From positions 1,099 to 65,098 of the forward strand of contig CAWASK010000010.1 of NCBI GenBank assembly GCA_963784735.1: 64,000 nucleotides of DNA. Direction: 5' to 3'. The position numbers and the translations under genes were made by a program. The notes below the pieces were generated by a model that was not told the DNA's origin, ran no database searches, and was given only the letters and a program-made list of their open reading frames with translations. Below are positions 1 through 64,000 of the stretch, in pieces (the stretch's first letter is position 1; the number at the start of each line of letters is the position of its first letter). The stretch is from an uncultured delta proteobacterium. GTDB lineage: Bacteria > Desulfobacterota > Syntrophia > Syntrophales > UBA4778.

Positions 1-476
1 GGGAGTTTTCATCTATGTCGATGATGGCGTAAGTCAGGGGGCAGCCGCGCCCCTCGTAACTGTTCAGGTGGCCGGGGTTTATGAGGATAGTGCCGTTGCG
101 GCGATGGATCCCGGCGAGGTGGGTATGTCCGAAAAGGAAAATGTCCGCCTCGCTCTTTTCCAGGACATGTTCCGGTTTGGGGTCATCGTGGCGGTCATTG
201 TAATGCGACTCCGGGGTGTGGCTGAGAAAAATCCTCCACTTCTCCACTTCAATCGAATATGCGGTTCAGGACGCCCGCATCCCGGTAATATGACTCATCC
301 CACGTGCCGGGGACCTGGACCAGGTTGTATCCCTTTTCCTTCAGGACCCGGGCGTCGTCGAAATAGTCTCCCAAGTGGATAATACTGTCTATTTCCATGC
401 CTTTGAGGCAATCCATGAATAATTCAAGGGCGATATCGTCTTCGTGGGTGTCGGAAAGCACGACAAGTCGCTTCAT
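1..476 (-). CDS. Metallophosphoesterase, YfcE/MJ0936-like (frameshifted, runs off the window start)
   Basis: N-terminal VLSDTH and IIHLGD motifs. After a frameshift near 250 the reading continues through THYNDRHD and FGHTH..NPGS, typical calcineurin-like motifs. Confidence 0.8.
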
Positions 477-1194
477 AGGAGAAGTTCACCTGAGATTTTT
501 TGACGCGGCAATATATGCGGGGCATTTCCCCGAGTCAAGGGAAAACAACTGATGGCCGTTGTTAATTGTCTTTCAGCATACCCCGTCTTGCGTTACAGCC
601 CTTATTATCAACATTTCTTGTTTGCCATAAACAAACCATCTTGTTTTCTTCTTTGCATCCGCACCGCGCCCGGCGGCGGTGGACGCGAAGATTATCTTTC
701 CTCAAAGCCTACACACACCTTCCCCCGGCTGCCAGGGCTGCGGCACTCCGGGACGGCCCTGTTTTTAGATAATATCTTATAAAAACATCATGTTACATAT
801 CTGCCGGACGAATTGCGTGATATTCATGTAGGATATTATGATGTATATATATGTAAAAAAGCGTAATTTATTGCTTGATATTCCTACATGCATGTTGTAT
901 TTACGGAAGCAAGCAAGCAGGCAATTAATTGTGCAAGTTCTATTTTAGCAACTTAATCAGGGTCGAAGGCGCTATGGTCTCAGCGGGTAGGGCAAACTCA
1001 ATAACGGAGAAACTCCATATATTGTAGGGATTATATTGTTTTGCGAGCACCGGTCACAGTCCGGGTCATTATTCCGATGCGACCTTTGACGGCATTAAGC
1101 AGAAAATCAATATGTAGGATAATAAGACTATAGTGGAACGGCGAATAGGGCAGGGATAAGGCTCAATAATAAACCAAAAAAAAGGAGACGGAAA

Positions 1195-4187
1195 ATGAGA
1201 AGAGAAATGAAACCGGCAAATGGAGGAGCTTCCCACGCGCAACCGGGCACTCCCGTGCATTTAAAAAAAATCACGTGCATGTTCCGGGTGTTTCCGTATA
1301 GGAGGGCGAAGAAATTGCTGCCGATAATTCTATCGGCACTCCTGGTTTTATCAACCGCGGCGATTGCCGCGCAGATCGGCCCCAATCCGAACAATGGCAT
1401 AATCGACACACCACTTGATCCTGCGATGCCCCCTGTTCCAAATCCGCCGGCTGTCACTGCGTCGAACGGCGCCGGGGTCACTTTCACGAATAACGGGACC
1501 GTGAACTTCTGGGGAAGTTTTGACAACAACGGGACCATCAACAACAACGGGAGAATGACCGAATAATGCAGTGCATCAACCATAACAATAATGCGGGGGC
1601 CGTCTGGAACAACAACGCCGGCGCGCATATGGATATCGGCAATGGGCGGTTGAACAATGCATCCGGGGCCACATTCAATAATTACGGCGATTTTAACACG
1701 GGCGGCCTGGGCGGCTCAATTATCAACCACGGCACGATAACAAATCATGCCGGGGGGTATTACTTTAACGGAGGGCAAACGCAAAACTATAACACATTTG
1801 TTAATAACGGCACCTACGAGGGTTGGATATTTCGTAATTATGCAGGCAGCGCAACCAACAACGGCGCCTGGATTCACCATAGCGGCATTGTTGATAACGC
1901 AGCGGGGGCCATTTTCAACAATAACGGTACCATGACGACTGCTTCCTCGTACGGTTCAACTTATGGCATTTATAATAACGGCGGCACCTTCAACAATAAC
2001 GCCGGCGCGCTTATAACCAATGGTGCAGGGACGAAATCTGCAAACAGGGCAGGCGGCACATTCAATAACGCGGGGACAATCACAAACAACGGCACCTTAG
2101 AAAACGAAGCCGGCATATTCAATAACTCCGGAACAATTATGAATAACAGTTCTTTGAGCAACAACGCCGGGGCCACGTTCAACAGTTCCGGGATACTGAA
2201 CAACAATGCCGGTGCTGTCATTTCCAACGCGGGCACGTTCAGCATTGCTTCCGGGGGGATCCTCAACAATGCCGGAACAGTCAATAATACAGGCACGCTG
2301 GAATTTGCCGCCGGCAGTTCCTATGACTTCACAGGCGGCACGCTCAACAACAATAACGGGGGAATCGTGAGTTTGCGCCGCAATTTTACCTTCGGGGAAG
2401 CCGTGAATGGCTTGCTGAACCTCAATGCGGGGAGCGCCCTGCACAATTATGCGGTATTGATCAACCCGGGGGGAAATACCCAGACCAGCAACGGCGACCT
2501 GGTGAATAGCGCCGGAGCCGTCTTTATGAACAATGGAGCATTGAACGGCTCCGGCACCGTTAATAACAACGGCGTTTTAATGGGAAACGGCAGCTTCTCC
2601 GGCAACGTGACAAACAACGGCACCATAGCCCCGGGGACTTCCATGGGGAACATGACGATCGGCGGCAATTTCATCAGCAACGCATCGGGCGTCTACGAAG
2701 TGGAGGTCAATGCAGCCGGCCAGTCGGACAAGCTTAATGTGGCCGGTACGGCCACCCTGAACGGCGGGACCGTGTCAGTGCTCGGTGCCGACGGAGCCTA
2801 TAAAATGAGGACCGATTATATCATCCTCACGGCAGGAAACATCCTGGGAGGATTCGCCAATGTCACGGATAACTTGACCTTCCTCGACCCGTCGCTGAGA
2901 TACGATCAGCAGAACGTCTATTTGACCCTCACCCGCAACGCCTCGCGTTTCGGGGATGCCGTGGGCCCCGGCAACGAGGGGTTGACGCCCAACCAGAAGG
3001 CAGTGGCCGACTCTCTTGACATAATTTCGCCGGCTGTCGCGCAAGTGCCTTTGACGGAGCCCAGCGATATGAGGACCGTGATCGATGCGATCATCCCCAT
3101 GTCCTGGGGTGAATACGTGAGCGCCCTTGACCAGATGGGCGGGCTCGTTCATACCACAATAGGGGAAGTGACCTTCTCGTCTTTCCACCGGTACATGGGT
3201 GCGATTAATTCCAGGATGGGCGGCTTCATCGCGGGCGGGCCGTCAATGAGCTTTTCCGGTCAGCAGGCGATGCTAGCTTCCCGGACCGGCAATTTCAACG
3301 ATGCCGGAAACACCCTGCTGGCCGCGATGGGCAATGCCAGCATGGCAAAATCTCCTTCCTGGGGCCTCTGGGGGCAGGGCTACGGCAATATAGGCGACAG
3401 GCGGGGAGAGGACATTTCGTCGCGCTACAATTACGACACGGCGGGCGGGGTTATAGGATTCGACCGTCAGGTATCTGCTCCCCTTCTGCTTGGAATGTCG
3501 ATCGGTTACTCCCAGGGCGATGTCCGCATGAAAGACCTCTCCGAAAGGGCCGACATCAGGAGCCTTCAGGGTTCGCTCTACGGCATCTACACGAGCGGCC
3601 CCTGGTACGCAGGTTCGGTGCTGGCATACGGCTTCAACAGCTACGATACCGAAAGGAACATGGCCTTCGGGGGGCTCTCGAGAAAGGCAACCGCCGACTA
3701 TAATGCCCATACCATGGGCGCTTACCTCGAAGGCGGCGTCAAGATAAAGACCAGGGACCTCGACATCATTCCAGCGGCGTCCCTGACGGCAAGCCATATA
3801 ATAAGGGAAAGCTTCAATGAAGAGGGCGCCGGGGCGCTCTCCCTGAACGCCGAAGAAGAGAAGTCCTCTTATGTGCTGAGCTCGCTGGGCGTGAAATTCA
3901 TGAAGGAATGCGCCGCTTCCTGGGGCGTGGTCACCCCCGAGTTCAAGGTGCGCTGGGACCACAGGCTGACAGGCGACCTCTTCGCGCTTAACGCGGCCTT
4001 CAACGGGTACCCGAACGCCTACTTCACGACCAGGGGCGACATGCCCTACAGGGACCTCCTCGGAGTGGGAGCAGGGGTAAGCGTCCTCGCGAAGAAAAAC
4101 ATCGAACTGAGGCTTGCATACGAAGGCAGCTTCTCGGGCGACAACACGGAGCACGGCGGCACACTGAGCTTCAGGTACCTCTGGTAG
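1195..4187 (+). CDS. Type Va autotransporter with Asn/Gly-rich beta-helical passenger (one frameshift near 1560)
   Basis: GGAG RBS before 1195, signal-peptide-like LLPIILSALLVLSTAAIAA and repeated FNNxGTIxNxG units. IAPG..G and SDKLNVAGTATLNGGTV linker motifs precede a C-terminal beta-barrel ending in FRYLW. Confidence 0.9.
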
Positions 4188-4219
4188 CTTTAAACAAAGC
4201 GACTTATGTAGCAGCAGAG

Positions 4220-4243
4220 AAGGGGGCGTTGCGCCCCCTTTTC
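4220..4243. terminator. Probable bidirectional intrinsic terminator
   Basis: AAGGGGGCG-TTG-CGCCCCCTT hairpin between convergent genes. Confidence 0.6.
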
Positions 4244-4244
4244 A

Positions 4245-5519
4245 TTACCAGCCCTTTGCCCACATATCCTCGTCGTTGTAAACTTTTTCCTCGGATCCGG
4301 CCTCCTCGGCATCTGCTTCGTAATCCCGCTGTTTTCGGGCAGCCTGCTCCTTGAGGTTTTCCCGGTACCACTCATGGGCCACGATCAGCGACATGACCTC
4401 GCTCGAACCGGTCCAGATTGACGCAAGCCTGACGTCGCGGTAGATGCGCTCGATCGGGAACACGTTCGTGTAGGCTATCCCGCCCATGACCTGCATGGAG
4501 TTGTGGACGACTTTCTGGCAGGATTCCGTGATGAATTTCTTGCTCTCGGAAACCATGCGGCGGACCCTGTTCATGTCGATCTTCGCATCGACGGCGCGGG
4601 CGGTTGCATAGCCGAGCGAGCGGGCGGCATCGAGGAGCATTACGGATTCGGCGACCTGGAAACTCACCCCCTGAAAGTTATTGATTGTCTGCCCGAAGGC
4701 CTTGCTGCGTGACGTGTATTTCGTCGCTATATCCAGCGCCGGGCGCGCCGCCCCGATGGTCATTAGAGCAGTCCCGAGCCGCTCCGGGATCATCATGGTA
4801 TTGAACACGTCATAAGCCCCGTGGACCCGGCCGATCACGTTTTCCTTGGGGACTTTGACGTCGCGGAATACGAGCCTGCCCGTCCCTCCGCCCCTGCACC
4901 CAAGCAGCCCGTAGAGATATTTCGTCTCCACTCCCGGCCCCCGGTCGACAATGAAGCAGGTCAGGGAATCCTGGGGCTTGGCTTTCGGGTCAAAATTGGT
5001 CCGGGCATAAACCAGGAAAAAATCAGCTCCCTCGGCCCCCACAATGAACCTCTTCTGCCCGTTGAGAAGGAAGTGATCGCCCTTGTCCTCGGCCCTGCTT
5101 GTGGCCCCGAAAAAGTCGGAGCCGCCCCGCGGCTCTGTGAGGCACTCCGCCGCGAAGAGGTCGCCCCGCAAAAGCGGCTTCACGTATTTCTCCTTCTGCT
5201 CGTCCGTCCCGTGCAGGACTATGGCGTCGCAGACGAGCTCCGCCCCGACGCCGAAGACGCAGGCGAACTCATAGCCGAGTGTGCCTATCTCTTCCATGAC
5301 AACGCCGGTTGCGACCCAGTCCATGCCCCTGCCGCCCCATTCCCTGGGATAGCGGCAGCCCATCAGGTTGCGTTTTGCCGCCTCCTTCAGGAATTCCCGC
5401 GGAAATTTTACCTTATCCGTGTCCATATCCAGGATCATTTCGCGGGGTACCCATTTGACGAGCTCTCGTGCCTCATCCCTGATTTGCAACTGTTCCTTAG
5501 TGAGCAGGTAATCGAACAT
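4245..5519 (-). CDS. Acyl-CoA dehydrogenase
   Basis: CLTEPRGGSD, LNGQKRFI, FGQTINNFQGV, QVMGGIAY and ERIYRDVRLASIWTGSSE motifs. Confidence 0.93.
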   Translation of the reverse strand: MFDYLLTKEQLQIRDEARELVKWVPREMILDMDTDKVKFPREFLKEAAKRNLMGCRYPREWGGRGMDWVATGVVMEEIGTLGYEFACVFGVGAELVCDAIVLHGTDEQKEKYVKPLLRGDLFAAECLTEPRGGSDFFGATSRAEDKGDHFLLNGQKRFIVGAEGADFFLVYARTNFDPKAKPQDSLTCFIVDRGPGVETKYLYGLLGCRGGGTGRLVFRDVKVPKENVIGRVHGAYDVFNTMMIPERLGTALMTIGAARPALDIATKYTSRSKAFGQTINNFQGVSFQVAESVMLLDAARSLGYATARAVDAKIDMNRVRRMVSESKKFITESCQKVVHNSMQVMGGIAYTNVFPIERIYRDVRLASIWTGSSEVMSLIVAHEWYRENLKEQAARKQRDYEADAEEAGSEEKVYNDEDMWAKGW

Positions 5520-5947
5520 TGTTCCTTCTTCCTTTCACGTAGAGATAGGGAACTTGTAGAGAAAAAGGAAAAGTATTTCAATATTAAATAAATCAGGGGC
5601 AACCCCGCCCCAAAATGGGGCGGATTTTCCGGTAATGCCAATTTCAATACCCGGGGGCGAAACAGGCAATACATGAATTCATCCGGTGCGCACGCGAAAA
5701 GGAAATCTGTGGACTGACTCAACCCTGAGAGCAGGATCCTGGCGAAAAGAATCTTGCTGGATCCGCAAATTGTTGATATTCTTGGCAACGAGATGCAGTC
5801 GCTTCTCAAGGAGGCGATATCCCAAAACAGAATTGAAGACTTCAAAACAGTTCTCAAAAGCCCTCCTGAAGAAATAGATAACCCCCTGAATACGAATAAA
5901 AACAGCGCCATTTTGCGGGATAATGGAGGGTTTGTTTAGTACAGGAA

Positions 5948-8900
5948 ATGGAAAAATCCACGAAAAAAAGCTTTGCCGAATCCCTCGGCAGGATAAAATC
6001 ACGGCTTCACCTGGCCAGGGGGAAGGACATATCCTCTCTTCGAAAAGAACTGAAGCTGATATCCGCCGCCCATGGCATTGGCGGGGCTGATGTCCATGCC
6101 AGGCTTGAATCCCTCGATAACCGGCTGACCAGATCGATCAGGGAAAGAGATCACAGGAAGAATTCCCTCCCGAAGTTGTCTTATCCCGAATCACTCCCCA
6201 TCTGTGCCCGGCGCGCCGAAATAGTCGGGGCGATCCGTTCCCACCAGGTGGTAATTATCACGGGTGAGACCGGTTCCGGGAAGACAACCCAGATTCCCAA
6301 GATGTGCATTGAAGCGGGCAGGGGCCTTGATGGGGCAATCGGCTGCACGCAGCCGCGCCGGATTGCCGCCGTTACCGTGGCCGGCCGGATTGCCGAGGAA
6401 ATGGAGGAGCCGCTGGGCCGCTCGGTCGGCTACAAGATAAGATTCGATGAGAGGGCCGGGAGAGACCCCTGGGTCAAGGTGATGACGGACGGGATCTTCC
6501 TCATGGAACTTCACTCGGACCCCCTGCTGCGCAGGTATGACACGATTATGATCGATGAGGCGCATGAAAGAAGCCTCAATATCGACTTCAGCCTGGGGAT
6601 ACTCAGGTCCCTTCTGCCCCGGCGCAGGGACCTGAAACTGGTGATCACCTCGGCAACACTGGATTCCGAGAAGTTCTCGAAGGCTTTCGGCAACGCCCCG
6701 ATAATGGAAGTCTCGGGCCGGCTTTTCCCCGTTGAGGTCCGCTACGAGCCGCCGGAGTCCGGTCCCGATCCCGAAGATTCGTATATTGAGGCGGCGGTGA
6801 AAGCCGTCGACGGAATTGTCTCTGAAAGCTCCCGGGGCGACATCCTCATCTTCATGCCCACGGAACAGGACATAAACGAGACCTGCGAAATCCTGCAGGG
6901 CCGCAAAGCTTATGATGTGCTGCCCCTCTATTCAAGGCTGTCGTGGGCAGACCAGCGCCGGATCTTCTCGGCGGCGGACCGCCGGAAGATTGTCGTCGCC
7001 ACCAACATCGCGGAAACGTCCATCACGATACCGGGGATAAAATACGTGATAGATACCGGGCTCGCCAGGATATCCCGCTACAACACCCGGTCCCGGTCCA
7101 CGAGCCTCCCTGTAGCGGATATTTCCCGGAGCAGCGCCGACCAGCGGAAAGGCCGGTGCGGGCGCGTGCAGAACGGCGTCTGCGTACGGCTCTACTCAAG
7201 GGAAGATTACGAGCGGCAGGCCCCTTTTCACCCCCCGGAAATACTTCGCTCCAATCTCGCCGAGGTCATCCTCAAAATGATCTCCCTTGATCTTGGCGAT
7301 GTCCCTCATTCCCCTTCATTGATCCGCCTTCGCCTGCCGGGATAAAGGACGGCCTCGCCCTGCTGCAGGAACTTGGCGCGATACGGCCCGAAACGTCCCC
7401 GGGCAGAAACGGATTCGGGCTTGACGGAAAAGGGAAAGAAGATGTCGCGGCTGCCGATAGACCCGAGGCTCGCCCGTGTCCTGATCGAAGCGGAAAAGCA
7501 GGGGTGCCTGGAGACGGCTGCCATAGTGCGCGGCTTCCATAGCGACCCAGGACCCGCGGGAATGGTCGGCCGAAAAGGAGGCCGAAGCCCGGCTGGCCCA
7601 TGCCCCTTCCAAAATCCCGCATCGGATTTCCTCGGGATCCTCGATTTGTGGAGAGCTCTATCATACAAAATCAGTCGAGCTGAAATCGCGCAACCAGCTG
7701 AGAAAATTCTGCCGCGAGAACTTTCTCTCCTTCAAGGCGCATGAAAGAGTGGATCGATGTCTATACCCAGCTGATTTCGATCCTGTCGGATGAGGGGTTC
7801 AGAGGAGAAGTCGGGTGAGCGGCTTACCCACACACCCCGGTTCATTCCCGCGGACATCGTGTCGGGCGAATTCAAGCCATTTTATGAACGGCTGCACAAG
7901 TCGGTGCTCAGCGGTTTCCTTTCGAACATAGCCGTGAAAAAGGAAAAGAACTTTTACACGGGGGCGCGGGGGAAGGAGATAATGCTTTTTCCCGGATCGG
8001 GCCTGTTCAACCGCGGCGGCAACTGGATTGTCTGCGCGGAAGCGATCGAGACTTCCCGGATGTTCGCCAGGACGTCGGCTAACATCGAAAGCGAGTGGAT
8101 TGAGGAGCTCGGAAAGCACCTGTGCCGTTACTCATACAGTGAAGCAAGGTGGGACAGGAAGCGCGGCGAAGTGATGGCCCTGGAAAAAGTTACCCTTTAC
8201 GGGTTGACAATAGTCCCGGCAAGACGGGTCTCATACGGCAGGATAAACGCGCCGGAGGCGTCCGAAATATTTATCCGCGGCGCCCTTTTGGAAGGCGACA
8301 TGGACGGCAGCTTTCCGTTTCTCGAATCACAACAGGTCTCTGTTGGAAAATTTTTCGCGGATGGAAGACAAGCTGCGCCGGCGCGATATCGTGGCGGGAG
8401 AGGACGCCCTTGCGGATTTTTACAAGTCGAAGCTCGCAGGGGTTTACGACACGAGGACGCTGAGGAAACTTGCCAGGGACCAGGGCGATTCATTCCTCCG
8501 GATGAGCGAGGCGGATGTCGCGCGCTATTTGCCCGATCCAGGCGAACTCGCGAATTATCCCGACTCCTTCGCGTCCGGTAAAGGGGAGGTCCCCATTGCA
8601 TACAGTTTCCGCCCCGGCGAGAAAGAAGACGGTGCGACCCTGAAGATACCCCTTGACAAAATTTTCGCGGTCCAGCCCGAAGACCCCGATTGGATTGTCC
8701 CCGGTTTGATGCGCGAGAAGGTGACGGCACTGCTCAAAGGGCTCCCCAAGGAATTGAGGAAACAGCTCGTTCCCCTGCCAGGCACTGTCGAGCGTGGTAC
8801 TGGAATGCCTGGCGGCAGCCAAGGGCCCATTTTTGACAGCGCTGGGCAATTGCCTCTCGGAGAAATTCGGCATCACGGTACCGTCCTCGGCATGGCAGGT

Positions 8901-9930
8901 CAGATCCATTCCCGATCACCTGAAGATGCGCTTCTCGATAGTGGATTCGCAGGGACGCGAACTGGCAGTGGGGCGCGACCTTGAGGCAGTCCGGAATTCC
9001 CTGACCGCCGAAGCCCATTCCCGCGCGCTCGCCGATGCCAGGAGGACATGGGAGAAAGTGGGAATAACTTCCTGGTGTTTCAAGGAAATACCCGAATCCA
9101 TAGAAATTGAGACTCCCGGCGGGTCCGGCGGGGCGGCCTTCCCCGGGCTGGAGGCCGGAGCGGACAGCGTGAACCTCCGCCTTTTCACGAATGCTGCCGA
9201 GGCGCGCGAACAGCACCTCAGGGGGGTCGCCCAGCTCCTCACCATTCACTTTTCGAAAGAGCTGAAGCAGGCGTGCAAAAGTTTTTTCCCCGCCAGGGAG
9301 AAAACCAGGAACCGGCCCGGACAGCAGGGTTTTGAAAGTGCCGTCCTGCAAAGGCTCAAGCGCATTCTCTTCGAGAAGCCGGCCCGGACCGAAAAGGAAT
9401 TCGCGGATATCAGGGAAAAAGCCGGGCCGCTCATTTTCCCCCTTATGCAGGAGATAATAAAGGAAACAGGGCCTGTGCTTCAGGCCGGGCGCGAACTTCT
9501 GGCAAGATTCAAAGAGCTCGAGAAAATGAACGCGGCAAACAGTTCAGCAAGGTCTTATCTTGCAGGGCTCCGTGCGGAGTTTGACTTGATGGTGTCCGAG
9601 GAATTTCTCGTTAATTACGAAAGCGCCATGCTCGAGCACGTCGTCAGGCATATCAAGGCTTTGCAGGTGCGGGCGGAACGCGGATTGCACCACCTCGAAA
9701 AGGACAGGCAGAAAGCGCAGAAGCTTGCAGAGTACGTGGAAAAGCTGGGCGCGCTCCGCAACACAATTACATTCTCCACCTCGGCCGTTAAGAGAAAGGC
9801 GATTGATGAACTCGCCTGGATGATAGAGGAATACAAGGTCTCCCTGTTTGCCCCCGAACTGAAGACAGCCTTCCCGGTCTCTCCCAAACGCCTCGATGAA
9901 AAAATCTCCGAAATAGAGATGATGGTGTAA
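5948..9930 (+). CDS. hrpA: ATP-dependent RNA helicase HrpA (several frameshifts)
   Basis: GETGSGKTTQ, TQPRRIAA, DEAH, SAT, TNIAETSIT and QRKGRCGR motifs; C-terminal WMIEEYKVSLFAPELKT..PVSPKRL. Confidence 0.93.
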
Positions 9931-10005
9931 AGCCCTGTTTTTTGCCCGCTCCCCCATGAAGGGCAGGGGAGCCATAAAACAATAGCCCCTGAGCCTTGCC
10001 TCAAA

Positions 10006-11331
10006 TCAGCAGAACGGGATTATTTTCCTGCAGCGGTCAATCAGGTTGTCCAGGTAGACGGATTTCATCTGTTTGCTCGCCAGGGCCTGCTTGAAAGGCG
10101 GCATTCGCAGGATCGCCCCGAGTATGGCGGCCATGGCGCGATGGCTCTGGAAGGCGTGGTTGTCGAAAATGAAATTCTGCAGTTTCCCTCTCTCGATGGC
10201 CATGAGCACCGATTTGTGGACTGAATTCAGGGGAGTGATAACGCGCTCGGGGCGCTGGTGCATGCGAATCGCCTTTTTGGGGCAGACAGTCGCGCACAGG
10301 CCGCAGCCGAGGCAGAGCTCATCTATGACTTTCGAGCGGGGCCGGGCTTTTTTATTTTGCCTGTCCGCAGCGGGAGTATCATCAGGGCCGCCGAAATCGA
10401 GCAGCTCAATGGAATTCACGGGACAGGTGTTTGCGCACCTGCCGCACCCTATGCATTTTCCCTCCTCGACGCGGGCCTGAAAGTTTGTCGTATGGACGGG
10501 CTTCAGGAAACCGAAGCGCTGCGCGGCCAGCATCGCCTCGCAGCAGCACTTGCAGCAGTTGCAGATGAAGTTCATTTTCTCGCGGACGTTTTCGCCGAAC
10601 TGCACCAGTTTATGTTCGTGGGCCTTATCGAGCAGTTCCAGGCATTCTGCCGCATCAACCTGCCTGACAATTTTATGTTTGATAAGTGATGCCGCGACGT
10701 CATTGAGTGTCATGCAGATGTTGAGGGGGGCCTTGCATGCCCTTCCGAGGTGTCCCATTTTATGGCGGCAGTAGCATTCGGCTATGCCGATATGGGTTGC
10801 GGTATTTATTGCGTGTGAGGCCCGCTCATAATCAAGGACGTGCAGCGCATCATGAGCAGGACGACACGGGCTCATAAACCATCATCCTGCCCATCTGCGT
10901 CTCGCCGTTCGCAAACAGCTCCTTAATGAAATCCTCCTCGACGTTTATGTACTGGTAGAAAAGCTCGCTGAGGAGCTTCTGGTCGATGTCGCCGCGGACG
11001 CGCATCATCGAGAATTCGAAGAAGCCCGCCATCGGGGGCGGCAGGACGAATTTCTGTTTCCCTCCATCATCCATGTCCAGCAGTATTCCTCTGGATGAGA
11101 GTTCACTCAGAATCGCGCGGGCCTCAGGCAGTTTCATTTTCCAGGTGCGGCTTGCCCGTTCGGCGGTGAAGGGCCTGATCGGGAGACTGGAAAGGAGGGC
11201 CGCCTCTTTTTCACTGAAGAGTATTTTGAAATATTTTGAAAAGAAGTTCCGAAGGCGGGGCGCCCTGCGGAAACCTGTTGAGCCTCTCGGAGAGCTTTAA
11301 GTAACCGTCTTTCAAAGTCGTCATGAGACAT
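10006..11331 (-). CDS. 4Fe-4S dicluster-domain protein with N-terminal winged-helix-like region (frameshifted)
   Basis: RLNRFPQGAPPS N-terminus, CYCR, ICNCCKCCC, CIGCGRCANTCP and CLGCGLCATVCP. Confidence 0.85.
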
Positions 11332-11427
11332 GATGTGTTTCCGATGCTCGCTATAATGCAAACCCCGCTTTCTTTCGGAAACGGGGTTCGCATTCGAATG
11401 ATCGAGTTGAATCGTGAGCTGGCCGGA

Positions 11428-11749
11428 TTATTTTTTCTTTGCTTTGGCCTTTGCCGGCGGCTTTTGCCTTTGCGGCAGGTTTCTTTGCCGCGGCTTTCTT
11501 GGCCGCCGGTTTCGCTTTTGCCGCTTTGGGTTTTGCGCTCTTTGCTTTGACCGCGGCTTTCGCTTTGGCCGGAGCTTTTACTGCCGGCGCCGCCGCCTTC
11601 CTCGCCTTGCTGGCCGCCATTTTTCCTTTTGCCATCGGTTCATCGCAGCAGACAATTTCGCTCATGGCGCAATTGCAAGCCTCATCTACTGACACGATGA
11701 GTCCGCACACCTGGCAGCTTAACACATCACCTTTTTTCGCTTTGGCCAT
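11428..11749 (-). CDS. Small protein: desulforedoxin-like Cys domain plus Lys/Ala-rich histone-H1-like tail
   Basis: GDVLSCQVCG..V..CNC...IVCCDEPM followed by AKAK/PAAKK repeats; GAGGAGG RBS. The likely true stop is at 11428 after a 1-nt indel. Confidence 0.75.
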
Positions 11750-11957
11750 TGAATTTCCTCCTCAATAAGTTCATTATCCTGTGTTCCCATTAAAAGGCCT
11801 CTCATCAATTACTAGCGCAACGAATGAAATTTATCAATTTTTTTTATTGTGAGGCATGTCAGCGAGAAATGAGAAATTATCTTGATAATCGTCATCACTT
11901 CACCTAATGTCACTGGTGCCGCACCCTGCAATATGACATTAGAATCAAAGGTGTAAA

Positions 11958-12573
11958 ATGAGAAGGCCCGACAGGACGATAAGCGGATTGAGATCCGGCG
12001 AACCCTTACGGATAGTGGCTTTGGGAGATTCACTCACTCAGGGCTGGATGGTTCGCAAAGGCTACGTGGATTTCCTGAACGAAATGATCAGGGAAAAGTA
12101 CCCGGACGCCGATTTCACGATTGTCAACTGCGGAATTCCCGGTGACACGGCGGAAGGAGGTTTGTACAGGCTCGAACACGATGTTTTTTTTAGAAAGCCG
12201 GATTGCGTCTTCATTCAGTTCGGTCTCAACGATGCGTTCTCCGGATATTCCCCTCAGGAATATGAGTCTCTCATCGAGCAGATGATAAAAGAGGATCTTG
12301 AACTCGCCGGATACCGAAATCATTCTCGTGACATCTTCGTATATCGGCGGGAAAGGGAAAACAGTATAGCAGAAGCAATTCTATGCAAGGCTGGAGTACC
12401 TTGCGGAAAAGTACAGCCTGCCGATAGCGCGGGTCCACTCATACTGGAAAAAACGCATCAGCGAGGACATCGAATTCCGCGAACTCGTCCAGTTCGATTG
12501 TGTCCACCCGACTGTGAAAGGCTACATGCTGATGGCCGAAGCTATAATGGAGTTATTCGAGGGGCAGGAATGA
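11958..12573 (+). CDS. SGNH/GDSL hydrolase (frameshifted)
   Basis: VALGDSLT, NCGIPGDT and FGLND blocks; DCVHP in a shifted frame near 12497. Confidence 0.85.
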
Positions 12574-13025
12574 AAACCGCCAGGCTGATATCAGTTATAG
12601 TTGTAATGATGCTGTGCTCTTCATGCATACATTTCCTGTTTGAGAAACCCACCGTCGTGCTCAAGAGCATCAAGGCCCGGCCCACCCTGCAGGGAATGGA
12701 GATCAGGTTCGGGGTGGAAGTGACAAATCCCAACGGTTATGATCTCAAGCTGGAGTCGCTGAATTTTAATTTCCAGGTTAATGAAGAAGGTTCGGGCAGC
12801 GCCCGCATCGAATCGCCTATCCTCCTCCCGGCAAAATCAGCCGTGGACGTGGAGGTCCCGCTGATCACCGACATGAAAATATTGGGCAAGGTCGTGTCCG
12901 CGCTCATCCGGGGAACGGAACTCAAATACAGGATTGAAGGGGACGCGCTGGTCAAGGCGGCGCTCGGGGAAAAGAATTTTCATTTCCTCAAGGAGGGCCT
13001 GCTTTCAAAACAGCTGTTGAAGTAA
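12570..13025 (+). CDS. LEA type 2 / WHy-domain lipoprotein
   Basis: Hydrophobic leader with lipobox-like CSSC; VEVTNPNGYDL signature. Confidence 0.8.
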   Translation: MKTARLISVIVVMMLCSSCIHFLFEKPTVVLKSIKARPTLQGMEIRFGVEVTNPNGYDLKLESLNFNFQVNEEGSGSARIESPILLPAKSAVDVEVPLITDMKILGKVVSALIRGTELKYRIEGDALVKAALGEKNFHFLKEGLLSKQLLK

Positions 13026-13101
13026 AGCGGCCCCACTGCGAATCCTGATTAAATTATCCTCCCGGTCTGGGCTTATCTCATCCACATTTCCCAAATTTCC
13101 C

Positions 13102-13147
13102 TTGACAAACCTCCTGCAGCCGATATAAAGAAGACAAATAAGGTCTT
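13102..13147 (+). promoter_or_regulatory. Sigma70 promoter with a downstream palindromic operator
   Basis: TTGACA (13102), 16-nt spacer, TATAAA (13124), then AAGAC-N7-GTCTT (13131-13147) upstream of the Rrf2 gene. Confidence 0.6.
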
Positions 13148-13173
13148 ATTTAACTTATTCAAGAAAGAGTTCA

Positions 13174-13581
13174 ATGTTTCACATATCCCGAAAAGGAGAT
13201 TATGCCGTCCGGGGAATGATATTTCTTGCGGGCCGTCCCAGGGGGGAAATATCCATGCTGAAGGACATCGCAGCATCGGTCGATGTACCCCACGCCCTGT
13301 TGGCGAAAATCTTCCAGGACCTCTGCAGGGCGGGCTTCGTGAGGTCTTTCCGGGGAGCGGGAGGCGGTTTTGAACTGGCGCGCCCGGCGGGCGGGATCTC
13401 ATTGCTTGAAATAATCGAAGCCATTGACGGGCCGATAGCAATGAACCGCTGCATTGTGAACCGTGGAATATGCGGCCGTGAGCATTTTTGCGGCGTCCAT
13501 CCTGTCTGGATGCAATTGCAGCAGAAAATGAGAAATAATCTGAGAAAAGTGAGCCTCCTGAAACTTGCCCGTCAGAGATAG
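13174..13581 (+). CDS. Rrf2-family transcriptional regulator with three Cys (IscR/NsrR-like Fe-S ligands)
   Basis: DYAVRGM, SFRGAGGGFELARP, ISLLEIIEAIDG and C-x6-C-x5-C. Confidence 0.92.
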   Translation: MFHISRKGDYAVRGMIFLAGRPRGEISMLKDIAASVDVPHALLAKIFQDLCRAGFVRSFRGAGGGFELARPAGGISLLEIIEAIDGPIAMNRCIVNRGICGREHFCGVHPVWMQLQQKMRNNLRKVSLLKLARQR

Positions 13582-13620
13582 CGGCTGTTCGGGACAGGCT
13601 CGCGGAATGGAGGGAGCCAA

Positions 13621-13950
13621 GTGTCGATTAAATATGTTAAATCTCTTTTTGAGTCGGACAATGAGGTCGTTGTATTCGAAGGAAATTGCCACGACTGCGG
13701 CAGGACCGTCGCGGTCGAATGCCGCAAGTCAGGCGATGAGGTGAGTGTCGCGGGCGGGGCGTATTGGAGGCAGGTTGACAGGGACTTTGTAAAATGCGAA
13801 GAATGCTTTCAAAATCTGCCCATGCTGACGAATTACATGCCATGCGAAATCTATTCCCGTGTCACGGGATACCTCAGGCCGGTAAAACAGTGGAACCCGG
13901 GAAAACGTGAAGAATTCAAAGCAAGAAAAAATTACATACTAAGCGAATAG
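13621..13950 (+). CDS. Stand-alone NrdD C-terminal (glycyl-radical) domain with two CxxC motifs
   Basis: CEIYSRVTGYLRPVKQWNPGKREEFKARK is the class III RNR glycyl-radical loop; CHDC and CEEC; GGAGGGAG RBS. Confidence 0.8.
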   Translation: MSIKYVKSLFESDNEVVVFEGNCHDCGRTVAVECRKSGDEVSVAGGAYWRQVDRDFVKCEECFQNLPMLTNYMPCEIYSRVTGYLRPVKQWNPGKREEFKARKNYILSE

Positions 13951-13961
13951 GAGGAATTTAC

Positions 13962-14459
13962 ATGAAGAAAACAGAGGAATGTCTGAAGGAAGCTTTTGCG
14001 GGAGAGTCCCAGGCCAACCGCAAGTACCTTGCATTCGCGGAGAAGGCCAATAAAGATGGTTTCCCGCAGGTGGCCCGCCTGTTCATGGCCGCCGCTGCAG
14101 CCGAAACGATACACGCCCACAACCATCTGAGGGCGCTCAAGGGAATTGGCAGCACGAAGGAAAACCTCTTGGAGGCCATTGGCGGGGAGACCCATGAATT
14201 TACCCATATGTATCCGGAAATGATCGAATCAGCGAAGGCCGAGGGCAACAAGGCGGCTGAAAGGTCTTTTGTCTATGCCAACGAAGTTGAAAAAGTTCAT
14301 GCGGAGCTGTATCGAAAACTGCTTGAGGGAATCGATAAGCCCCAGGGAGATTATGCATACTACATCTGCCCGGTCTGCGGTTTTACAGCGGAAGAGCATG
14401 CGCCCGGAACGTGCCCGGTGTGCGGGACCAAGGGCGAAATGTTTCAAAAGGTGTATTGA
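13962..14459 (+). CDS. rbr: Rubrerythrin
   Basis: AFAGESQANRKY, ETIHA, GETHE and EKVH di-iron motifs; C-terminal CPVCG..CPVCG. Confidence 0.95.
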   Translation: MKKTEECLKEAFAGESQANRKYLAFAEKANKDGFPQVARLFMAAAAAETIHAHNHLRALKGIGSTKENLLEAIGGETHEFTHMYPEMIESAKAEGNKAAERSFVYANEVEKVHAELYRKLLEGIDKPQGDYAYYICPVCGFTAEEHAPGTCPVCGTKGEMFQKVY

Positions 14460-14470
14460 GGGAGGCCTAA

Positions 14471-15157
14471 TTGCTGGACAAGAAGGCGTTTTTCACAATC
14501 ACTTGCGGCGTATATATTGTCAGTTCAGTCAAGGGCGGCAGACCGAGCGGACAGATAGCCAACAGTCTTTTCCAGGTGTCATCGGAGCCGCCCACGGTGG
14601 CCATCAGCATCAACAAGCTGAATTTGACGCACGAGTTTATCAGTGAAAGCAGATGCTTCGTAGTCTCCGTGCTTTCCCGGGAAGTTCCCTTGGCCTTTAT
14701 CGGCCGGTTCGGTTTTAAAACCGGCAGGGATTTCGATAAATTCGAGGGTGTTAATTACAGGAGCGGCCTGACCGGCGCCCCTCTGGTCCTGGACCATACT
14801 ATCTCCTTCATTGAGGCAAAGGTGATCAACCAGGTGGATTGCGGCACCCACACCATTTTTATCGGGGAAGTGGTCCATTGCGAGAAACTCAATGACAAAC
14901 CGCCCATGACTTACGATTACTATCATCTCGTCAAGGGAGGCAAGGCCCCTAAAACGGCCCCGAGTTATATAAAAGAGGAAGAGGACCAGAAAACGGGAGC
15001 CGGAAAGTATGAGTGCGAAGTATGCGGGTATACCTATGATCCTGGTGTTGGCGACCCCGAAAATGGGATAGAGCCGCCCGCCCCGTTTGAAGGTCTCCCC
15101 GAAAGCTGGACATGCCCGGTTTGCGGGGCAGGGAAGGAAAGTTTCAAACCATTATAG
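14471..15157 (+). CDS. Flavin reductase-rubredoxin fusion (high-molecular-weight rubredoxin)
   Basis: Flavin-reductase-like domain ([10 protein letters not shown]) plus [19 protein letters not shown]. Confidence 0.9.
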
Positions 15158-15372
15158 CTCAGCATTGCGGCCTTTCGGGAGGAGATTCTCCCGAAAGCGC
15201 CGATACGTGCATGCCGCTTAGACGTACCCTCAAGGCCAGGCAACCGTAACATAAGACCACCCGAATCCGGGCATTTTAGCAGTTGAACAGATTATGTGCC
15301 GCAGGCAGGCAGAACCTTTTTGAATGATCCGCATAAGGAACGCATCCGATGAGATCAATGGGGGGGTAAACC

Positions 15373-16547
15373 ATGTTCAAGAATGCTGGCTATGTATTTG
15401 TGATTTCTGTAGCGGCAATCCTTTCAATGATATTTTTTACTTGCGTGAGTTCCGATACTGCTCAGGCTGTGAGTCCTGCAGAGTACGTCAAACTCAAGGC
15501 TCTGGCCGAGGAAGGCGATGCCGAATCCCAGATTGCCCTCGGGGACATTTACAGGGAGGGCAATGGGGTCGGCCAGGATTATGATGAAGCTCTAAAATGG
15601 TACAACAAAGCCGCTGATCAGGGGAATTCCCAGGCACAATACAAACTTGGAGACATGTATCATACCGGCGAGGGCGTTAAGCGGAGTTATGCCGAGGCGA
15701 GGAAATGGTGGGTCAAGTCGGCCGAACAGGGGAATGCCGACGCCCAGTATGGCCTTGCTGTGATGTATTACAACAGCGAAGGTGTAAAGCAGGACTATGC
15801 CGTGTCGGCCCAGTGGTACAGAATGGCGGCCGACCAGGGCCATGCGGAGGCCCAGTTGAATCTCGGCAACATGTATTATCAGGGAATGGGTGTGAAGCAG
15901 GACTATGCCGAGAGTGCCGAACTGTTCAGGAAGGCAGCCGAGCAGGGCAATTTGCCGAAGCCCAGAGGAATCTCGGCATAATGTATCAGAATGGCCAGGG
16001 GGTGGCACAGGACTATAACGAGAGTGTCAAATACTTCAGGAGAGCCGCCGACCAGGGGGATGTTTCCGCGCAACTCGGCCTGGGTATAATGTTCTATAAA
16101 GGTGACGGCGTAGAAAAGGATTTTGCCGAAGCCGCCCGGTGGTACAGAAAGGCCGCCGACCAGGGAAATGCCGAAGCGCAGCAGGGACTGGGCTTCATGT
16201 ATTTCAATGGCGAGGGAGCGGACCGGGACTACGCCGAATCCTCAAAATGGTATCGAAAGGCCGCTGACCAGGGAAATGCCGCTGCTCAGCTGAACCTCGG
16301 CTACATGTATGAAAAAGGCCTGGGGGTAGAACAGGATAATGCACAAGCCGCCGCTTTGTACAGGAAAGCGGCCGCCCAGGGAGACCCCGATGCGCAGTTC
16401 AACCTTGCGGAAATGTACAGGGACGGACGGGGGGTGGAGCGGGACTGCGCCGAGTCTGTACAATTTTACAAAAGGGCTGCCGACCAGGGACATGAACCCG
16501 CACAGAACGCCCTGAAGTCCCTGACCAATCCCTGCGTTAACCAATAG
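15373..16547 (+). CDS. Secreted Sel1-repeat protein (frameshift near 15955)
   Basis: Signal peptide followed by about nine 36-aa AQxxLGxMYxxGxGVxQDYxEAxxWYRKAAxQG repeats. Confidence 0.92.
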
Positions 16548-16695
16548 GTAATGCAGGAATCTAACCTCATTGATTAATAATGGGCGGAATTAAAAAAAAT
16601 GACTGGTTTCCCATTCCATATGCGCGACATTGACTAAGCACCTATTGCCAAAAAAAGGGGCCAGCCCATGTCAGCTGACCCCTTCATTTTATTCA

Positions 16696-16782
16696 TGGTG
16701 CCGAAGCCGGGATTTGAACCCGGACAGGCCTACACCCACTAGACCCTGAACCTAGCGCGTCTACCAATTCCGCCACTTCGGC
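16696..16782 (-). tRNA. tRNA-Leu(CAG)
   Basis: Reverse complement GCCGAAGTGGCGGAATTGGTAGACGCGCTAGGTTCAGGGTCTAG...GGTTCAAATCCCGGCTTCGGCACCA; long variable arm and encoded CCA. Confidence 0.96.
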
Positions 16783-16904
16783 ACGCGTTTGAGTCGAAGT
16801 AATTTACGTGACAGCCCCATCCTTGTCAAGAAAAAAGAGGCTTGAAATTAGGGGAGGTAATGCTATGTTACGGTTCTTCAAAAAGGCGCCGGGAAGGTAA
16901 TATT

Positions 16905-17847
16905 ATGGAAATTATAAGAGATTTGGATCGGGTGAATGATCACCTGAAAGGTTGTGTCCTCACCGTCGGCAATTTTGACGGGGTCCACATAGCCCACCAG
17001 AGGATCATATCCCAGGTGGTCAGGGAGGCCCGTGAACGCGGCGGGAAGAGCGTGATCATGACCTTCAATCCCCATCCCCAGGAGTTTTTACACCCCGAAA
17101 GGAAGCCTTTTTACCTGATTACGACCCTGAACGAGAAGCTTGAACTGCTCGAGAGAAATGGGCGTTGACGCGGTCGTCGTGATAAACTTCTCGGCGGATT
17201 TTTCCAGGCTTTCCGCCGACGAGTTCATCAGGGGCATAATCTGGCGCCTGTTCGGGCCGGCAAAAATCCTGATCGGCCACGACAATACATTCGGCAGGGG
17301 AAAGGAAGGCAAGCCGGCTTACGTCAAACAACTCGGGGAAAAACTGGGATTCGATGTCGAAATAATCGAAGCCGTGTGCATGGAGGGCCTCGTGGTGAGC
17401 AGCACCGAGGTTCGCAACGCGGTCAGGGAAGGCGACATGCGTCTGGCCGGCATGCTGCTGGGCAGGCCCTATTCCCTGGAAGGCAGGGTGGTGGAGGGTT
17501 TTCAGAGGGGGCGCGACATAGGTTTCCCGACTGCCAACATATCGCCTCAAAAGGAGCTCCTGCCGGGCAGGGGTGTTTATGCAACCCTGATCGACATTGA
17601 AGGGGAAAGGTTCGAGTCAGTCACAAACGTGGGATTCAACCCCACTTTCACAGATGAAAAAAGACTGTCAATCGAGACCCACATCTTTGATCTCGACAGG
17701 GATGTTTACGGCAAGAGGGCCAGGGTCCATTTCCTCGAGCACCTCAGGGGCGAAAGGAAATTCGAAAGCATTGAAAAACTCACGGAGCAGATTGGAAATG
17801 ATATTGCCAGGGCGCGGGCAATCCTGAAAATATGCGCTGAAAAATGA
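16905..17847 (+). CDS. ribF: Bifunctional riboflavin kinase/FAD synthetase (frameshift near 17155)
   Basis: GNFDGVHIAH, TFNPHP, VSSTEVR, GFPTAN, NVGFNPT and IETHIFD. Confidence 0.95.
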
Positions 17848-17865
17848 AGTGTTCCCCAGGGAAAT

Positions 17866-17900
17866 AAAAAAGGGCGGCATCAAGCCGCCCTTTCTGTTTT
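17866..17900. terminator. Bidirectional intrinsic terminator
   Basis: AAAAAAGGGCGGC-ATCAA-GCCGCCCTTT between convergent genes. Confidence 0.65.
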
Positions 17901-18616
17901 ATTCATCAAGAGATATGGACTTCTTGGTCTTGTCCTTCCTCTTCGTTTCCTTCTCGTCGTACTTTGCCATGCAGCCGGACTTCGGCTTTGTCAGTGAGCA
18001 TTCCAGGTATTCCGAGATTTCGATTATGCAGGCCCGGATCGCTTTGCCGGCCGGGCGTTTTCTCCTTTTCACCCCAGTGGCCGCCTACGCCGAGGAGGCT
18101 CCCCGAGAGCCTCAGGCCCCCTCCCGATGAGTTGGCCTCAACGGTCCTGTTGTCGACCACTTCCGCCGTTTCGGTGTCAAGCACTTTCAGGTCGACCGCT
18201 ATATATGCCTTATTGCTGTCCCCTCCGACATTGAAGCCGAAGACCGAAATGCCCTTGTCGCTGCCCGCCACGTTCTCCTCGAAGGAAGAAACCGTGGCCG
18301 CTACCAGGTACTTGGCGACTTTTATCCTGCCGGGTCGTATCTTGTTTTCTCGTCGACAATGCCCGACTCGCTCAGCTTCTGCTCGCTGATGACCTTGTTC
18401 AGTTCCTGTCTCTCGAGCACCGAGAAGGCCTTGGTGCTGGCCAGTTCGGCTATCAGCATATCCTGGAGTTCCGTCCCGGATGTGTGTCCCCACCAGGAAG
18501 CATGCGTATGGTTTGTAAAGCGCAGGACCCCGAGCCGGGGTTTTTCCGCCGCGAATGCATCAAAAGCGCCCAGCACAAAAGCGAATACAATTAATGAACA
18601 GCACGAACCTTCTCAT
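17899..18616 (-). CDS. CsgG/HfaB-family secreted protein (frameshifted)
   Basis: Signal peptide, KPRLGVLRF, LQDMLIAEL..FSVLERQELNKVISEQKL and IAVDLKVLDTETAEV. Confidence 0.8.
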
Positions 18617-18743
18617 AAAACCACCTCCGAAATGAATTGTGCTTTGTTTTTGATTTAGCAAGACTCTCGAAACATTGCCCAGTTCACAACCCGGGCATTA
18701 ATGCGCGTCTAACTAAACATAGTTATTTGCCTAAAGCAATAAA

Positions 18744-19936
18744 TTAGCAGGAACGCAAGGGGACGTTCGCACTCTGACAGGATCTATTTATCTCAAGTTC
18801 AAGGGCGATGGTGTACTGGGAAAAATTGAGCACCTTGTACTTCCCCTTCTGCTTGATGCTGTTGGCCAGGTACAGGGAATTTTCCGGGTAGCTGACCACG
18901 AATTTCCCCATGCCCTTTTCTTCGACACCCGAAACCCAGACAATGTTCTGGAGGATGTTCTTGGTTTCCATGTTGGTGTCGAGGTCGGAAATTCCGGCGA
19001 CGCTGACGCTGATCTTCTTGACGCTCCCCTGCACGTACTTCGCTATCTTGTCAATGAGGGAAGGCGTGACGCTCTCGGCCAGGTCGGTCATGGCCCGGGC
19101 GACCGCATCCTCAACATTATTTGCCAGCCCCTTGCCCTGCTCCACGCCGGAATAGAGGATCTCGGTATTGCCCGTCTCCTTGTTTTTCGCGACGATCCGG
19201 TAATTGAGCCTCACGGTCACGTTGTTGAAGGGCATGGAAATCCCGTACCCGATGTCCTCCCCCTTCCTCGTCGAAATCGTGTAGTCGACCTTGCCGATGA
19301 TGAGCAGGTTCGAGAGGGACTTGTAAAGGATGCTCCTGACGCTCATGGTGCTGCCGCTCGTCACGGCCCTTTCGATGTCGGCCGCATCCGCTATTTTCGT
19401 CGGGCGCGATGTCTATTACCTTGTATCCCTGATCGATGAGCTTTCCGATAAGGGTTTCGGAAAGGACATTTGTTTCTTCATATTCGTCTCTTACGCTGCG
19501 GCCGTGTGACCGGGGTTTGCGGGCCGGGATGAAGAGGGCCAGCTGGTTGTTGAGCGAAAGGTTGGAGACGACTTTCTGGGCCTTGGCCGGTTCGACGCAG
19601 GCCTTTACTTTTACAAGGTACAGGCCCTTGTCCTCTTTCTGGCTCAGGATGTCATAACTCCTGACGACCCCCGATGCCTCCGTCTTGACGGCATCATCAA
19701 AAAGGACCATGTTCTGGACGAAGCTTCCGGCCTTCACGGTCACACCCACCACTTTTTCAATGGCAGACCATTTTGCCCTGGCCACCGCCTCCATTTTGGC
19801 GGACGGGATGTCGCCGTCGACAATGGCCGCCTCGCCATCGGAGTTTACGCACTTGACGCTTCCTGGGCCCAGCAGAAGGGGAATGAGATCAAAGAAGGAT
19901 GACGGATACTGAAACAGCGAAGATTTTTCGGTCCAT
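18744..19936 (-). CDS. Secreted protein with FlgT N-terminal-like domain (frameshifted; 3' end approximate)
   Basis: GEAAIVDGDIPSAKMEAVARAKWSAIEKVVGV..GVVRSYDIL matches the FlgT_N pattern. Confidence 0.65.
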
Positions 19937-20091
19937 TTCTCAAACCTCGGGTAAGTTGTCAAAGTGGATTAATTATCAATTTTCAACAAACATTGAAAGA
20001 AAATATAATTGCGCCCCGTTATCGCGATATTGCTAATAATATCAATAATATGGATTAATCAAGGGCAATTTTTGCTATACTCACTAAAACT

Positions 20092-20775
20092 ATGAAAATC
20101 AAAAAGCTGCATAATGGGAAGTCTGCTACACGGAAGCCGTGGGCATACAGAAGGACCTCCGGGAAAAGCTGGTCCTGGAAAATGCCCGAAATTTCCGGGT
20201 GCGGAAAATTGCCGGGGCCGATATATCCTATTCAAGAAACGATGACCTGTTTTTTGCGGCGGTCGTGGTGCTTGACGCCGATACCCTGGAAGTGATTGAC
20301 CGGAGCATGCAGCTCGGGACGGGTTTCTTTTCCCTATATCCCCGGCCTGCTGACCTTCAGGGAGGGGCCAGTCCTGCTGGAAGCATTTGAGAAATTGAAG
20401 ACCCGCGTCGATGCGGTGATGTTTGACGGCCAGGGAATAGCCCATCCCCGGCGGATGGGGCTTGCGAGCCACATGGGGCTTTTCCTGGGGGTGCCCACCC
20501 TGGGCTGCGCCAAGAAGAAGCTCGTGGGGGATTTCGCAGAGCCCGGGATTCAGAGGGGCTGCTGCTCGGAACTGCTGCACCAGGGAGAGAGCGTGGGGGC
20601 CGCCCTGCGCACAAAGACCGGGGTGAAGCCGGTGTTCGTATCTCCGGGGCACAAGATGGGGCTCCGCAGCGCGATTGACCTGACGCTTGCCTGCTGTTCG
20701 GGCTACAGGATACCCGAGCCGACCAGGCAGGCCCACCTGTTGGTGAACAGGTTCAGGCTTGAGCACGGCAGGTAA
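20092..20775 (+). CDS. nfi: Endonuclease V (frameshifted)
   Basis: IAGADISY, FPYIPGLLTFREGP, FDGQGIAHPRRMGLASH, PVFVSPGH and YRIPEPTRQAH. Confidence 0.93.
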
Positions 20776-20790
20776 AGGTGGTCGCAAAAA

Positions 20791-20815
20791 AGGGCGACCG
20801 GCCGGTCGCCCCTAC
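20791..20815 (-). repeat. GTAG-type REP-like palindrome
   Basis: Minus strand reads GTAGGGGCGACCGGCCGGTCGCCCT: a GTAG tetranucleotide next to a perfect GC-rich palindrome, between convergent genes. Confidence 0.6.
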
Positions 20816-20841
20816 GATTGCGATTTTCCAAGACAATCAAA

Positions 20842-21772
20842 TCAATTCCTTGGGTAAAAAATATCTCGCCGACGTAGCTCTCGGCCTCTGTCCCCGTATG
20901 CTGGGAATTGATGTGTATCTGGATCCCGTGCGTGACCCCCTCGGGTTCGCCGCCCTTTATGTCCTTGAACAGCCTCTTGTAGTCTTCATAGACATTTCGC
21001 TTCTCGGCATACCACTCGCCGAGTTTGTCTGTCTTGTTCCTCAGGACCAGGTATCTCAGTTTGCCGCCGCCGAGCTGCATGGACCTCCCGGAATAGCCCC
21101 GCGGCGACTCGCTGTCCCATACATATCCTATCACAGGGGTATTGAGGGAGGCAGGCCAGCCCACGGATGGGAATGCCAGGTAGAGCTGAATGGCCTGGTC
21201 GTCGGTCTTCGCGTTTCGCACGTCTCCTCCCTGGGGATCCTGACGGCTTTCCACCTCCAGTTCAGGTACTGGTAATCGCGGATGTTGACCTTGGCCTCTT
21301 TCTTCACCCCGAACGAGTTATTGTTGCTTAGAAGGCGAAGCGCCAGCCCGTCCCCGTCTCTTTCTACAGAAATATTCAGGGGGCCTTTCTTGACGTCGAC
21401 CTCCCATCCCTGGGGCGCGCCCTTCTGCGCCGCGCTGAATTTGGCTACAACGATACGGTCCTGGACCGCAACTGCGGGCTCCGTCGGCGGCTTCTGGTCG
21501 GGTATTTTCTCCCCGGCGGCTTCCGGCCGCGCCTGCTTATCGGGGATTGTTTTGTCTTCACCGGCGGGGACTGCCTGTTCGGCTCTGCGGTCATCGGGCC
21601 CCTGCTTCTTCTCGGGCGTACCTGGAGGGACAGCCGGGGTCGAACTCGCCGGGGTGCCCTGCTGCGGACCCTCCTGGCTGGGTTGAACGGTTGAAGGCTG
21701 GTCCGGTTGCTGGCAGGCTGTCAGGCAAAATACAAAAACGAAAAAAAGAACCAAAATTGAAAAAAATCTCAT
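20842..21772 (-). CDS. DUF3047-like lipoprotein (frameshifted; 3' end approximate)
   Basis: Lipobox LTAC, Pro/Gln linker, YLNWRWK, DDQAIQLY, IGYVWD and WYAEKRNVYEDYKRLF. Confidence 0.7.
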
Positions 21773-21783
21773 CGTTACTAATA

Positions 21784-22374
21784 CTATCCTCTTTCCCTGT
21801 ACAATTTCATGATTTCCGATCTTCTGATTATGGGCTCGATCCGGGCCACATATTTAAGGATGTTTTCGGTCCCGCCTTCCTCACGGTCAACGAGGACTAT
21901 CACGCGGTCGATAACGAGCCCGGCTTCCCTGGCGGCCTCAATGGCCGTTATGGTCGAGGCTCCCGTTGTAACCACGTCGTCAAGGATGGCCACCCTGTCG
22001 CCGGCCTTCACATTTCCCTCAATCCTGCTTTTAGTGCCGTGCCCTTTCGCGTCTTTCCGGACGATAAAGGGGTTGATGGGCCTGCCTTGCTGAAAAGACA
22101 CCAGGGCTATGGAGTTCGCGATCGGATCCGCCCCCAGGCTCAGGCCGCCCACTGCGTCGATTGCCGAATCCTTCAGCGTGTCAAACACGATGTTGCCGAT
22201 AAGGTTCATTCCCTCCGGGTCGAGGCTTGTTTTCTTGCAATCGAAATAATAGTTGCTCTTCAGGCCGGAAGAGAGGGTAAAGGGCTCTTCACTGAACCGG
22301 AAGGATTTTTCCAGGATAATATCGGCCAAACGTTTTTTCATTTCATTTACTTCCATCACCATCTCCAATCTCAT
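21784..22374 (-). CDS. pyrE: Orotate phosphoribosyltransferase
   Basis: FTLSSGLKSNYYFDCK, VRKDAKGHG and ILDDVVTTGAS. Confidence 0.95.
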   Translation of the reverse strand: MRLEMVMEVNEMKKRLADIILEKSFRFSEEPFTLSSGLKSNYYFDCKKTSLDPEGMNLIGNIVFDTLKDSAIDAVGGLSLGADPIANSIALVSFQQGRPINPFIVRKDAKGHGTKSRIEGNVKAGDRVAILDDVVTTGASTITAIEAAREAGLVIDRVIVLVDREEGGTENILKYVARIEPIIRRSEIMKLYRERG

Positions 22375-23117
22375 TCATTGAGCGCGAACCGGACCGGGAC
22401 ATCGACCCACATGGAAATCGCGACCCCCATCCTCTGGCCGGGGCGGAACAGCCATTTGCGGACGGCGTCCATTGCGGAATCGTCAAGGATCGGATAGCCC
22501 GAAGACTTCTTCAAAGATAAATTCCCCACCCTTCCGTCCGGCCTTATTTCTGCCGACACGAGGACCAGGCCCTCATAGCCGCGCTGGCGCGCCGCCGCTG
22601 GATATCGCGGCGGGCTGTTCTGCCTGTAGGCCGGGATGAGGTGGGGGGCAGTTGCCGTCCCCGGGGCGCCGTTCGGGGCACCTGTAGAGGTACCTTCGAG
22701 TTTCGCAAGCTCTAAATCGTTTTCCCGGCTGCCCCGGTTTCTGCCAGGGTGTGCCGAAACGCCGTTTGTATATACATCAAGTGAAGCAAAAGAGGTAAAC
22801 GGTATTTTCTTTTCTTCTGATACTGTCGGGGCCGCCTCACCGGTCCTCGTTTCCTGTCGGGGCAGCACGGGTTCCTTTTTCGCCGCTTTCACTGCCTGTT
22901 TGGCCTGTCCGCCGATATCGTCTATCCCCCCTACCAGCGAAACTGTCACAGCTCTCTCGCCAATCGGGGCCAGCAGGGCCGCCGGGACCGGGGCGAGAGA
23001 GGATATGACCACCCCCGCGGCAGCCAGGTGGACGGCCAAGGACAATGAAACCGCAAAAATCAGGTCCTGCCTTGATCCCCGCATTTTCATCGACGGCACC
23101 CTTAATTGGTTTTGCAC
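22371..23117 (-). CDS. tonB: Energy transducer TonB
   Basis: TM helix with SLAVH; C-terminal PRYPAAARQRGYEG..SSGYPILDDSA..W.FRPG. Confidence 0.88.
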   Translation of the reverse strand: MQNQLRVPSMKMRGSRQDLIFAVSLSLAVHLAAAGVVISSLAPVPAALLAPIGERAVTVSLVGGIDDIGGQAKQAVKAAKKEPVLPRQETRTGEAAPTVSEEKKIPFTSFASLDVYTNGVSAHPGRNRGSRENDLELAKLEGTSTGAPNGAPGTATAPHLIPAYRQNSPPRYPAAARQRGYEGLVLVSAEIRPDGRVGNLSLKKSSGYPILDDSAMDAVRKWLFRPGQRMGVAISMWVDVPVRFALNE

Positions 23118-25525
23118 TATTTTCTGCTTATCAACCCTGTAATCACTTTTACCGCTTCCACCCCGTCCTTGGCGTATGCGGCGCCCAGCGACTCCGCAAA
23201 CGAACGGGTCACCACCGCACCGCCCAGGATAAAATGCCCGGCGGTTTTGCGCTTGCGGGCGAGATCAATGACCTCTTTCATCCTGACCATGGTGGTAGTC
23301 ATCAGGGCGGACAGGCCGATGACGTCAGGCCTTTCCCTCTCCGCTGTTTCCAGGATCCTGTCGGCAGGGACATCCTTCCCGAGGTCGATTACCCTGAACC
23401 CATGGTTCCTGAGGAGCAGCGAAACTATGTTCTTCCCGATATCGTGTATATCTCCCTCGACGGTGGCTATCATCACGGCCCCTTTGTCTTCGAAGGCTGC
23501 CTTTTCCCTCAGGAGGGGCTCGAGGTGGTCCACCCCCGCTTTCATGGCCTCGGCTCCCGCAATGAGCTGGGGCAGGAAATATTCCCTCTTCTCGAACAGC
23601 TCTCCCACCCTGGTGACGGCCGGAATCATAGTGTCCTGGACCAGGGCAAACGGGTCTTCCCCGGCTGAAACAGCCTTGTCTATGAGGGTTTTGATTGAAT
23701 CCTTATCCCCCTCCAGGACGGCGCGACGGATGATCCCGGGGAGACTCCGACAGGGGGGCCGGCTTTTCCGGTGCCGGGTTTTTCCGAGAAATACGATATG
23801 TAAGCCTTCGCCCCGCTGTCCCTGCCGGCAAGCAGGTCCGAAGCGGCCTTCACATTCATCAATTCGGAATGTGACGGGTTGGCGATGGCCATCGTGAGGC
23901 CCTTGTCAACCGCCATGGCGAGAAAAGACGCATTTGTCCAGTTGCGCGCGGGAAGGCCGAAAGAGACATTCGAAAGCCCTATGATCGTCTTCACCCCGAA
24001 TTTACCGAGAGCACCAGCTGACCATTTCCAGGGTTTCGCCGGCGGCCTTCGGGTTGGAGGCGACGGTCATCACCAGCCCGTCCACGACGAAATCATCCTT
24101 GGTGAAACCCAACCGGGCTGCCCTGCGTAAACCGACTTGACTATTTCCTTGCGCCGCTGCGCCGTTTCGGGCACCTCGCCGTCCGTGAGCGGCAGCAGGA
24201 TGAACATGGCCCCGTATTTCGCGGCAATGGGCAGGAGCCTCTCGATCTTCTCCCTCTCGCCGGAAATCGAGTTGATCAGCATGCGCCCCGGGTACAGGCG
24301 CAGGGCCGCCTCGATCGCCTCCACCTTGGGGGAATCGACCGCCAGGGGCAGGTCGGTTATGCCCGACAGGAAAGCAATGGCCTTTTTCATGATCGCCGGC
24401 TCGTCTATGCCGTGGGTGCCCACGTTCACGTCCAGCAGCTCGGCCCCCTGCTTTTCCTGGTCCCTGGCCATTTCGCGGATGAGCGACATGTCGGTGAGGC
24501 CTTTTTCCAGGGCCTCGCTGAGAGCTTCTTGCCGGTCGGGTTGATCCGCTCGCCCACGATGGCCAGGGGCTTGTCCGTTCTCCAGGATTATCGGCTTTCC
24601 TTGCCGAACTCAGGGCGCTGATGGATTTCCTCGCGGGCGCAATCGGACGCGCGCCTTCGACCGACCGGGCAAGCTCGCGGATGATGTTCCGGCGTCGTCC
24701 CGCAGCACCCGCCTATAAGGCAGACGCCTTCAGCCGCGAACGACTTTCCCGAAGGAGGCGAATCGTGCCGGGTCCATGTCGAATACGGTCCTGTCCGCTC
24801 AAGCCGGGGAAGGCCCGCATTGGGCTTGGCGACGAGCGGGACCTTTGGCATACGGCCGCATGAGCCTGATGAGGGACAGCATCTCCTCCGGGCCGGAGGA
24901 GCAGTTGCAGCCCACGGCATCGGCCCCGAGGCTCTGGAGGGTGATCAGCGCCGACACCGGGTCGGTGCCGTTCAGGGTCCTCCCGTCCCGTTCGTAGGTC
25001 ATGGTGACGATCGTGAAGAGCCCGCAGGCTTCCTTGACGGCGATAAGGGCCGCCCGCGCCTCCTGGATGTCCATCATGGTCTCGATGACAAACAGGTCCA
25101 CGCCGCCTTCGAGAAGCCCCAGGGCCTGCTCCTTGAACGCGTTGACGGCATCCTCGAAACCGAGGTCGCCGAATGGCTCGACAAACTTGCCCGTCGGCCC
25201 GATATCTCCCGCGACGAGGCATCGCTTTCCCGCCGCCGACCTGGAAAGTTTCGGCCAGGCCGCGGTTTATCTCTTTAACGTTATCTGCCCCGTACTCGGC
25301 CAGCTTGAAGCGGTTGGCGCCGAATGTCGGTGTGTAAATGATGTCGCAGCCGGAGTCCCGGTAAGCGGACTGGACATGGATAACGGTTTCGGGGTTTTCC
25401 AGGCACCACAGTTCCGGCGACGCCCCGGCCGGCATCCCGCATTTCTGCAGTTCCGTTCCCGTCGCACCGTCAAGGATGAGAATATTATTTTTGAGTCTTC
25501 TTTTGATGCTGATTTTTGAAGCCAT
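23117..25525 (-). CDS. metH: Cobalamin-dependent methionine synthase (homocysteine, pterin, cap and B12 domains; no activation domain; many frameshifts)
   Basis: ILDGATGT, GCNC, IGGCCGTTP, LDVNVG, GLSNVSFGLP, TVEGDIHDIGKNIV and GLSALMTTT. Confidence 0.88.
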
Positions 25526-25538
25526 TTGAGTCCTCCAG

Positions 25539-26169
25539 CTATGGGGCGGATTTTTCAATTCCGTAGACGGCTGTAACCGATTTCTCCGGGATGAGAAAAC
25601 AGCTATCCGTAATCTGCACGCCGATCCTGCCCAACTCCAGTTCCCGGTAGAAATAATCTCTGGTTCTCCAGGGCGAAATCGGCGTAGCCCGCCGAAAACC
25701 GGCGGGAAGTGAGGCGCCTGCCCTCCCTGCGGAGCCCGTTTTCAAAATAAGCCGCTATCCAGTCAAGGGCGCAATCGGTCATTTCGCTTGCGACCGCGTC
25801 GAAGACAACCCCTTTCGAGAGGTCGCCCCTGCGCTGTTTTCCCTGATCGCCTCAATTATCTCCGGCCCGCCGGTCGCGCGCCAGCAGCAGCACTTCGGAA
25901 GAGCCTGCAAGGAGCGAAGCCAGTTTTTTGCTTTCCAGCGCTGCGCCGTTTGCGAGCACGACCCCGGAAGTTCCCTTCCGTTCGATCTCAACCCTCCTGG
26001 CCGCACCCTTCAGATGGACCAGGTCGAGGGCCTGCTGCATGTCTGATTCCACCCGGGCCAGCCTCTCCCGGGAAAGCTCGGTGGTCCCCTCCTTGAAGCC
26101 GAGGCGCCGGAAAATCCTCTCCCTGGGGAGCTGCAAACTTATATTTTCAAATAATGAAAGCGCCGGCAT
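25539..26169 (-). CDS. Stand-alone methionine synthase activation-domain-like protein (frameshifted)
   Basis: IFRRLG N-terminus and IGVQITDSCFLIPEKSVTAVYG C-terminus; directly upstream of the truncated metH. Confidence 0.7.
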
Positions 26170-26248
26170 CCTTGCTCCTGGAACCGTAGAGGCGAATTTT
26201 GGCGGCCACCATACGACAATTGCCGGCATATCGCCATGTCAAAAAACT

Positions 26249-27043
26249 TCAGTGCCGCGAAGGGGTGCGGCGCACGGGGCAGATCCGGGGGAGTCCCGTT
26301 CCCGGATAGCTGTCCACGTGAATCCTCGTCCTGTACACGGATTCAATATTTGCTGCGGTGATGACGTCCTGGGGCTTTCCGTCCGAGAATACTCTGCCCG
26401 CGTTGAGCAGGATGACCCGGTCGGAATACAGGGCCGCCAGGTTGATGTCATGGGTGACCGCAATCACGGTCAGCTTTTCCCTGTCGCGCAATTCGCTCAC
26501 CAGGTCAAATATGGCGATCTGGTGCCTGATGTCGAGGAACGCCGTTGGCTCGTCAAGCAGCATGACCCGGGGCTGCTGCGCCAGGGCCCGGGCGATGAGG
26601 GCCCTCTGCCTCTCGCCGCCGCTCAACGAACCGATGGGCCTTGAGGCAAGCTTGAGCACCCCCGTCATTTCCATCGCCCTGTCGGCCACTTCCATGTCTT
26701 TGCGGCCTTCGAAACCGAACACCGGCAGGTGAGGCGCCCTGCCCATCAGGACGATTTCCCTGACGCTGAACGGGAAGATGTCGGGGCTTTCCTGGGGAAC
26801 AACCGCTATGGCCTGTGCGATCTTCCTCCTCCCCAGCGATTCCAGTGCCGCCCCTTCCAATTCGATTTTCCCCGTTTCAGGCTTAATCACACCGTCCATC
26901 AGCCTGAGCAGGGTCGTCTTGCCGGAGCCGTTCGGCCCTATGACACCGACAAACTCGCCCTCATGGACCCGGATGGAAACGTCTTCCAGCACCCAGGCGT
27001 CCGCATAGCGGAAACAGACATTGTCAAGGCTGATGGCCGACAT
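26249..27043 (-). CDS. btuD: Cobalamin/iron-chelate ABC transporter ATPase
   Basis: GPNGSGKTT, LSGGERQR and LLDEPT; located in a B12-riboswitch operon. Confidence 0.85.
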   Translation of the reverse strand: MSAISLDNVCFRYADAWVLEDVSIRVHEGEFVGVIGPNGSGKTTLLRLMDGVIKPETGKIELEGAALESLGRRKIAQAIAVVPQESPDIFPFSVREIVLMGRAPHLPVFGFEGRKDMEVADRAMEMTGVLKLASRPIGSLSGGERQRALIARALAQQPRVMLLDEPTAFLDIRHQIAIFDLVSELRDREKLTVIAVTHDINLAALYSDRVILLNAGRVFSDGKPQDVITAANIESVYRTRIHVDSYPGTGLPRICPVRRTPSRH

Positions 27044-27046
27044 TTC

Positions 27047-28057
27047 TCAGAAAGACCTCCGCCTGAGGAGATAGATAAAATAGGGAGCCCCGCAAAGGGC
27101 GGTTATGACCCCGACCGGAAGCTCCGCGGGTGCCATTGCCGTCCTGGCCACGGTGTCGGCGATCAGCATGAAGGATGCGCCGAAAAAACACGAGGCCGGC
27201 AAAAGCAGCCGGTGGTCGGAGCCGAACACCATTCTCATCATGTGAGGGATTATCAGGCCCACGAAACCGATTATCCCGCTTACTGAAACTGCTGCCGCGG
27301 TGATCAGGGAAGCGGCCGCGAGAAGGACCTTCTTTGTCTTGTCCACCGGGACGCCGAGGTGCCGGGCCGTCTCTTCGCCCGTCACGATCAGGTTCAGGGA
27401 CTTCGAAAAGTAATATACAAGCGCAAAGGCGCATGCCAGGATGGCGCCGCTTACCCAGAGCTGCTCCTCCCTGGCGGTGCTGAGGTCGCCCATCATCCAG
27501 AACATTATTGATTGAAGGTTGTTGCCGGAGCTCGTCGAAACGAGGAACATGATCAGCGCCGAAAAGAACGCGTTGACGATGACCCCGGCGAGCAAAAGCG
27601 TGTTCGACCCGGGATCTTTCGATTTTCCGGCTATACCGAAGACGAGGAATATCGTCAGGATGGCCCCCAGGAAGGAAAGGCCGGGGATTCCCCAGGAGCC
27701 AAACAGCGGCCCCAGAATGATGCCCACTATCCCGCCGAGCGCCGAACCGCCGGAAATGCCCAGTATGTAAGGGTCGGCGAGCGGATTTCGCAGCAGCGCC
27801 TGAAAGACCACGCCGGCGACCGCGAGCGACGCTCCGACAATCCCGGCAAATATTATGCGCGGCAGCCTGATGGAGAAGAGTATGGCCCGGTCTGTCTCCG
27901 AAAGGCTTAATCCGGATGACAAATTGCCCAGCAGGCCGATTATGTCGATGCGGGCAGCGCCCACCCCGAGAGAGACCGCTCCGAGGGCGAGGAACGCCGC
28001 GGCGAGCAGCGAACTGACCCGGATGACACGGGCCGGCGTTGTGAAATTATAATTCAT
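27047..28057 (-). CDS. btuC: FecCD/BtuC-family permease
   Basis: IRLPR, LRNPLADPYILGISGG, GFVGLIIPH and ELPVGVITA. Confidence 0.88.
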   Translation of the reverse strand: MNYNFTTPARVIRVSSLLAAAFLALGAVSLGVGAARIDIIGLLGNLSSGLSLSETDRAILFSIRLPRIIFAGIVGASLAVAGVVFQALLRNPLADPYILGISGGSALGGIVGIILGPLFGSWGIPGLSFLGAILTIFLVFGIAGKSKDPGSNTLLLAGVIVNAFFSALIMFLVSTSSGNNLQSIMFWMMGDLSTAREEQLWVSGAILACAFALVYYFSKSLNLIVTGEETARHLGVPVDKTKKVLLAAASLITAAAVSVSGIIGFVGLIIPHMMRMVFGSDHRLLLPASCFFGASFMLIADTVARTAMAPAELPVGVITALCGAPYFIYLLRRRSF

Positions 28058-28096
28058 TGCAACTCTCCGGCACTGCTTTGTTCAGTCCTCACACCT

Positions 28097-30167
28097 TTAA
28101 AATTCGGCCTTCAGCCCCGCCATGAAGTTGGCGGTGGGCGAAGGGTAATAGCCCCGTTCAGTTACAAATGTTGTCTGGTTAAAGACAATACCCCCGTATT
28201 CCGAATACTTCTTATCCGTTATGTTGTTTACGTTCAGATAAGCCGTGAGGTTCCGCCATTTGTACTGGAGTTTGGCATCGATGAAGTAATAGCTCTCCTG
28301 GTCGGGGAAGGCATTGGCAAAATCGGATATGAAGGGCCTGCTCCCCACGTAGGTACCGGACACGCCCAGGGTGAGCGCCTTGGTGATGGTAAAGTTCGCG
28401 CCCGCCGAGTACTTCTTTTCCGGCACCCCCGGGATCCACTTGCCGTCAAACTGCCCGCCGTCTATCTTTGCACGGGTGTACGTGAAATTGGCGTAGAGGG
28501 TCAGCCACTCCCTGGCCTTCCAGTCGGCAAAGAGTTCGATGCCTTCCCTGTCCGTGTCGTCGTCGAGGTTCATGTTTGTGTAAGTGTACGGGTTAAAGAA
28601 TATCTCATCGCTCGTCTTCACATAGAACAGGTTCACGCCGGCCTGCACGTTTCCCGGGAACCTGTGCCTGGCGCCCAGTTCGTACCCGTAAGAGACCTGG
28701 GGGTCTATATCCGAAACCGTGTTGGTGAAGAAGCTGAACAGCTCATCGAGCACCGGGTAGCGGAAACTCCTCGCAAAACTGAAATAGACCTGCGAAGTGT
28801 CGCGAATATTGTAGTTGACCCCTGCCGACCAGGCGTGTTCTTTCTTGATCACCTCGCCGCCCGGCCCGGGATTGAAGCTGTATTCGGCGCGCTGCTGCCT
28901 GTAGCCGCCGGACAGGGTCAGGCCTTTTAAAATTTCTATCTCGTCAAATATGTAGTAGCCGTAGTCAATTCTGCTCAAAGCATAGTTCGCCGTGCTGGCT
29001 GTCCCGAAAAAAAGGGAAGTGTTTTCGATGTCCTCGCTCGAATTGGCGTAATCAAAGCCGATTGTCAGCTTGTTGCCGAAACCGCCGATTTTTTCCATGA
29101 AGACGAATTGGGGGGTCAGGATGAAATTGGTCAGGTTGGTGTCGCCCGTGAAATTCCCCCCTACAAAGGAAGCAAACGACGAAAAGTCCCTGATTCGGAC
29201 AGAGGCGTCAAAATTGAAATAGTTGTCCCCCCAGAGGTATTTCTGCAGCCCGCCCTTCACGTAGCGGTCTTCCGTCTTGGCGAAATCGTTGGGGTAAATC
29301 GAGTCTTTGCGCGATATGCCGGCCCTCAGGTCGCTTTCTTTCAGCGCCCCTGGCAGGCCGTCGTTTTCCTTGTGATATCCCGAACTGAAACTAAGGATCG
29401 TCGTTTCGGTGGGATAGAACTTCATGTTGGCCCCCAGGTCTGAAGCCTCGACATCGCTGTTGAGCCTGTACCCGTTCGAGTTCAGATAGCTCGAATTCAA
29501 AGCGTAAGAGAGGCCATCCGCTTTTCCCTCGGCGAAGGCGCTTCCCGTATAGGTTTTGTAACTGCCGGCAGCGGCATCGAATCCCGCCCTATTGCGCCCT
29601 CCGTCTTTCGTTATGATATTTATTGCCCCCCCGGTCGCATTGTCTCCATACAGGACGGCCCCCCTGCCTCCCCTGAGGATTTCAATCCTCTTCACCCGGT
29701 CGAGAGGGATCTGGGTCCAGTCCGTGCCGCTCAGGTCTGCCTGGGTTACACGCCTGCCGTCCACGAGGACGACCGAGTTCAGGGCGGCGGTCTCGCCGAA
29801 CCCCCTGAGGTCCACGGTATATTTCCTCCTGTTGCCGGTATCCGACACCTGGATGCCGGGCAGGGCCCTCAAAAGTTCAGGTACGTTAACAGCCGTTGAG
29901 TTCCTGATGTCCTGTTCGCTGATGACCGAAACGTTGGCGGGTACTCGGCTCACTTCTTCCGCGTAACGGGAAGCCGTGACGACCACCTCTTCCATCCTGG
30001 CGGGCTTTTCAGGATTAGAACCCGATTGCCGGGCGGCCCCTTCCGGGGGCTGCTGGGCCGCAAGAGGGCCCGGACAGACGAAACAGCAGACGGATAATTA
30101 AGACAGCGAAATGCCTGAAGACAGAAAAACGGATTGAACGCGTGAAAAAAAGAGGACGAAATCCCAT
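28097..30167 (-). CDS. btuB: TonB-dependent receptor, BtuB-like (frameshift in the N-terminal region)
   Basis: TonB box EEVVVTASR, plug motifs (RIEILRG..LYG..GGAINIITK), C-terminal F, GGAGG RBS; downstream of the B12 riboswitch. Confidence 0.87.
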
Positions 30168-30189
30168 ACGTACACCTCCCGCGAGATTC

Positions 30190-30345
30190 AGATGGAAAAG
30201 TCTTCCGGCTCGGGACCTCCTACTAGCCCGCCTTCCCATCCGGGTCTTATCCTGGACAGTGGCATTTTCGGGTCTTCGTTTCCCTTACGGCTGCGGGGCA
30301 GCGGGGGCTTTTAACCCCCTTCCTTTTATCCACCCGTTGTATTTG
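30190..30345 (-). ncRNA. Cobalamin riboswitch
   Basis: Minus strand has AAAAGGAAGGGGTTAAAAGCCCCCGCTGCCCCGCAGCCGTAA...GCCACTG...GGGAAGG...GAGCCGGAAGAC, the conserved B12-element boxes in order. Confidence 0.9.
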
Positions 30346-30396
30346 AGATATTTCAAAACAGAAAACGCCGCTTTTGTCAAGCACTCAACCAGGCGG

Positions 30397-31236
30397 CTAT
30401 TTCCCGAAGAGTATTGTGGAGAGCTCATCGATGCCCTCGATGACGCGGGGGGAGAGCCTGAACAGGGCGTCCGAGGTGTAGTAGACCCGCCCGTTCCTGA
30501 CCGCCGGGAGCATTTTCAATTTCGACAGGAGTTCCCGAGAGTCCTCGCGCATTCTCCTGTGCCCCATGCCGATGAGGATCACGTCGGGCGACTGTCTTAT
30601 GAGTTCCTCGACTGAATATTTAACGTACTTCTTTCCGGCGGCAGCGGCGATATTGGTCCACCCGAGTATTTCCAGCGCGTCCTGGATGGCGTTGCCGTCC
30701 GCCGCGACTATGAGCGGGTCAGGCTGGACGATGAAAACCGCTTTCCCGGTCCCTTTCCCCGCCGAGCCCGTTTTCAATCTGGCGATGGTCTTTTCGATTT
30801 TTCCCGCGAGCCTGTCAGATTTCGCTTTCGTCCCAAGCACTGCGCCCATTTTCCTTATCTCACCCGGGAGGTCGGCGATCTTCCTCGCCTGGAAAACGTA
30901 TGTGCTGATGCCCAGCTTCAGGAGACGGTCATTTATCCACTTCGGGTTGCCGTCCGTCGTCATCAGGACCATGTCGGGCTTCAGGGAAACGATCATCTCG
31001 AGCGAAGGGTTGGAAAGGCCCCCCACCTTCGGCTTGAGTTTTGCCTGTTCCGGGTAATCGCAGTAATCCGATACGGCAACCACCCTGTTGCCCAGCCCCG
31101 TCGCATAGAGGATTTCTGTCATACTGGGCGCCAGCGATATGATCCTCTGGGGAGGGGCGCACAGGCCCGGCAAGGGAAGAGCCGTGACCAGCATGGCGGC
31201 CGAGAAGAGCATTACAAGCATCAGATTTTTCTTCAT
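30397..31236 (-). CDS. btuF: Periplasmic cobalamin-binding protein
   Basis: QRIISLAPSMTEILYA, VSDYCDYP, PSLEMIVSLKPD and LPAVRNGRVY. Confidence 0.88.
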   Translation of the reverse strand: MKKNLMLVMLFSAAMLVTALPLPGLCAPPQRIISLAPSMTEILYATGLGNRVVAVSDYCDYPEQAKLKPKVGGLSNPSLEMIVSLKPDMVLMTTDGNPKWINDRLLKLGISTYVFQARKIADLPGEIRKMGAVLGTKAKSDRLAGKIEKTIARLKTGSAGKGTGKAVFIVQPDPLIVAADGNAIQDALEILGWTNIAAAAGKKYVKYSVEELIRQSPDVILIGMGHRRMREDSRELLSKLKMLPAVRNGRVYYTSDALFRLSPRVIEGIDELSTILFGK

Positions 31237-31398
31237 TTCAATTCATCCCTGGAGACTGGAGTCTATATATCATGAGGGACCTTTTGTAAAATAGTTCAAC
31301 CCCGGCTTGATCCTGCAGACGCATTCAATAGATAATCGCTTGGAGTTATCCGGCACCAGTGATATAAATTTCCCACTTGATATACGGGAGGTCCGAAG

Positions 31399-32217
31399 AT
31401 GAAGAAAAAGCTGGTTTCCATGTCTGCCGCTGTCGGCATGGTTAGAGACGGCCAGATGCTTGGGGTAGGGGGCAATTCCCTGCACCGCTCGCCGGCCGCG
31501 TTCTGCCACGAACTGGCCGCCTCGGGCCGCGGCGCCTTGACGCTGGTGGGCGCAGCCCCGGGATACGCTTCGGATGTCCTGTGCGCTGCCGGGTGCGTGG
31601 ACAGGGTATACTTCGGCTTTTTCGGCTTTGAGAACGAATTCGGGCTCGCCCCGGGGTTCCGCAAGGGCTGCCAGGAAGGGAGGATCAAGGCCGTCGAAGG
31701 CTCCTGAACTGCCATAATAGCCGCCCTTCGTGCAGGGGCGTACGGGATACCTTTCATGCCGGTGGGAGGGATGTGGGGAAGCGGCCTGCTGGAGATCAAC
31801 CCGGATTTCTTCCAGGTGATGACTTCGCCCTTCAACGGCGAGAAGGCCGTTGCGGTCAGGGCGCTCGCGCCGGATTGGGCCGTCATCCACGTCCAGGAGG
31901 CGGACGAATTCGGCAACGCGCGCATCATCGGGTCCCAGTTCCAGGACCCCCTGCTTGCCAGGGCGGCCAGGAAAACAATTATCACAGCGGAAAAAATAGT
32001 TGGGACGGAAAAGTTCCGTGAGAGCCCGGAACACAATACAATTCCCCACTTCCTGGTCGAAGCTGTGGTCGAGGCCCCGAATGGGGCCCGGCCGGGCATA
32101 TGCTACGGCCTGTACGAATCGGTCGACGCAAAAGCCATGCGGGATTACGCAAATTCCATCCGGGACGGCGCTTTGCAGGGATACCTCGCCCGGGCAAGGG
32201 AAGGGAGGACACAATGA
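31399..32217 (+). CDS. CoA-transferase-fold alpha subunit (GctA/IpdA-like) with an in-frame UGA at codon 103, candidate selenoprotein
   Basis: ORFs 31399-31707 and 31756-32217 are in the same frame. Read-through gives KAVEGS-U-TAIIAALRAGAYGIPFMP, then PDWAVIHVQEADEFGNA. Confidence 0.85.
31722..31740 (+). promoter_or_regulatory. Candidate bacterial SECIS hairpin
   Basis: 7-bp stem CGCCCUU/AGGGGCG with loop CGUGC starting 21 nt after the UGA; G followed by U near the 5' side of the loop. Confidence 0.65.
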
Positions 32218-32942
32218 ATTACGGACCCGCGGAAATGATGTGCGTGGCGCTCGCCAGGGAAATAAGGGAAGGCGACACCGTGTTTCATGGCCTCGCTTCG
32301 CCCGTGCCCATGACCGCGATGAAACTCGCCAAGGCGCTCGGGAGGGAATTCACATACGTGAACATAACCGGCGGGGTTGACCCGCAATGGGAAAAGCCGG
32401 CCGTGACCGGATCTACCCTCTCGCCCGACCTGCACCGGGGGGCGGTGGCGAGCTACGGCCTGGACGAGATCTTTGACCTGGCCTGCTCGGGTAAAATAGA
32501 CATCGCCTTCCTCAGCTTTGTCCAGATGAGCCGGCGGGGTGAGATAAACATGTCGTTCGTGGGGGGCACTTATGACAGGCCGAAAGTGAGGCTTCCCGGG
32601 GGTGCCGGCAGCGCCACCCTGACGCCGGTCACGAAAAGGACCACGATCTGGAAGACGAAACACGACCGGAACTCCCTGGTGGAGAGGGTTTCTTTCGTGA
32701 CAGCCGCCCCCGACCCGGCAAAAGAGCTCACCGTTGTGACCAATCTGTGCATATTCAGGCTGAGGAATGGACTGCTGGAACCCGAATGCATATTCCCGTA
32801 TGCGACCATTGACGAGGTGAAAGAGAACACCGGCTGGGAGATACCTGACGATAACGTGCCTGTCTGCCCTCCGCCTACGCAGGAGGAGATCTCGGCATTG
32901 GAAAAAGTCGACCCCAACCGGATACGGTACATAGAGTTTTAG
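32214..32942 (+). CDS. CoA-transferase-fold beta subunit (GctB/IpdB-like)
   Basis: ATGA overlap with the alpha gene; AREIREGDTVFHG, FLSFVQMSRRGEIN, RLPGGAGS and VKENTGW. Confidence 0.88.
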   Translation: MNYGPAEMMCVALAREIREGDTVFHGLASPVPMTAMKLAKALGREFTYVNITGGVDPQWEKPAVTGSTLSPDLHRGAVASYGLDEIFDLACSGKIDIAFLSFVQMSRRGEINMSFVGGTYDRPKVRLPGGAGSATLTPVTKRTTIWKTKHDRNSLVERVSFVTAAPDPAKELTVVTNLCIFRLRNGLLEPECIFPYATIDEVKENTGWEIPDDNVPVCPPPTQEEISALEKVDPNRIRYIEF

Positions 32943-33130
32943 GAGAGGCGCTGCCCGAAAATCTGTAAAGCCCGCCAAAAATTCGCCCTCGAAAGCCCCA
33001 TCAGACCTGCTTTTTATGGGCAAAACCCACGAAACCCAAATCGGGCAAGGATTTTCTAAAAAAGAGTAGCAAAAATTACGTATTTGTAATAAACGGACAT
33101 GATCAATACTGAACAAACGGATAATAAAAG

Positions 33131-34435
33131 ATGAGATTCGACATTGCAAAACGCGGCAACGGCATGACCTACGAGATCCGCAATATCGTGGGCGTGGCCG
33201 ACAAATTAAAGGAATACGGAGTTGAAATACTCTGGGAGAATATCGGTGACCCAATTCAAAAAGGTGAAAAAATACCGGAATGGATGAAAGAGGAACTAAC
33301 CAAGCTTCTCCAGATGGACAGCTGTTACGGCTATTCGCCAACCAAGGGGATGGACGAGACAAGGGAATTCCTTGCCGGCAAAGTCAACGAGAGGGGAAAG
33401 ACCCAGATCACCAAAGAAGATATTATCTTCTTCAACGGCCTTGGCGACGCTATCGCCAGATCATACAGCGCAATCAGGCTTGACGCCAGGATAATCCTGC
33501 CGGAGCCCACTTATTCCACGCACTTCCTTGCCGAGGTGCTCCATGCGTCGTTCCCGCCGAACACTTACCGGATGAACCCTTATAACAACTGGCATCCGGA
33601 CATGCGGGAACTCGAGCAGAAGGTTAAAAGCCACCGGGCCATCGTGGGGATCCTCGTGATCAACCCGGACAACCCCACCGGTTTCGTCTACCCTCAGGAG
33701 ACTTTGAAGAGGATCGTTAAAATAGCCAAGGAAAATGACCTGTTCCTTGTCTTCGACGAGACCTATATCAATATGGTCTACAACGGCCAGAAGACCGTCC
33801 CGCTTTCGGACATAATCGAGGATGTCCCGGGGATAAGCATGAAAGGCATCTCGAAGGAATTCCCCTGGCCGGGCGCCCGGTGCGGTTGGATGGAGATTTA
33901 CAATTCAGAAAGGGACCCGAGCTTCTGCCGGTACATAAATGCGATCCTCAACCAGAAGATGTCCGAGGTCTGCTCCACGACCCTGCCCCAGATGTCCATT
34001 CCGGTACTCATGCAGCACCCGGAATATGATAATTACCTCAAGGAGCGAATCCTCAAGTACGAGAGGCTTTCCAATATCGCTTATGACATTTTCAAGGATG
34101 TGCCCTACATCGCGGTCAACCGGACAAACGGGGCCTTCTATATGTCTGTCGTCTTCAATGAGGCCGTTTTGAACGGCAGGCAGACGCTTCCCATAAAGCA
34201 GGAAGGCGTCAAGTCCTATATAGAGGGGATCCTCAACGACAAAATGGAGCACGACAAGCGCTTCGTCTATTATCTGCTTGCGGCTACCGGGATCTGCGTC
34301 GTCCCGCTGACCTCTTTCTTCACGCCCCTCCCGGGGTTCCGTCTCACACTCCTGGAGAAGGACGAGGAGAAATTTGAGGCGACCATAAGGAAGATCGCGG
34401 AAAAGATAGTTGAATATATAGATTCTGCAAGGTAG
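33131..34435 (+). CDS. PLP-dependent aminotransferase class I/II
   Basis: YEIRNIV, ENIGDP, INPDNPTG, DETY, SK..WPGARCGW and GAFY. Confidence 0.9.
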   Translation: MRFDIAKRGNGMTYEIRNIVGVADKLKEYGVEILWENIGDPIQKGEKIPEWMKEELTKLLQMDSCYGYSPTKGMDETREFLAGKVNERGKTQITKEDIIFFNGLGDAIARSYSAIRLDARIILPEPTYSTHFLAEVLHASFPPNTYRMNPYNNWHPDMRELEQKVKSHRAIVGILVINPDNPTGFVYPQETLKRIVKIAKENDLFLVFDETYINMVYNGQKTVPLSDIIEDVPGISMKGISKEFPWPGARCGWMEIYNSERDPSFCRYINAILNQKMSEVCSTTLPQMSIPVLMQHPEYDNYLKERILKYERLSNIAYDIFKDVPYIAVNRTNGAFYMSVVFNEAVLNGRQTLPIKQEGVKSYIEGILNDKMEHDKRFVYYLLAATGICVVPLTSFFTPLPGFRLTLLEKDEEKFEATIRKIAEKIVEYIDSAR

Positions 34436-34451
34436 TTTTGGAAATAAAATG

Positions 34452-34483
34452 AAGCCCCGGCAACCCCGCCGGGGCTTTTTTTA
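34452..34483. terminator. Intrinsic terminator
   Basis: AAGCCCCGGC-AACCCC-GCCGGGGCTT followed by a T run. Confidence 0.75.
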
Positions 34484-34510
34484 TGAAAGCTGCCCAGCCT
34501 TTCAGCAGCG

Positions 34511-34813
34511 TTAATCATGGCGGGGTATAAACGGCGAGAATTCGTATTCCTTGTCCTTCACCTGGAAAGCGACTCTCCCCGTCTCATTGCTTTTGATCTT
34601 TCCCTCGATGATCCTTTTGCAGCCGAAATCGTAAAAAGTCACCTGGTGTGTCGGGGTTTCCGCCTCATCGATCCCTTTGTATGACCTCTCTTTTTCATCT
34701 GCTGACAATTCCCTGATGGTGAGTTTCTGGCACCTTTCCCGGGCCTCGCTGTCGCCGCAGCGGATGGATAATACGTAATTTCCGTGAAACTTTATGGGCA
34801 TCCTGATTTCCAT
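34511..34813 (-). CDS. Hypothetical protein
   Basis: Intact 100-aa ORF with AAAGGGGTG RBS; no family recognised. Confidence 0.6.
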   Translation of the reverse strand: MEIRMPIKFHGNYVLSIRCGDSEARERCQKLTIRELSADEKERSYKGIDEAETPTHQVTFYDFGCKRIIEGKIKSNETGRVAFQVKDKEYEFSPFIPRHD

Positions 34814-34962
34814 TAGTTAACACCCCTTTCGTTTTTTTACGGACGCTTTTTCCTAGCATATCCATTTTCAAATTGAAAGTGCGGGAAACTTTGTCTGTAC
34901 AATTGGCCTCGATGTGATATTGATTAACTGTGTGTCTTTAATTCTTTCCAACGGGAGGATCC

Positions 34963-35187
34963 ATGGATCTTGGTGACCTGGTCCTGGTGGCCGAACCGAG
35001 GCACCCGCTTCACGGCTGTGTCGGGAAGATTGTAGGGAAGCGCGGGTCAAGGCCGCCGGACGACACGTGGATTCTCGTCTATTTGCCTGCCAGGATGCGC
35101 TCTTTCCTGATCCCGGAGTCGTTTTTGAAGCCCGACACGGGCAGGGATTTCTCGACTTTAGTGAGTTGCGTCCAAACCGGTGAGTGA
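34963..35187 (+). CDS. Small hypothetical protein, possibly SH3/KOW-like
   Basis: GGGAGG RBS; GDLVLV...HGCVGKIVG pattern. Confidence 0.5.
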   Translation: MDLGDLVLVAEPRHPLHGCVGKIVGKRGSRPPDDTWILVYLPARMRSFLIPESFLKPDTGRDFSTLVSCVQTGE

Positions 35188-35190
35188 CCC

Positions 35191-36172
35191 TTAATCGCAA
35201 GGGAACACGCCCTTGACGGTAATGACAGCGGTAATAAGCTCCCGGGGCGTCACATCGAAGGCCGGGTACATCGCTTTGACATCGGGACCGCTGATCGGGG
35301 TCCCCAAAAACTCGAGGACCTCATCTTGGGTCGCGCTCCTCTATAGGTATATCGGAGCCCTTTTCGGTGCCCTTGTCCGCCCCCCCGTACCCGAGGATGT
35401 AAAAAGGCAGTCTGAAGTAGCGGGCGCAGATTGCCAGCTGCAGGGTCCCTATCTTGTTTGCGGCCGAACCGTCCATGGCAATCCTGTCCGCAGCCGTGAA
35501 TACCTTGTCGATTTTTCCGATGGACATGAAGTGGGCGGCCATGTTGTCCGTAATCAGGGTGGTATCAATGCCGAGGCAGCTCACCGACCATGCGGTGAGC
35601 CTCGCGCCCTGAAGATACGGGCGGGTCTCGGAGCAGATGACCTTTACCTCTTTGCCGTTTTCCTTTGCCGCTTTCAGCATGAACAGCAGGGCGGCCCCGG
35701 GAAAGCAGTGCGTCAGGATCGTGTCCCCGTCTGCCAGGAGCTTTTCGGCATTGGTCCCGGTGGCTTCGGAAAGCGCCCTTTGCTTTGCCATGATATTTTG
35801 CAGGAAAGAGAGGATGGCCGGGGCAGGCGGTCCCTCCCTGAAGGCGGCTCCCAGCAGTTTATCGACAAGGGCCGCGAGATGAAACCCTGTCGGTCGAGTC
35901 CTCTTCAGCCTCTCCGCCGCTTTCAGTATAACGGCCGGGTCATTCTCCAGGGCGGCAAGGTAGAGCCCGAATCCCGCCGTTACAGCGATATCGCCCGCGC
36001 CCTGGATTACCATATTTTCAATGGCCCTGGCGACGTCCTCATAATTTCTGCAGACCACCCGTGCAACCTCCCGGGGCAGTTTCCTCCGGTCAATCATGAC
36101 GAGGCACGTGTCCTCTAGGAACAAGTTGTTGGACAGGTCCATCAGCAAAGGTTCCAAAATGCCTCCTCTCAA
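35191..36172 (-). CDS. mtnA: S-methyl-5-thioribose-1-phosphate isomerase (frameshift near 35325)
   Basis: IDRRKLP, RTRPTG, ILTHC, ETRPYLQGARLT, ANKIGT and IEERDP; PAFDVTP after the shift. Confidence 0.88.
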
Positions 36173-36425
36173 AATGCGATTACAGGTTTATATATGAATA
36201 TGTATGTTTTTACACTCGAATATTGACCAGGCCTCAGGAGCGGCAATCGCCTCAAACTGCCGGAACAATCAATTTCGCATGCTTCCCAATGACTCGTGCG
36301 GGGGTTTTTCTTATTGACAAAATCAGTATTTAATTATACGCATAAATGTCAAAATTATTAGAAAATTGGAGGCGAGTCGGACTTATAGTAAATTAGTAAA
36401 AAACACTTAAAAAGGAGGGGAAAAA

Positions 36426-38108
36426 GTGTATTTTGCAAAAGAATTGCTGGATGAATCCAGCCAACTCCGGAAGAGATGGGAAGACGAGGTCAAGAAGACC
36501 GTTGCCAAATGGGCCGACCAGAAACCGCGCTGGTCAACGGTATCGGACCTCGAAATAAAGAGGCTCTACACGCCTGAGGACATTAAAGACATGGACTTTG
36601 CCCGCGATATTGGATATCCCGGGCAATTTCCGTTTATAAGGGGCAATCAGGCCACAGGCTACCGCGGGAAGTACTGGACATTCCGCATGTTCTCCGGGAT
36701 GGGCAGCGCCAAGGAAACCAACGCGCGCTGGCATATGCTCCTCAAGGAAGGCCAGACGGGCCTTTCGACCGCGTTCGACTTCCCGACCCTGATGGGCTAT
36801 GACACAGACTCACCCAAGGCCAGGGGCGAATGCGGGAAGTGCGGCGTCGCCATCGACACGCTGGACGATTTCCTCCAGCTCGTTGACGGCATTCCCATGG
36901 ACAAGATCACCACCTCGATGACCATCAATCCGCCGGCAACCGCCCTTTGGGCAATGTACTGCGCGGCTGCAGATATGAGGGGCATCCCCCTGACCAAGAT
37001 CGGCGGCACGATCCAGAACGACATGCTCAAGGAATTCATCGCGCAGAAGACACTGATGTGCCCGCCCGAACCCTCGGTCAAGCTGATCAGCGACACGGTC
37101 GAGTTCGGGACCAAGTACGTTCCAAGGTGGAACACGATCTCCATCAGCGGATACCATATCCGCGAGGCTGGAGCCACTGCCGTCCAGGAACTCGCTTTCA
37201 CCCTGCGTGACGGAATGGAATATGTTGAGGACGTTATGCGCCGCAAAGGCCTCGCAGTCGATGAATTTGCTCCCCGTCTATCGTTCTTCTTCAACTCCCA
37301 TATCGACTTCTTCGAGGAGATCGCCAAACTGCGCGCCGCCCGCAGGATCTGGGCAAAGGCCATGCGTGACAGGTACAAATCAAAAGACGAACGCTCCTGG
37401 TGGATGAGGTTCCACACTCAGACGGCAGGCTGTTCGCTTACTGCCCAGCAGCCGTATAACAACGTAGTCAGGACCGCTACAGAAGCGCTTGCGGCGGTGC
37501 TGGGCGGGACGCAGTCCCTTCATACCAACTCCCTGGACGAAGTGCTCTGTCTGCCTTCAGACACGGCAGTCCAGATCGCGCTTCGAACCCAGCAGATCAT
37601 CGCCGAGGAAACCGGTGCGGCCAATACAATCGACCCGCTGGCCGGCTCCTATTTCGTCGAGGCGCTCACCAACGAAATGGAAGAGAAGGCATGGGATTAC
37701 ATCCACAAGATCGACGAGATGGGCGGAATGGTCGCCGCCATCGAAAAAGGCTTCCCCCAGCTCGAGATCGCCGATGCCGCTTACACTTACCAGCGGCAGA
37801 TCGATGCCGGCGAGAAGATCATGATCGGCATCAACAAGTATTTATCTGATGAGGTCACCCCGATTCCTTTCCTGGAAATCGACGACAAAGTAGAGACCGA
37901 ACAGATCGAAAGGCTCGCTGCCGTCCGCAGGAGAAGGGACAGCAAGGCCGTGAAGCGCTGCCTCGATGACCTGAAGAGCGCCTGCAAGAAGGGCGATAAC
38001 GTTATGCCCTTCTGTATCGAAGCTGTGAAGAACATGGTCAGCGTCCAGGAAATCTGCGACGTTTATCGCGAGGTCTTCGGCGAATACCGAGATCCGGGTC
38101 TGTACTAA
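36426..38108 (+). CDS. B12-dependent acyl-CoA mutase large subunit, isobutyryl-CoA-mutase-like residues
   Basis: PGQFPFIRG, GLSTAFD, TSMTIN, GTIQNDMLKE, ISGYHIREAG, FHTQT and QSLHTN. Confidence 0.93.
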   Translation: MYFAKELLDESSQLRKRWEDEVKKTVAKWADQKPRWSTVSDLEIKRLYTPEDIKDMDFARDIGYPGQFPFIRGNQATGYRGKYWTFRMFSGMGSAKETNARWHMLLKEGQTGLSTAFDFPTLMGYDTDSPKARGECGKCGVAIDTLDDFLQLVDGIPMDKITTSMTINPPATALWAMYCAAADMRGIPLTKIGGTIQNDMLKEFIAQKTLMCPPEPSVKLISDTVEFGTKYVPRWNTISISGYHIREAGATAVQELAFTLRDGMEYVEDVMRRKGLAVDEFAPRLSFFFNSHIDFFEEIAKLRAARRIWAKAMRDRYKSKDERSWWMRFHTQTAGCSLTAQQPYNNVVRTATEALAAVLGGTQSLHTNSLDEVLCLPSDTAVQIALRTQQIIAEETGAANTIDPLAGSYFVEALTNEMEEKAWDYIHKIDEMGGMVAAIEKGFPQLEIADAAYTYQRQIDAGEKIMIGINKYLSDEVTPIPFLEIDDKVETEQIERLAAVRRRRDSKAVKRCLDDLKSACKKGDNVMPFCIEAVKNMVSVQEICDVYREVFGEYRDPGLY

Positions 38109-38131
38109 AATTTCAGGAGGGGACACAAATT

Positions 38132-38536
38132 ATGGCAAAAAGAAAGATTCGCATAATGGTTGCAAAACCCGGGCTCGATGGACACGACCGGGGCGCAAGG
38201 GTTCTCGCACGCTGTTTCCGTGATGCGGGGTTCGAAGTCATTTACACGGGGTGTCACCAGACTCCGGAACAGATAGCCGCTTCGGCTATCCAGGAAGATG
38301 TTGATGTAGTCGGGCTGAGCTGTTTATCAGGTGCCCACCGGTACCTGTTTCCCGCGGTCGTCAAACTGCTCAAAGAACAAGGTGCTGAAGATATCACGGT
38401 CATCGGCGGCGGAATCATCCCGGAACAGGATTTCCAGGGCCTCTATGATGCCGGACTCAAAGCTCTCTTCACACCCGGCGCGAAGCTCGATTATATTGTG
38501 GAGTGGATAAATACAAATATCAATCCAAGAGCATAA
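38132..38536 (+). CDS. Acyl-CoA mutase cobalamin-binding small subunit
   Basis: KPGLDGHDRG, GLSCLSGAH and GGIIP. Confidence 0.94.
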   Translation: MAKRKIRIMVAKPGLDGHDRGARVLARCFRDAGFEVIYTGCHQTPEQIAASAIQEDVDVVGLSCLSGAHRYLFPAVVKLLKEQGAEDITVIGGGIIPEQDFQGLYDAGLKALFTPGAKLDYIVEWINTNINPRA

Positions 38537-38551
38537 AAAGGGTTAAAAAGA

Positions 38552-39518
38552 ATGGAAATAGGAAAGAAGATCAAGGCGGGGGATGTAAGGGCTGCTTCCC
38601 GCCTGATCAGAAACATTGAAGACAATATACCCGAAGCAAAAACGACGTTAAAACATATTTTCCACATGACCGGCAATGCACATGTTGTCGGTATAACCGG
38701 ATCGCCCGGGGCCGGTAAATCAACGCTGGTCGACGGGCTCATAGAATTCACGCGCAAAAGGAACAAAACGGTCGGTGTGCTGGCCGTCGACCCCACAAGC
38801 CCGTTTACGGGCGGCGCCATTCTCGGAGACAGGATCCGGATGCAGCGCCACGCCGAGGATCCGGGCGTGTTCGTCAGGAGCCTGGCAACCAGGGGGGCGC
38901 TGGGGGGGCTGGCAAAAGCAGTCGGTGATGCCATTCACGTGCTTGATGTCATGGGCAAGGATTTCGTCCTTGTCGAGACAGTCGGAACAGGCCAGCAGGA
39001 AGTCGAGATCATCAACCACGCCCATACGGTAATTGTCGTACTGGTGCCGGGCATGGGAGATGAGATCCAGGCCATCAAGGCCGGCATTATGGAGATCGCC
39101 GATATCTTCGTGGTCAACAAGGCGGACCGTGACGGGGCGGGCAAACTCCAGAGAGAGCTTATGGCCGTTCTCGACATGTCCAATATACCAAAGGGCGGCT
39201 GGAGGCCCCCGATCCTTTCCATCGGCAACGCGTTCGATCCGGCGGAATTTGAGCGGGGCGTGACAGAGCTCACCGCCAAGGTCCAGGAGCATTATGACCA
39301 CCTGGTGCAGAGCAATATGCTAGGGGACAGAAGGCGCCGCAAAGCGGCCCACGAACTCAATGAGGCAATGCGGGCCAGCATACTCGAACCGGTGCTCCTG
39401 AAAGCTGGTTACATCCGGCGAGTTGGACAAAATGATCGACACGCTGCTTAAAAAAGAAACCGATCCCTATACGGTTTCCGAACAGGTTGCAAAACAGTTT
39501 TTGAAAGACTGCATGTAG
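38552..39518 (+). CDS. meaB: Mutase-associated GTPase MeaB (C-terminal frameshift)
   Basis: GITGSPGAGKST, AVDPTSPFTGGAILGDRIRM, ETVGTGQ and VNKAD. Confidence 0.93.
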
Positions 39519-39540
39519 GAAGAATGCGCTGTTAAATAAA

Positions 39541-39572
39541 GGCCCGGGGCTGTTTCGGCCCCGGGTTTTTTT
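39541..39572 (+). terminator. Intrinsic terminator
   Basis: CCCGGGGCTG-TTT-CGGCCCCGGG followed by a T7 run. Confidence 0.75.
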
Positions 39573-39577
39573 AAAAC

Positions 39578-39670
39578 AGGCATTAGGCATTGGGCGTCAG
39601 GCATTAGGGCATGGTACTTTTACGAATGATAGTACCTTGCCTAACGCCTAATGCCTGATGCCTGATGCCT
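39578..39670. repeat. Inverted array of heptamer repeats
   Basis: AGGCATT-like units, GGTAC, a spacer, GTACC, then ATGCCT(A/G) units. Confidence 0.75.
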
Positions 39671-39687
39671 CAAATCGAGGTAACCTT

Positions 39688-40245
39688 ATGACTTCAAACG
39701 TAATCGAAGAAACCCTGGCGAAATTCAACCAGGGCCTTGTCATCGTGATCACGGGAAACGGCAAGGGAAAAACAACGGCTGCCATGGGCCAGGCGCTCCG
39801 GGCGCTGGGGCACGGCTTCAAGGTGCTCGTCGTGCAATTCATGAAGGGCAAGAAATACGGCGAGGTATTGTGCGCCGAAAAGCACCTGCCTGACCTCAAG
39901 ATAATCCCGTGCGGTCTCGACAGTTTTGTCATGAAGGACAACCCCGCCCCGGTGGATATAGAACTCGCGCGCCAGGGCCTGAAGCTCGTGAAAGAAGCGC
40001 TGGCCTCAAAAGAGTACCAGATGATAATCCTCGACGAGATCAATGTGGCCCTGGATTTCAAACTCGTCGCGCTCGAAGAGGTCCTCGACATGATCAGGAA
40101 CAAGCCGAAAGAGATCGACCTCGTCCTCACGGGCAGATACGCGCCGCCGGAAATAATCGAGCTTGCCGATACCGTCAGCGAGGTCCAGGAGATCAAGCAC
40201 CACTATTCAAAAGGGGTCAAGGAGCGGGCCGGGATAGAATTCTAA
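39688..40245 (+). CDS. cobO: Cob(I)yrinic acid a,c-diamide adenosyltransferase, CobA/CobO/BtuR type
   Basis: TGNGKGKTTAA, VQFMKG, ILDEIN, VLTGR and KHHY..G..GIEF. Confidence 0.93.
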   Translation: MTSNVIEETLAKFNQGLVIVITGNGKGKTTAAMGQALRALGHGFKVLVVQFMKGKKYGEVLCAEKHLPDLKIIPCGLDSFVMKDNPAPVDIELARQGLKLVKEALASKEYQMIILDEINVALDFKLVALEEVLDMIRNKPKEIDLVLTGRYAPPEIIELADTVSEVQEIKHHYSKGVKERAGIEF

Positions 40246-40757
40246 TCCGGTTTTGTCCCCTGCACCAGCCCCTGAAGGGGCTTCCGCTATACAAAGTAGG
40301 TAATGCCCCAGAAACATCAACTCAAGGCGGTGCGACAGTCGGTCACGCCGCCTTTTTTGCGGAACGCGGAATTAAATCATGTAGGCAATATTGTGGCGGG
40401 AACATCGTGCTTGTGCCTGGCATTGCATGTCCCTCCGGCATATAACCTGCCCGCTGTGTTCCTACAAGTACGAAGAAATTCACAAGGTTTCCTCCCCGGC
40501 CCCGCCCATCTCTCCCCTGTTATCAAAATTCACATAACTCATGAAGTTAAAGCTTAAAAATAACGTGTCTGGGTTCCCGATTCTGTGTGCCGGGCATAAG
40601 ACGTGCCTAGCTTGATTGTTGTTTGTTTGTAAAAAAAGTAGTTGACAAAAGGGAAATAAACTCCTATACAAATGCCGTATTTTAATGTAGGTTATATCCT
40701 ATAATATGTCGGCATTGCAGAAGGCAGAATCCGGAATTACAGTCTCGGTCATGGATC

Positions 40758-42506
40758 ATGGATCAGGAGGTTTATATGAACGAAGGGGTCAGAAAAGAAA
40801 TCGGGGTATTGCGTATATTATTCACAATCATCCTTTCTCTGGTAGTTCTGTTTTGCACTGCCTGCGGGGGCGGGGATATTTCCGGCGGAGACTCATCTCG
40901 CGGTTCGGCTGACACTGATAAGGTCACCGGGCTGAAGGTCACGGATGTGTACAGGAACAAGGTTGCGATCGCATGGGACTCCTGCATCGGGGCCGCCGGC
41001 TACACAGTATACCGCGACGGTGACCCTGTCGCGACGACGACGGAGCCTTACTATCTGGATTCAGGCCTTACCCAGGGGAAACCTTACAAGTACAAGGTGG
41101 CCGTCATCAACGACAAATCAACCGAGAGCACAGAAATCGAAGGCACGCCGCTCCCCTGGACCAAGAAAATGCCCGGCCAGATCAATGTGATAAAACAATT
41201 CGGGAACTACGTTTACATTGGCGGGACAAATACCTTTTACCCGGACGGCCGCGAATGGAGCTGGTATGCGGACGCATACCTTGCCAAGTACGACCTGAAC
41301 GGGAACCTCGTCTGGGAGACCACCTTCAAGCACTTGACCGACAATGCAAAATATACCGACTGGGTGAGCGACATAGCCATCAGCCCCTCCGGCGATAACT
41401 TGTATGTTACCGGCACAGTGGATTATCTCAGTGACGAAAAAGCGAGAATCAGGAGATTATGCGGGAGTTTATAAATTCCTCAAAGGGAACTCTTTCATCG
41501 CCAAGTTCGATATAAGCGGCGATAAACCCAGGCAGAAATGGCTCAATATCGTCTTCGATATCCCCAATAATCTGAGCTTCGGGGAAAAGATCGCCGTTGA
41601 CTCCAGCGAGAATGCGTATGTCCTCAGCAAAATCGAGTTTGACGTGGGTTATATAAGCAATCCCAACTGGACCTGCTCGGTCACATCATACGACAAGAAC
41701 GGCAACTCGCGCTGGGTCTACCGCTGGAACCTGGTTGAAACCATGTCTACCGGGGTTCATTTCCACCCGCATTTACTGGATATTGACAGGAACGGCAACC
41801 TTTACGTGTCCGGCCAGCTCCAGGGCGTCAAGATCTACTACGGCTATTATGCCACGTATGACCTTCAAGAGAAGAAGCCCCTTGGCGACGGCGGATATTC
41901 AATCTACTATATTCCCTCATTCCTCAGGGCCAGGCTCAACCTGAACACCGGTATCCCGGAATGGGAAGTCGTTCAGAAATCTGGCTGGAACCCGGCCAAC
42001 CCGACCGTCCTCGACCCTCTCACAGGCAATACGTACCATTGCATGCTGGATATCGACATATGGGGCGACTGGCCTAACCGGGGGCTGATGAAGACCGGTC
42101 CCGACGGCGACATCGCCTGGCTTGTCGGGAATATTACCGAAAGGAATGCAGACAATACGGGAGATTCAGGACTATTGGTCCATTCAGTACGATAATGAAC
42201 TCATTGTACCTGGGCGGCATAAATTACGATACCCAATATGGATGGGATATACACCTGGCAAAATATGACGTTTCGGGGACGTCGCCTCAACTGGTTTACA
42301 GAAATACATTTGTGCCCATCGATCCAAAAAAGAATTCCGAAGAGGACTTCCTGTGGACCATGGGAATTGTTAAAGGCGGGGGCAACACCAGTATCTGGGC
42401 GGTAGTGAGGACAACCACCGAAATTGACGGTCTTCCCAAAAAAGAAGGCGATTATTACGCCTGGTACCTGATGAGGTTTGACGCCGATGCACAAAGCTGG
42501 TGGTAA
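40758..42506 (+). CDS. Lipoprotein with an FN3 domain and beta-propeller-like repeats (two frameshifts)
   Basis: Lipobox CTACGGG, FN3 pattern (IAW..YTVYRDG..YLDSGL..YKYKV), repeated LAKYD..GN..W and IAVDS..N.YV units. Confidence 0.72.
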
Positions 42507-42540
42507 TCGTATTGTAATCTGAAAATACCCAAAAGGCAGC

Positions 42541-42568
42541 GGGCCCGGGTTTTCCCGGGCCCTTTTTC
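42541..42568 (+). terminator. Intrinsic terminator
   Basis: GGGCCCGGG-TTTT-CCCGGGCCC-TTTTT. Confidence 0.7.
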
Positions 42569-42761
42569 TGCCAAAATCTTCTATTTTGCCGCGTTTGTTC
42601 CTGAAAATTCGTCGGGCCTTTTGCCCGCGGCGTTTGCCCCCGCTATGCAGGACAACGACAAATATTTCGGTCCCAGCCATGCATTCATTTCAAATACATT
42701 GCAAACATGCTGCGGATGGATTTATAAAATCACCGTCCCAAACGTCTGAAAAGGAGGAGTC

Positions 42762-43811
42762 ATGGTCAGCCGCATCAGAAGCCGCTTTCCGCTGCTACTG
42801 GCAATTATTTATCTTTTAACGGCACTCGGCTGTGCGGGCGAAGCCGATAAGCCGGACATCGCGAGCCTCAAATACAACAAGGCCGCGGTCAGGGAAATAG
42901 ACCGGGTCATTTCAAGCGGCAAAATAGATGCGAGGGAGCGGGCAGTCCTCAGGGGACTCAGGTGGTGCCTTGTTTTTTGTGACGACGACGGTAATTTTAA
43001 CTTCACGTTCACGAATTACATGACCATGCTGGACGAATTGACACTCCACGGCCCTCAACGCGAACTGCACGCGATTGTCCATAGCGCTATTTTGAAGGAG
43101 TTTGAGCGGGCTGTGCCGAGGCTGCCCGAGTTGTTCCCTCCAGATGCCGACGGTTATGAAAATTTTGTTTCCATCCTCGCGACAGCCTACCATCACCAGG
43201 TGCCGATCGGCCCCTTGAAGCAATTCGCCGAGCGCCAGTTTGCCCATGTCAAGCCCCCCGACAGACTCGGGGAATTCCGGAAGGCGGCCAAGGAAAGGGA
43301 TTATGATTCGCTTACGGACCTCATTGTGGACACGGCTTTCAAAAATATGGCCTATCGCTGGAAAGCCGATAAAGACTTTCGCCTTCCGCCCGACAATTAC
43401 AAAACCATCATGGCGGAATGCGCCAATATCCCTTTCGTTCATAAATACAACGACAGCGGCTATCACGATCAGAATTACTATGCAACACATGTGCTCCTGG
43501 CGCTCAACCACTATGGCCAGGAGGTGCTTAAGCCCTCTGCCGCCACCGACAGGATTTATTTCTATTTGACGAAAAACTACGACGTTGTCCGCAACAGGAC
43601 CGGAGACCTGGACCTCCTGTGCGAGTACCTTTATTGCTTCCGGCAATTCGCCCCCAGGGGGGTCCAATTCATCAGTGAGGGAGAAAGCTATGTAATGTCT
43701 TTGCAGAATCCCGACGGTTCGTGGGGCACGAAGGAAGATTTCGAGGGCGATCCATATAACAGGCTTCACCCTACCTGGACGGCTATAACGCTTTTGGTCT
43801 TGAGAGATTAG
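42762..43811 (+). CDS. Hypothetical lipoprotein, probable alpha/alpha-toroid fold
   Basis: AGGAGG RBS, lipobox ALGC, YYATH, DLLCE and a QW-like motif LQNPDGSW. Confidence 0.65.
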   Translation: MVSRIRSRFPLLLAIIYLLTALGCAGEADKPDIASLKYNKAAVREIDRVISSGKIDARERAVLRGLRWCLVFCDDDGNFNFTFTNYMTMLDELTLHGPQRELHAIVHSAILKEFERAVPRLPELFPPDADGYENFVSILATAYHHQVPIGPLKQFAERQFAHVKPPDRLGEFRKAAKERDYDSLTDLIVDTAFKNMAYRWKADKDFRLPPDNYKTIMAECANIPFVHKYNDSGYHDQNYYATHVLLALNHYGQEVLKPSAATDRIYFYLTKNYDVVRNRTGDLDLLCEYLYCFRQFAPRGVQFISEGESYVMSLQNPDGSWGTKEDFEGDPYNRLHPTWTAITLLVLRD

Positions 43812-43920
43812 TCCGCTGCGTGTCTTCTCCCCGATATTTTACCCGCGCTCGACCCGAATACCGGATGGACTCCGGACACGGCGGGGGGATTTCATGAAGA
43901 GCAAAATTTGAAGTGTCCCG

Positions 43921-44268
43921 TCAATTTACACGCTCATATTTCGCGCCGCGCTGCTCAATGACCAGGGGGCCGGAACTTTTAGTTGTTTTTGCGTTTTTTG
44001 GCCTGGCTGCCTTTTCTTTCCGGGTCCCCTGCCTCTTGGGGGAATCCTTTTGAATAACCCTCTCCGAGCTGCGAGTAACATCCGGGAACTTCACAGACGG
44101 CTTGCTCGCGATCGTCCCATACTCCACGGCCACCTGAGCCGGGATATTGGAAGGAGAAACAATCAGGATAATGCCGATCGAAAGGCAAAAAATGCAGAAA
44201 AAAAACGACTGCCTCAACATGAAAAATCCCCCTTTCGTTGTTTTTGCGGAAAGCCCGACTTTCGTCAT
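43921..44268 (-). CDS. Small secreted hypothetical protein
   Basis: Hydrophobic leader (probable start MLRQ) and basic C-terminal part. Confidence 0.5.
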   Translation of the reverse strand: MTKVGLSAKTTKGGFFMLRQSFFFCIFCLSIGIILIVSPSNIPAQVAVEYGTIASKPSVKFPDVTRSSERVIQKDSPKRQGTRKEKAARPKNAKTTKSSGPLVIEQRGAKYERVN

Positions 44269-44409
44269 TTATAATATTTTATGCCTTAACTGTAAATAAG
44301 ACTTGTTCGCGGCGCGCCATGCAGGTTTCTTAACTGCGTGTTAACGCTGCCGCCAGCGATGTTGACGCTGATAAACAAATTTTCCCTTCCATAATTAACT
44401 TATGGTAAC

Positions 44410-44916
44410 GTGTCGCCATCTCATTCCCGCATTGAGCACCTTGTGCAATTCAAATTTTTCAAAACGTTGCTGGCCGGCCTGACAGGCGGTTTTGCGCTTA
44501 ATCTCACGATGTTGTTGACCTTTCGCCTGCTTGGATTCGGCTGGAAAGGGGGAGGGATACTCCTGGACCCGACAATCCAGAGCCCAAAGCTCATAGCCGT
44601 ATGGACAAAACTTGAGCCTTTGCCCCTGGTGGTAAACAGCCCGGCCCCGATAATCGCGGGACTGATGTTGTTTGCCATCGCCCACGCGTTCATGTACCGA
44701 TGGCTTGCGCCTGCCTGGCCCGCAGGTATTGCTGCAAGGGCGCTGCGCCTGGCTTTATTGGTGTTCATCCTCTCGTTTGTATTCTGGGAATTCTTCACAC
44801 CTTTCAACCAGTTTGGCGAGCCGCCGGCCTTGATAGCTTTAGAGCTGGCGTTCTGGGGCGCAATTGCCCTGGCCGAAGGATTCGCGATTGCTGCCGTGAT
44901 GGAAACGAGAAAATAG
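44410..44916 (+). CDS. Hypothetical integral membrane protein (about four TM helices)
   Basis: Alternating hydrophobic segments; QSPKLIAVW and WEFFTPFN. Confidence 0.65.
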   Translation: MSPSHSRIEHLVQFKFFKTLLAGLTGGFALNLTMLLTFRLLGFGWKGGGILLDPTIQSPKLIAVWTKLEPLPLVVNSPAPIIAGLMLFAIAHAFMYRWLAPAWPAGIAARALRLALLVFILSFVFWEFFTPFNQFGEPPALIALELAFWGAIALAEGFAIAAVMETRK

Positions 44917-45035
44917 GGTCTGCTTATTTATGCCTGCGAGACATGGACTGCGAGCGGCAAAAGAAAATTAATCCTTGCACCGGAATGTTCCTGCAACTAT
45001 ACCGCAGCCCAAATACGGTCGATATATGAAGAAAT

Positions 45036-45779
45036 CTAAAAAGCCATCGTCCGCTGCATGGCGGCTTCGGCCTTTTTGACGTCCTCAATGGCCATAGTGT
45101 AGTACGCCTTGTGGCTCTCGTAGTCTGATCTGGTGACCAGCCCCTGGTCATAAAGGGCCCGGTAGCGGTTGAAATTTTGGAGGGCTAAATCTCGCAAAAA
45201 TAAAGCCCTCTGCAGATTGGAGACTGCTTCGACCGCTTTCAGCCCCTGGGTCGTTTGCCTGAATTCTTTTTTAAGCTCAGGAGAATCTTTATGAGCTGAC
45301 TGTATCCGCTTGTTCTCCTCCTCCAGCATTGCCACTTTCTGCAGGAGCGCCTTTTCCCGGTCGTTTGCTTTTTTGAGTTGCTCCAGGTACGACCTTTCCT
45401 TCAACATGTGCTGGACACTGCTTTCGAGAACGCTCATGTCCACATCCACTTTCACCGTTATCTCGATCCCGAAGGCCTCGCCGGTTAAATAATTTTTCTC
45501 GGAGACAATCTCGCTTTTCAAGATGCCGGCGGCAATGGCGAGAATTTCATCCTGTTCAACCCGGGCGTTACTTACAACAGTGGTGCTCTTTATATATGTG
45601 CCGGCCATCTCCAGGGCCTCGCGTTTTGACCTGGCCAGGCCGGCGGTCCTCGCGTCATCGGGGGATTGGCTGCCGCCAAAAACCTGCTTTACTGAATGTG
45701 TAATGGTCTTGATCTCTCCGTATACAAAGGACGGCATCAGGAGCACAACAGTGAGGAGAAAAACCGGTATGCGTTTCAT
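45036..45779 (-). CDS. Secreted hypothetical protein with FlgT_N/LPP20-like N-domain and coiled coil
   Basis: Signal peptide; DDARTAGLARSKREALEMAGTYI; heptad-rich C-terminal half. Confidence 0.65.
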   Translation of the reverse strand: MKRIPVFLLTVVLLMPSFVYGEIKTITHSVKQVFGGSQSPDDARTAGLARSKREALEMAGTYIKSTTVVSNARVEQDEILAIAAGILKSEIVSEKNYLTGEAFGIEITVKVDVDMSVLESSVQHMLKERSYLEQLKKANDREKALLQKVAMLEEENKRIQSAHKDSPELKKEFRQTTQGLKAVEAVSNLQRALFLRDLALQNFNRYRALYDQGLVTRSDYESHKAYYTMAIEDVKKAEAAMQRTMAF

Positions 45780-46153
45780 ATTTCATGCCTTTTTTGATTA
45801 ACGGAATCGACAATACAGTGCCGCAATATATATCAAAATATGGAATTCAAGTCCAATCTCGCCGATAGACTTTAGCGGGATTAGAAATGACTCAACGTCA
45901 TAGAGGACCTGATTCAAAAATCCAAGGACTGCGAAGCTGCCCGCCATGGCAAGGATATACACCTGCGTTCAGTCATACGTAACAGGGCGAGGAACAGGAT
46001 CGCCTGCAAGCACATTTAGATTCTTGTCAGTTTAATGCTCATGAAAAATCAGGAAAGGACTGATAGCAATTTTTGAAGGGCGAGAAGATATAATTATAGG
46101 TGTATGTTCGAACTGGTATGGCTGTGTCTTCATCATTTTAGTGGAGATTTCAG

Positions 46154-47337
46154 TTGGAGCAGAGATTGTTTAGATTCACGGATAAATTCATCACAACTCT
46201 CAGGCTGTCAATTATCGCCGGGGGAATCCTGGGGGTAAGCGTTCTGCACTATTTCACGCCCCTGTCGGAACCAGTCCTGCATGATATTTATCAAAGGCTC
46301 TATTACCTGCCGATTATACTTGCCGCGTTCTGGTTTGGGATGAAGGGGGGCATCGGGACCGCAATCATCGTAAGTTTCCTGTATCTGGCTTCACATAGTT
46401 TATCAATGGGGCGGCTATGCGGGACATTCGGGCCACAACGCAATGGAGGTCGATAAATTCCTGGAGATCATGATTTATAATCTCGTGGGCTTTGTTACAG
46501 GGTTTCTATCGGAGCAGGAGAAGCGCCGCCGGGATCAACTGGAACGGACGTCGGCAGGGCTTGGAACAATCATACCAGGAGCTCCAGTGCCAAGCGGATT
46601 GCACAATCCGCATTGAAGAGCAGCTCAGGAAGGCGGAGCGCTTGTCGGTTTTGGGCGAACTGTCGGCGGTCCTGGCGCATGAAATCCGCAACCCGCTGGG
46701 CTCCATACATGGCACAGCGGAAATACTCAAAGATGACTACAAGCCCGGGGATAAGAAATATGAGTTCCTGGAGATACTGTTAAAAGAATCGGACCGCCTC
46801 AACCGGGTGGTGGAGGATTTTTTAAGGCTCAGCCGCCCTCAGCCGCTCGTGCTCGCACCCTGCAACATAGGAGAGGAACTGCGCAGCATCACCATGCTCG
46901 TGGCGGCCGAAGCAAAGGACCGTGATATCAGGCTCGAAGTGCATGCCGATGAAAACCTGGAAATTATGGGGGACAGGGACAAACTCCATCAGGCCTTTTT
47001 GAATATCATCCTCAACGGGCTCCAGGCCGTCCCCGACAAGGGCTCAATTGTCATAGAAGCCCGTATGCTGGACAATGCCGCCCTGGATGGTGCGGAGCTG
47101 GAGATAATCTTCAGAGACAGTGGGCCGGAGATCCCGGAAGATCTGCAAAAGAAAATCTTTGAGCCGTTCTTTTCCACCAAGAAGGACGGCACGGGGCTCG
47201 GGCTTTCCATAGCAAAAAAAATTATAGAATCTCACGCCGGCAGTATAACGGTGGTTTCGGAAGCTCAAAAAGGGACCGCTTTCAAAGTTCGCCTGCCTGT
47301 GGTTTGTTCCTTCAAACAGCGCCGCAGAGCTCAATAA
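46154..47337 (+). CDS. Membrane sensor histidine kinase (frameshifts near 46390-46550)
   Basis: LHYFTP..LHDIYQRLYYLPII TM region, LAHEIRNPL H-box, FLNIILNG and FFSTKKDGTGLGL. Confidence 0.9.
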
Positions 47338-47361
47338 AACGGAATCACAGGAAGATAAATC

Positions 47362-48735
47362 ATGAAGCGAAAAATTCTCATCGTGGATGACGATTCGTCG
47401 TTCAGGCGGATACTGGAATACAATCTTCAGGAGGAAGGTTATGAAGTCCTTCCCGCATCATCCGGGGAGGCGGGCCTTGTCCTGTTCAAGGAGCAAAACC
47501 CCGACCTGGTCATTACCGACATGAAAATGGAAGGCATAAGCGGGATAGATCTTCTGCACAATATAAAGAAGCTCTCTCCCGATACCCTGGTGATAATCAT
47601 TACTGCCTTCGGGGCTGTCGAAGATGCCGTGGAGGCCATGAAGCTCGGAGCCTACGACTACATCACAAAACCTGTCAACCGTGATGAGCTTAAACTGGTT
47701 GTGCATAAAGCGCTGCAGCTGACCAGCCTTTCCTCGGAGAACCGGGACCTTAAACAGCGTCTTGCGGACAACGAGGATTTCAAAAAAATAATCGGTGTTT
47801 CCGATGCAATGTCAGAGGTGTTTGCAGTTATAAGGAAGGTGGCCGATACGGAAGCAGCGGTCCTGATAACAGGCGAATCGGGGACAGGAAAAGAACTTGT
47901 GGCCCGTGCCATTCATGAGCGCAGTTCGCGCCGGAAATCCCGTTTTGTTACCATAAACTGCGCGGCAATCCCCAAAGATTTGCTGGAAAGTGAGCTCTTC
48001 GGCCATGTGAAGGGGGCTTTCACCGGTGCGGTACGGGATCAGCTGGGAAAATTCCAGCAGGCGGACGGCGGCACAATTTTCCTTGATGAAATTGGCGAGA
48101 TGCCGCTCAACATGCAATCCAAGCTTCTGCGGGTCCTGCAGGAGAAGGAAATAGAACCTGTCGGCGCGGCCGGCATTCAGAAGATCGATGTTCGCATCAT
48201 TACGGCGACAAATCTTGACATCGAGGCGGAAGTCGCAGCAGGCCATTTCCGCGAGGACCTTTATTACAGGATTTCGGTGATCCCCATTCATCTGCCGCCC
48301 CTGCGTCAAAGGCCGGACGATATACCCCTGCTTGTAAAACACTTTGCCGAAAAGGCAGGAAAGGGCACAATAGAATTCAGCGCGCAAGCCTTAAAGGCAC
48401 TTTCAAAATACCCGTGGCCAGGCAACGTGAGAGAGCTTGAAAACACAATCACCCGAACCATCATCATGCGCCGGGGAGACAGGATTGAGGTCGAAGATTT
48501 GCCCGCCAAGATCCTTTCGTGGCCGCAAAATCAAAAGACAGCTGCTACTTTCAACCTCCCGCCCGAGGGATATCCCCTCGATCAACTCGAGAGGGACGTC
48601 ATTGTCGAGGCCCTTGAGAGGAACAACTGGAACAAATCAGGGGCGGCGGCATTCCTGAAGATACCCCGTCACGTACTCCTCTACCGGCTCGAAAAATATG
48701 GGATAAGCGCTCCTCCGAAGAAGGACCAGGGCTGA
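47362..48735 (+). CDS. Sigma54-dependent response regulator (NtrC family)
   Basis: Receiver domain, GESGTGKE, ESELFGHVKGAFTGA, FLDEIGE, WPGNVREL and Fis-type HTH. Confidence 0.95.
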   Translation: MKRKILIVDDDSSFRRILEYNLQEEGYEVLPASSGEAGLVLFKEQNPDLVITDMKMEGISGIDLLHNIKKLSPDTLVIIITAFGAVEDAVEAMKLGAYDYITKPVNRDELKLVVHKALQLTSLSSENRDLKQRLADNEDFKKIIGVSDAMSEVFAVIRKVADTEAAVLITGESGTGKELVARAIHERSSRRKSRFVTINCAAIPKDLLESELFGHVKGAFTGAVRDQLGKFQQADGGTIFLDEIGEMPLNMQSKLLRVLQEKEIEPVGAAGIQKIDVRIITATNLDIEAEVAAGHFREDLYYRISVIPIHLPPLRQRPDDIPLLVKHFAEKAGKGTIEFSAQALKALSKYPWPGNVRELENTITRTIIMRRGDRIEVEDLPAKILSWPQNQKTAATFNLPPEGYPLDQLERDVIVEALERNNWNKSGAAAFLKIPRHVLLYRLEKYGISAPPKKDQG

Positions 48736-48757
48736 GCTGTCAGCTGAAGCCCTCCTG

Positions 48758-48790
48758 GAGAATATTCTCTACCCCTGAAGAATATTCTTC
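48758..48790. promoter_or_regulatory. Tandem palindromic enhancer (UAS) sites
   Basis: GAGAATATTCTC (48758-48769) and GAAGAATATTCTTC (48777-48790), centres 20 bp apart. Confidence 0.75.
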
Positions 48791-48843
48791 ACTTGCAACC
48801 CCCGCATTTTTAGATTCTCCTTGCAAATCGGGCACTTATGCTT

Positions 48844-48858
48844 TGGCACGTTCCTTGA
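48844..48858 (+). promoter_or_regulatory. Sigma54 -24/-12 promoter
   Basis: TGGCAC-GTTCC-TTGA against the consensus TGGCAC-N5-TTGC. Confidence 0.75.
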
Positions 48859-48932
48859 ATCATAAGAAGGCAAATGAGATGAATAAAAAAAGTAAAAATA
48901 CAAAGAAAAAATTAAGAGAAAGGAGAGGTAAA

Positions 48933-49334
48933 ATGAAAAAGTCAATTCTGAACCTTATGGCAGCAGGCGTACTGTTCGTTGGGATGACTGCAGGAAACCT
49001 CGCATTTGCATACGACGATACAAGGTCGAACCCCACAGAGCCATTGAAGTCGGACAGGTATGAAACCTTGGCGGCTTACAGCTCAGACGATATGACATCG
49101 AACTCCCAAGAGCCATTGATGACGGAAAGGTTCGAAACGTTGGCGGGCTACGGATCTGACGATATGACATCAAACCCCAGCGAGCCGCTGAAGTCGGACA
49201 GGCAGGAATTTTTGGTGGCGTTCGTATCTGACGATACGATGTCAAACCCCAGAGAACCGTTGAAATCCGATCGGCAGGAATCCTTGGTGAAGTTCGGATC
49301 CGACGAGACAACCTCTAACCCCCAAGAACCGTAG
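48933..49334 (+). CDS. Secreted protein of 24-aa tandem repeats
   Basis: AGGAGAGG RBS, Sec signal ending in AFA, then about 4.5 copies of SDDxxSNPxEPLKSDRxExLxx(Y/F). Confidence 0.8.
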   Translation: MKKSILNLMAAGVLFVGMTAGNLAFAYDDTRSNPTEPLKSDRYETLAAYSSDDMTSNSQEPLMTERFETLAGYGSDDMTSNPSEPLKSDRQEFLVAFVSDDTMSNPREPLKSDRQESLVKFGSDETTSNPQEP

Positions 49335-49349
49335 TTTTTGGAGTCGCTG

Positions 49350-49382
49350 AGGGGAGGCAGAACAAAATTCTGCCTCCCCTTA
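49350..49382. terminator. Strong hairpin after the repeat gene
   Basis: AGGGGAGGCAGAA-CAAAA-TTCTGCCTCCCCT. Confidence 0.6.
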
Positions 49383-49628
49383 GATTCTAGTAATCCGGAA
49401 TCCAATCCATCTGCTCTAAAAAAGAAAAGGCCGGTAATTATGAGCCGGTAATTATGAGGATGAAATTACATCTGGAGTGAGGGGTTGCATTTTTTGCAGA
49501 GAGCTGAAATCTACTCTACTGATTCTGGAAATTAGAGGGGAGGTACCTCCTCCTCTTTTAAAAAAGTCTCCTTGTCGGCCATCCTGGAGCAGAATTTTCC
49601 AGAGATTGACAGGGCTTTCGACCCGTTG

Positions 49629-49952
49629 TCACTGTAATTTAATTAGTTGGCTTTTGGTTATCCGGGCGCGCGTTACTTTACTCCCCGGCGGGGTGTAGTA
49701 TTCGAGCGTCGCCTGGACCTTATCTCCGACGTGATACTGACTGAGATTTACGCCGCTATCGGGGGGTACCAGAATCTCCCACAGTTTACCGTATTGATCT
49801 TTGACAACAACAGTCCCGGTTGCTGCATCAATCTTGACAATCGTTCCAGTCAACGTTGTGGCTGCCGACGCGTTCATTGTCGGTGACATGAAAAAAAGAA
49901 CGGCGATAAACACAACCGTCAGGCTAACTCCGCACGCGCATTTTACCCTCAT
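49629..49952 (-). CDS. Small secreted hypothetical protein, OB-fold-like (start uncertain)
   Basis: Hydrophobic leader, then GTIVKIDAATGTVVVK...YHVGDKV. Confidence 0.55.
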   Translation of the reverse strand: MRVKCACGVSLTVVFIAVLFFMSPTMNASAATTLTGTIVKIDAATGTVVVKDQYGKLWEILVPPDSGVNLSQYHVGDKVQATLEYYTPPGSKVTRARITKSQLIKLQ

Positions 49953-50039
49953 GCCCCCCCTTGTCGGCTGGTACACCTTTTTGTTTCGTTCAGATTCTGT
50001 TGCAAATCTATCATTGATGGAATAGTTGTCAACAACAAA

Positions 50040-50111
50040 GTGGGCTCGATACAGGCGGTCCTGAGACATCAGAATTTGGCGGCAACGGAAAAGTACATAA
50101 AACGCTTATAA
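50040..50111 (+). pseudogene. Tyrosine recombinase/integrase C-terminal remnant
   Basis: Manual translation VGSIQAVLRHQNLAATEKYIKRL* matches the box II pattern IQxxL(G/R)HxxxxxTxxY; about 110 bp from the tRNA-Glu 3' end. Confidence 0.65.
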
Positions 50112-50222
50112 GTCTTGTGCTTTCAGGAGGAAAAAGCCGTCTGGCGGAGCCGAATGACCCCGCCAAACAAATTAACGGAAGAGAGGCGGTATCGCAAGCA
50201 GCCGATACCACAACATAAAATT

Positions 50223-50297
50223 TGGTAGTCCCACGGGGAGTTGAACCCCGGTTTCCGGCGTGAGAGGCCAGCGTCCTAACCACTAGACGATGGGACC
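50223..50297 (-). tRNA. tRNA-Glu(CTC)
   Basis: Reverse complement GGTCCCATCGTCTAGTGGTTAGGACGCTGGCCTCTCACGCCGGAAACCGGGGTTCAACTCCCCGTGGGACTACCA. Confidence 0.95.
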
Positions 50298-50298
50298 A

Positions 50299-50369
50299 TG
50301 GCTGGGGGACTAGGAGTCGAACCTATAGCAAGATCAGAGTCTTGAGTCCTGCCGTTAGACGATCCCCCG
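50299..50369 (-). tRNA. tRNA-Gln(CTG), apparently missing a few bases (probable sequencing deletions)
   Basis: GGGGGATCGTCTAACGGCAGGAC, anticodon arm CAAGA-CTCTGA-TCTTG, TAGGTTCGACTCCTAG and 3' GCCA; follows gltX. Confidence 0.78.
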
Positions 50370-50467
50370 ATAAAGTCGAAGAAGGCGTTTTTAAAGAATT
50401 CGGCCCGAAAAGTCAAGATCAAAGTAAACTGCCGTGCCGCCTTTTCAAGCTCTTTCGGATCAATATT

Positions 50468-51902
<1,435 letters not shown>

Positions 51903-52132
51903 TTAATATCGAATATTTAAATCAAAGGCAATATCATTCTCGGCTGCGGATACGGGCCTCGCAGGGCCGGTAAGGCATTATTTTCAGGTAAAAATCCCGG
52001 GAAAACAGCCGCTGCCATGCATCGGGGTCGTACCGAAAATGAAAATTATCTTGACAAGTTGGGTCGTTTTTAATTAACAATACCAATTTACTGTGAGATA
52101 TAATTGCGAAGCAAACGCGGCAAGAGGTCTCT

Positions 52133-52696
52133 TTGAAAATTATCGTCAGAAATATTCCGGAAGACGGGCTGAAATTCCATTTCACGAACGGGGAAAACTG
52201 GCATCGCAGGCTCCTCGGCAATGAAAGGGGAATGGATTTTTCCCTGGAAGCCACCTCCGTTGACGGTTCCGCCGAGAAATCCGGCGACACCGTCACCCTT
52301 TCCGTGGAGGTTCGGACAGCCATCGGGACGCAATGCGGCAGATGTCTTGAGCCTCTGATAATACCTGTGAACTCAGAATTTAAATACACGCTGATACCGG
52401 TTCCCGAGAAGAGCGGGGAGCCCGAAGTGGAGCTTTCCCTCGACGAACTGAATATTGGATATTATAAGGAAGACGAAATTGACCTTGACCCGATCGTCCT
52501 GGAGCAGGTTGTGCTCCAGATACCGATCAAGCCTTTGTGCAGCGAGGCCTGCAAGGGGCTTTGCCCCAGCTGCGGGGCGGACCTGAATTCCGAGCCCTGT
52601 GAATGCAGGGCCGATGCCGGCGACCTGAGGTTAGCCGCTCTCAAGAATTTTAAAGTCAAGAGCAAGGACAAAGAAAAAGACAAAGATTCGAAATAA
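52133..52696 (+). CDS. yceD: YceD/DUF177 family protein
   Basis: CGRCL and PIKPLC...CKGLCPSCGADLN..CEC; precedes rpmF. Confidence 0.9.
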   Translation: MKIIVRNIPEDGLKFHFTNGENWHRRLLGNERGMDFSLEATSVDGSAEKSGDTVTLSVEVRTAIGTQCGRCLEPLIIPVNSEFKYTLIPVPEKSGEPEVELSLDELNIGYYKEDEIDLDPIVLEQVVLQIPIKPLCSEACKGLCPSCGADLNSEPCECRADAGDLRLAALKNFKVKSKDKEKDKDSK

Positions 52697-52712
52697 AGGA
52701 AGGTGAACAGAA

Positions 52713-52898
52713 ATGCCAAATCCAGTAAAGCGACATTCCAAGGCAAGAAGGGACAAGAGAAGGGCGCACGATTTCCTGACCGCCCCGGCGATCTCAGTGT
52801 GTCCGCAGTGCAATGAACCGAAGCTTCCCCACCGGGCCTGCAAAAAGTGCGGGACTTACAAGGGCAGGGAAGTGATATCGTTGGAAAAGGCCTCATAA
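52713..52898 (+). CDS. rpmF: 50S ribosomal protein L32
   Basis: [34 protein letters not shown]. Confidence 0.96.
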
Positions 52899-52910
52899 AG
52901 GCAGGCATGC

Positions 52911-53868
52911 ATGCAGAGTTTCGCGCTCGTTTTCCCGGGACAGGGCTCCCAGTATGTGGGCATGGGCAAGGAGCTTTGCACCGAATTTCGGGTTGCTCGT
53001 GATGTTTTCACCGAAGCGTCCGACACCCTCGGTTTTGACCTGGCTTCCCTGTGCTTTGAGGGGCCGCGTGAGAGGCTGGACCAGACAATTTTCACCCAGA
53101 CCGCGGTCCTGACCGCCGACATAGCCGCCTTCAGGGTGTTTGCAGGCGGAGATTGGACTGAGGCCCCGCATCATGGCCGGCCACAGCCTGGGAGAATACG
53201 GGGCGCTTGTCGCCGCGGGGGCGGTTGATTTCAGCCGGGCCTTGACCCTTGTCGAGGCAAGGGCCAGGCTGCAGCAGGATGCGGTGCCCCTCGGCAAGGG
53301 CGGCATGGCCGCAATCCTCGACATGGATCCGGCAGCCCTCGAAGAAATTTGCGCTGGAGTCCGCAGTTCCATGGGGCCTGAAGGGGCGGTTTATCTCGCG
53401 ATAAACAACGGGCCGACCCAGATCAGTGTGGCCGGGCTTTGTCCCGCCCTGGACGAAACGATTGTGCGCGTCAAGCAGGCTGGCGGAAGGGGTATAAAGA
53501 TACCGGTGAGCGTGCCTTTCCATTGCGAACTGATGGCGGGCGCCGCCGAGCGGTTTGCGGAAGTCCTCGGCGATATGGAGTTCCGCGAATTCGGCATCCC
53601 GGTGGTCCCGAATTGTGATCCGGGGTCTCTCTATACCCCGGAAAACGTCAGGCATTTGCTGGTGACCCAGATCCGCTCCCTGGTAAGGTGGCATGAATCG
53701 GTGAATAAACTTTCCGCCGCGGCCGTCGGCATGGTGGTGGAAGTGGGCCCGCGAAAGGTCCTGTCGGGACTGATCAAGCGGATCGATAAAAACCTGGTAA
53801 TAACGAATATAGAGGATTTGGAGTCTTTAAAAAAAACGCTTAAGGTGCTAAATGAGAGTGCCGGTTGA
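52911..53868 (+). CDS. fabD: Malonyl-CoA:ACP transacylase (frameshift near 53145)
   Basis: FPGQGSQ, GHSLGE, VSVPFH and EVGP. Confidence 0.93.
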
Positions 53869-53931
53869 GCGCTGATTTTATATCTGCCCAAGAAACCTGT
53901 TTTTGAATTTTGGAAGGAGGACATCTGCGGA

Positions 53932-54174
53932 ATGTCGATCGAAGAGAAAATCATCGAAATAATAATGGAGCAGTTGGATGTGAGCAGGGAGGAATGCGTC
54001 CCCGATGCGTCGTTCATGGACGACCTGGGAGCGGATTCGCTCGACATTGTTGAGCTTATAATGGCAATGGAAGAGAACTTCGGGATCGAGATTACAGATG
54101 ATGAACTCCTGAAAATCAGGACGGTCCGCGACGCGATTGACTTTATCGTGAAAAAGAGGGGAATGATAAACTGA
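53932..54174 (+). CDS. acpP: Acyl carrier protein
   Basis: [18 protein letters not shown]. Confidence 0.96.
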
Positions 54175-54205
54175 TCTTTTCTAGTTATCTTTCCGGTGAC
54201 GTGAA

Positions 54206-55447
54206 TTGAGGAGGAAAGTTGTCATAACGGGGCTGGCCGCGGTGAGCCCGCTGGGAAATTCCCTCCGGGAGACCTGGGCAGGGATCTGCGCGGCAAAATC
54301 TGGTATTTCCACCATCACAAAATTCAATACGGACGGTTTCAGGACCACCATAGCAGGGGAATTGAAGGGCTTTGATCCCCTCGCCTTCATGAGCGCCAAG
54401 GAGCTGCGCAGGAATGACGATTTCATAGTATATGCCCTGGCATGCTCCGAGATGGCGCTGGCCGACGCCGGCCTGTCAATCGACCCGGGCAGGGCCGAGC
54501 GCACGGGAGTCATAATCGGCTCCGGTATCGGCGGCCTGGCGACTCTGGAAAGGGAGAAAGAAGTTCTGCTCGCGGGCGGCATCAAGAAGATCTCACCGTT
54601 CACGTTGCCCGCGGTCCTGGCGAACCTTGCCTCGGGCCAGGTCTCGATAAAATTCGGCGCCAAGGGGCCGATCAGCTGTGTAGTGACTGCGTGCTCGTCG
54701 GGATCCCATTCAATCGGGGAATCATTCAGGCTCATCAGGGACGGCTATGCCGACGCAATGATCACCGGCGGCACGGAAGCCGCCATCACGCCGCTGGGCT
54801 TTGCCGCCTTCGGCGCCATGCGCGCCCTTTCCACCCGCAACGACGCTCCCGAAAAGGCCAGCAGGCCCTTTGACGTGGACCGCGACGGTTTTGTGATGGG
54901 CGAAGGCTGCGGGATCCTGATCCTCGAAGAGCTTTCCTCAGCCCTGGACAGGGGCGCCCGGATCTATGCCGAACTCGTCGGGTATGGGATGACGGCGGAC
55001 GCATTCCATGTCGCCGCCCCGCCTCCCGGGCACGAGGGAGCAGTGCGGTGCATGCGCCTTGCCTTGCAGGACGCGGGAATGCAACCCGGGGAAATCGATT
55101 ATATAAACACGCATGGGACTTCCACGCCTCTCAACGACATTTACGAGACGCAGGCCATCAAGCAGGTCTTTGGCGGGCATTGCGCGAAATTAGCCGTGAG
55201 CTCGACGAAGTCCATGACCGGCCACCTGCTGGGCGCCTCCGGCGGCCTGGAAGCCGTTATTTCGGTCAAAACGATCCAGGACGGGATTATTCCACCCACG
55301 ATCAACCTGGACCGTCCCGATCAGGAGTGCGACTTGGACTATGTCCCGCACGTGTCGCGAAAGGCAAGGGTCGACGCCGTCATGAGCAACGCTTTCGGGT
55401 TTGGGGGGGCGAATGCCGTGCTGGTTATGAGGCGCTACAATGGCTGA
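54206..55447 (+). CDS. fabF: Beta-ketoacyl-ACP synthase II
   Basis: TACSSG, HGTST, KSMTGHLLGA and FGFGG. Confidence 0.95.
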   Translation: MRRKVVITGLAAVSPLGNSLRETWAGICAAKSGISTITKFNTDGFRTTIAGELKGFDPLAFMSAKELRRNDDFIVYALACSEMALADAGLSIDPGRAERTGVIIGSGIGGLATLEREKEVLLAGGIKKISPFTLPAVLANLASGQVSIKFGAKGPISCVVTACSSGSHSIGESFRLIRDGYADAMITGGTEAAITPLGFAAFGAMRALSTRNDAPEKASRPFDVDRDGFVMGEGCGILILEELSSALDRGARIYAELVGYGMTADAFHVAAPPPGHEGAVRCMRLALQDAGMQPGEIDYINTHGTSTPLNDIYETQAIKQVFGGHCAKLAVSSTKSMTGHLLGASGGLEAVISVKTIQDGIIPPTINLDRPDQECDLDYVPHVSRKARVDAVMSNAFGFGGANAVLVMRRYNG

Positions 55448-55949
55448 TGCCGCCAGGCTGGTCATAGCGTCCGATCATGCCGGGTACGGGCTGAAGGAAG
55501 AGATAAAAGGGTTCCTGTCGGCCAGGGGACTTGCGGTTGAAGATGTCGGGACGGCTTGCCCTGATCCGGTCGATTATCCGGATTTTGCCGCCAGGGCGGC
55601 GGCCCTCGTCTCGTCAGGCGAAGTTGCCAGGGGCATCCTGATCTGCGGGTCGGGGATAGGGATGTCGATCACGGCAAACCGGTTTCCCGGCGTCCGGGCT
55701 GCCCTTTGCTGGACCAGCGAAATAGCCCGTCTGAGCCGCGAGCACAACGACTCGAATATTCTTGTGCTGGCAGCCCGGTTCACGGCCGCCGAAGATGCAA
55801 AAGAGATAGTATGCGTCTGGCTGGAGACGGCCTTTTCACGTGAGGAGCGCCATGCCGGGAGGCTGGAAAAAATAGCCCGGATCGAAAAAGAACTGCAGGG
55901 GAGATCCTTAAAACCCGGCGGGGAGCCGGGTCCGGGGAGGACCTGCTAA
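55440..55949 (+). CDS. rpiB: Ribose-5-phosphate isomerase B
   Basis: SDHAG, VDYPD, CGSGIG and REHND. Confidence 0.94.
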   Translation: MADAARLVIASDHAGYGLKEEIKGFLSARGLAVEDVGTACPDPVDYPDFAARAAALVSSGEVARGILICGSGIGMSITANRFPGVRAALCWTSEIARLSREHNDSNILVLAARFTAAEDAKEIVCVWLETAFSREERHAGRLEKIARIEKELQGRSLKPGGEPGPGRTC

Positions 55950-55975
55950 ATTCATATGCAAGCAGGAGGAGTTGA

Positions 55976-57229
55976 ATGTCCATTCTGAAAACAGTTGACC
56001 CGGAAGTCGCCGAAGCGATCTTGCAGGAAACAAAGCGGCAATCAAGCAAACTTGAACTGATACCGTCCGAGAATTTTGTGGATGAGGCGGTGCTGGAAGC
56101 CCAGGGCTGCATAATGACGAACAAGTATGCCGAGGGTTACCCGGGCAAAAGATACTATTATGGATGCGAGTTTGTCGATATTGTCGAGACCCTCGCTATC
56201 GAGCGCGCCAAGGAGCTTTTCGGCGCCGATCATGTCAACGTTCAGCCCCATTCGGGAACGCAGGCCAACATGGCGGTCTATTTTGCCACGCTCAACCCCG
56301 GGGACACCATCCTGGGCATGAACCTGGCGCACGGCGGGCATCTGTCGCACGGCAGCCCCGCGAATTTTTCCGGCAGGCTCTACAAGGTTGTCGCGTACGG
56401 GGTGGACAGGGAGACGGAGACAATCGATTTTAACGAGGTTGAGGACCAGGCGAAAAAGCACAAACCGAAGATCATCGTTGTCGGGGCGAGCGCCTATCCG
56501 AGGACTATAGATTTCGGGAAGTTTCGCCAGATAGCGGACTCGGTAGGGGCCTTGGTGATGTCCGACATAGCCCACATAGCGGGCCTCGTCGCGGCGGGGA
56601 TCCATCCCAGCCCGGTCCCGATGTGCGAGTTCGTGACAACGACGACCCATAAAACTCTGCGCGGCCCGCGGGGCGGAATAGTAATGTGCAAGGCGGATTA
56701 TGCCAAGACCCTGGACAGCCGCGTCTTCCCGGGCAGCCAGGGAGGGCCGCTCATGCACGTAATAGCCGCCAAGGCCGTTGCCCTGAAAGAGGCGCTGTCC
56801 GATGAGTTCAAAACCTACCAGGCGCAGATCGTGAAAAACGCGAAGGCACTCGCCGCGGAACTCACCAAAGCTGGATACAGGCTGGTATCGGGCGGGACTG
56901 ATAACCACCTGATGCTGATAGACCTGACCGATAAGGGGATAACGGGCAAGGAGGCCGGCCTGGCCCTTGACCAGGCGGGCATTACCGTGAATCAGAACAT
57001 GATCCCGTTTGACAAGCGCAGCCCGATGGTAACGAGCGGCGTAAGGCTGGGGACCCCCGCCATAACGACGAGGGGAATGAAAGAAGAGGAGATGAGGCTC
57101 ATTGCGCGCATGATTGCACACGTCCTCAAGGATATCGCAAACGAGGGCCGGATCCTGGAAATCCGCAAAGAGGTGCAGGACCTGTGCAGCCGTTTCCCGC
57201 TTTACCCGGAGAGGATAGCAAAGGGATAA
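55976..57229 (+). CDS. glyA: Serine hydroxymethyltransferase
   Basis: [20 protein letters not shown] and [13 protein letters not shown]. Confidence 0.97.
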
Positions 57230-57233
57230 CATC

Positions 57234-57701
57234 ATGGCGGACAAGGCGGACAGTTTCATAACCGTGAGGCCCAGCTGGGACGAGTATTTCCTGGACATTG
57301 TCAACCTTGTCGCGAGGCGCTCCACCTGCCTGAGAAGGAGCGTGGGGTCGGTGCTGGTCAAGGAGAAGCGGATCCTGGCCACGGGTTACAACGGCGCGCC
57401 CAGCGGGCTCAAGCATTGCGTCGATATCGGCTGCCTCAGGGAAAAAATGAATATATCGTCCGGTGAGCGGCACGAGCTTTGCCGCGGGCTGCACGCCGAA
57501 CAGAACGCCATCATCCAGTCGGCCCTCCACGGGATCAGCGTGAGGGACGCGACGCTTTACTGCACCAACCAGCCCTGCATAATCTGCTCAAAAATGATTA
57601 TAAACGCAGGGATAACCAGGATCGTGTACAAGGACGGTTACCGCGACCCAATGGCCGAGGAGATCCTGAAGGAGGCCGGAATCGAGATTGTGAAGGCATG
57701 A
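57234..57701 (+). CDS. Deoxycytidylate deaminase (ComEB-like)
   Basis: [23 protein letters not shown] and PCIIC. Confidence 0.9.
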
Positions 57702-58180
57702 AGTGCCCGTATTGCTCCCACGTTGAAAACAAGGTCATAGACTCCCGCGACAGCAAGGAGGGGGATGCGATCCGCAGGCGCCGCGAGTGTCTCAAGTGCA
57801 GCCGCAGGTTCACAACGTATGAATTTGTCGAAGAGATGCTCCCCGTCATAATCAAGAAGGACGGGAGGCGCGAGGCTTTTGACAGGTCCAAGCTCCTTGC
57901 CGGGATAAAAAAGGCATGCGAAAAAAGGCCGATCAGCATTGCCGCGATTGAGGCTGTGATAGACAGGGTCGAGCACGCCTGCCAGGAAATGCAGGCGCAG
58001 GAAATTCCCTCCGCCAAGGTGGGCGAGATAGTCATGGAAGAGCTGCACAACCTTGATGATGTGGCATATGTGAGGTTTGCCTCGGTGTACAGGCAGTTCC
58101 GGGATGCCGACGAATTCCTGGAGCAGATCGAGGACCTCAAGAAAAAAAGAAGGTCGGAACCCTTGAAAGACAGCAAGTAG
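57698..58180 (+). CDS. nrdR: Transcriptional repressor NrdR
   Basis: MKCPYC..VIDSR..IRRRREC..C..RFTTYE, ATP cone and [10 protein letters not shown]. Confidence 0.96.
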
Positions 58181-58839
58181 ATGTTCACGGGAATCATCCA
58201 ATCGCTCGGCAAAGTCAAAGCCCTGGCCCGTCAGGGGCGATGACGCCGTTCTTGAAATCGAGACCCGGCTCACGCAGAGTGACACCAGGATAGGGGACAG
58301 CATCGCCGTCAACGGTGCCTGCCTTACGGTGACAAGCCTCGACCGCGAGGGGATTTACGGCGGATGTTTCCGCGGAGACGCTCGGCAGGACTACATTAGG
58401 GGGGCTCAAGGCGGGCGACAGGGTCAATCTCGAAAAATCCCTGCGGGTGACCGATTTCCTCGGCGGGCATCTTGTCCTGGGCCATGTGGACGGCATCGGC
58501 AGGATCACCGAGAGGACGACGAAATCCGGCTCCATAATTTTCGGGATCGAGACGGACGGACAGCTGTCCCGGTATCTCGTGGAGAAGGGTTCGGTGACGG
58601 TCGACGGCATAAGCCTGACCGTGAACAGCTGCAGGGGCAATATTTTTTATATCAATATAATACCCCTTACCGCAAGTGAAACCACCCTGGGTTTCAGAAA
58701 GAAAGGCGACAGGGTAAATATAGAAACGGACATAATCGGGAAATACGTGGAGCGTTTCCTCCAGGCCGGGAAAGATGCCGGGAAACCGGAAGGAAAATCG
58801 CTCGACATGGACTTCCTGGCAGAACATGGATTCAAATAA
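58181..58839 (+). CDS. ribE: Riboflavin synthase (frameshifted)
   Basis: MFTGII, GDSIAVNGACLTV, GGHLVLGHVDG and KGSVTVDGISLTV. Confidence 0.92.
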
Positions 58840-58852
58840 ATATAAGTGAGAA

Positions 58853-60067
58853 GTGAAAATGGGTCTTAGCACAATACGAGAAGCAATCGAGGATATACAG
58901 AACGGAAAGATGATCATCCTTGTCGACGACGAGGACAGGGAAAACGAAGGCGACCTCTGCATGGCCGCGGAACTGGTCACCCCGGAGGCCATTAATTTCA
59001 TGGCCAAGTTCGGGCGCGGGCTGATCTGCCTGACATTGAGCAACGATATGGCGGAGCGGCTGGACCTGCCCCTGATGGTTTCATCCAACAAGTCGCGTTT
59101 TGGTACTGCTTTCACAATCTCGATCGAGGCGAGAAAAGGGGTCTCGACCGGCATTTCTGCCGCGGACCGCGCGACAACGATTTTGACGGCAGTCGCCGAC
59201 AATGCCGGGTCGGAGGACATAGTCAGCCCTGGGCACGTCTTTCCCATCCGCGCCAAGGACGGCGGGGTCCTGGTAAGGACGGGGCAGACGGAAGGCTCCG
59301 TCGACCTGGCAAGGCTGGCCGGCCTCAAGCACTCGGGGGTCATCTGCGAGATCATGAAAGATGACGGGACAATGGCCCGTATGCCGGACCTGGAAGTCTT
59401 CGCGGCTGAACATGGCCTGAAGATAGTCACGATAGCCGACCTCATCCAGTTCAGGATGCAGACCGAATGCTTTGTGCGGCGCGTCGCGACCGCCTCTCTG
59501 CCGACCAGGTATGGAGGCGAGTTCAAAATAATCGCCTATGACAACGACGTCGACCATGCGCAGCATGTCGCCCTGGTAAAAGGCGAAATAGGGCCCGATG
59601 ACGAGGTCCTCGTCCGTGTGCATTCGGAGTGCATGACCGGCGATGTTTTCGGTTCGGAAAGGTGCGACTGCGGCGACCAGCTCCAGGCAGCCATGAGGAT
59701 GGTGGAAAAGGAAGGCAAGGGCGTTATTGTCTACATGCACCAGGAAGGCCGCGGCATAGGCCTGGCGAACAAGATCAAGGCCTACGAGCTCCAGGAACAG
59801 GGCCGGGACACCGTCGAGGCGAACATTGAGCTGGGGTTCAAGCCGGACCTGCGCGACTACGGCATCGGCGCCCAGATCCTGGTAGACCTTGGCGTGAAGA
59901 AGATGCGGCTCCTCACCAACAACCCCAAGAAGATAGTGGGGCTCGAGGGGTACGGGATCAAGGTCGTGGGGAGGGTCTCGATAGAGATTGAGCCCAATGA
60001 GAACAACTTGAGATACCTTTCGACCAAAAAAGAGAAAATGGGACACTTTTTGAAAATAAAACCTTGA
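58853..60067 (+). CDS. ribBA: Bifunctional DHBP synthase/GTP cyclohydrolase II
   Basis: [26 protein letters not shown] and QEGRGIG. Confidence 0.96.
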
Positions 60068-60081
60068 ACGGAGAAATTGCG

Positions 60082-60547
60082 ATGGCGAAAGTTGTTGAAG
60101 GAAAAATCGTTGCCAAGGGCATGAAGTTCGGGATAGTTGCCAGCCGGTTCAATGATTTCATCAGCGGTAAATTGATCGACGGGGCGCTTGATGCCCTTAA
60201 CAGGTCGGGTGCCGACACGAAGGACATAGAAATGATCAGGGTGCCCGGCGCTTTTGAGATCCCCCTGGCCGCGAAGAAGGCGGCGCAGAGCGGCAGGTTC
60301 GACGCCGTGATCTGCCTCGGTGCGGTCATAAGGGGCGCGACTCCCCATTTCGAGTACATCAGCGCCGAGGTTACCAAAGGCATCGCCAGTGTCGGGCCTG
60401 GAGACGGGCGTACCCGTGATCTTCGGCGTGATAACGACAGACACGATAGAGCAGGCCATCGAGCGGGCGGGCTCCAAATCCGGCAATAAAGGCTGGGATG
60501 CCGCCCTTTCCGCGATCGAGATGGTGGACCTTTTCAAAAAATTGTAA
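60082..60547 (+). CDS. ribH: Lumazine synthase (frameshift near 60395)
   Basis: [12 protein letters not shown] and [11 protein letters not shown]; FGVITTD..QAIERAG.K.GNKG in the shifted frame. Confidence 0.94.
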
Positions 60548-60584
60548 TAATTTCAGCGGGCTATGCCCGCCATTGTTGAGAGAT

Positions 60585-61037
60585 ATGGGTCGCAGGAGAA
60601 AGGCGCGCGAAGTCGCCTTACAGGTTCTTTACGAAATCGATTTCTTGAAGATTGATCCCCAGGAGGCGGTCAGGCTTTTTTGGGAAAATTTCGACGCGCC
60701 CAAAAATGTCCAGAAATTTTCATCCCGCCTCATCGAAGGCACGGTCGAGTTCCAGCAGGAAATAGACGAACTGATCAGCAGCTGTTCCGAGAACTGGTCC
60801 ATCAGCAGGATGTCAAGGGTGGACAGAAACATTCTGAGGCTGGCCGTATACGAACTGCTCCACTGCAAGGACATCCCGCCCAAGGTGACCCTGAACGAGG
60901 CCATCGACCTGGGAAAGGATTTCGGATCGGAAAATTCCGGGTCTTTCATAAACGGGATCCTGGACGCCCTCTACGCCAAGCTCAGGATAACAGATGACGA
61001 GTCGCCTGCGGAAGAACCCGGCGGCGACGGTCCTTGA
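60585..61037 (+). CDS. nusB: Transcription antitermination factor NusB
   Basis: RRKAREVALQVLY, DRNILR, NEAIDL and FINGILD. Confidence 0.95.
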   Translation: MGRRRKAREVALQVLYEIDFLKIDPQEAVRLFWENFDAPKNVQKFSSRLIEGTVEFQQEIDELISSCSENWSISRMSRVDRNILRLAVYELLHCKDIPPKVTLNEAIDLGKDFGSENSGSFINGILDALYAKLRITDDESPAEEPGGDGP

Positions 61038-61087
61038 GCGTCTGAGGCAAAGCAGGGCAAAACGATTTTGACGAATACGGAGCTGAC

Positions 61088-63683
<2,596 letters not shown>

Positions 63684-63692
63684 GCTGACAAG

Positions 63693-64000
63693 ATGAGGAA
63701 ACACTTTCTGGCGCTTTCCCTGGTGATGGCTATCATTGTCGACGGGATGCGGATACAGGTTTTCCCCGGGCGGGGAGAATATAGACCCGGGCATAAACCT
63801 GGTCTTCATCGACAGTTTTGAAAACAAGACCCCCGAAGCCGTACGTGGAAATATATTTCCGGAACGCATTTTCGGACCAGTTCCGCAGCACAAGCCGCTT
63901 CAGGCTGGCCGAAAGCAAGGGGACGGCGGATGCCGTCCTGCGGGGCGGGGTAAATGGCCTGTCACTTCACGCCGCTGTCTTATACCAAGTCGGATTTTGC
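63693..64000 (+). CDS. lptE: LPS assembly lipoprotein LptE-like (partial, frameshifted)
   Basis: Follows leuS; hydrophobic leader, GCGYRF lipobox and FENKT. Confidence 0.72.

What the first reader, a model, noticed from the sequence alone, without database searches (positions are those of the whole stretch)
31399..32942. Candidate selenoenzyme on a CoA-transferase fold: UGA at an apparent active-site position and no canonical catalytic Glu
Seen: the alpha gene is interrupted by one in-frame TGA (31705-31707, codon 103) with no frame change, unlike the indel-type breaks elsewhere in the window, and family-like sequence continues on both sides (EGS-U-TAIIAALRAGAYGIPFMP). A 7-bp hairpin with a CGUGC loop starts 21 nt downstream, which fits the bacterial SECIS consensus (G near the start of a small apical loop within a few tens of nt of the UGA). 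The beta subunit reads YVNITGGVD where glutaconate-type CoA transferases have the catalytic E(S/T)G. Established: IpdAB and AibAB use this fold for non-transferase chemistry, and IpdAB uses an alpha-subunit Glu. By my recalled alignment (REMD-E-GMLRCGLQAAAQRLPF), that Glu sits 15 residues before PF, the same position as the UGA here; I also recall homologues with Cys there. Inference: Sec is a catalytic residue in a non-canonical acyl-CoA enzyme. I do not recognise this among the classic bacterial selenoprotein families.
Basis: partly seen in the sequence, partly recalled or inferred. Interest (0 to 1): 0.9.

Follow-up and report, generated by a model that had tools for sequence, protein, structure and literature searches.

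The report
Uncatalogued selenoprotein on CoA-transferase fold
The stop-like TGA inside this CoA-transferase-like gene almost certainly encodes selenocysteine at the enzyme's active site, defining a widespread selenoprotein family of anaerobes that current catalogues and genome annotations miss.

Summary
The alpha gene (31399-32217) has one in-frame TGA at codon 103, followed by a 7-bp hairpin. This is a real Sec codon.

- All 111 full-length database homologues have Cys at that column.
- In 80 species-representative genomes the codon is TGA in 39 and TGC/TGT in 41.
- The hairpin is paired in 91.6% of cells in TGA genes, with compensatory synonymous changes. In Cys genes it is 43.2%, which is chance level.
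- Short-read contigs from four other studies show no listed change at the TGA.
- The genome has SelA, SelB and a TGA-containing SelD. tRNA-Sec was not found in this 70%-complete assembly.

Sec103 aligns with the catalytic Glu105 of IpdA. The beta subunit has Ile where transferases have their catalytic Glu.

New here: the pair sits next to CoA-disulfide reductases or heterodisulfide-reductase-like genes, and next to acyl-CoA-forming enzymes. A second Cys (C235) is invariant. I infer a redox-active selenol acting on an acyl-CoA and recycled by those reductases. The substrate is unknown.

The family is absent from the selenoprotein catalogues I could search. Databases hold the TGA forms as 152-residue fragments.

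The parts
31386..31391 (+). Shine-Dalgarno-like GGGAGG 7 nt before the alpha start codon
   Evidence: Read directly from the sequence.
31399..32217 (+). Alpha subunit gene, 272 codons, read through one UGA. It has the CoA-transferase family I fold and belongs to the GctA/IpdA/AibA group.
   Evidence: Translation. PF01144 E 6.6e-30. PDB phmmer: GctA 1.8e-34, IpdA 1.5e-29, AibA 4.8e-27. AlphaFold model pLDDT 92.2, with Foldseek TM 0.86-0.90 to AibA, IpdA and GctA.
31705..31707 (+). UGA codon 103, read as selenocysteine. It aligns with IpdA Glu105.
   Evidence: Cys in 111/111 full-length homologues. TGA at the same column in 39/80 named genomes and in 11/22 matches in the same order.
31722..31740 (+). 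Bacterial SECIS-type hairpin: 7-bp stem (31722-31728 / 31734-31740) and loop CGUGC (31729-31733), with 21 nt between the UGA and the loop
   Evidence: Fold -10.5 kcal/mol. It fits the published bSECIS constraints quoted in PMC13188914. Stem columns are paired in 91.6% of cells in 40 TGA genes against 43.2% in 41 Cys genes, with covariation at synonymous sites.
32101..32103 (+). TGC codon for Cys235, the second invariant cysteine of the family. It is a candidate resolving thiol.
   Evidence: Cys in 99% of 112 rows. Cys in 42/42 Sec, 41/41 Cys and 4/4 clade-B forms, but M or S in 3 canonical-transferase paralogues. Its distance to residue 103 was not measured.
32214..32942 (+). Beta subunit gene, 242 codons, AibB-like. 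The start overlaps the alpha stop (ATGA).
   Evidence: Translation. PF01144 E 4.4e-11. PDB phmmer: AibB 1.5e-25, GctB 1.1e-6, IpdB 2.7e-4.
32364..32366 (+). ATA codon for beta Ile51, at the position of the catalytic Glu of class I CoA-transferases
   Evidence: It aligns with AibB Cys56. That residue replaces the Gct catalytic Glu (PMC7756340). In 75 partner betas the column is I41/L30/V3/G1. In 25 paralogous betas of the same loci it is E in 23.

Best explanation
The two genes encode a heteromeric enzyme on the class I CoA-transferase fold that is not a CoA-transferase. Its alpha subunit is a genuine selenoprotein. UGA103 is decoded as selenocysteine with the help of the hairpin that follows it.

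Sec103 sits where IpdA has its catalytic Glu105, at the N-terminus of a helix facing the acyl-CoA site. The beta subunit has lost the Glu that transferases use.

Inferred mechanism. The selenolate (a thiolate in the Cys forms) is a redox-active nucleophile that attacks an acyl-CoA substrate. During turnover it becomes oxidised, either to a selenenyl-sulfide with Cys235 or to a mixed (seleno)disulfide with a released thiol or CoA. It is then re-reduced by a CoA-disulfide-reductase-type flavoprotein or by an HdrABC-like iron-sulfur system. The acyl-CoA is supplied or consumed by neighbouring acyl-CoA enzymes.

My favoured chemistry is reductive cleavage of a C-S (or other C-X) bond next to the thioester carbonyl. 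This would resemble glycine reductase or 2-ketopropyl-CoM carboxylase.

Graded odds:
- Sec insertion: about 0.9.
- Active-site or catalytic role: about 0.8.
- Redox cycle with a reductase partner: about 0.5.
- Alpha-C-X reductive cleavage: about 0.25.

Steps shown: the recoding signature, loss of the transferase Glu, alignment to IpdA Glu105, and the gene neighbourhoods. Steps inferred: everything about chemistry and substrate.
For: Sec/Cys pair:
- 111/111 full-length hits have Cys at the column.
- 9 further hits of 152-166 residues (70-81% identity) start just after it, as gene callers would truncate at a TGA.
- TGA falls at the same column in 11 of 22 matches in 61 genomes of the order, in two clades 35-39% identical to each other.
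- It is TGA in 39 of 80 named species genomes from Thermodesulfobacteriota, Bacillota, Spirochaetota and Chloroflexota; the other 41 are TGC or TGT.

SECIS:
- The hairpin meets the published bSECIS constraints.
- Stem columns are paired in 91.6% of cells in TGA genes. 0/500 shuffles reach this; slid controls give 26-67%; the covariation score is 0.246 with 0/500 shuffles reaching it.
- In Cys genes the figure is 43.2%, equal to shuffles (355/500 reach it).
- Both inner pairs formed by two synonymous third positions covary (UA/CG/GC types).

Not an assembly error:
- Contigs of four other studies show no listed change at the TGA and no indels.

Not a reassigned codon:
- 478 of 887 long high-scoring ORFs in the genome end in TGA, and alpha itself ends in TGA.

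Machinery:
- SelA 284+217 bits, SelB pieces, SelD 386 bits with its own in-frame TGA.

Active site:
- Alignment to IpdA E105.
- Residue 103 starts helix 103-115 in a model with pLDDT 92.
- Beta lacks the Glu.

Redox and acyl-CoA coupling:
- Of 52 loci with full 7-kb flanks, 38 hold a CoADR-type flavoprotein or an Hdr-like CCG set: 21/25 Sec loci and 17/27 Cys loci.
- The upstream flavoprotein passes NCBIfam's CoA-disulfide reductase cut-off (558 > 458 bits). A 547-residue form adds a rhodanese domain.
- Neighbours also include a Glu-bearing second CoA-transferase pair, ADP-forming acyl-CoA synthetase, AMP-ligase, CoA-acylating aldehyde dehydrogenase and PduL.
- Cys235 is invariant wherever residue 103 is Cys or Sec.
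Against: - No protein-level evidence of any kind.
- tRNA-Sec was not found in this assembly, which is 70% complete with 38 tRNAs.
- SelA and SelB are each split between frames here. I attribute this to the indel errors seen elsewhere, for example a fragmented MetH, but decay of the machinery in this strain is not excluded.
- The hairpin of this single sequence is not better than shuffles.
- In this window no reductase or acyl-CoA enzyme is adjacent. The neighbours are a B12-uptake operon and an aminotransferase. The candidate partners lie on other contigs.
- The redox inference is guilt by association. The loci are related to each other, so the counts overstate independence. Only two members of the flavoprotein cluster and a few Hdr-like members were checked against family libraries; the rest were assigned by BLAST clustering.
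- 14 of the 52 full loci have neither reductase.
- Cys235 also occurs in GctA and AibA, which are not redox enzymes.
- The 103-235 distance could not be measured, because no coordinates are returned.
Confidence: 0.6

Rival explanations
1. Sec is inserted and catalytic but not redox-cycling. It would act as a covalent or acid/base catalyst in an IpdAB-like ring or beta-keto-acyl-CoA hydrolase, an AibAB-like decarboxylase, or a thiolase-like enzyme with an acyl-selenoester intermediate. The nearby disulfide reductases would serve another step of the pathway or only keep the selenol reduced.
For: The closest solved relatives do exactly such non-redox chemistry (PMC7756340; PMC5380842). Residue 103 replaces IpdA's Glu105. 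In Syntrophales the pair sits with an Amidohydro_2 protein and an ADP-forming acyl-CoA synthetase, which looks like a catabolic hydrolase or decarboxylase cluster. 14 of 52 full loci lack any reductase.
Against: As a recalled rule, Sec is seldom selected outside redox or X-philic chemistry. At neutral pH a selenol is a poor general acid. A CoADR gene lies immediately upstream on the same strand in 29 of 80 loci, and Hdr-like sets lie in 24 of 80. This is hard to explain for a pure hydrolase or decarboxylase. A second invariant Cys accompanies residue 103.
Confidence: 0.3
2. The UGA is a true stop. The gene would be a pseudogene, or would be split into a 102-residue N-terminal and a 153-residue C-terminal polypeptide restarting at ATG 31756.
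For: Gene callers annotate exactly such 152-153-residue products. An ATG follows 48 nt downstream. tRNA-Sec was not found, and SelA and SelB are broken in this assembly.
Against: The 16 codons between the UGA and the ATG encode family-invariant residues (I107, R111, G116) and stay in frame in all TGA genes. Strain differences there are at third codon positions. Several TGA genes have no Met at that place, for example FLPV or YQTM. The TGA is kept at one column in 39+ genomes of several phyla, with a covarying hairpin that the Cys genes lack. A tree needs at least 7 Sec/Cys switches, which is not a pattern of decay.
Confidence: 0.04
3. The TGA is a base-calling or assembly error for TGC or TGT in an error-prone assembly.
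For: The assembly carries frame breaks in SelA, SelB, MetH and a CoADR-RHD gene.
Against: Those breaks are indels, not substitutions. Short-read contigs from four other studies list no difference at 31705-31707 and no indels. Same-genus genomes G001 and G002 and 37 other species carry the TGA.
Confidence: 0.01
4. The UGA is read through as Cys, Trp or another standard residue by near-cognate decoding or a local recoding signal other than SelB/SECIS.
For: In vitro and in Sec-deficient hosts UGA can be misread (recalled). tRNA-Sec was not found here.
Against: The hairpin fits the SelB-dependent bSECIS model. The carriers checked have SelA/B/D or tRNA-Sec. TGA is the commonest ordinary stop in this genome.
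Confidence: 0.03

Closest known systems
IpdAB (COCHEA-CoA hydrolase of steroid-degrading actinobacteria; PDB 6co6, 6co9, 6coj, 6con)
   Same: Two-subunit GctAB-type fold. The beta subunit lacks the transferase Glu. The catalytic residue is supplied by the alpha subunit at the very column of Sec103 (E 1.5e-29). IpdAB is documented as not being a CoA-transferase (PMC5380842).
   Different: IpdA has Glu, not Sec or Cys. The beta here is far closer to AibB (1.5e-25) than to IpdB (2.7e-4). The gene context has no steroid genes. Disulfide reductases are neighbours here. I could not read the 2018 mechanistic paper on Glu105; its role is recalled and supported only by the PDB title.
AibA/AibB 3-methylglutaconyl-CoA decarboxylase (PDB 5mzw-5n03)
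   Same: Best structural match of alpha (TM 0.89-0.92) and best sequence match of beta. It is a non-transferase with a thiol in the active site in place of the Glu (PMC7756340).
   Different: In AibAB the thiol is beta Cys56 and is dispensable. Here that position is Ile51, and the thiol or selenol is on alpha residue 103, where AibA has Gly. No selenoprotein form is known for AibAB.
Glutaconate CoA-transferase GctAB and other class I CoA-transferases (PF01144)
   Same: Fold and subunit organisation. Best sequence hit of alpha (1.8e-34). Cys235 is shared with GctA.
   Different: The catalytic beta Glu is absent: 0 of 75 partner betas have it at the column, against 23 of 25 paralogous betas in the same loci. 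GctA has Gln at residue 103.
Glycine/sarcosine/betaine reductase selenoproteins and 2-ketopropyl-CoM carboxylase (mechanistic analogues only; recalled knowledge)
   Same: In both, a Sec or Cys nucleophile cleaves a C-X bond next to a carbonyl, leaving an enolate or acyl-thioester and an oxidised Se-S or S-S. A pyridine-nucleotide disulfide reductase system then reduces it. The neighbourhoods here suggest the same logic.
   Different: No sequence or fold relationship. The substrate here would be a CoA thioester bound in a transferase fold. This is untested.
Catalogued prokaryotic selenoprotein families (tables in PMC13188914, 2026, and PMC9312934, 2022)
   Same: All hallmarks used to define those families are present: in-frame UGA, Cys homologues, a bSECIS, and TGA homologues in other Sec users.
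   Different: No CoA-transferase or PF01144 entry appears in either table, nor among the deep-Sep additions named in that paper's main text (word searches). No NCBIfam model covers the protein. Most listed families are thiol-oxidoreductase folds.

Membership tests
Bacterial selenoprotein (SelB/SECIS-dependent) | In-frame UGA with coding sequence conserved on both sides | tested here: met
Bacterial selenoprotein (SelB/SECIS-dependent) | Homologues with Cys at the aligned position, and other genes with TGA at the same position | tested here: met
   Cys in 111/111. TGA in 39/80 and TGC/TGT in 41/80. TGA in 11/22 matches in the order.
Bacterial selenoprotein (SelB/SECIS-dependent) | [quoted passage not shown] | tested here: met
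   7 bp, loop CGUGC, 21 nt, -10.5 kcal/mol. Conserved and covarying only in TGA genes. The single-sequence shuffle test is not significant.
Bacterial selenoprotein (SelB/SECIS-dependent) | Genome encodes SelA, SelB, SelD and tRNA-Sec | tested here: inconclusive
   SelA, SelB and SelD were found, with SelA and SelB split by frame breaks. tRNA-Sec was not found in the 70%-complete assembly. It is above the cut-off in 3 of 5 relatives carrying the gene.
Bacterial selenoprotein (SelB/SECIS-dependent) | Selenium in the protein | not testable with these tools
   Needs 75Se labelling or mass spectrometry.
Class I CoA-transferase (PF01144), fold | Alpha and beta subunits with the CoA_trans domain | tested here: met
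   Foldseek TM 0.86-0.90.
Class I CoA-transferase, catalytic membership | Catalytic Glu in the beta subunit (Glu54 in GctB), which forms the CoA thioester or anhydride | tested here: not met
   Ile51 is at that column. 0/75 partner betas have Glu there.
IpdAB-type hydrolase | Alpha-subunit Glu105 as the catalytic residue | tested here: not met
   Sec or Cys at the aligned column.
IpdAB-type hydrolase | Beta subunit without the transferase Glu | tested here: met
   IpdB has Gly57 there (PMC5380842).
AibAB-type decarboxylase | Beta Cys56 (with Glu72) at the active site | tested here: not met
   Ile51 aligns with Cys56, and Leu aligns with Glu72 in a loop region where the alignment is uncertain.
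Published catalogue of prokaryotic selenoprotein families | Listed by name or domain in the review tables | tested here: not met
   Word searches for CoA, transferase, glutaconate, acyl, PF01144, COG1788, COG4670 and AtoD found no such entry in PMC13188914. The first four words found none in PMC9312934, and CoA, transferase and glutaconate found none in PMC12013277. Supplements were not readable.

The most novel reading that the evidence does not exclude
This would be a new enzyme class: a selenocysteine-dependent (or cysteine-dependent) reductive lyase for alpha-substituted acyl-CoAs, built on the CoA-transferase scaffold.

Proposed cycle. Sec103 attacks the heteroatom or the alpha-carbon next to the thioester. 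My candidate substrate is 2-(methylthio)acetyl-CoA, giving acetyl-CoA plus methanethiol. The enolate is held in the transferase oxyanion site. The resulting Se-S species is reduced by a dedicated CoA-disulfide reductase, or in syntrophs by an HdrABC-like module.

This would be glycine-reductase-type chemistry moved onto a CoA thioester. It would link selenium to anaerobic sulfur/methionine salvage (the DHAP shunt) and to a microcompartment pathway.

Support is contextual only:
- In two Bacillota loci the Cys form and its CoADR lie between an MtnK-like kinase, an MtnA/DrdI-like isomerase, a class II aldolase and an aldehyde dehydrogenase.
- In 16-17 Clostridia loci they lie in a BMC operon with class II aldolase, aldehyde dehydrogenase and PduL.
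- In this window an MtnA-family gene, an aminotransferase and MetH are nearby.
Probability: 0.2. Interest if true: 0.9.

Novelty: new variant of a known kind. Interest (0 to 1): 0.78.

Why it matters
1. It adds a widespread selenoprotein family on a fold not previously linked to selenium. The family occurs in syntrophic fatty-acid and propionate oxidisers, sulfate reducers and other anaerobes: 39 of 80 species-level genomes sampled carry the TGA form. Current annotation splits these genes into fragments, so selenoproteome sizes and metabolic models of these organisms are off.

2. It points to a fourth kind of chemistry on the CoA-transferase scaffold, after transfer, IpdAB hydrolysis and AibAB decarboxylation. 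This one would use a thiol or selenol nucleophile and is genetically tied to CoA-disulfide reductase or Hdr-like reductases.

3. The Cys forms in cultured Clostridia and the TGA form in a cultured Desulfosporosinus make the question directly testable at the bench.

4. The Sec/Cys contrast in the hairpin is a clean natural example of a coding-region RNA structure that shapes both synonymous sites and the encoded residues. The TGA forms encode ALRAGA, while the Cys forms mostly encode ALRAAS or GLRAAx.

Tried and rejected
- Single-sequence folding of the hairpin gives no support on its own (z -1.36, 21/200 shuffles; 60-nt stretch z +0.76).
- tRNA-Sec was not found with ARAGORN or with Rfam RF01852 in the window's genome. 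The best hits, at 42.9 bits, are tRNA-Gly, Trp, Ser, His, Leu and Tyr. The Rfam scan of the window found only a cobalamin riboswitch and two tRNAs.
- My first neighbourhood table was spoiled by long antisense ORFs in this G+C-rich DNA. I replaced it with a codon-usage-scored gene list.
- Complex prediction of the Clostridial CoADR with alpha and beta returned 'no answer' (score 0.00). I draw nothing from it.
- An IF-2B/MtnA-like neighbour was sought across the 80 loci and found in only 2. The methionine-salvage link is therefore kept only as the novel case.
- Sequencing-run search: no run holds half of the words, so the runs laid are relatives or strains. The RNA contig X17 reaches only 11 nt past the TGA, so it is not counted as bridging. 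No claim on expression is made.
- Literature. Searches 'selenocysteine + CoA-transferase + selenoprotein' (6 papers) and 'selenocysteine + glutaconate CoA-transferase' (3 papers) listed nothing relevant by title and abstract. A BMC + class II aldolase + CoA transferase + disulfide oxidoreductase + dihydroxyacetone kinase search gave 0 papers. The BMC catalogue PMC8217296 has no 'CoA transferase' in its main text. A Syntrophomonas/Hdr/CoADR search gave 10 papers, none relevant by title and abstract.
- Papers on selenoproteomes were read only through word searches, not in full: PMC1794560, PMC1976440, PMC9312934, PMC13188914 and PMC12013277. Their supplementary tables are closed and could list the family.
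- The IpdAB mechanism paper (PMC5899439) is not held.
- I did not measure the 103-235 or 103-CoA distances, because the structure tools return no coordinates.
- I did not run the representative-library search or the protein atlas.
- The tree is the quick version; the careful search did not finish.
Full report
**What is in the sequence.**
The + strand carries two overlapping genes. Alpha runs 31399-32217 and is preceded by GGGAGG at 31386-31391. Beta runs 32214-32942 and starts in the ATGA that ends alpha.

Alpha is interrupted by one in-frame TGA at 31705-31707 (codon 103), with no change of frame. Read through, it matches Pfam CoA_trans (PF01144) end to end (profile 3-217 of 217, E 6.6e-30). 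Beta matches the same family (4.4e-11). No NCBIfam model reaches its cut-off.

After the TGA come 14 unpaired bases and then a 7-bp stem (31722-31728 with 31734-31740) with loop CGUGC, at -10.5 kcal/mol. Taken alone, the hairpin is not better than shuffled sequence (21 of 200 shuffles).

**Is the TGA real?**
Short-read-derived contigs of four runs from four studies were laid on the region. Contigs of the three DNA runs bridge the codon, and an RNA-run contig reaches it with only 11 nt beyond, so I do not count that one as bridging. No difference is listed at 31705-31707 and no indel anywhere, although 124 weakly supported differences were not shown. The listed strain differences I checked are at third codon positions, both before and after the TGA.

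The assembly does contain frame breaks elsewhere, in SelA, SelB, a CoADR-RHD gene and a fragmented MetH. Those are indels, which is a different kind of error.

TGA is also the commonest ordinary stop in this genome: 478 of 887 long, well-scoring ORFs end in it, and so does alpha itself. The codon is therefore not globally reassigned.

**Is it selenocysteine?**
Among the best 120 database homologues, 111 are full length and all 111 have Cys at the aligned column. The other 9 are fragments of 152-166 residues, 70-81% identical to the query, that begin just after the column. This is the signature of gene callers stopping at a TGA. Where the fragment clusters I looked up carry a source name (3 of 17 members read), it is 'glutaconate CoA-transferase subunit A'.

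In 61 genomes of the same order, 22 matches were found and 11 contain exactly one TGA. In every case it lies at the same column. They fall in two clades that are only 35-39% identical to each other.

A scan of one genome per species returned 80 loci. The codon is TGA in 39, TGC in 25 and TGT in 16. TGA carriers include Syntrophaceae, Syntrophobacteraceae, Desulfovibrionaceae, many Syntrophomonadaceae, Pelotomaculum, Desulfosporosinus (including a cultured strain), a Spirochaetota genome and a Chloroflexia genome.

A quick maximum-likelihood tree puts most Sec forms in one cross-phylum clade of 46 rows (41 Sec, 5 Cys) and needs at least 7 Sec/Cys switches.

**The hairpin as a SECIS.**
The published bacterial model asks for:
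- a 4-16 bp stem,
- a 3-9 nt loop with G in its first two positions,
- 16-37 nt between the UGA and the loop,
- an MFE of -7.5 kcal/mol or lower (PMC13188914, passage read).

All four are met here.

The decisive test is comparative. On the 40 TGA sequences the seven stem pairs are formed in 91.6% of cells. No shuffle out of 500 reaches this, and sliding the partner by 1-3 columns gives 26-67%. The covariation score is 0.246, again reached by 0 of 500 shuffles. The two inner pairs made of two synonymous third positions switch between UA, CG and GC (my own count).

On the 41 Cys sequences the same columns pair in 43.2% of cells, no better than shuffles (355 of 500 reach it) or slid controls.

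The TGA genes even encode a different peptide here (ALRAGA in 35 of 40) from most Cys genes (ALRAAS, GLRAAx). The Gly codon supplies the 3' arm. The second Sec clade of the order has its own hairpin at the same place. Related sequences are not independent, but the Sec/Cys contrast controls for that.

**Machinery.**
The genome has SelA (two abutting pieces, 284 and 217 bits), SelB (pieces on the window's own contig) and SelD (386 bits, itself with one in-frame TGA).

tRNA-Sec was not found. The assembly is 70% complete and holds 38 tRNAs. Of five relatives that carry the TGA gene, three have tRNA-Sec above the Rfam cut-off. The two fragmented same-genus assemblies score just under it.

**Where the residue sits.**
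Alpha's closest solved relatives are GctA (1.8e-34), IpdA (1.5e-29) and AibA (4.8e-27). A model built from 14 sequences is confident (pLDDT 92.2) and superposes on AibA, IpdA and GctA with TM 0.86-0.90.

HMMER aligns residue 103 with the Glu of REMDEGM in wild-type IpdA, and with the Ala of REMDAGM in entry 6coj, whose title is 'IpdAB E105A COCHEA-CoA complex'. Sec103 therefore occupies the position of IpdA's Glu105. That this Glu is catalytic is recalled; the paper is not held. GctA has Gln there and AibA has Gly. In the model, residue 103 is the first residue of helix 103-115, directly after a strand. This is a typical place for an activated nucleophile.

Beta is most like AibB (1.5e-25). 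Its Ile51 aligns with AibB Cys56, the residue that replaces the catalytic Glu of glutaconate CoA-transferases (PMC7756340). PMC5380842 says the same for IpdB Gly57.

Across the loci, none of 75 partner betas has Glu at this column (I 41, L 30, V 3, G 1). Of 25 betas of a second, paralogous pair encoded in the same loci, 23 have it, in the motif TEGG. The Sec/Cys pair is therefore not a CoA-transferase, although a real one often sits beside it.

**What the neighbours say.**
In this window the pair stands alone. On one side is a divergent, riboswitch-controlled B12-uptake operon; on the other are an aminotransferase, an MtnA-family gene and a methylmalonyl-CoA mutase set.

Elsewhere the neighbourhood is informative.

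- **Same genus and order.** An ADP-forming acyl-CoA synthetase is adjacent. In other Syntrophales the pair lies with an Amidohydro_2 protein and the second transferase pair.
- **Syntrophomonadaceae, Pelotomaculum, Desulfovibrionaceae.** The gene order is HdrB-like, HdrA-like, HdrC-like, HdrB-like, transferase pair, MFS or CstA transporter, Sec pair. A 547-555-residue CoA-disulfide-reductase-like protein with a rhodanese domain often follows.
- **Clostridia.** The Cys pair lies in a microcompartment operon: class II aldolase, aldehyde dehydrogenase, three BMC shell proteins, PduL, a solute-binding-like protein, CoA-disulfide reductase (558 bits against a 458 cut-off), alpha, beta, Fe-alcohol dehydrogenase, Dak1, Dak2.
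- **Two Bacillota loci.** CoADR and the pair are flanked by an MtnK-like kinase, an MtnA/DrdI-like isomerase, the aldolase and the aldehyde dehydrogenase.

Of 52 loci with full 7-kb flanks, 38 have a CoADR-type gene or an Hdr-like set: 21 of 25 Sec loci and 17 of 27 Cys loci. Family assignment of most members rests on BLAST clustering, with a few examples checked against Pfam or NCBIfam.

The window's genome has close homologues of the synthetase, the CoADR-RHD and the Hdr-like set on other contigs.

A second cysteine, Cys235, is invariant in all 87 Sec/Cys forms examined and absent from the three transferase paralogues. It is also present in GctA and AibA.

**Most likely mechanism.**
Shown:
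- a recoded UGA;
- a conserved Cys/Sec at the IpdA catalytic position;
- loss of the transferase Glu;
- genetic linkage to acyl-CoA-making or acyl-CoA-using enzymes and to disulfide reductases.

Inferred: the selenolate attacks an acyl-CoA bound as in IpdAB or AibAB. It ends the half-reaction oxidised, as a Se-S bond with Cys235 or with a released thiol or CoA. It is then reduced by CoADR, or in syntrophs by an Hdr-like module.

The chemistry I favour is reductive cleavage of a C-S or C-X bond alpha to the thioester. The enolate would be stabilised by the fold. The analogues are glycine reductase and 2-ketopropyl-CoM carboxylase (recalled). The DHAP-shunt-like neighbours suggest 2-(methylthio)acetyl-CoA as one candidate substrate. 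This is speculation.

The main rival is a non-redox hydrolase, decarboxylase or thiolase-like role for the Sec, with the reductases serving other steps.

**Novelty.**
Word searches found no CoA-transferase or PF01144 family in any of these:
- the 2026 and 2022 tables of prokaryotic selenoprotein families;
- the deep-Sep paper;
- the 2006 bacterial survey, which lists Syntrophomonas and Syntrophus selenoproteins;
- the 2007 symbiont survey.

Two full-text searches pairing selenocysteine with CoA-transferase terms listed nothing relevant by title and abstract. I read passages, not whole papers, and supplements were closed, so an earlier listing cannot be excluded.

I rate it a new variant of a known kind. 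It is a new Sec/Cys family of the usual recoding type, but on a fold and in an enzyme class where selenium has not been reported, with an uncharacterised Cys-dependent parent family.

**Limits.**
- There are no protein data.
- tRNA-Sec is missing from an incomplete assembly.
- The functional inference comes from related loci.
- No distances were measured in the model.
- The complex prediction gave no verdict.

Noticed in passing
Loci L019, L021, L022, L024, L025, L028, L029 (order-level relatives); context in L037, L038, L044: A second selenoprotein clade of the same fold, only 35-39% identical to the window's alpha (motif ETM-U-PALLLGLQAG). The TGA is at the same column and the clade has its own hairpin (GGGCUCCA / UGGRGCCC). 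Its cluster holds DUF364/DUF4213, a Glu-bearing CoA-transferase pair, Amidohydro_2 and a divergent ADP-forming acyl-CoA synthetase.
   Followed up: partly
window 30183-30367 (-) and 26249-31236 (-): A cobalamin riboswitch (79.4 bits) heads a B12-uptake operon on the minus strand: BtuF-like binding protein, TonB-dependent receptor, FecCD permease, ABC ATPase. It is divergent from the alpha gene.
   Followed up: partly
window 23117-25558 (-): A methionine-synthase-like gene appears broken into several ORFs (S-methyl_trans, Pterin_bind, B12-binding_2 + B12-binding). It is probably assembly error.
   Followed up: partly
G000 C1:183890-184988, C10:82332-84226, C13:27617-28546, C14:5547-7131: SelA is split into two abutting frames and SelB into at least three pieces. 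SelD carries its own in-frame TGA, so it is itself a selenoprotein. A CoADR-rhodanese gene is also frame-broken.
   Followed up: partly
window 33131-34435 (+), 35321-36172 (-), 36426-40245 (+): Downstream of beta lie a class I/II aminotransferase (also adjacent in same-genus genome G001) and an IF-2B/MtnA-family isomerase-like gene. After them comes a methylmalonyl-CoA mutase set: large subunit, B12-binding subunit, MeaB and a corrinoid adenosyltransferase.
   Followed up: partly
Loci L113, L116, L117, L119, L121-L128, L131, L132, L138 and others (Clostridia): A bacterial-microcompartment operon contains a CoA-disulfide reductase and the Cys-form alpha-beta pair among class II aldolase, aldehyde dehydrogenase, PduL, Fe-ADH and DhaK/DhaL. 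I found no description of this module in the BMC catalogue text searched.
   Followed up: partly
Locus L083 15-3383 (Hdr-like genes): The Hdr-like neighbours give weak hits to NCBIfam NF045663, 'diclust_near_Sec', a fused flavoprotein/dicluster/CCG family that NCBI named for lying near a selenoprotein gene. Which selenoprotein is meant could not be looked up.
   Followed up: no
window 40758-43811 (+): These ORFs have only faint fn3 or beta-propeller-repeat hits, or no family at all. Their function is unknown.
   Followed up: no
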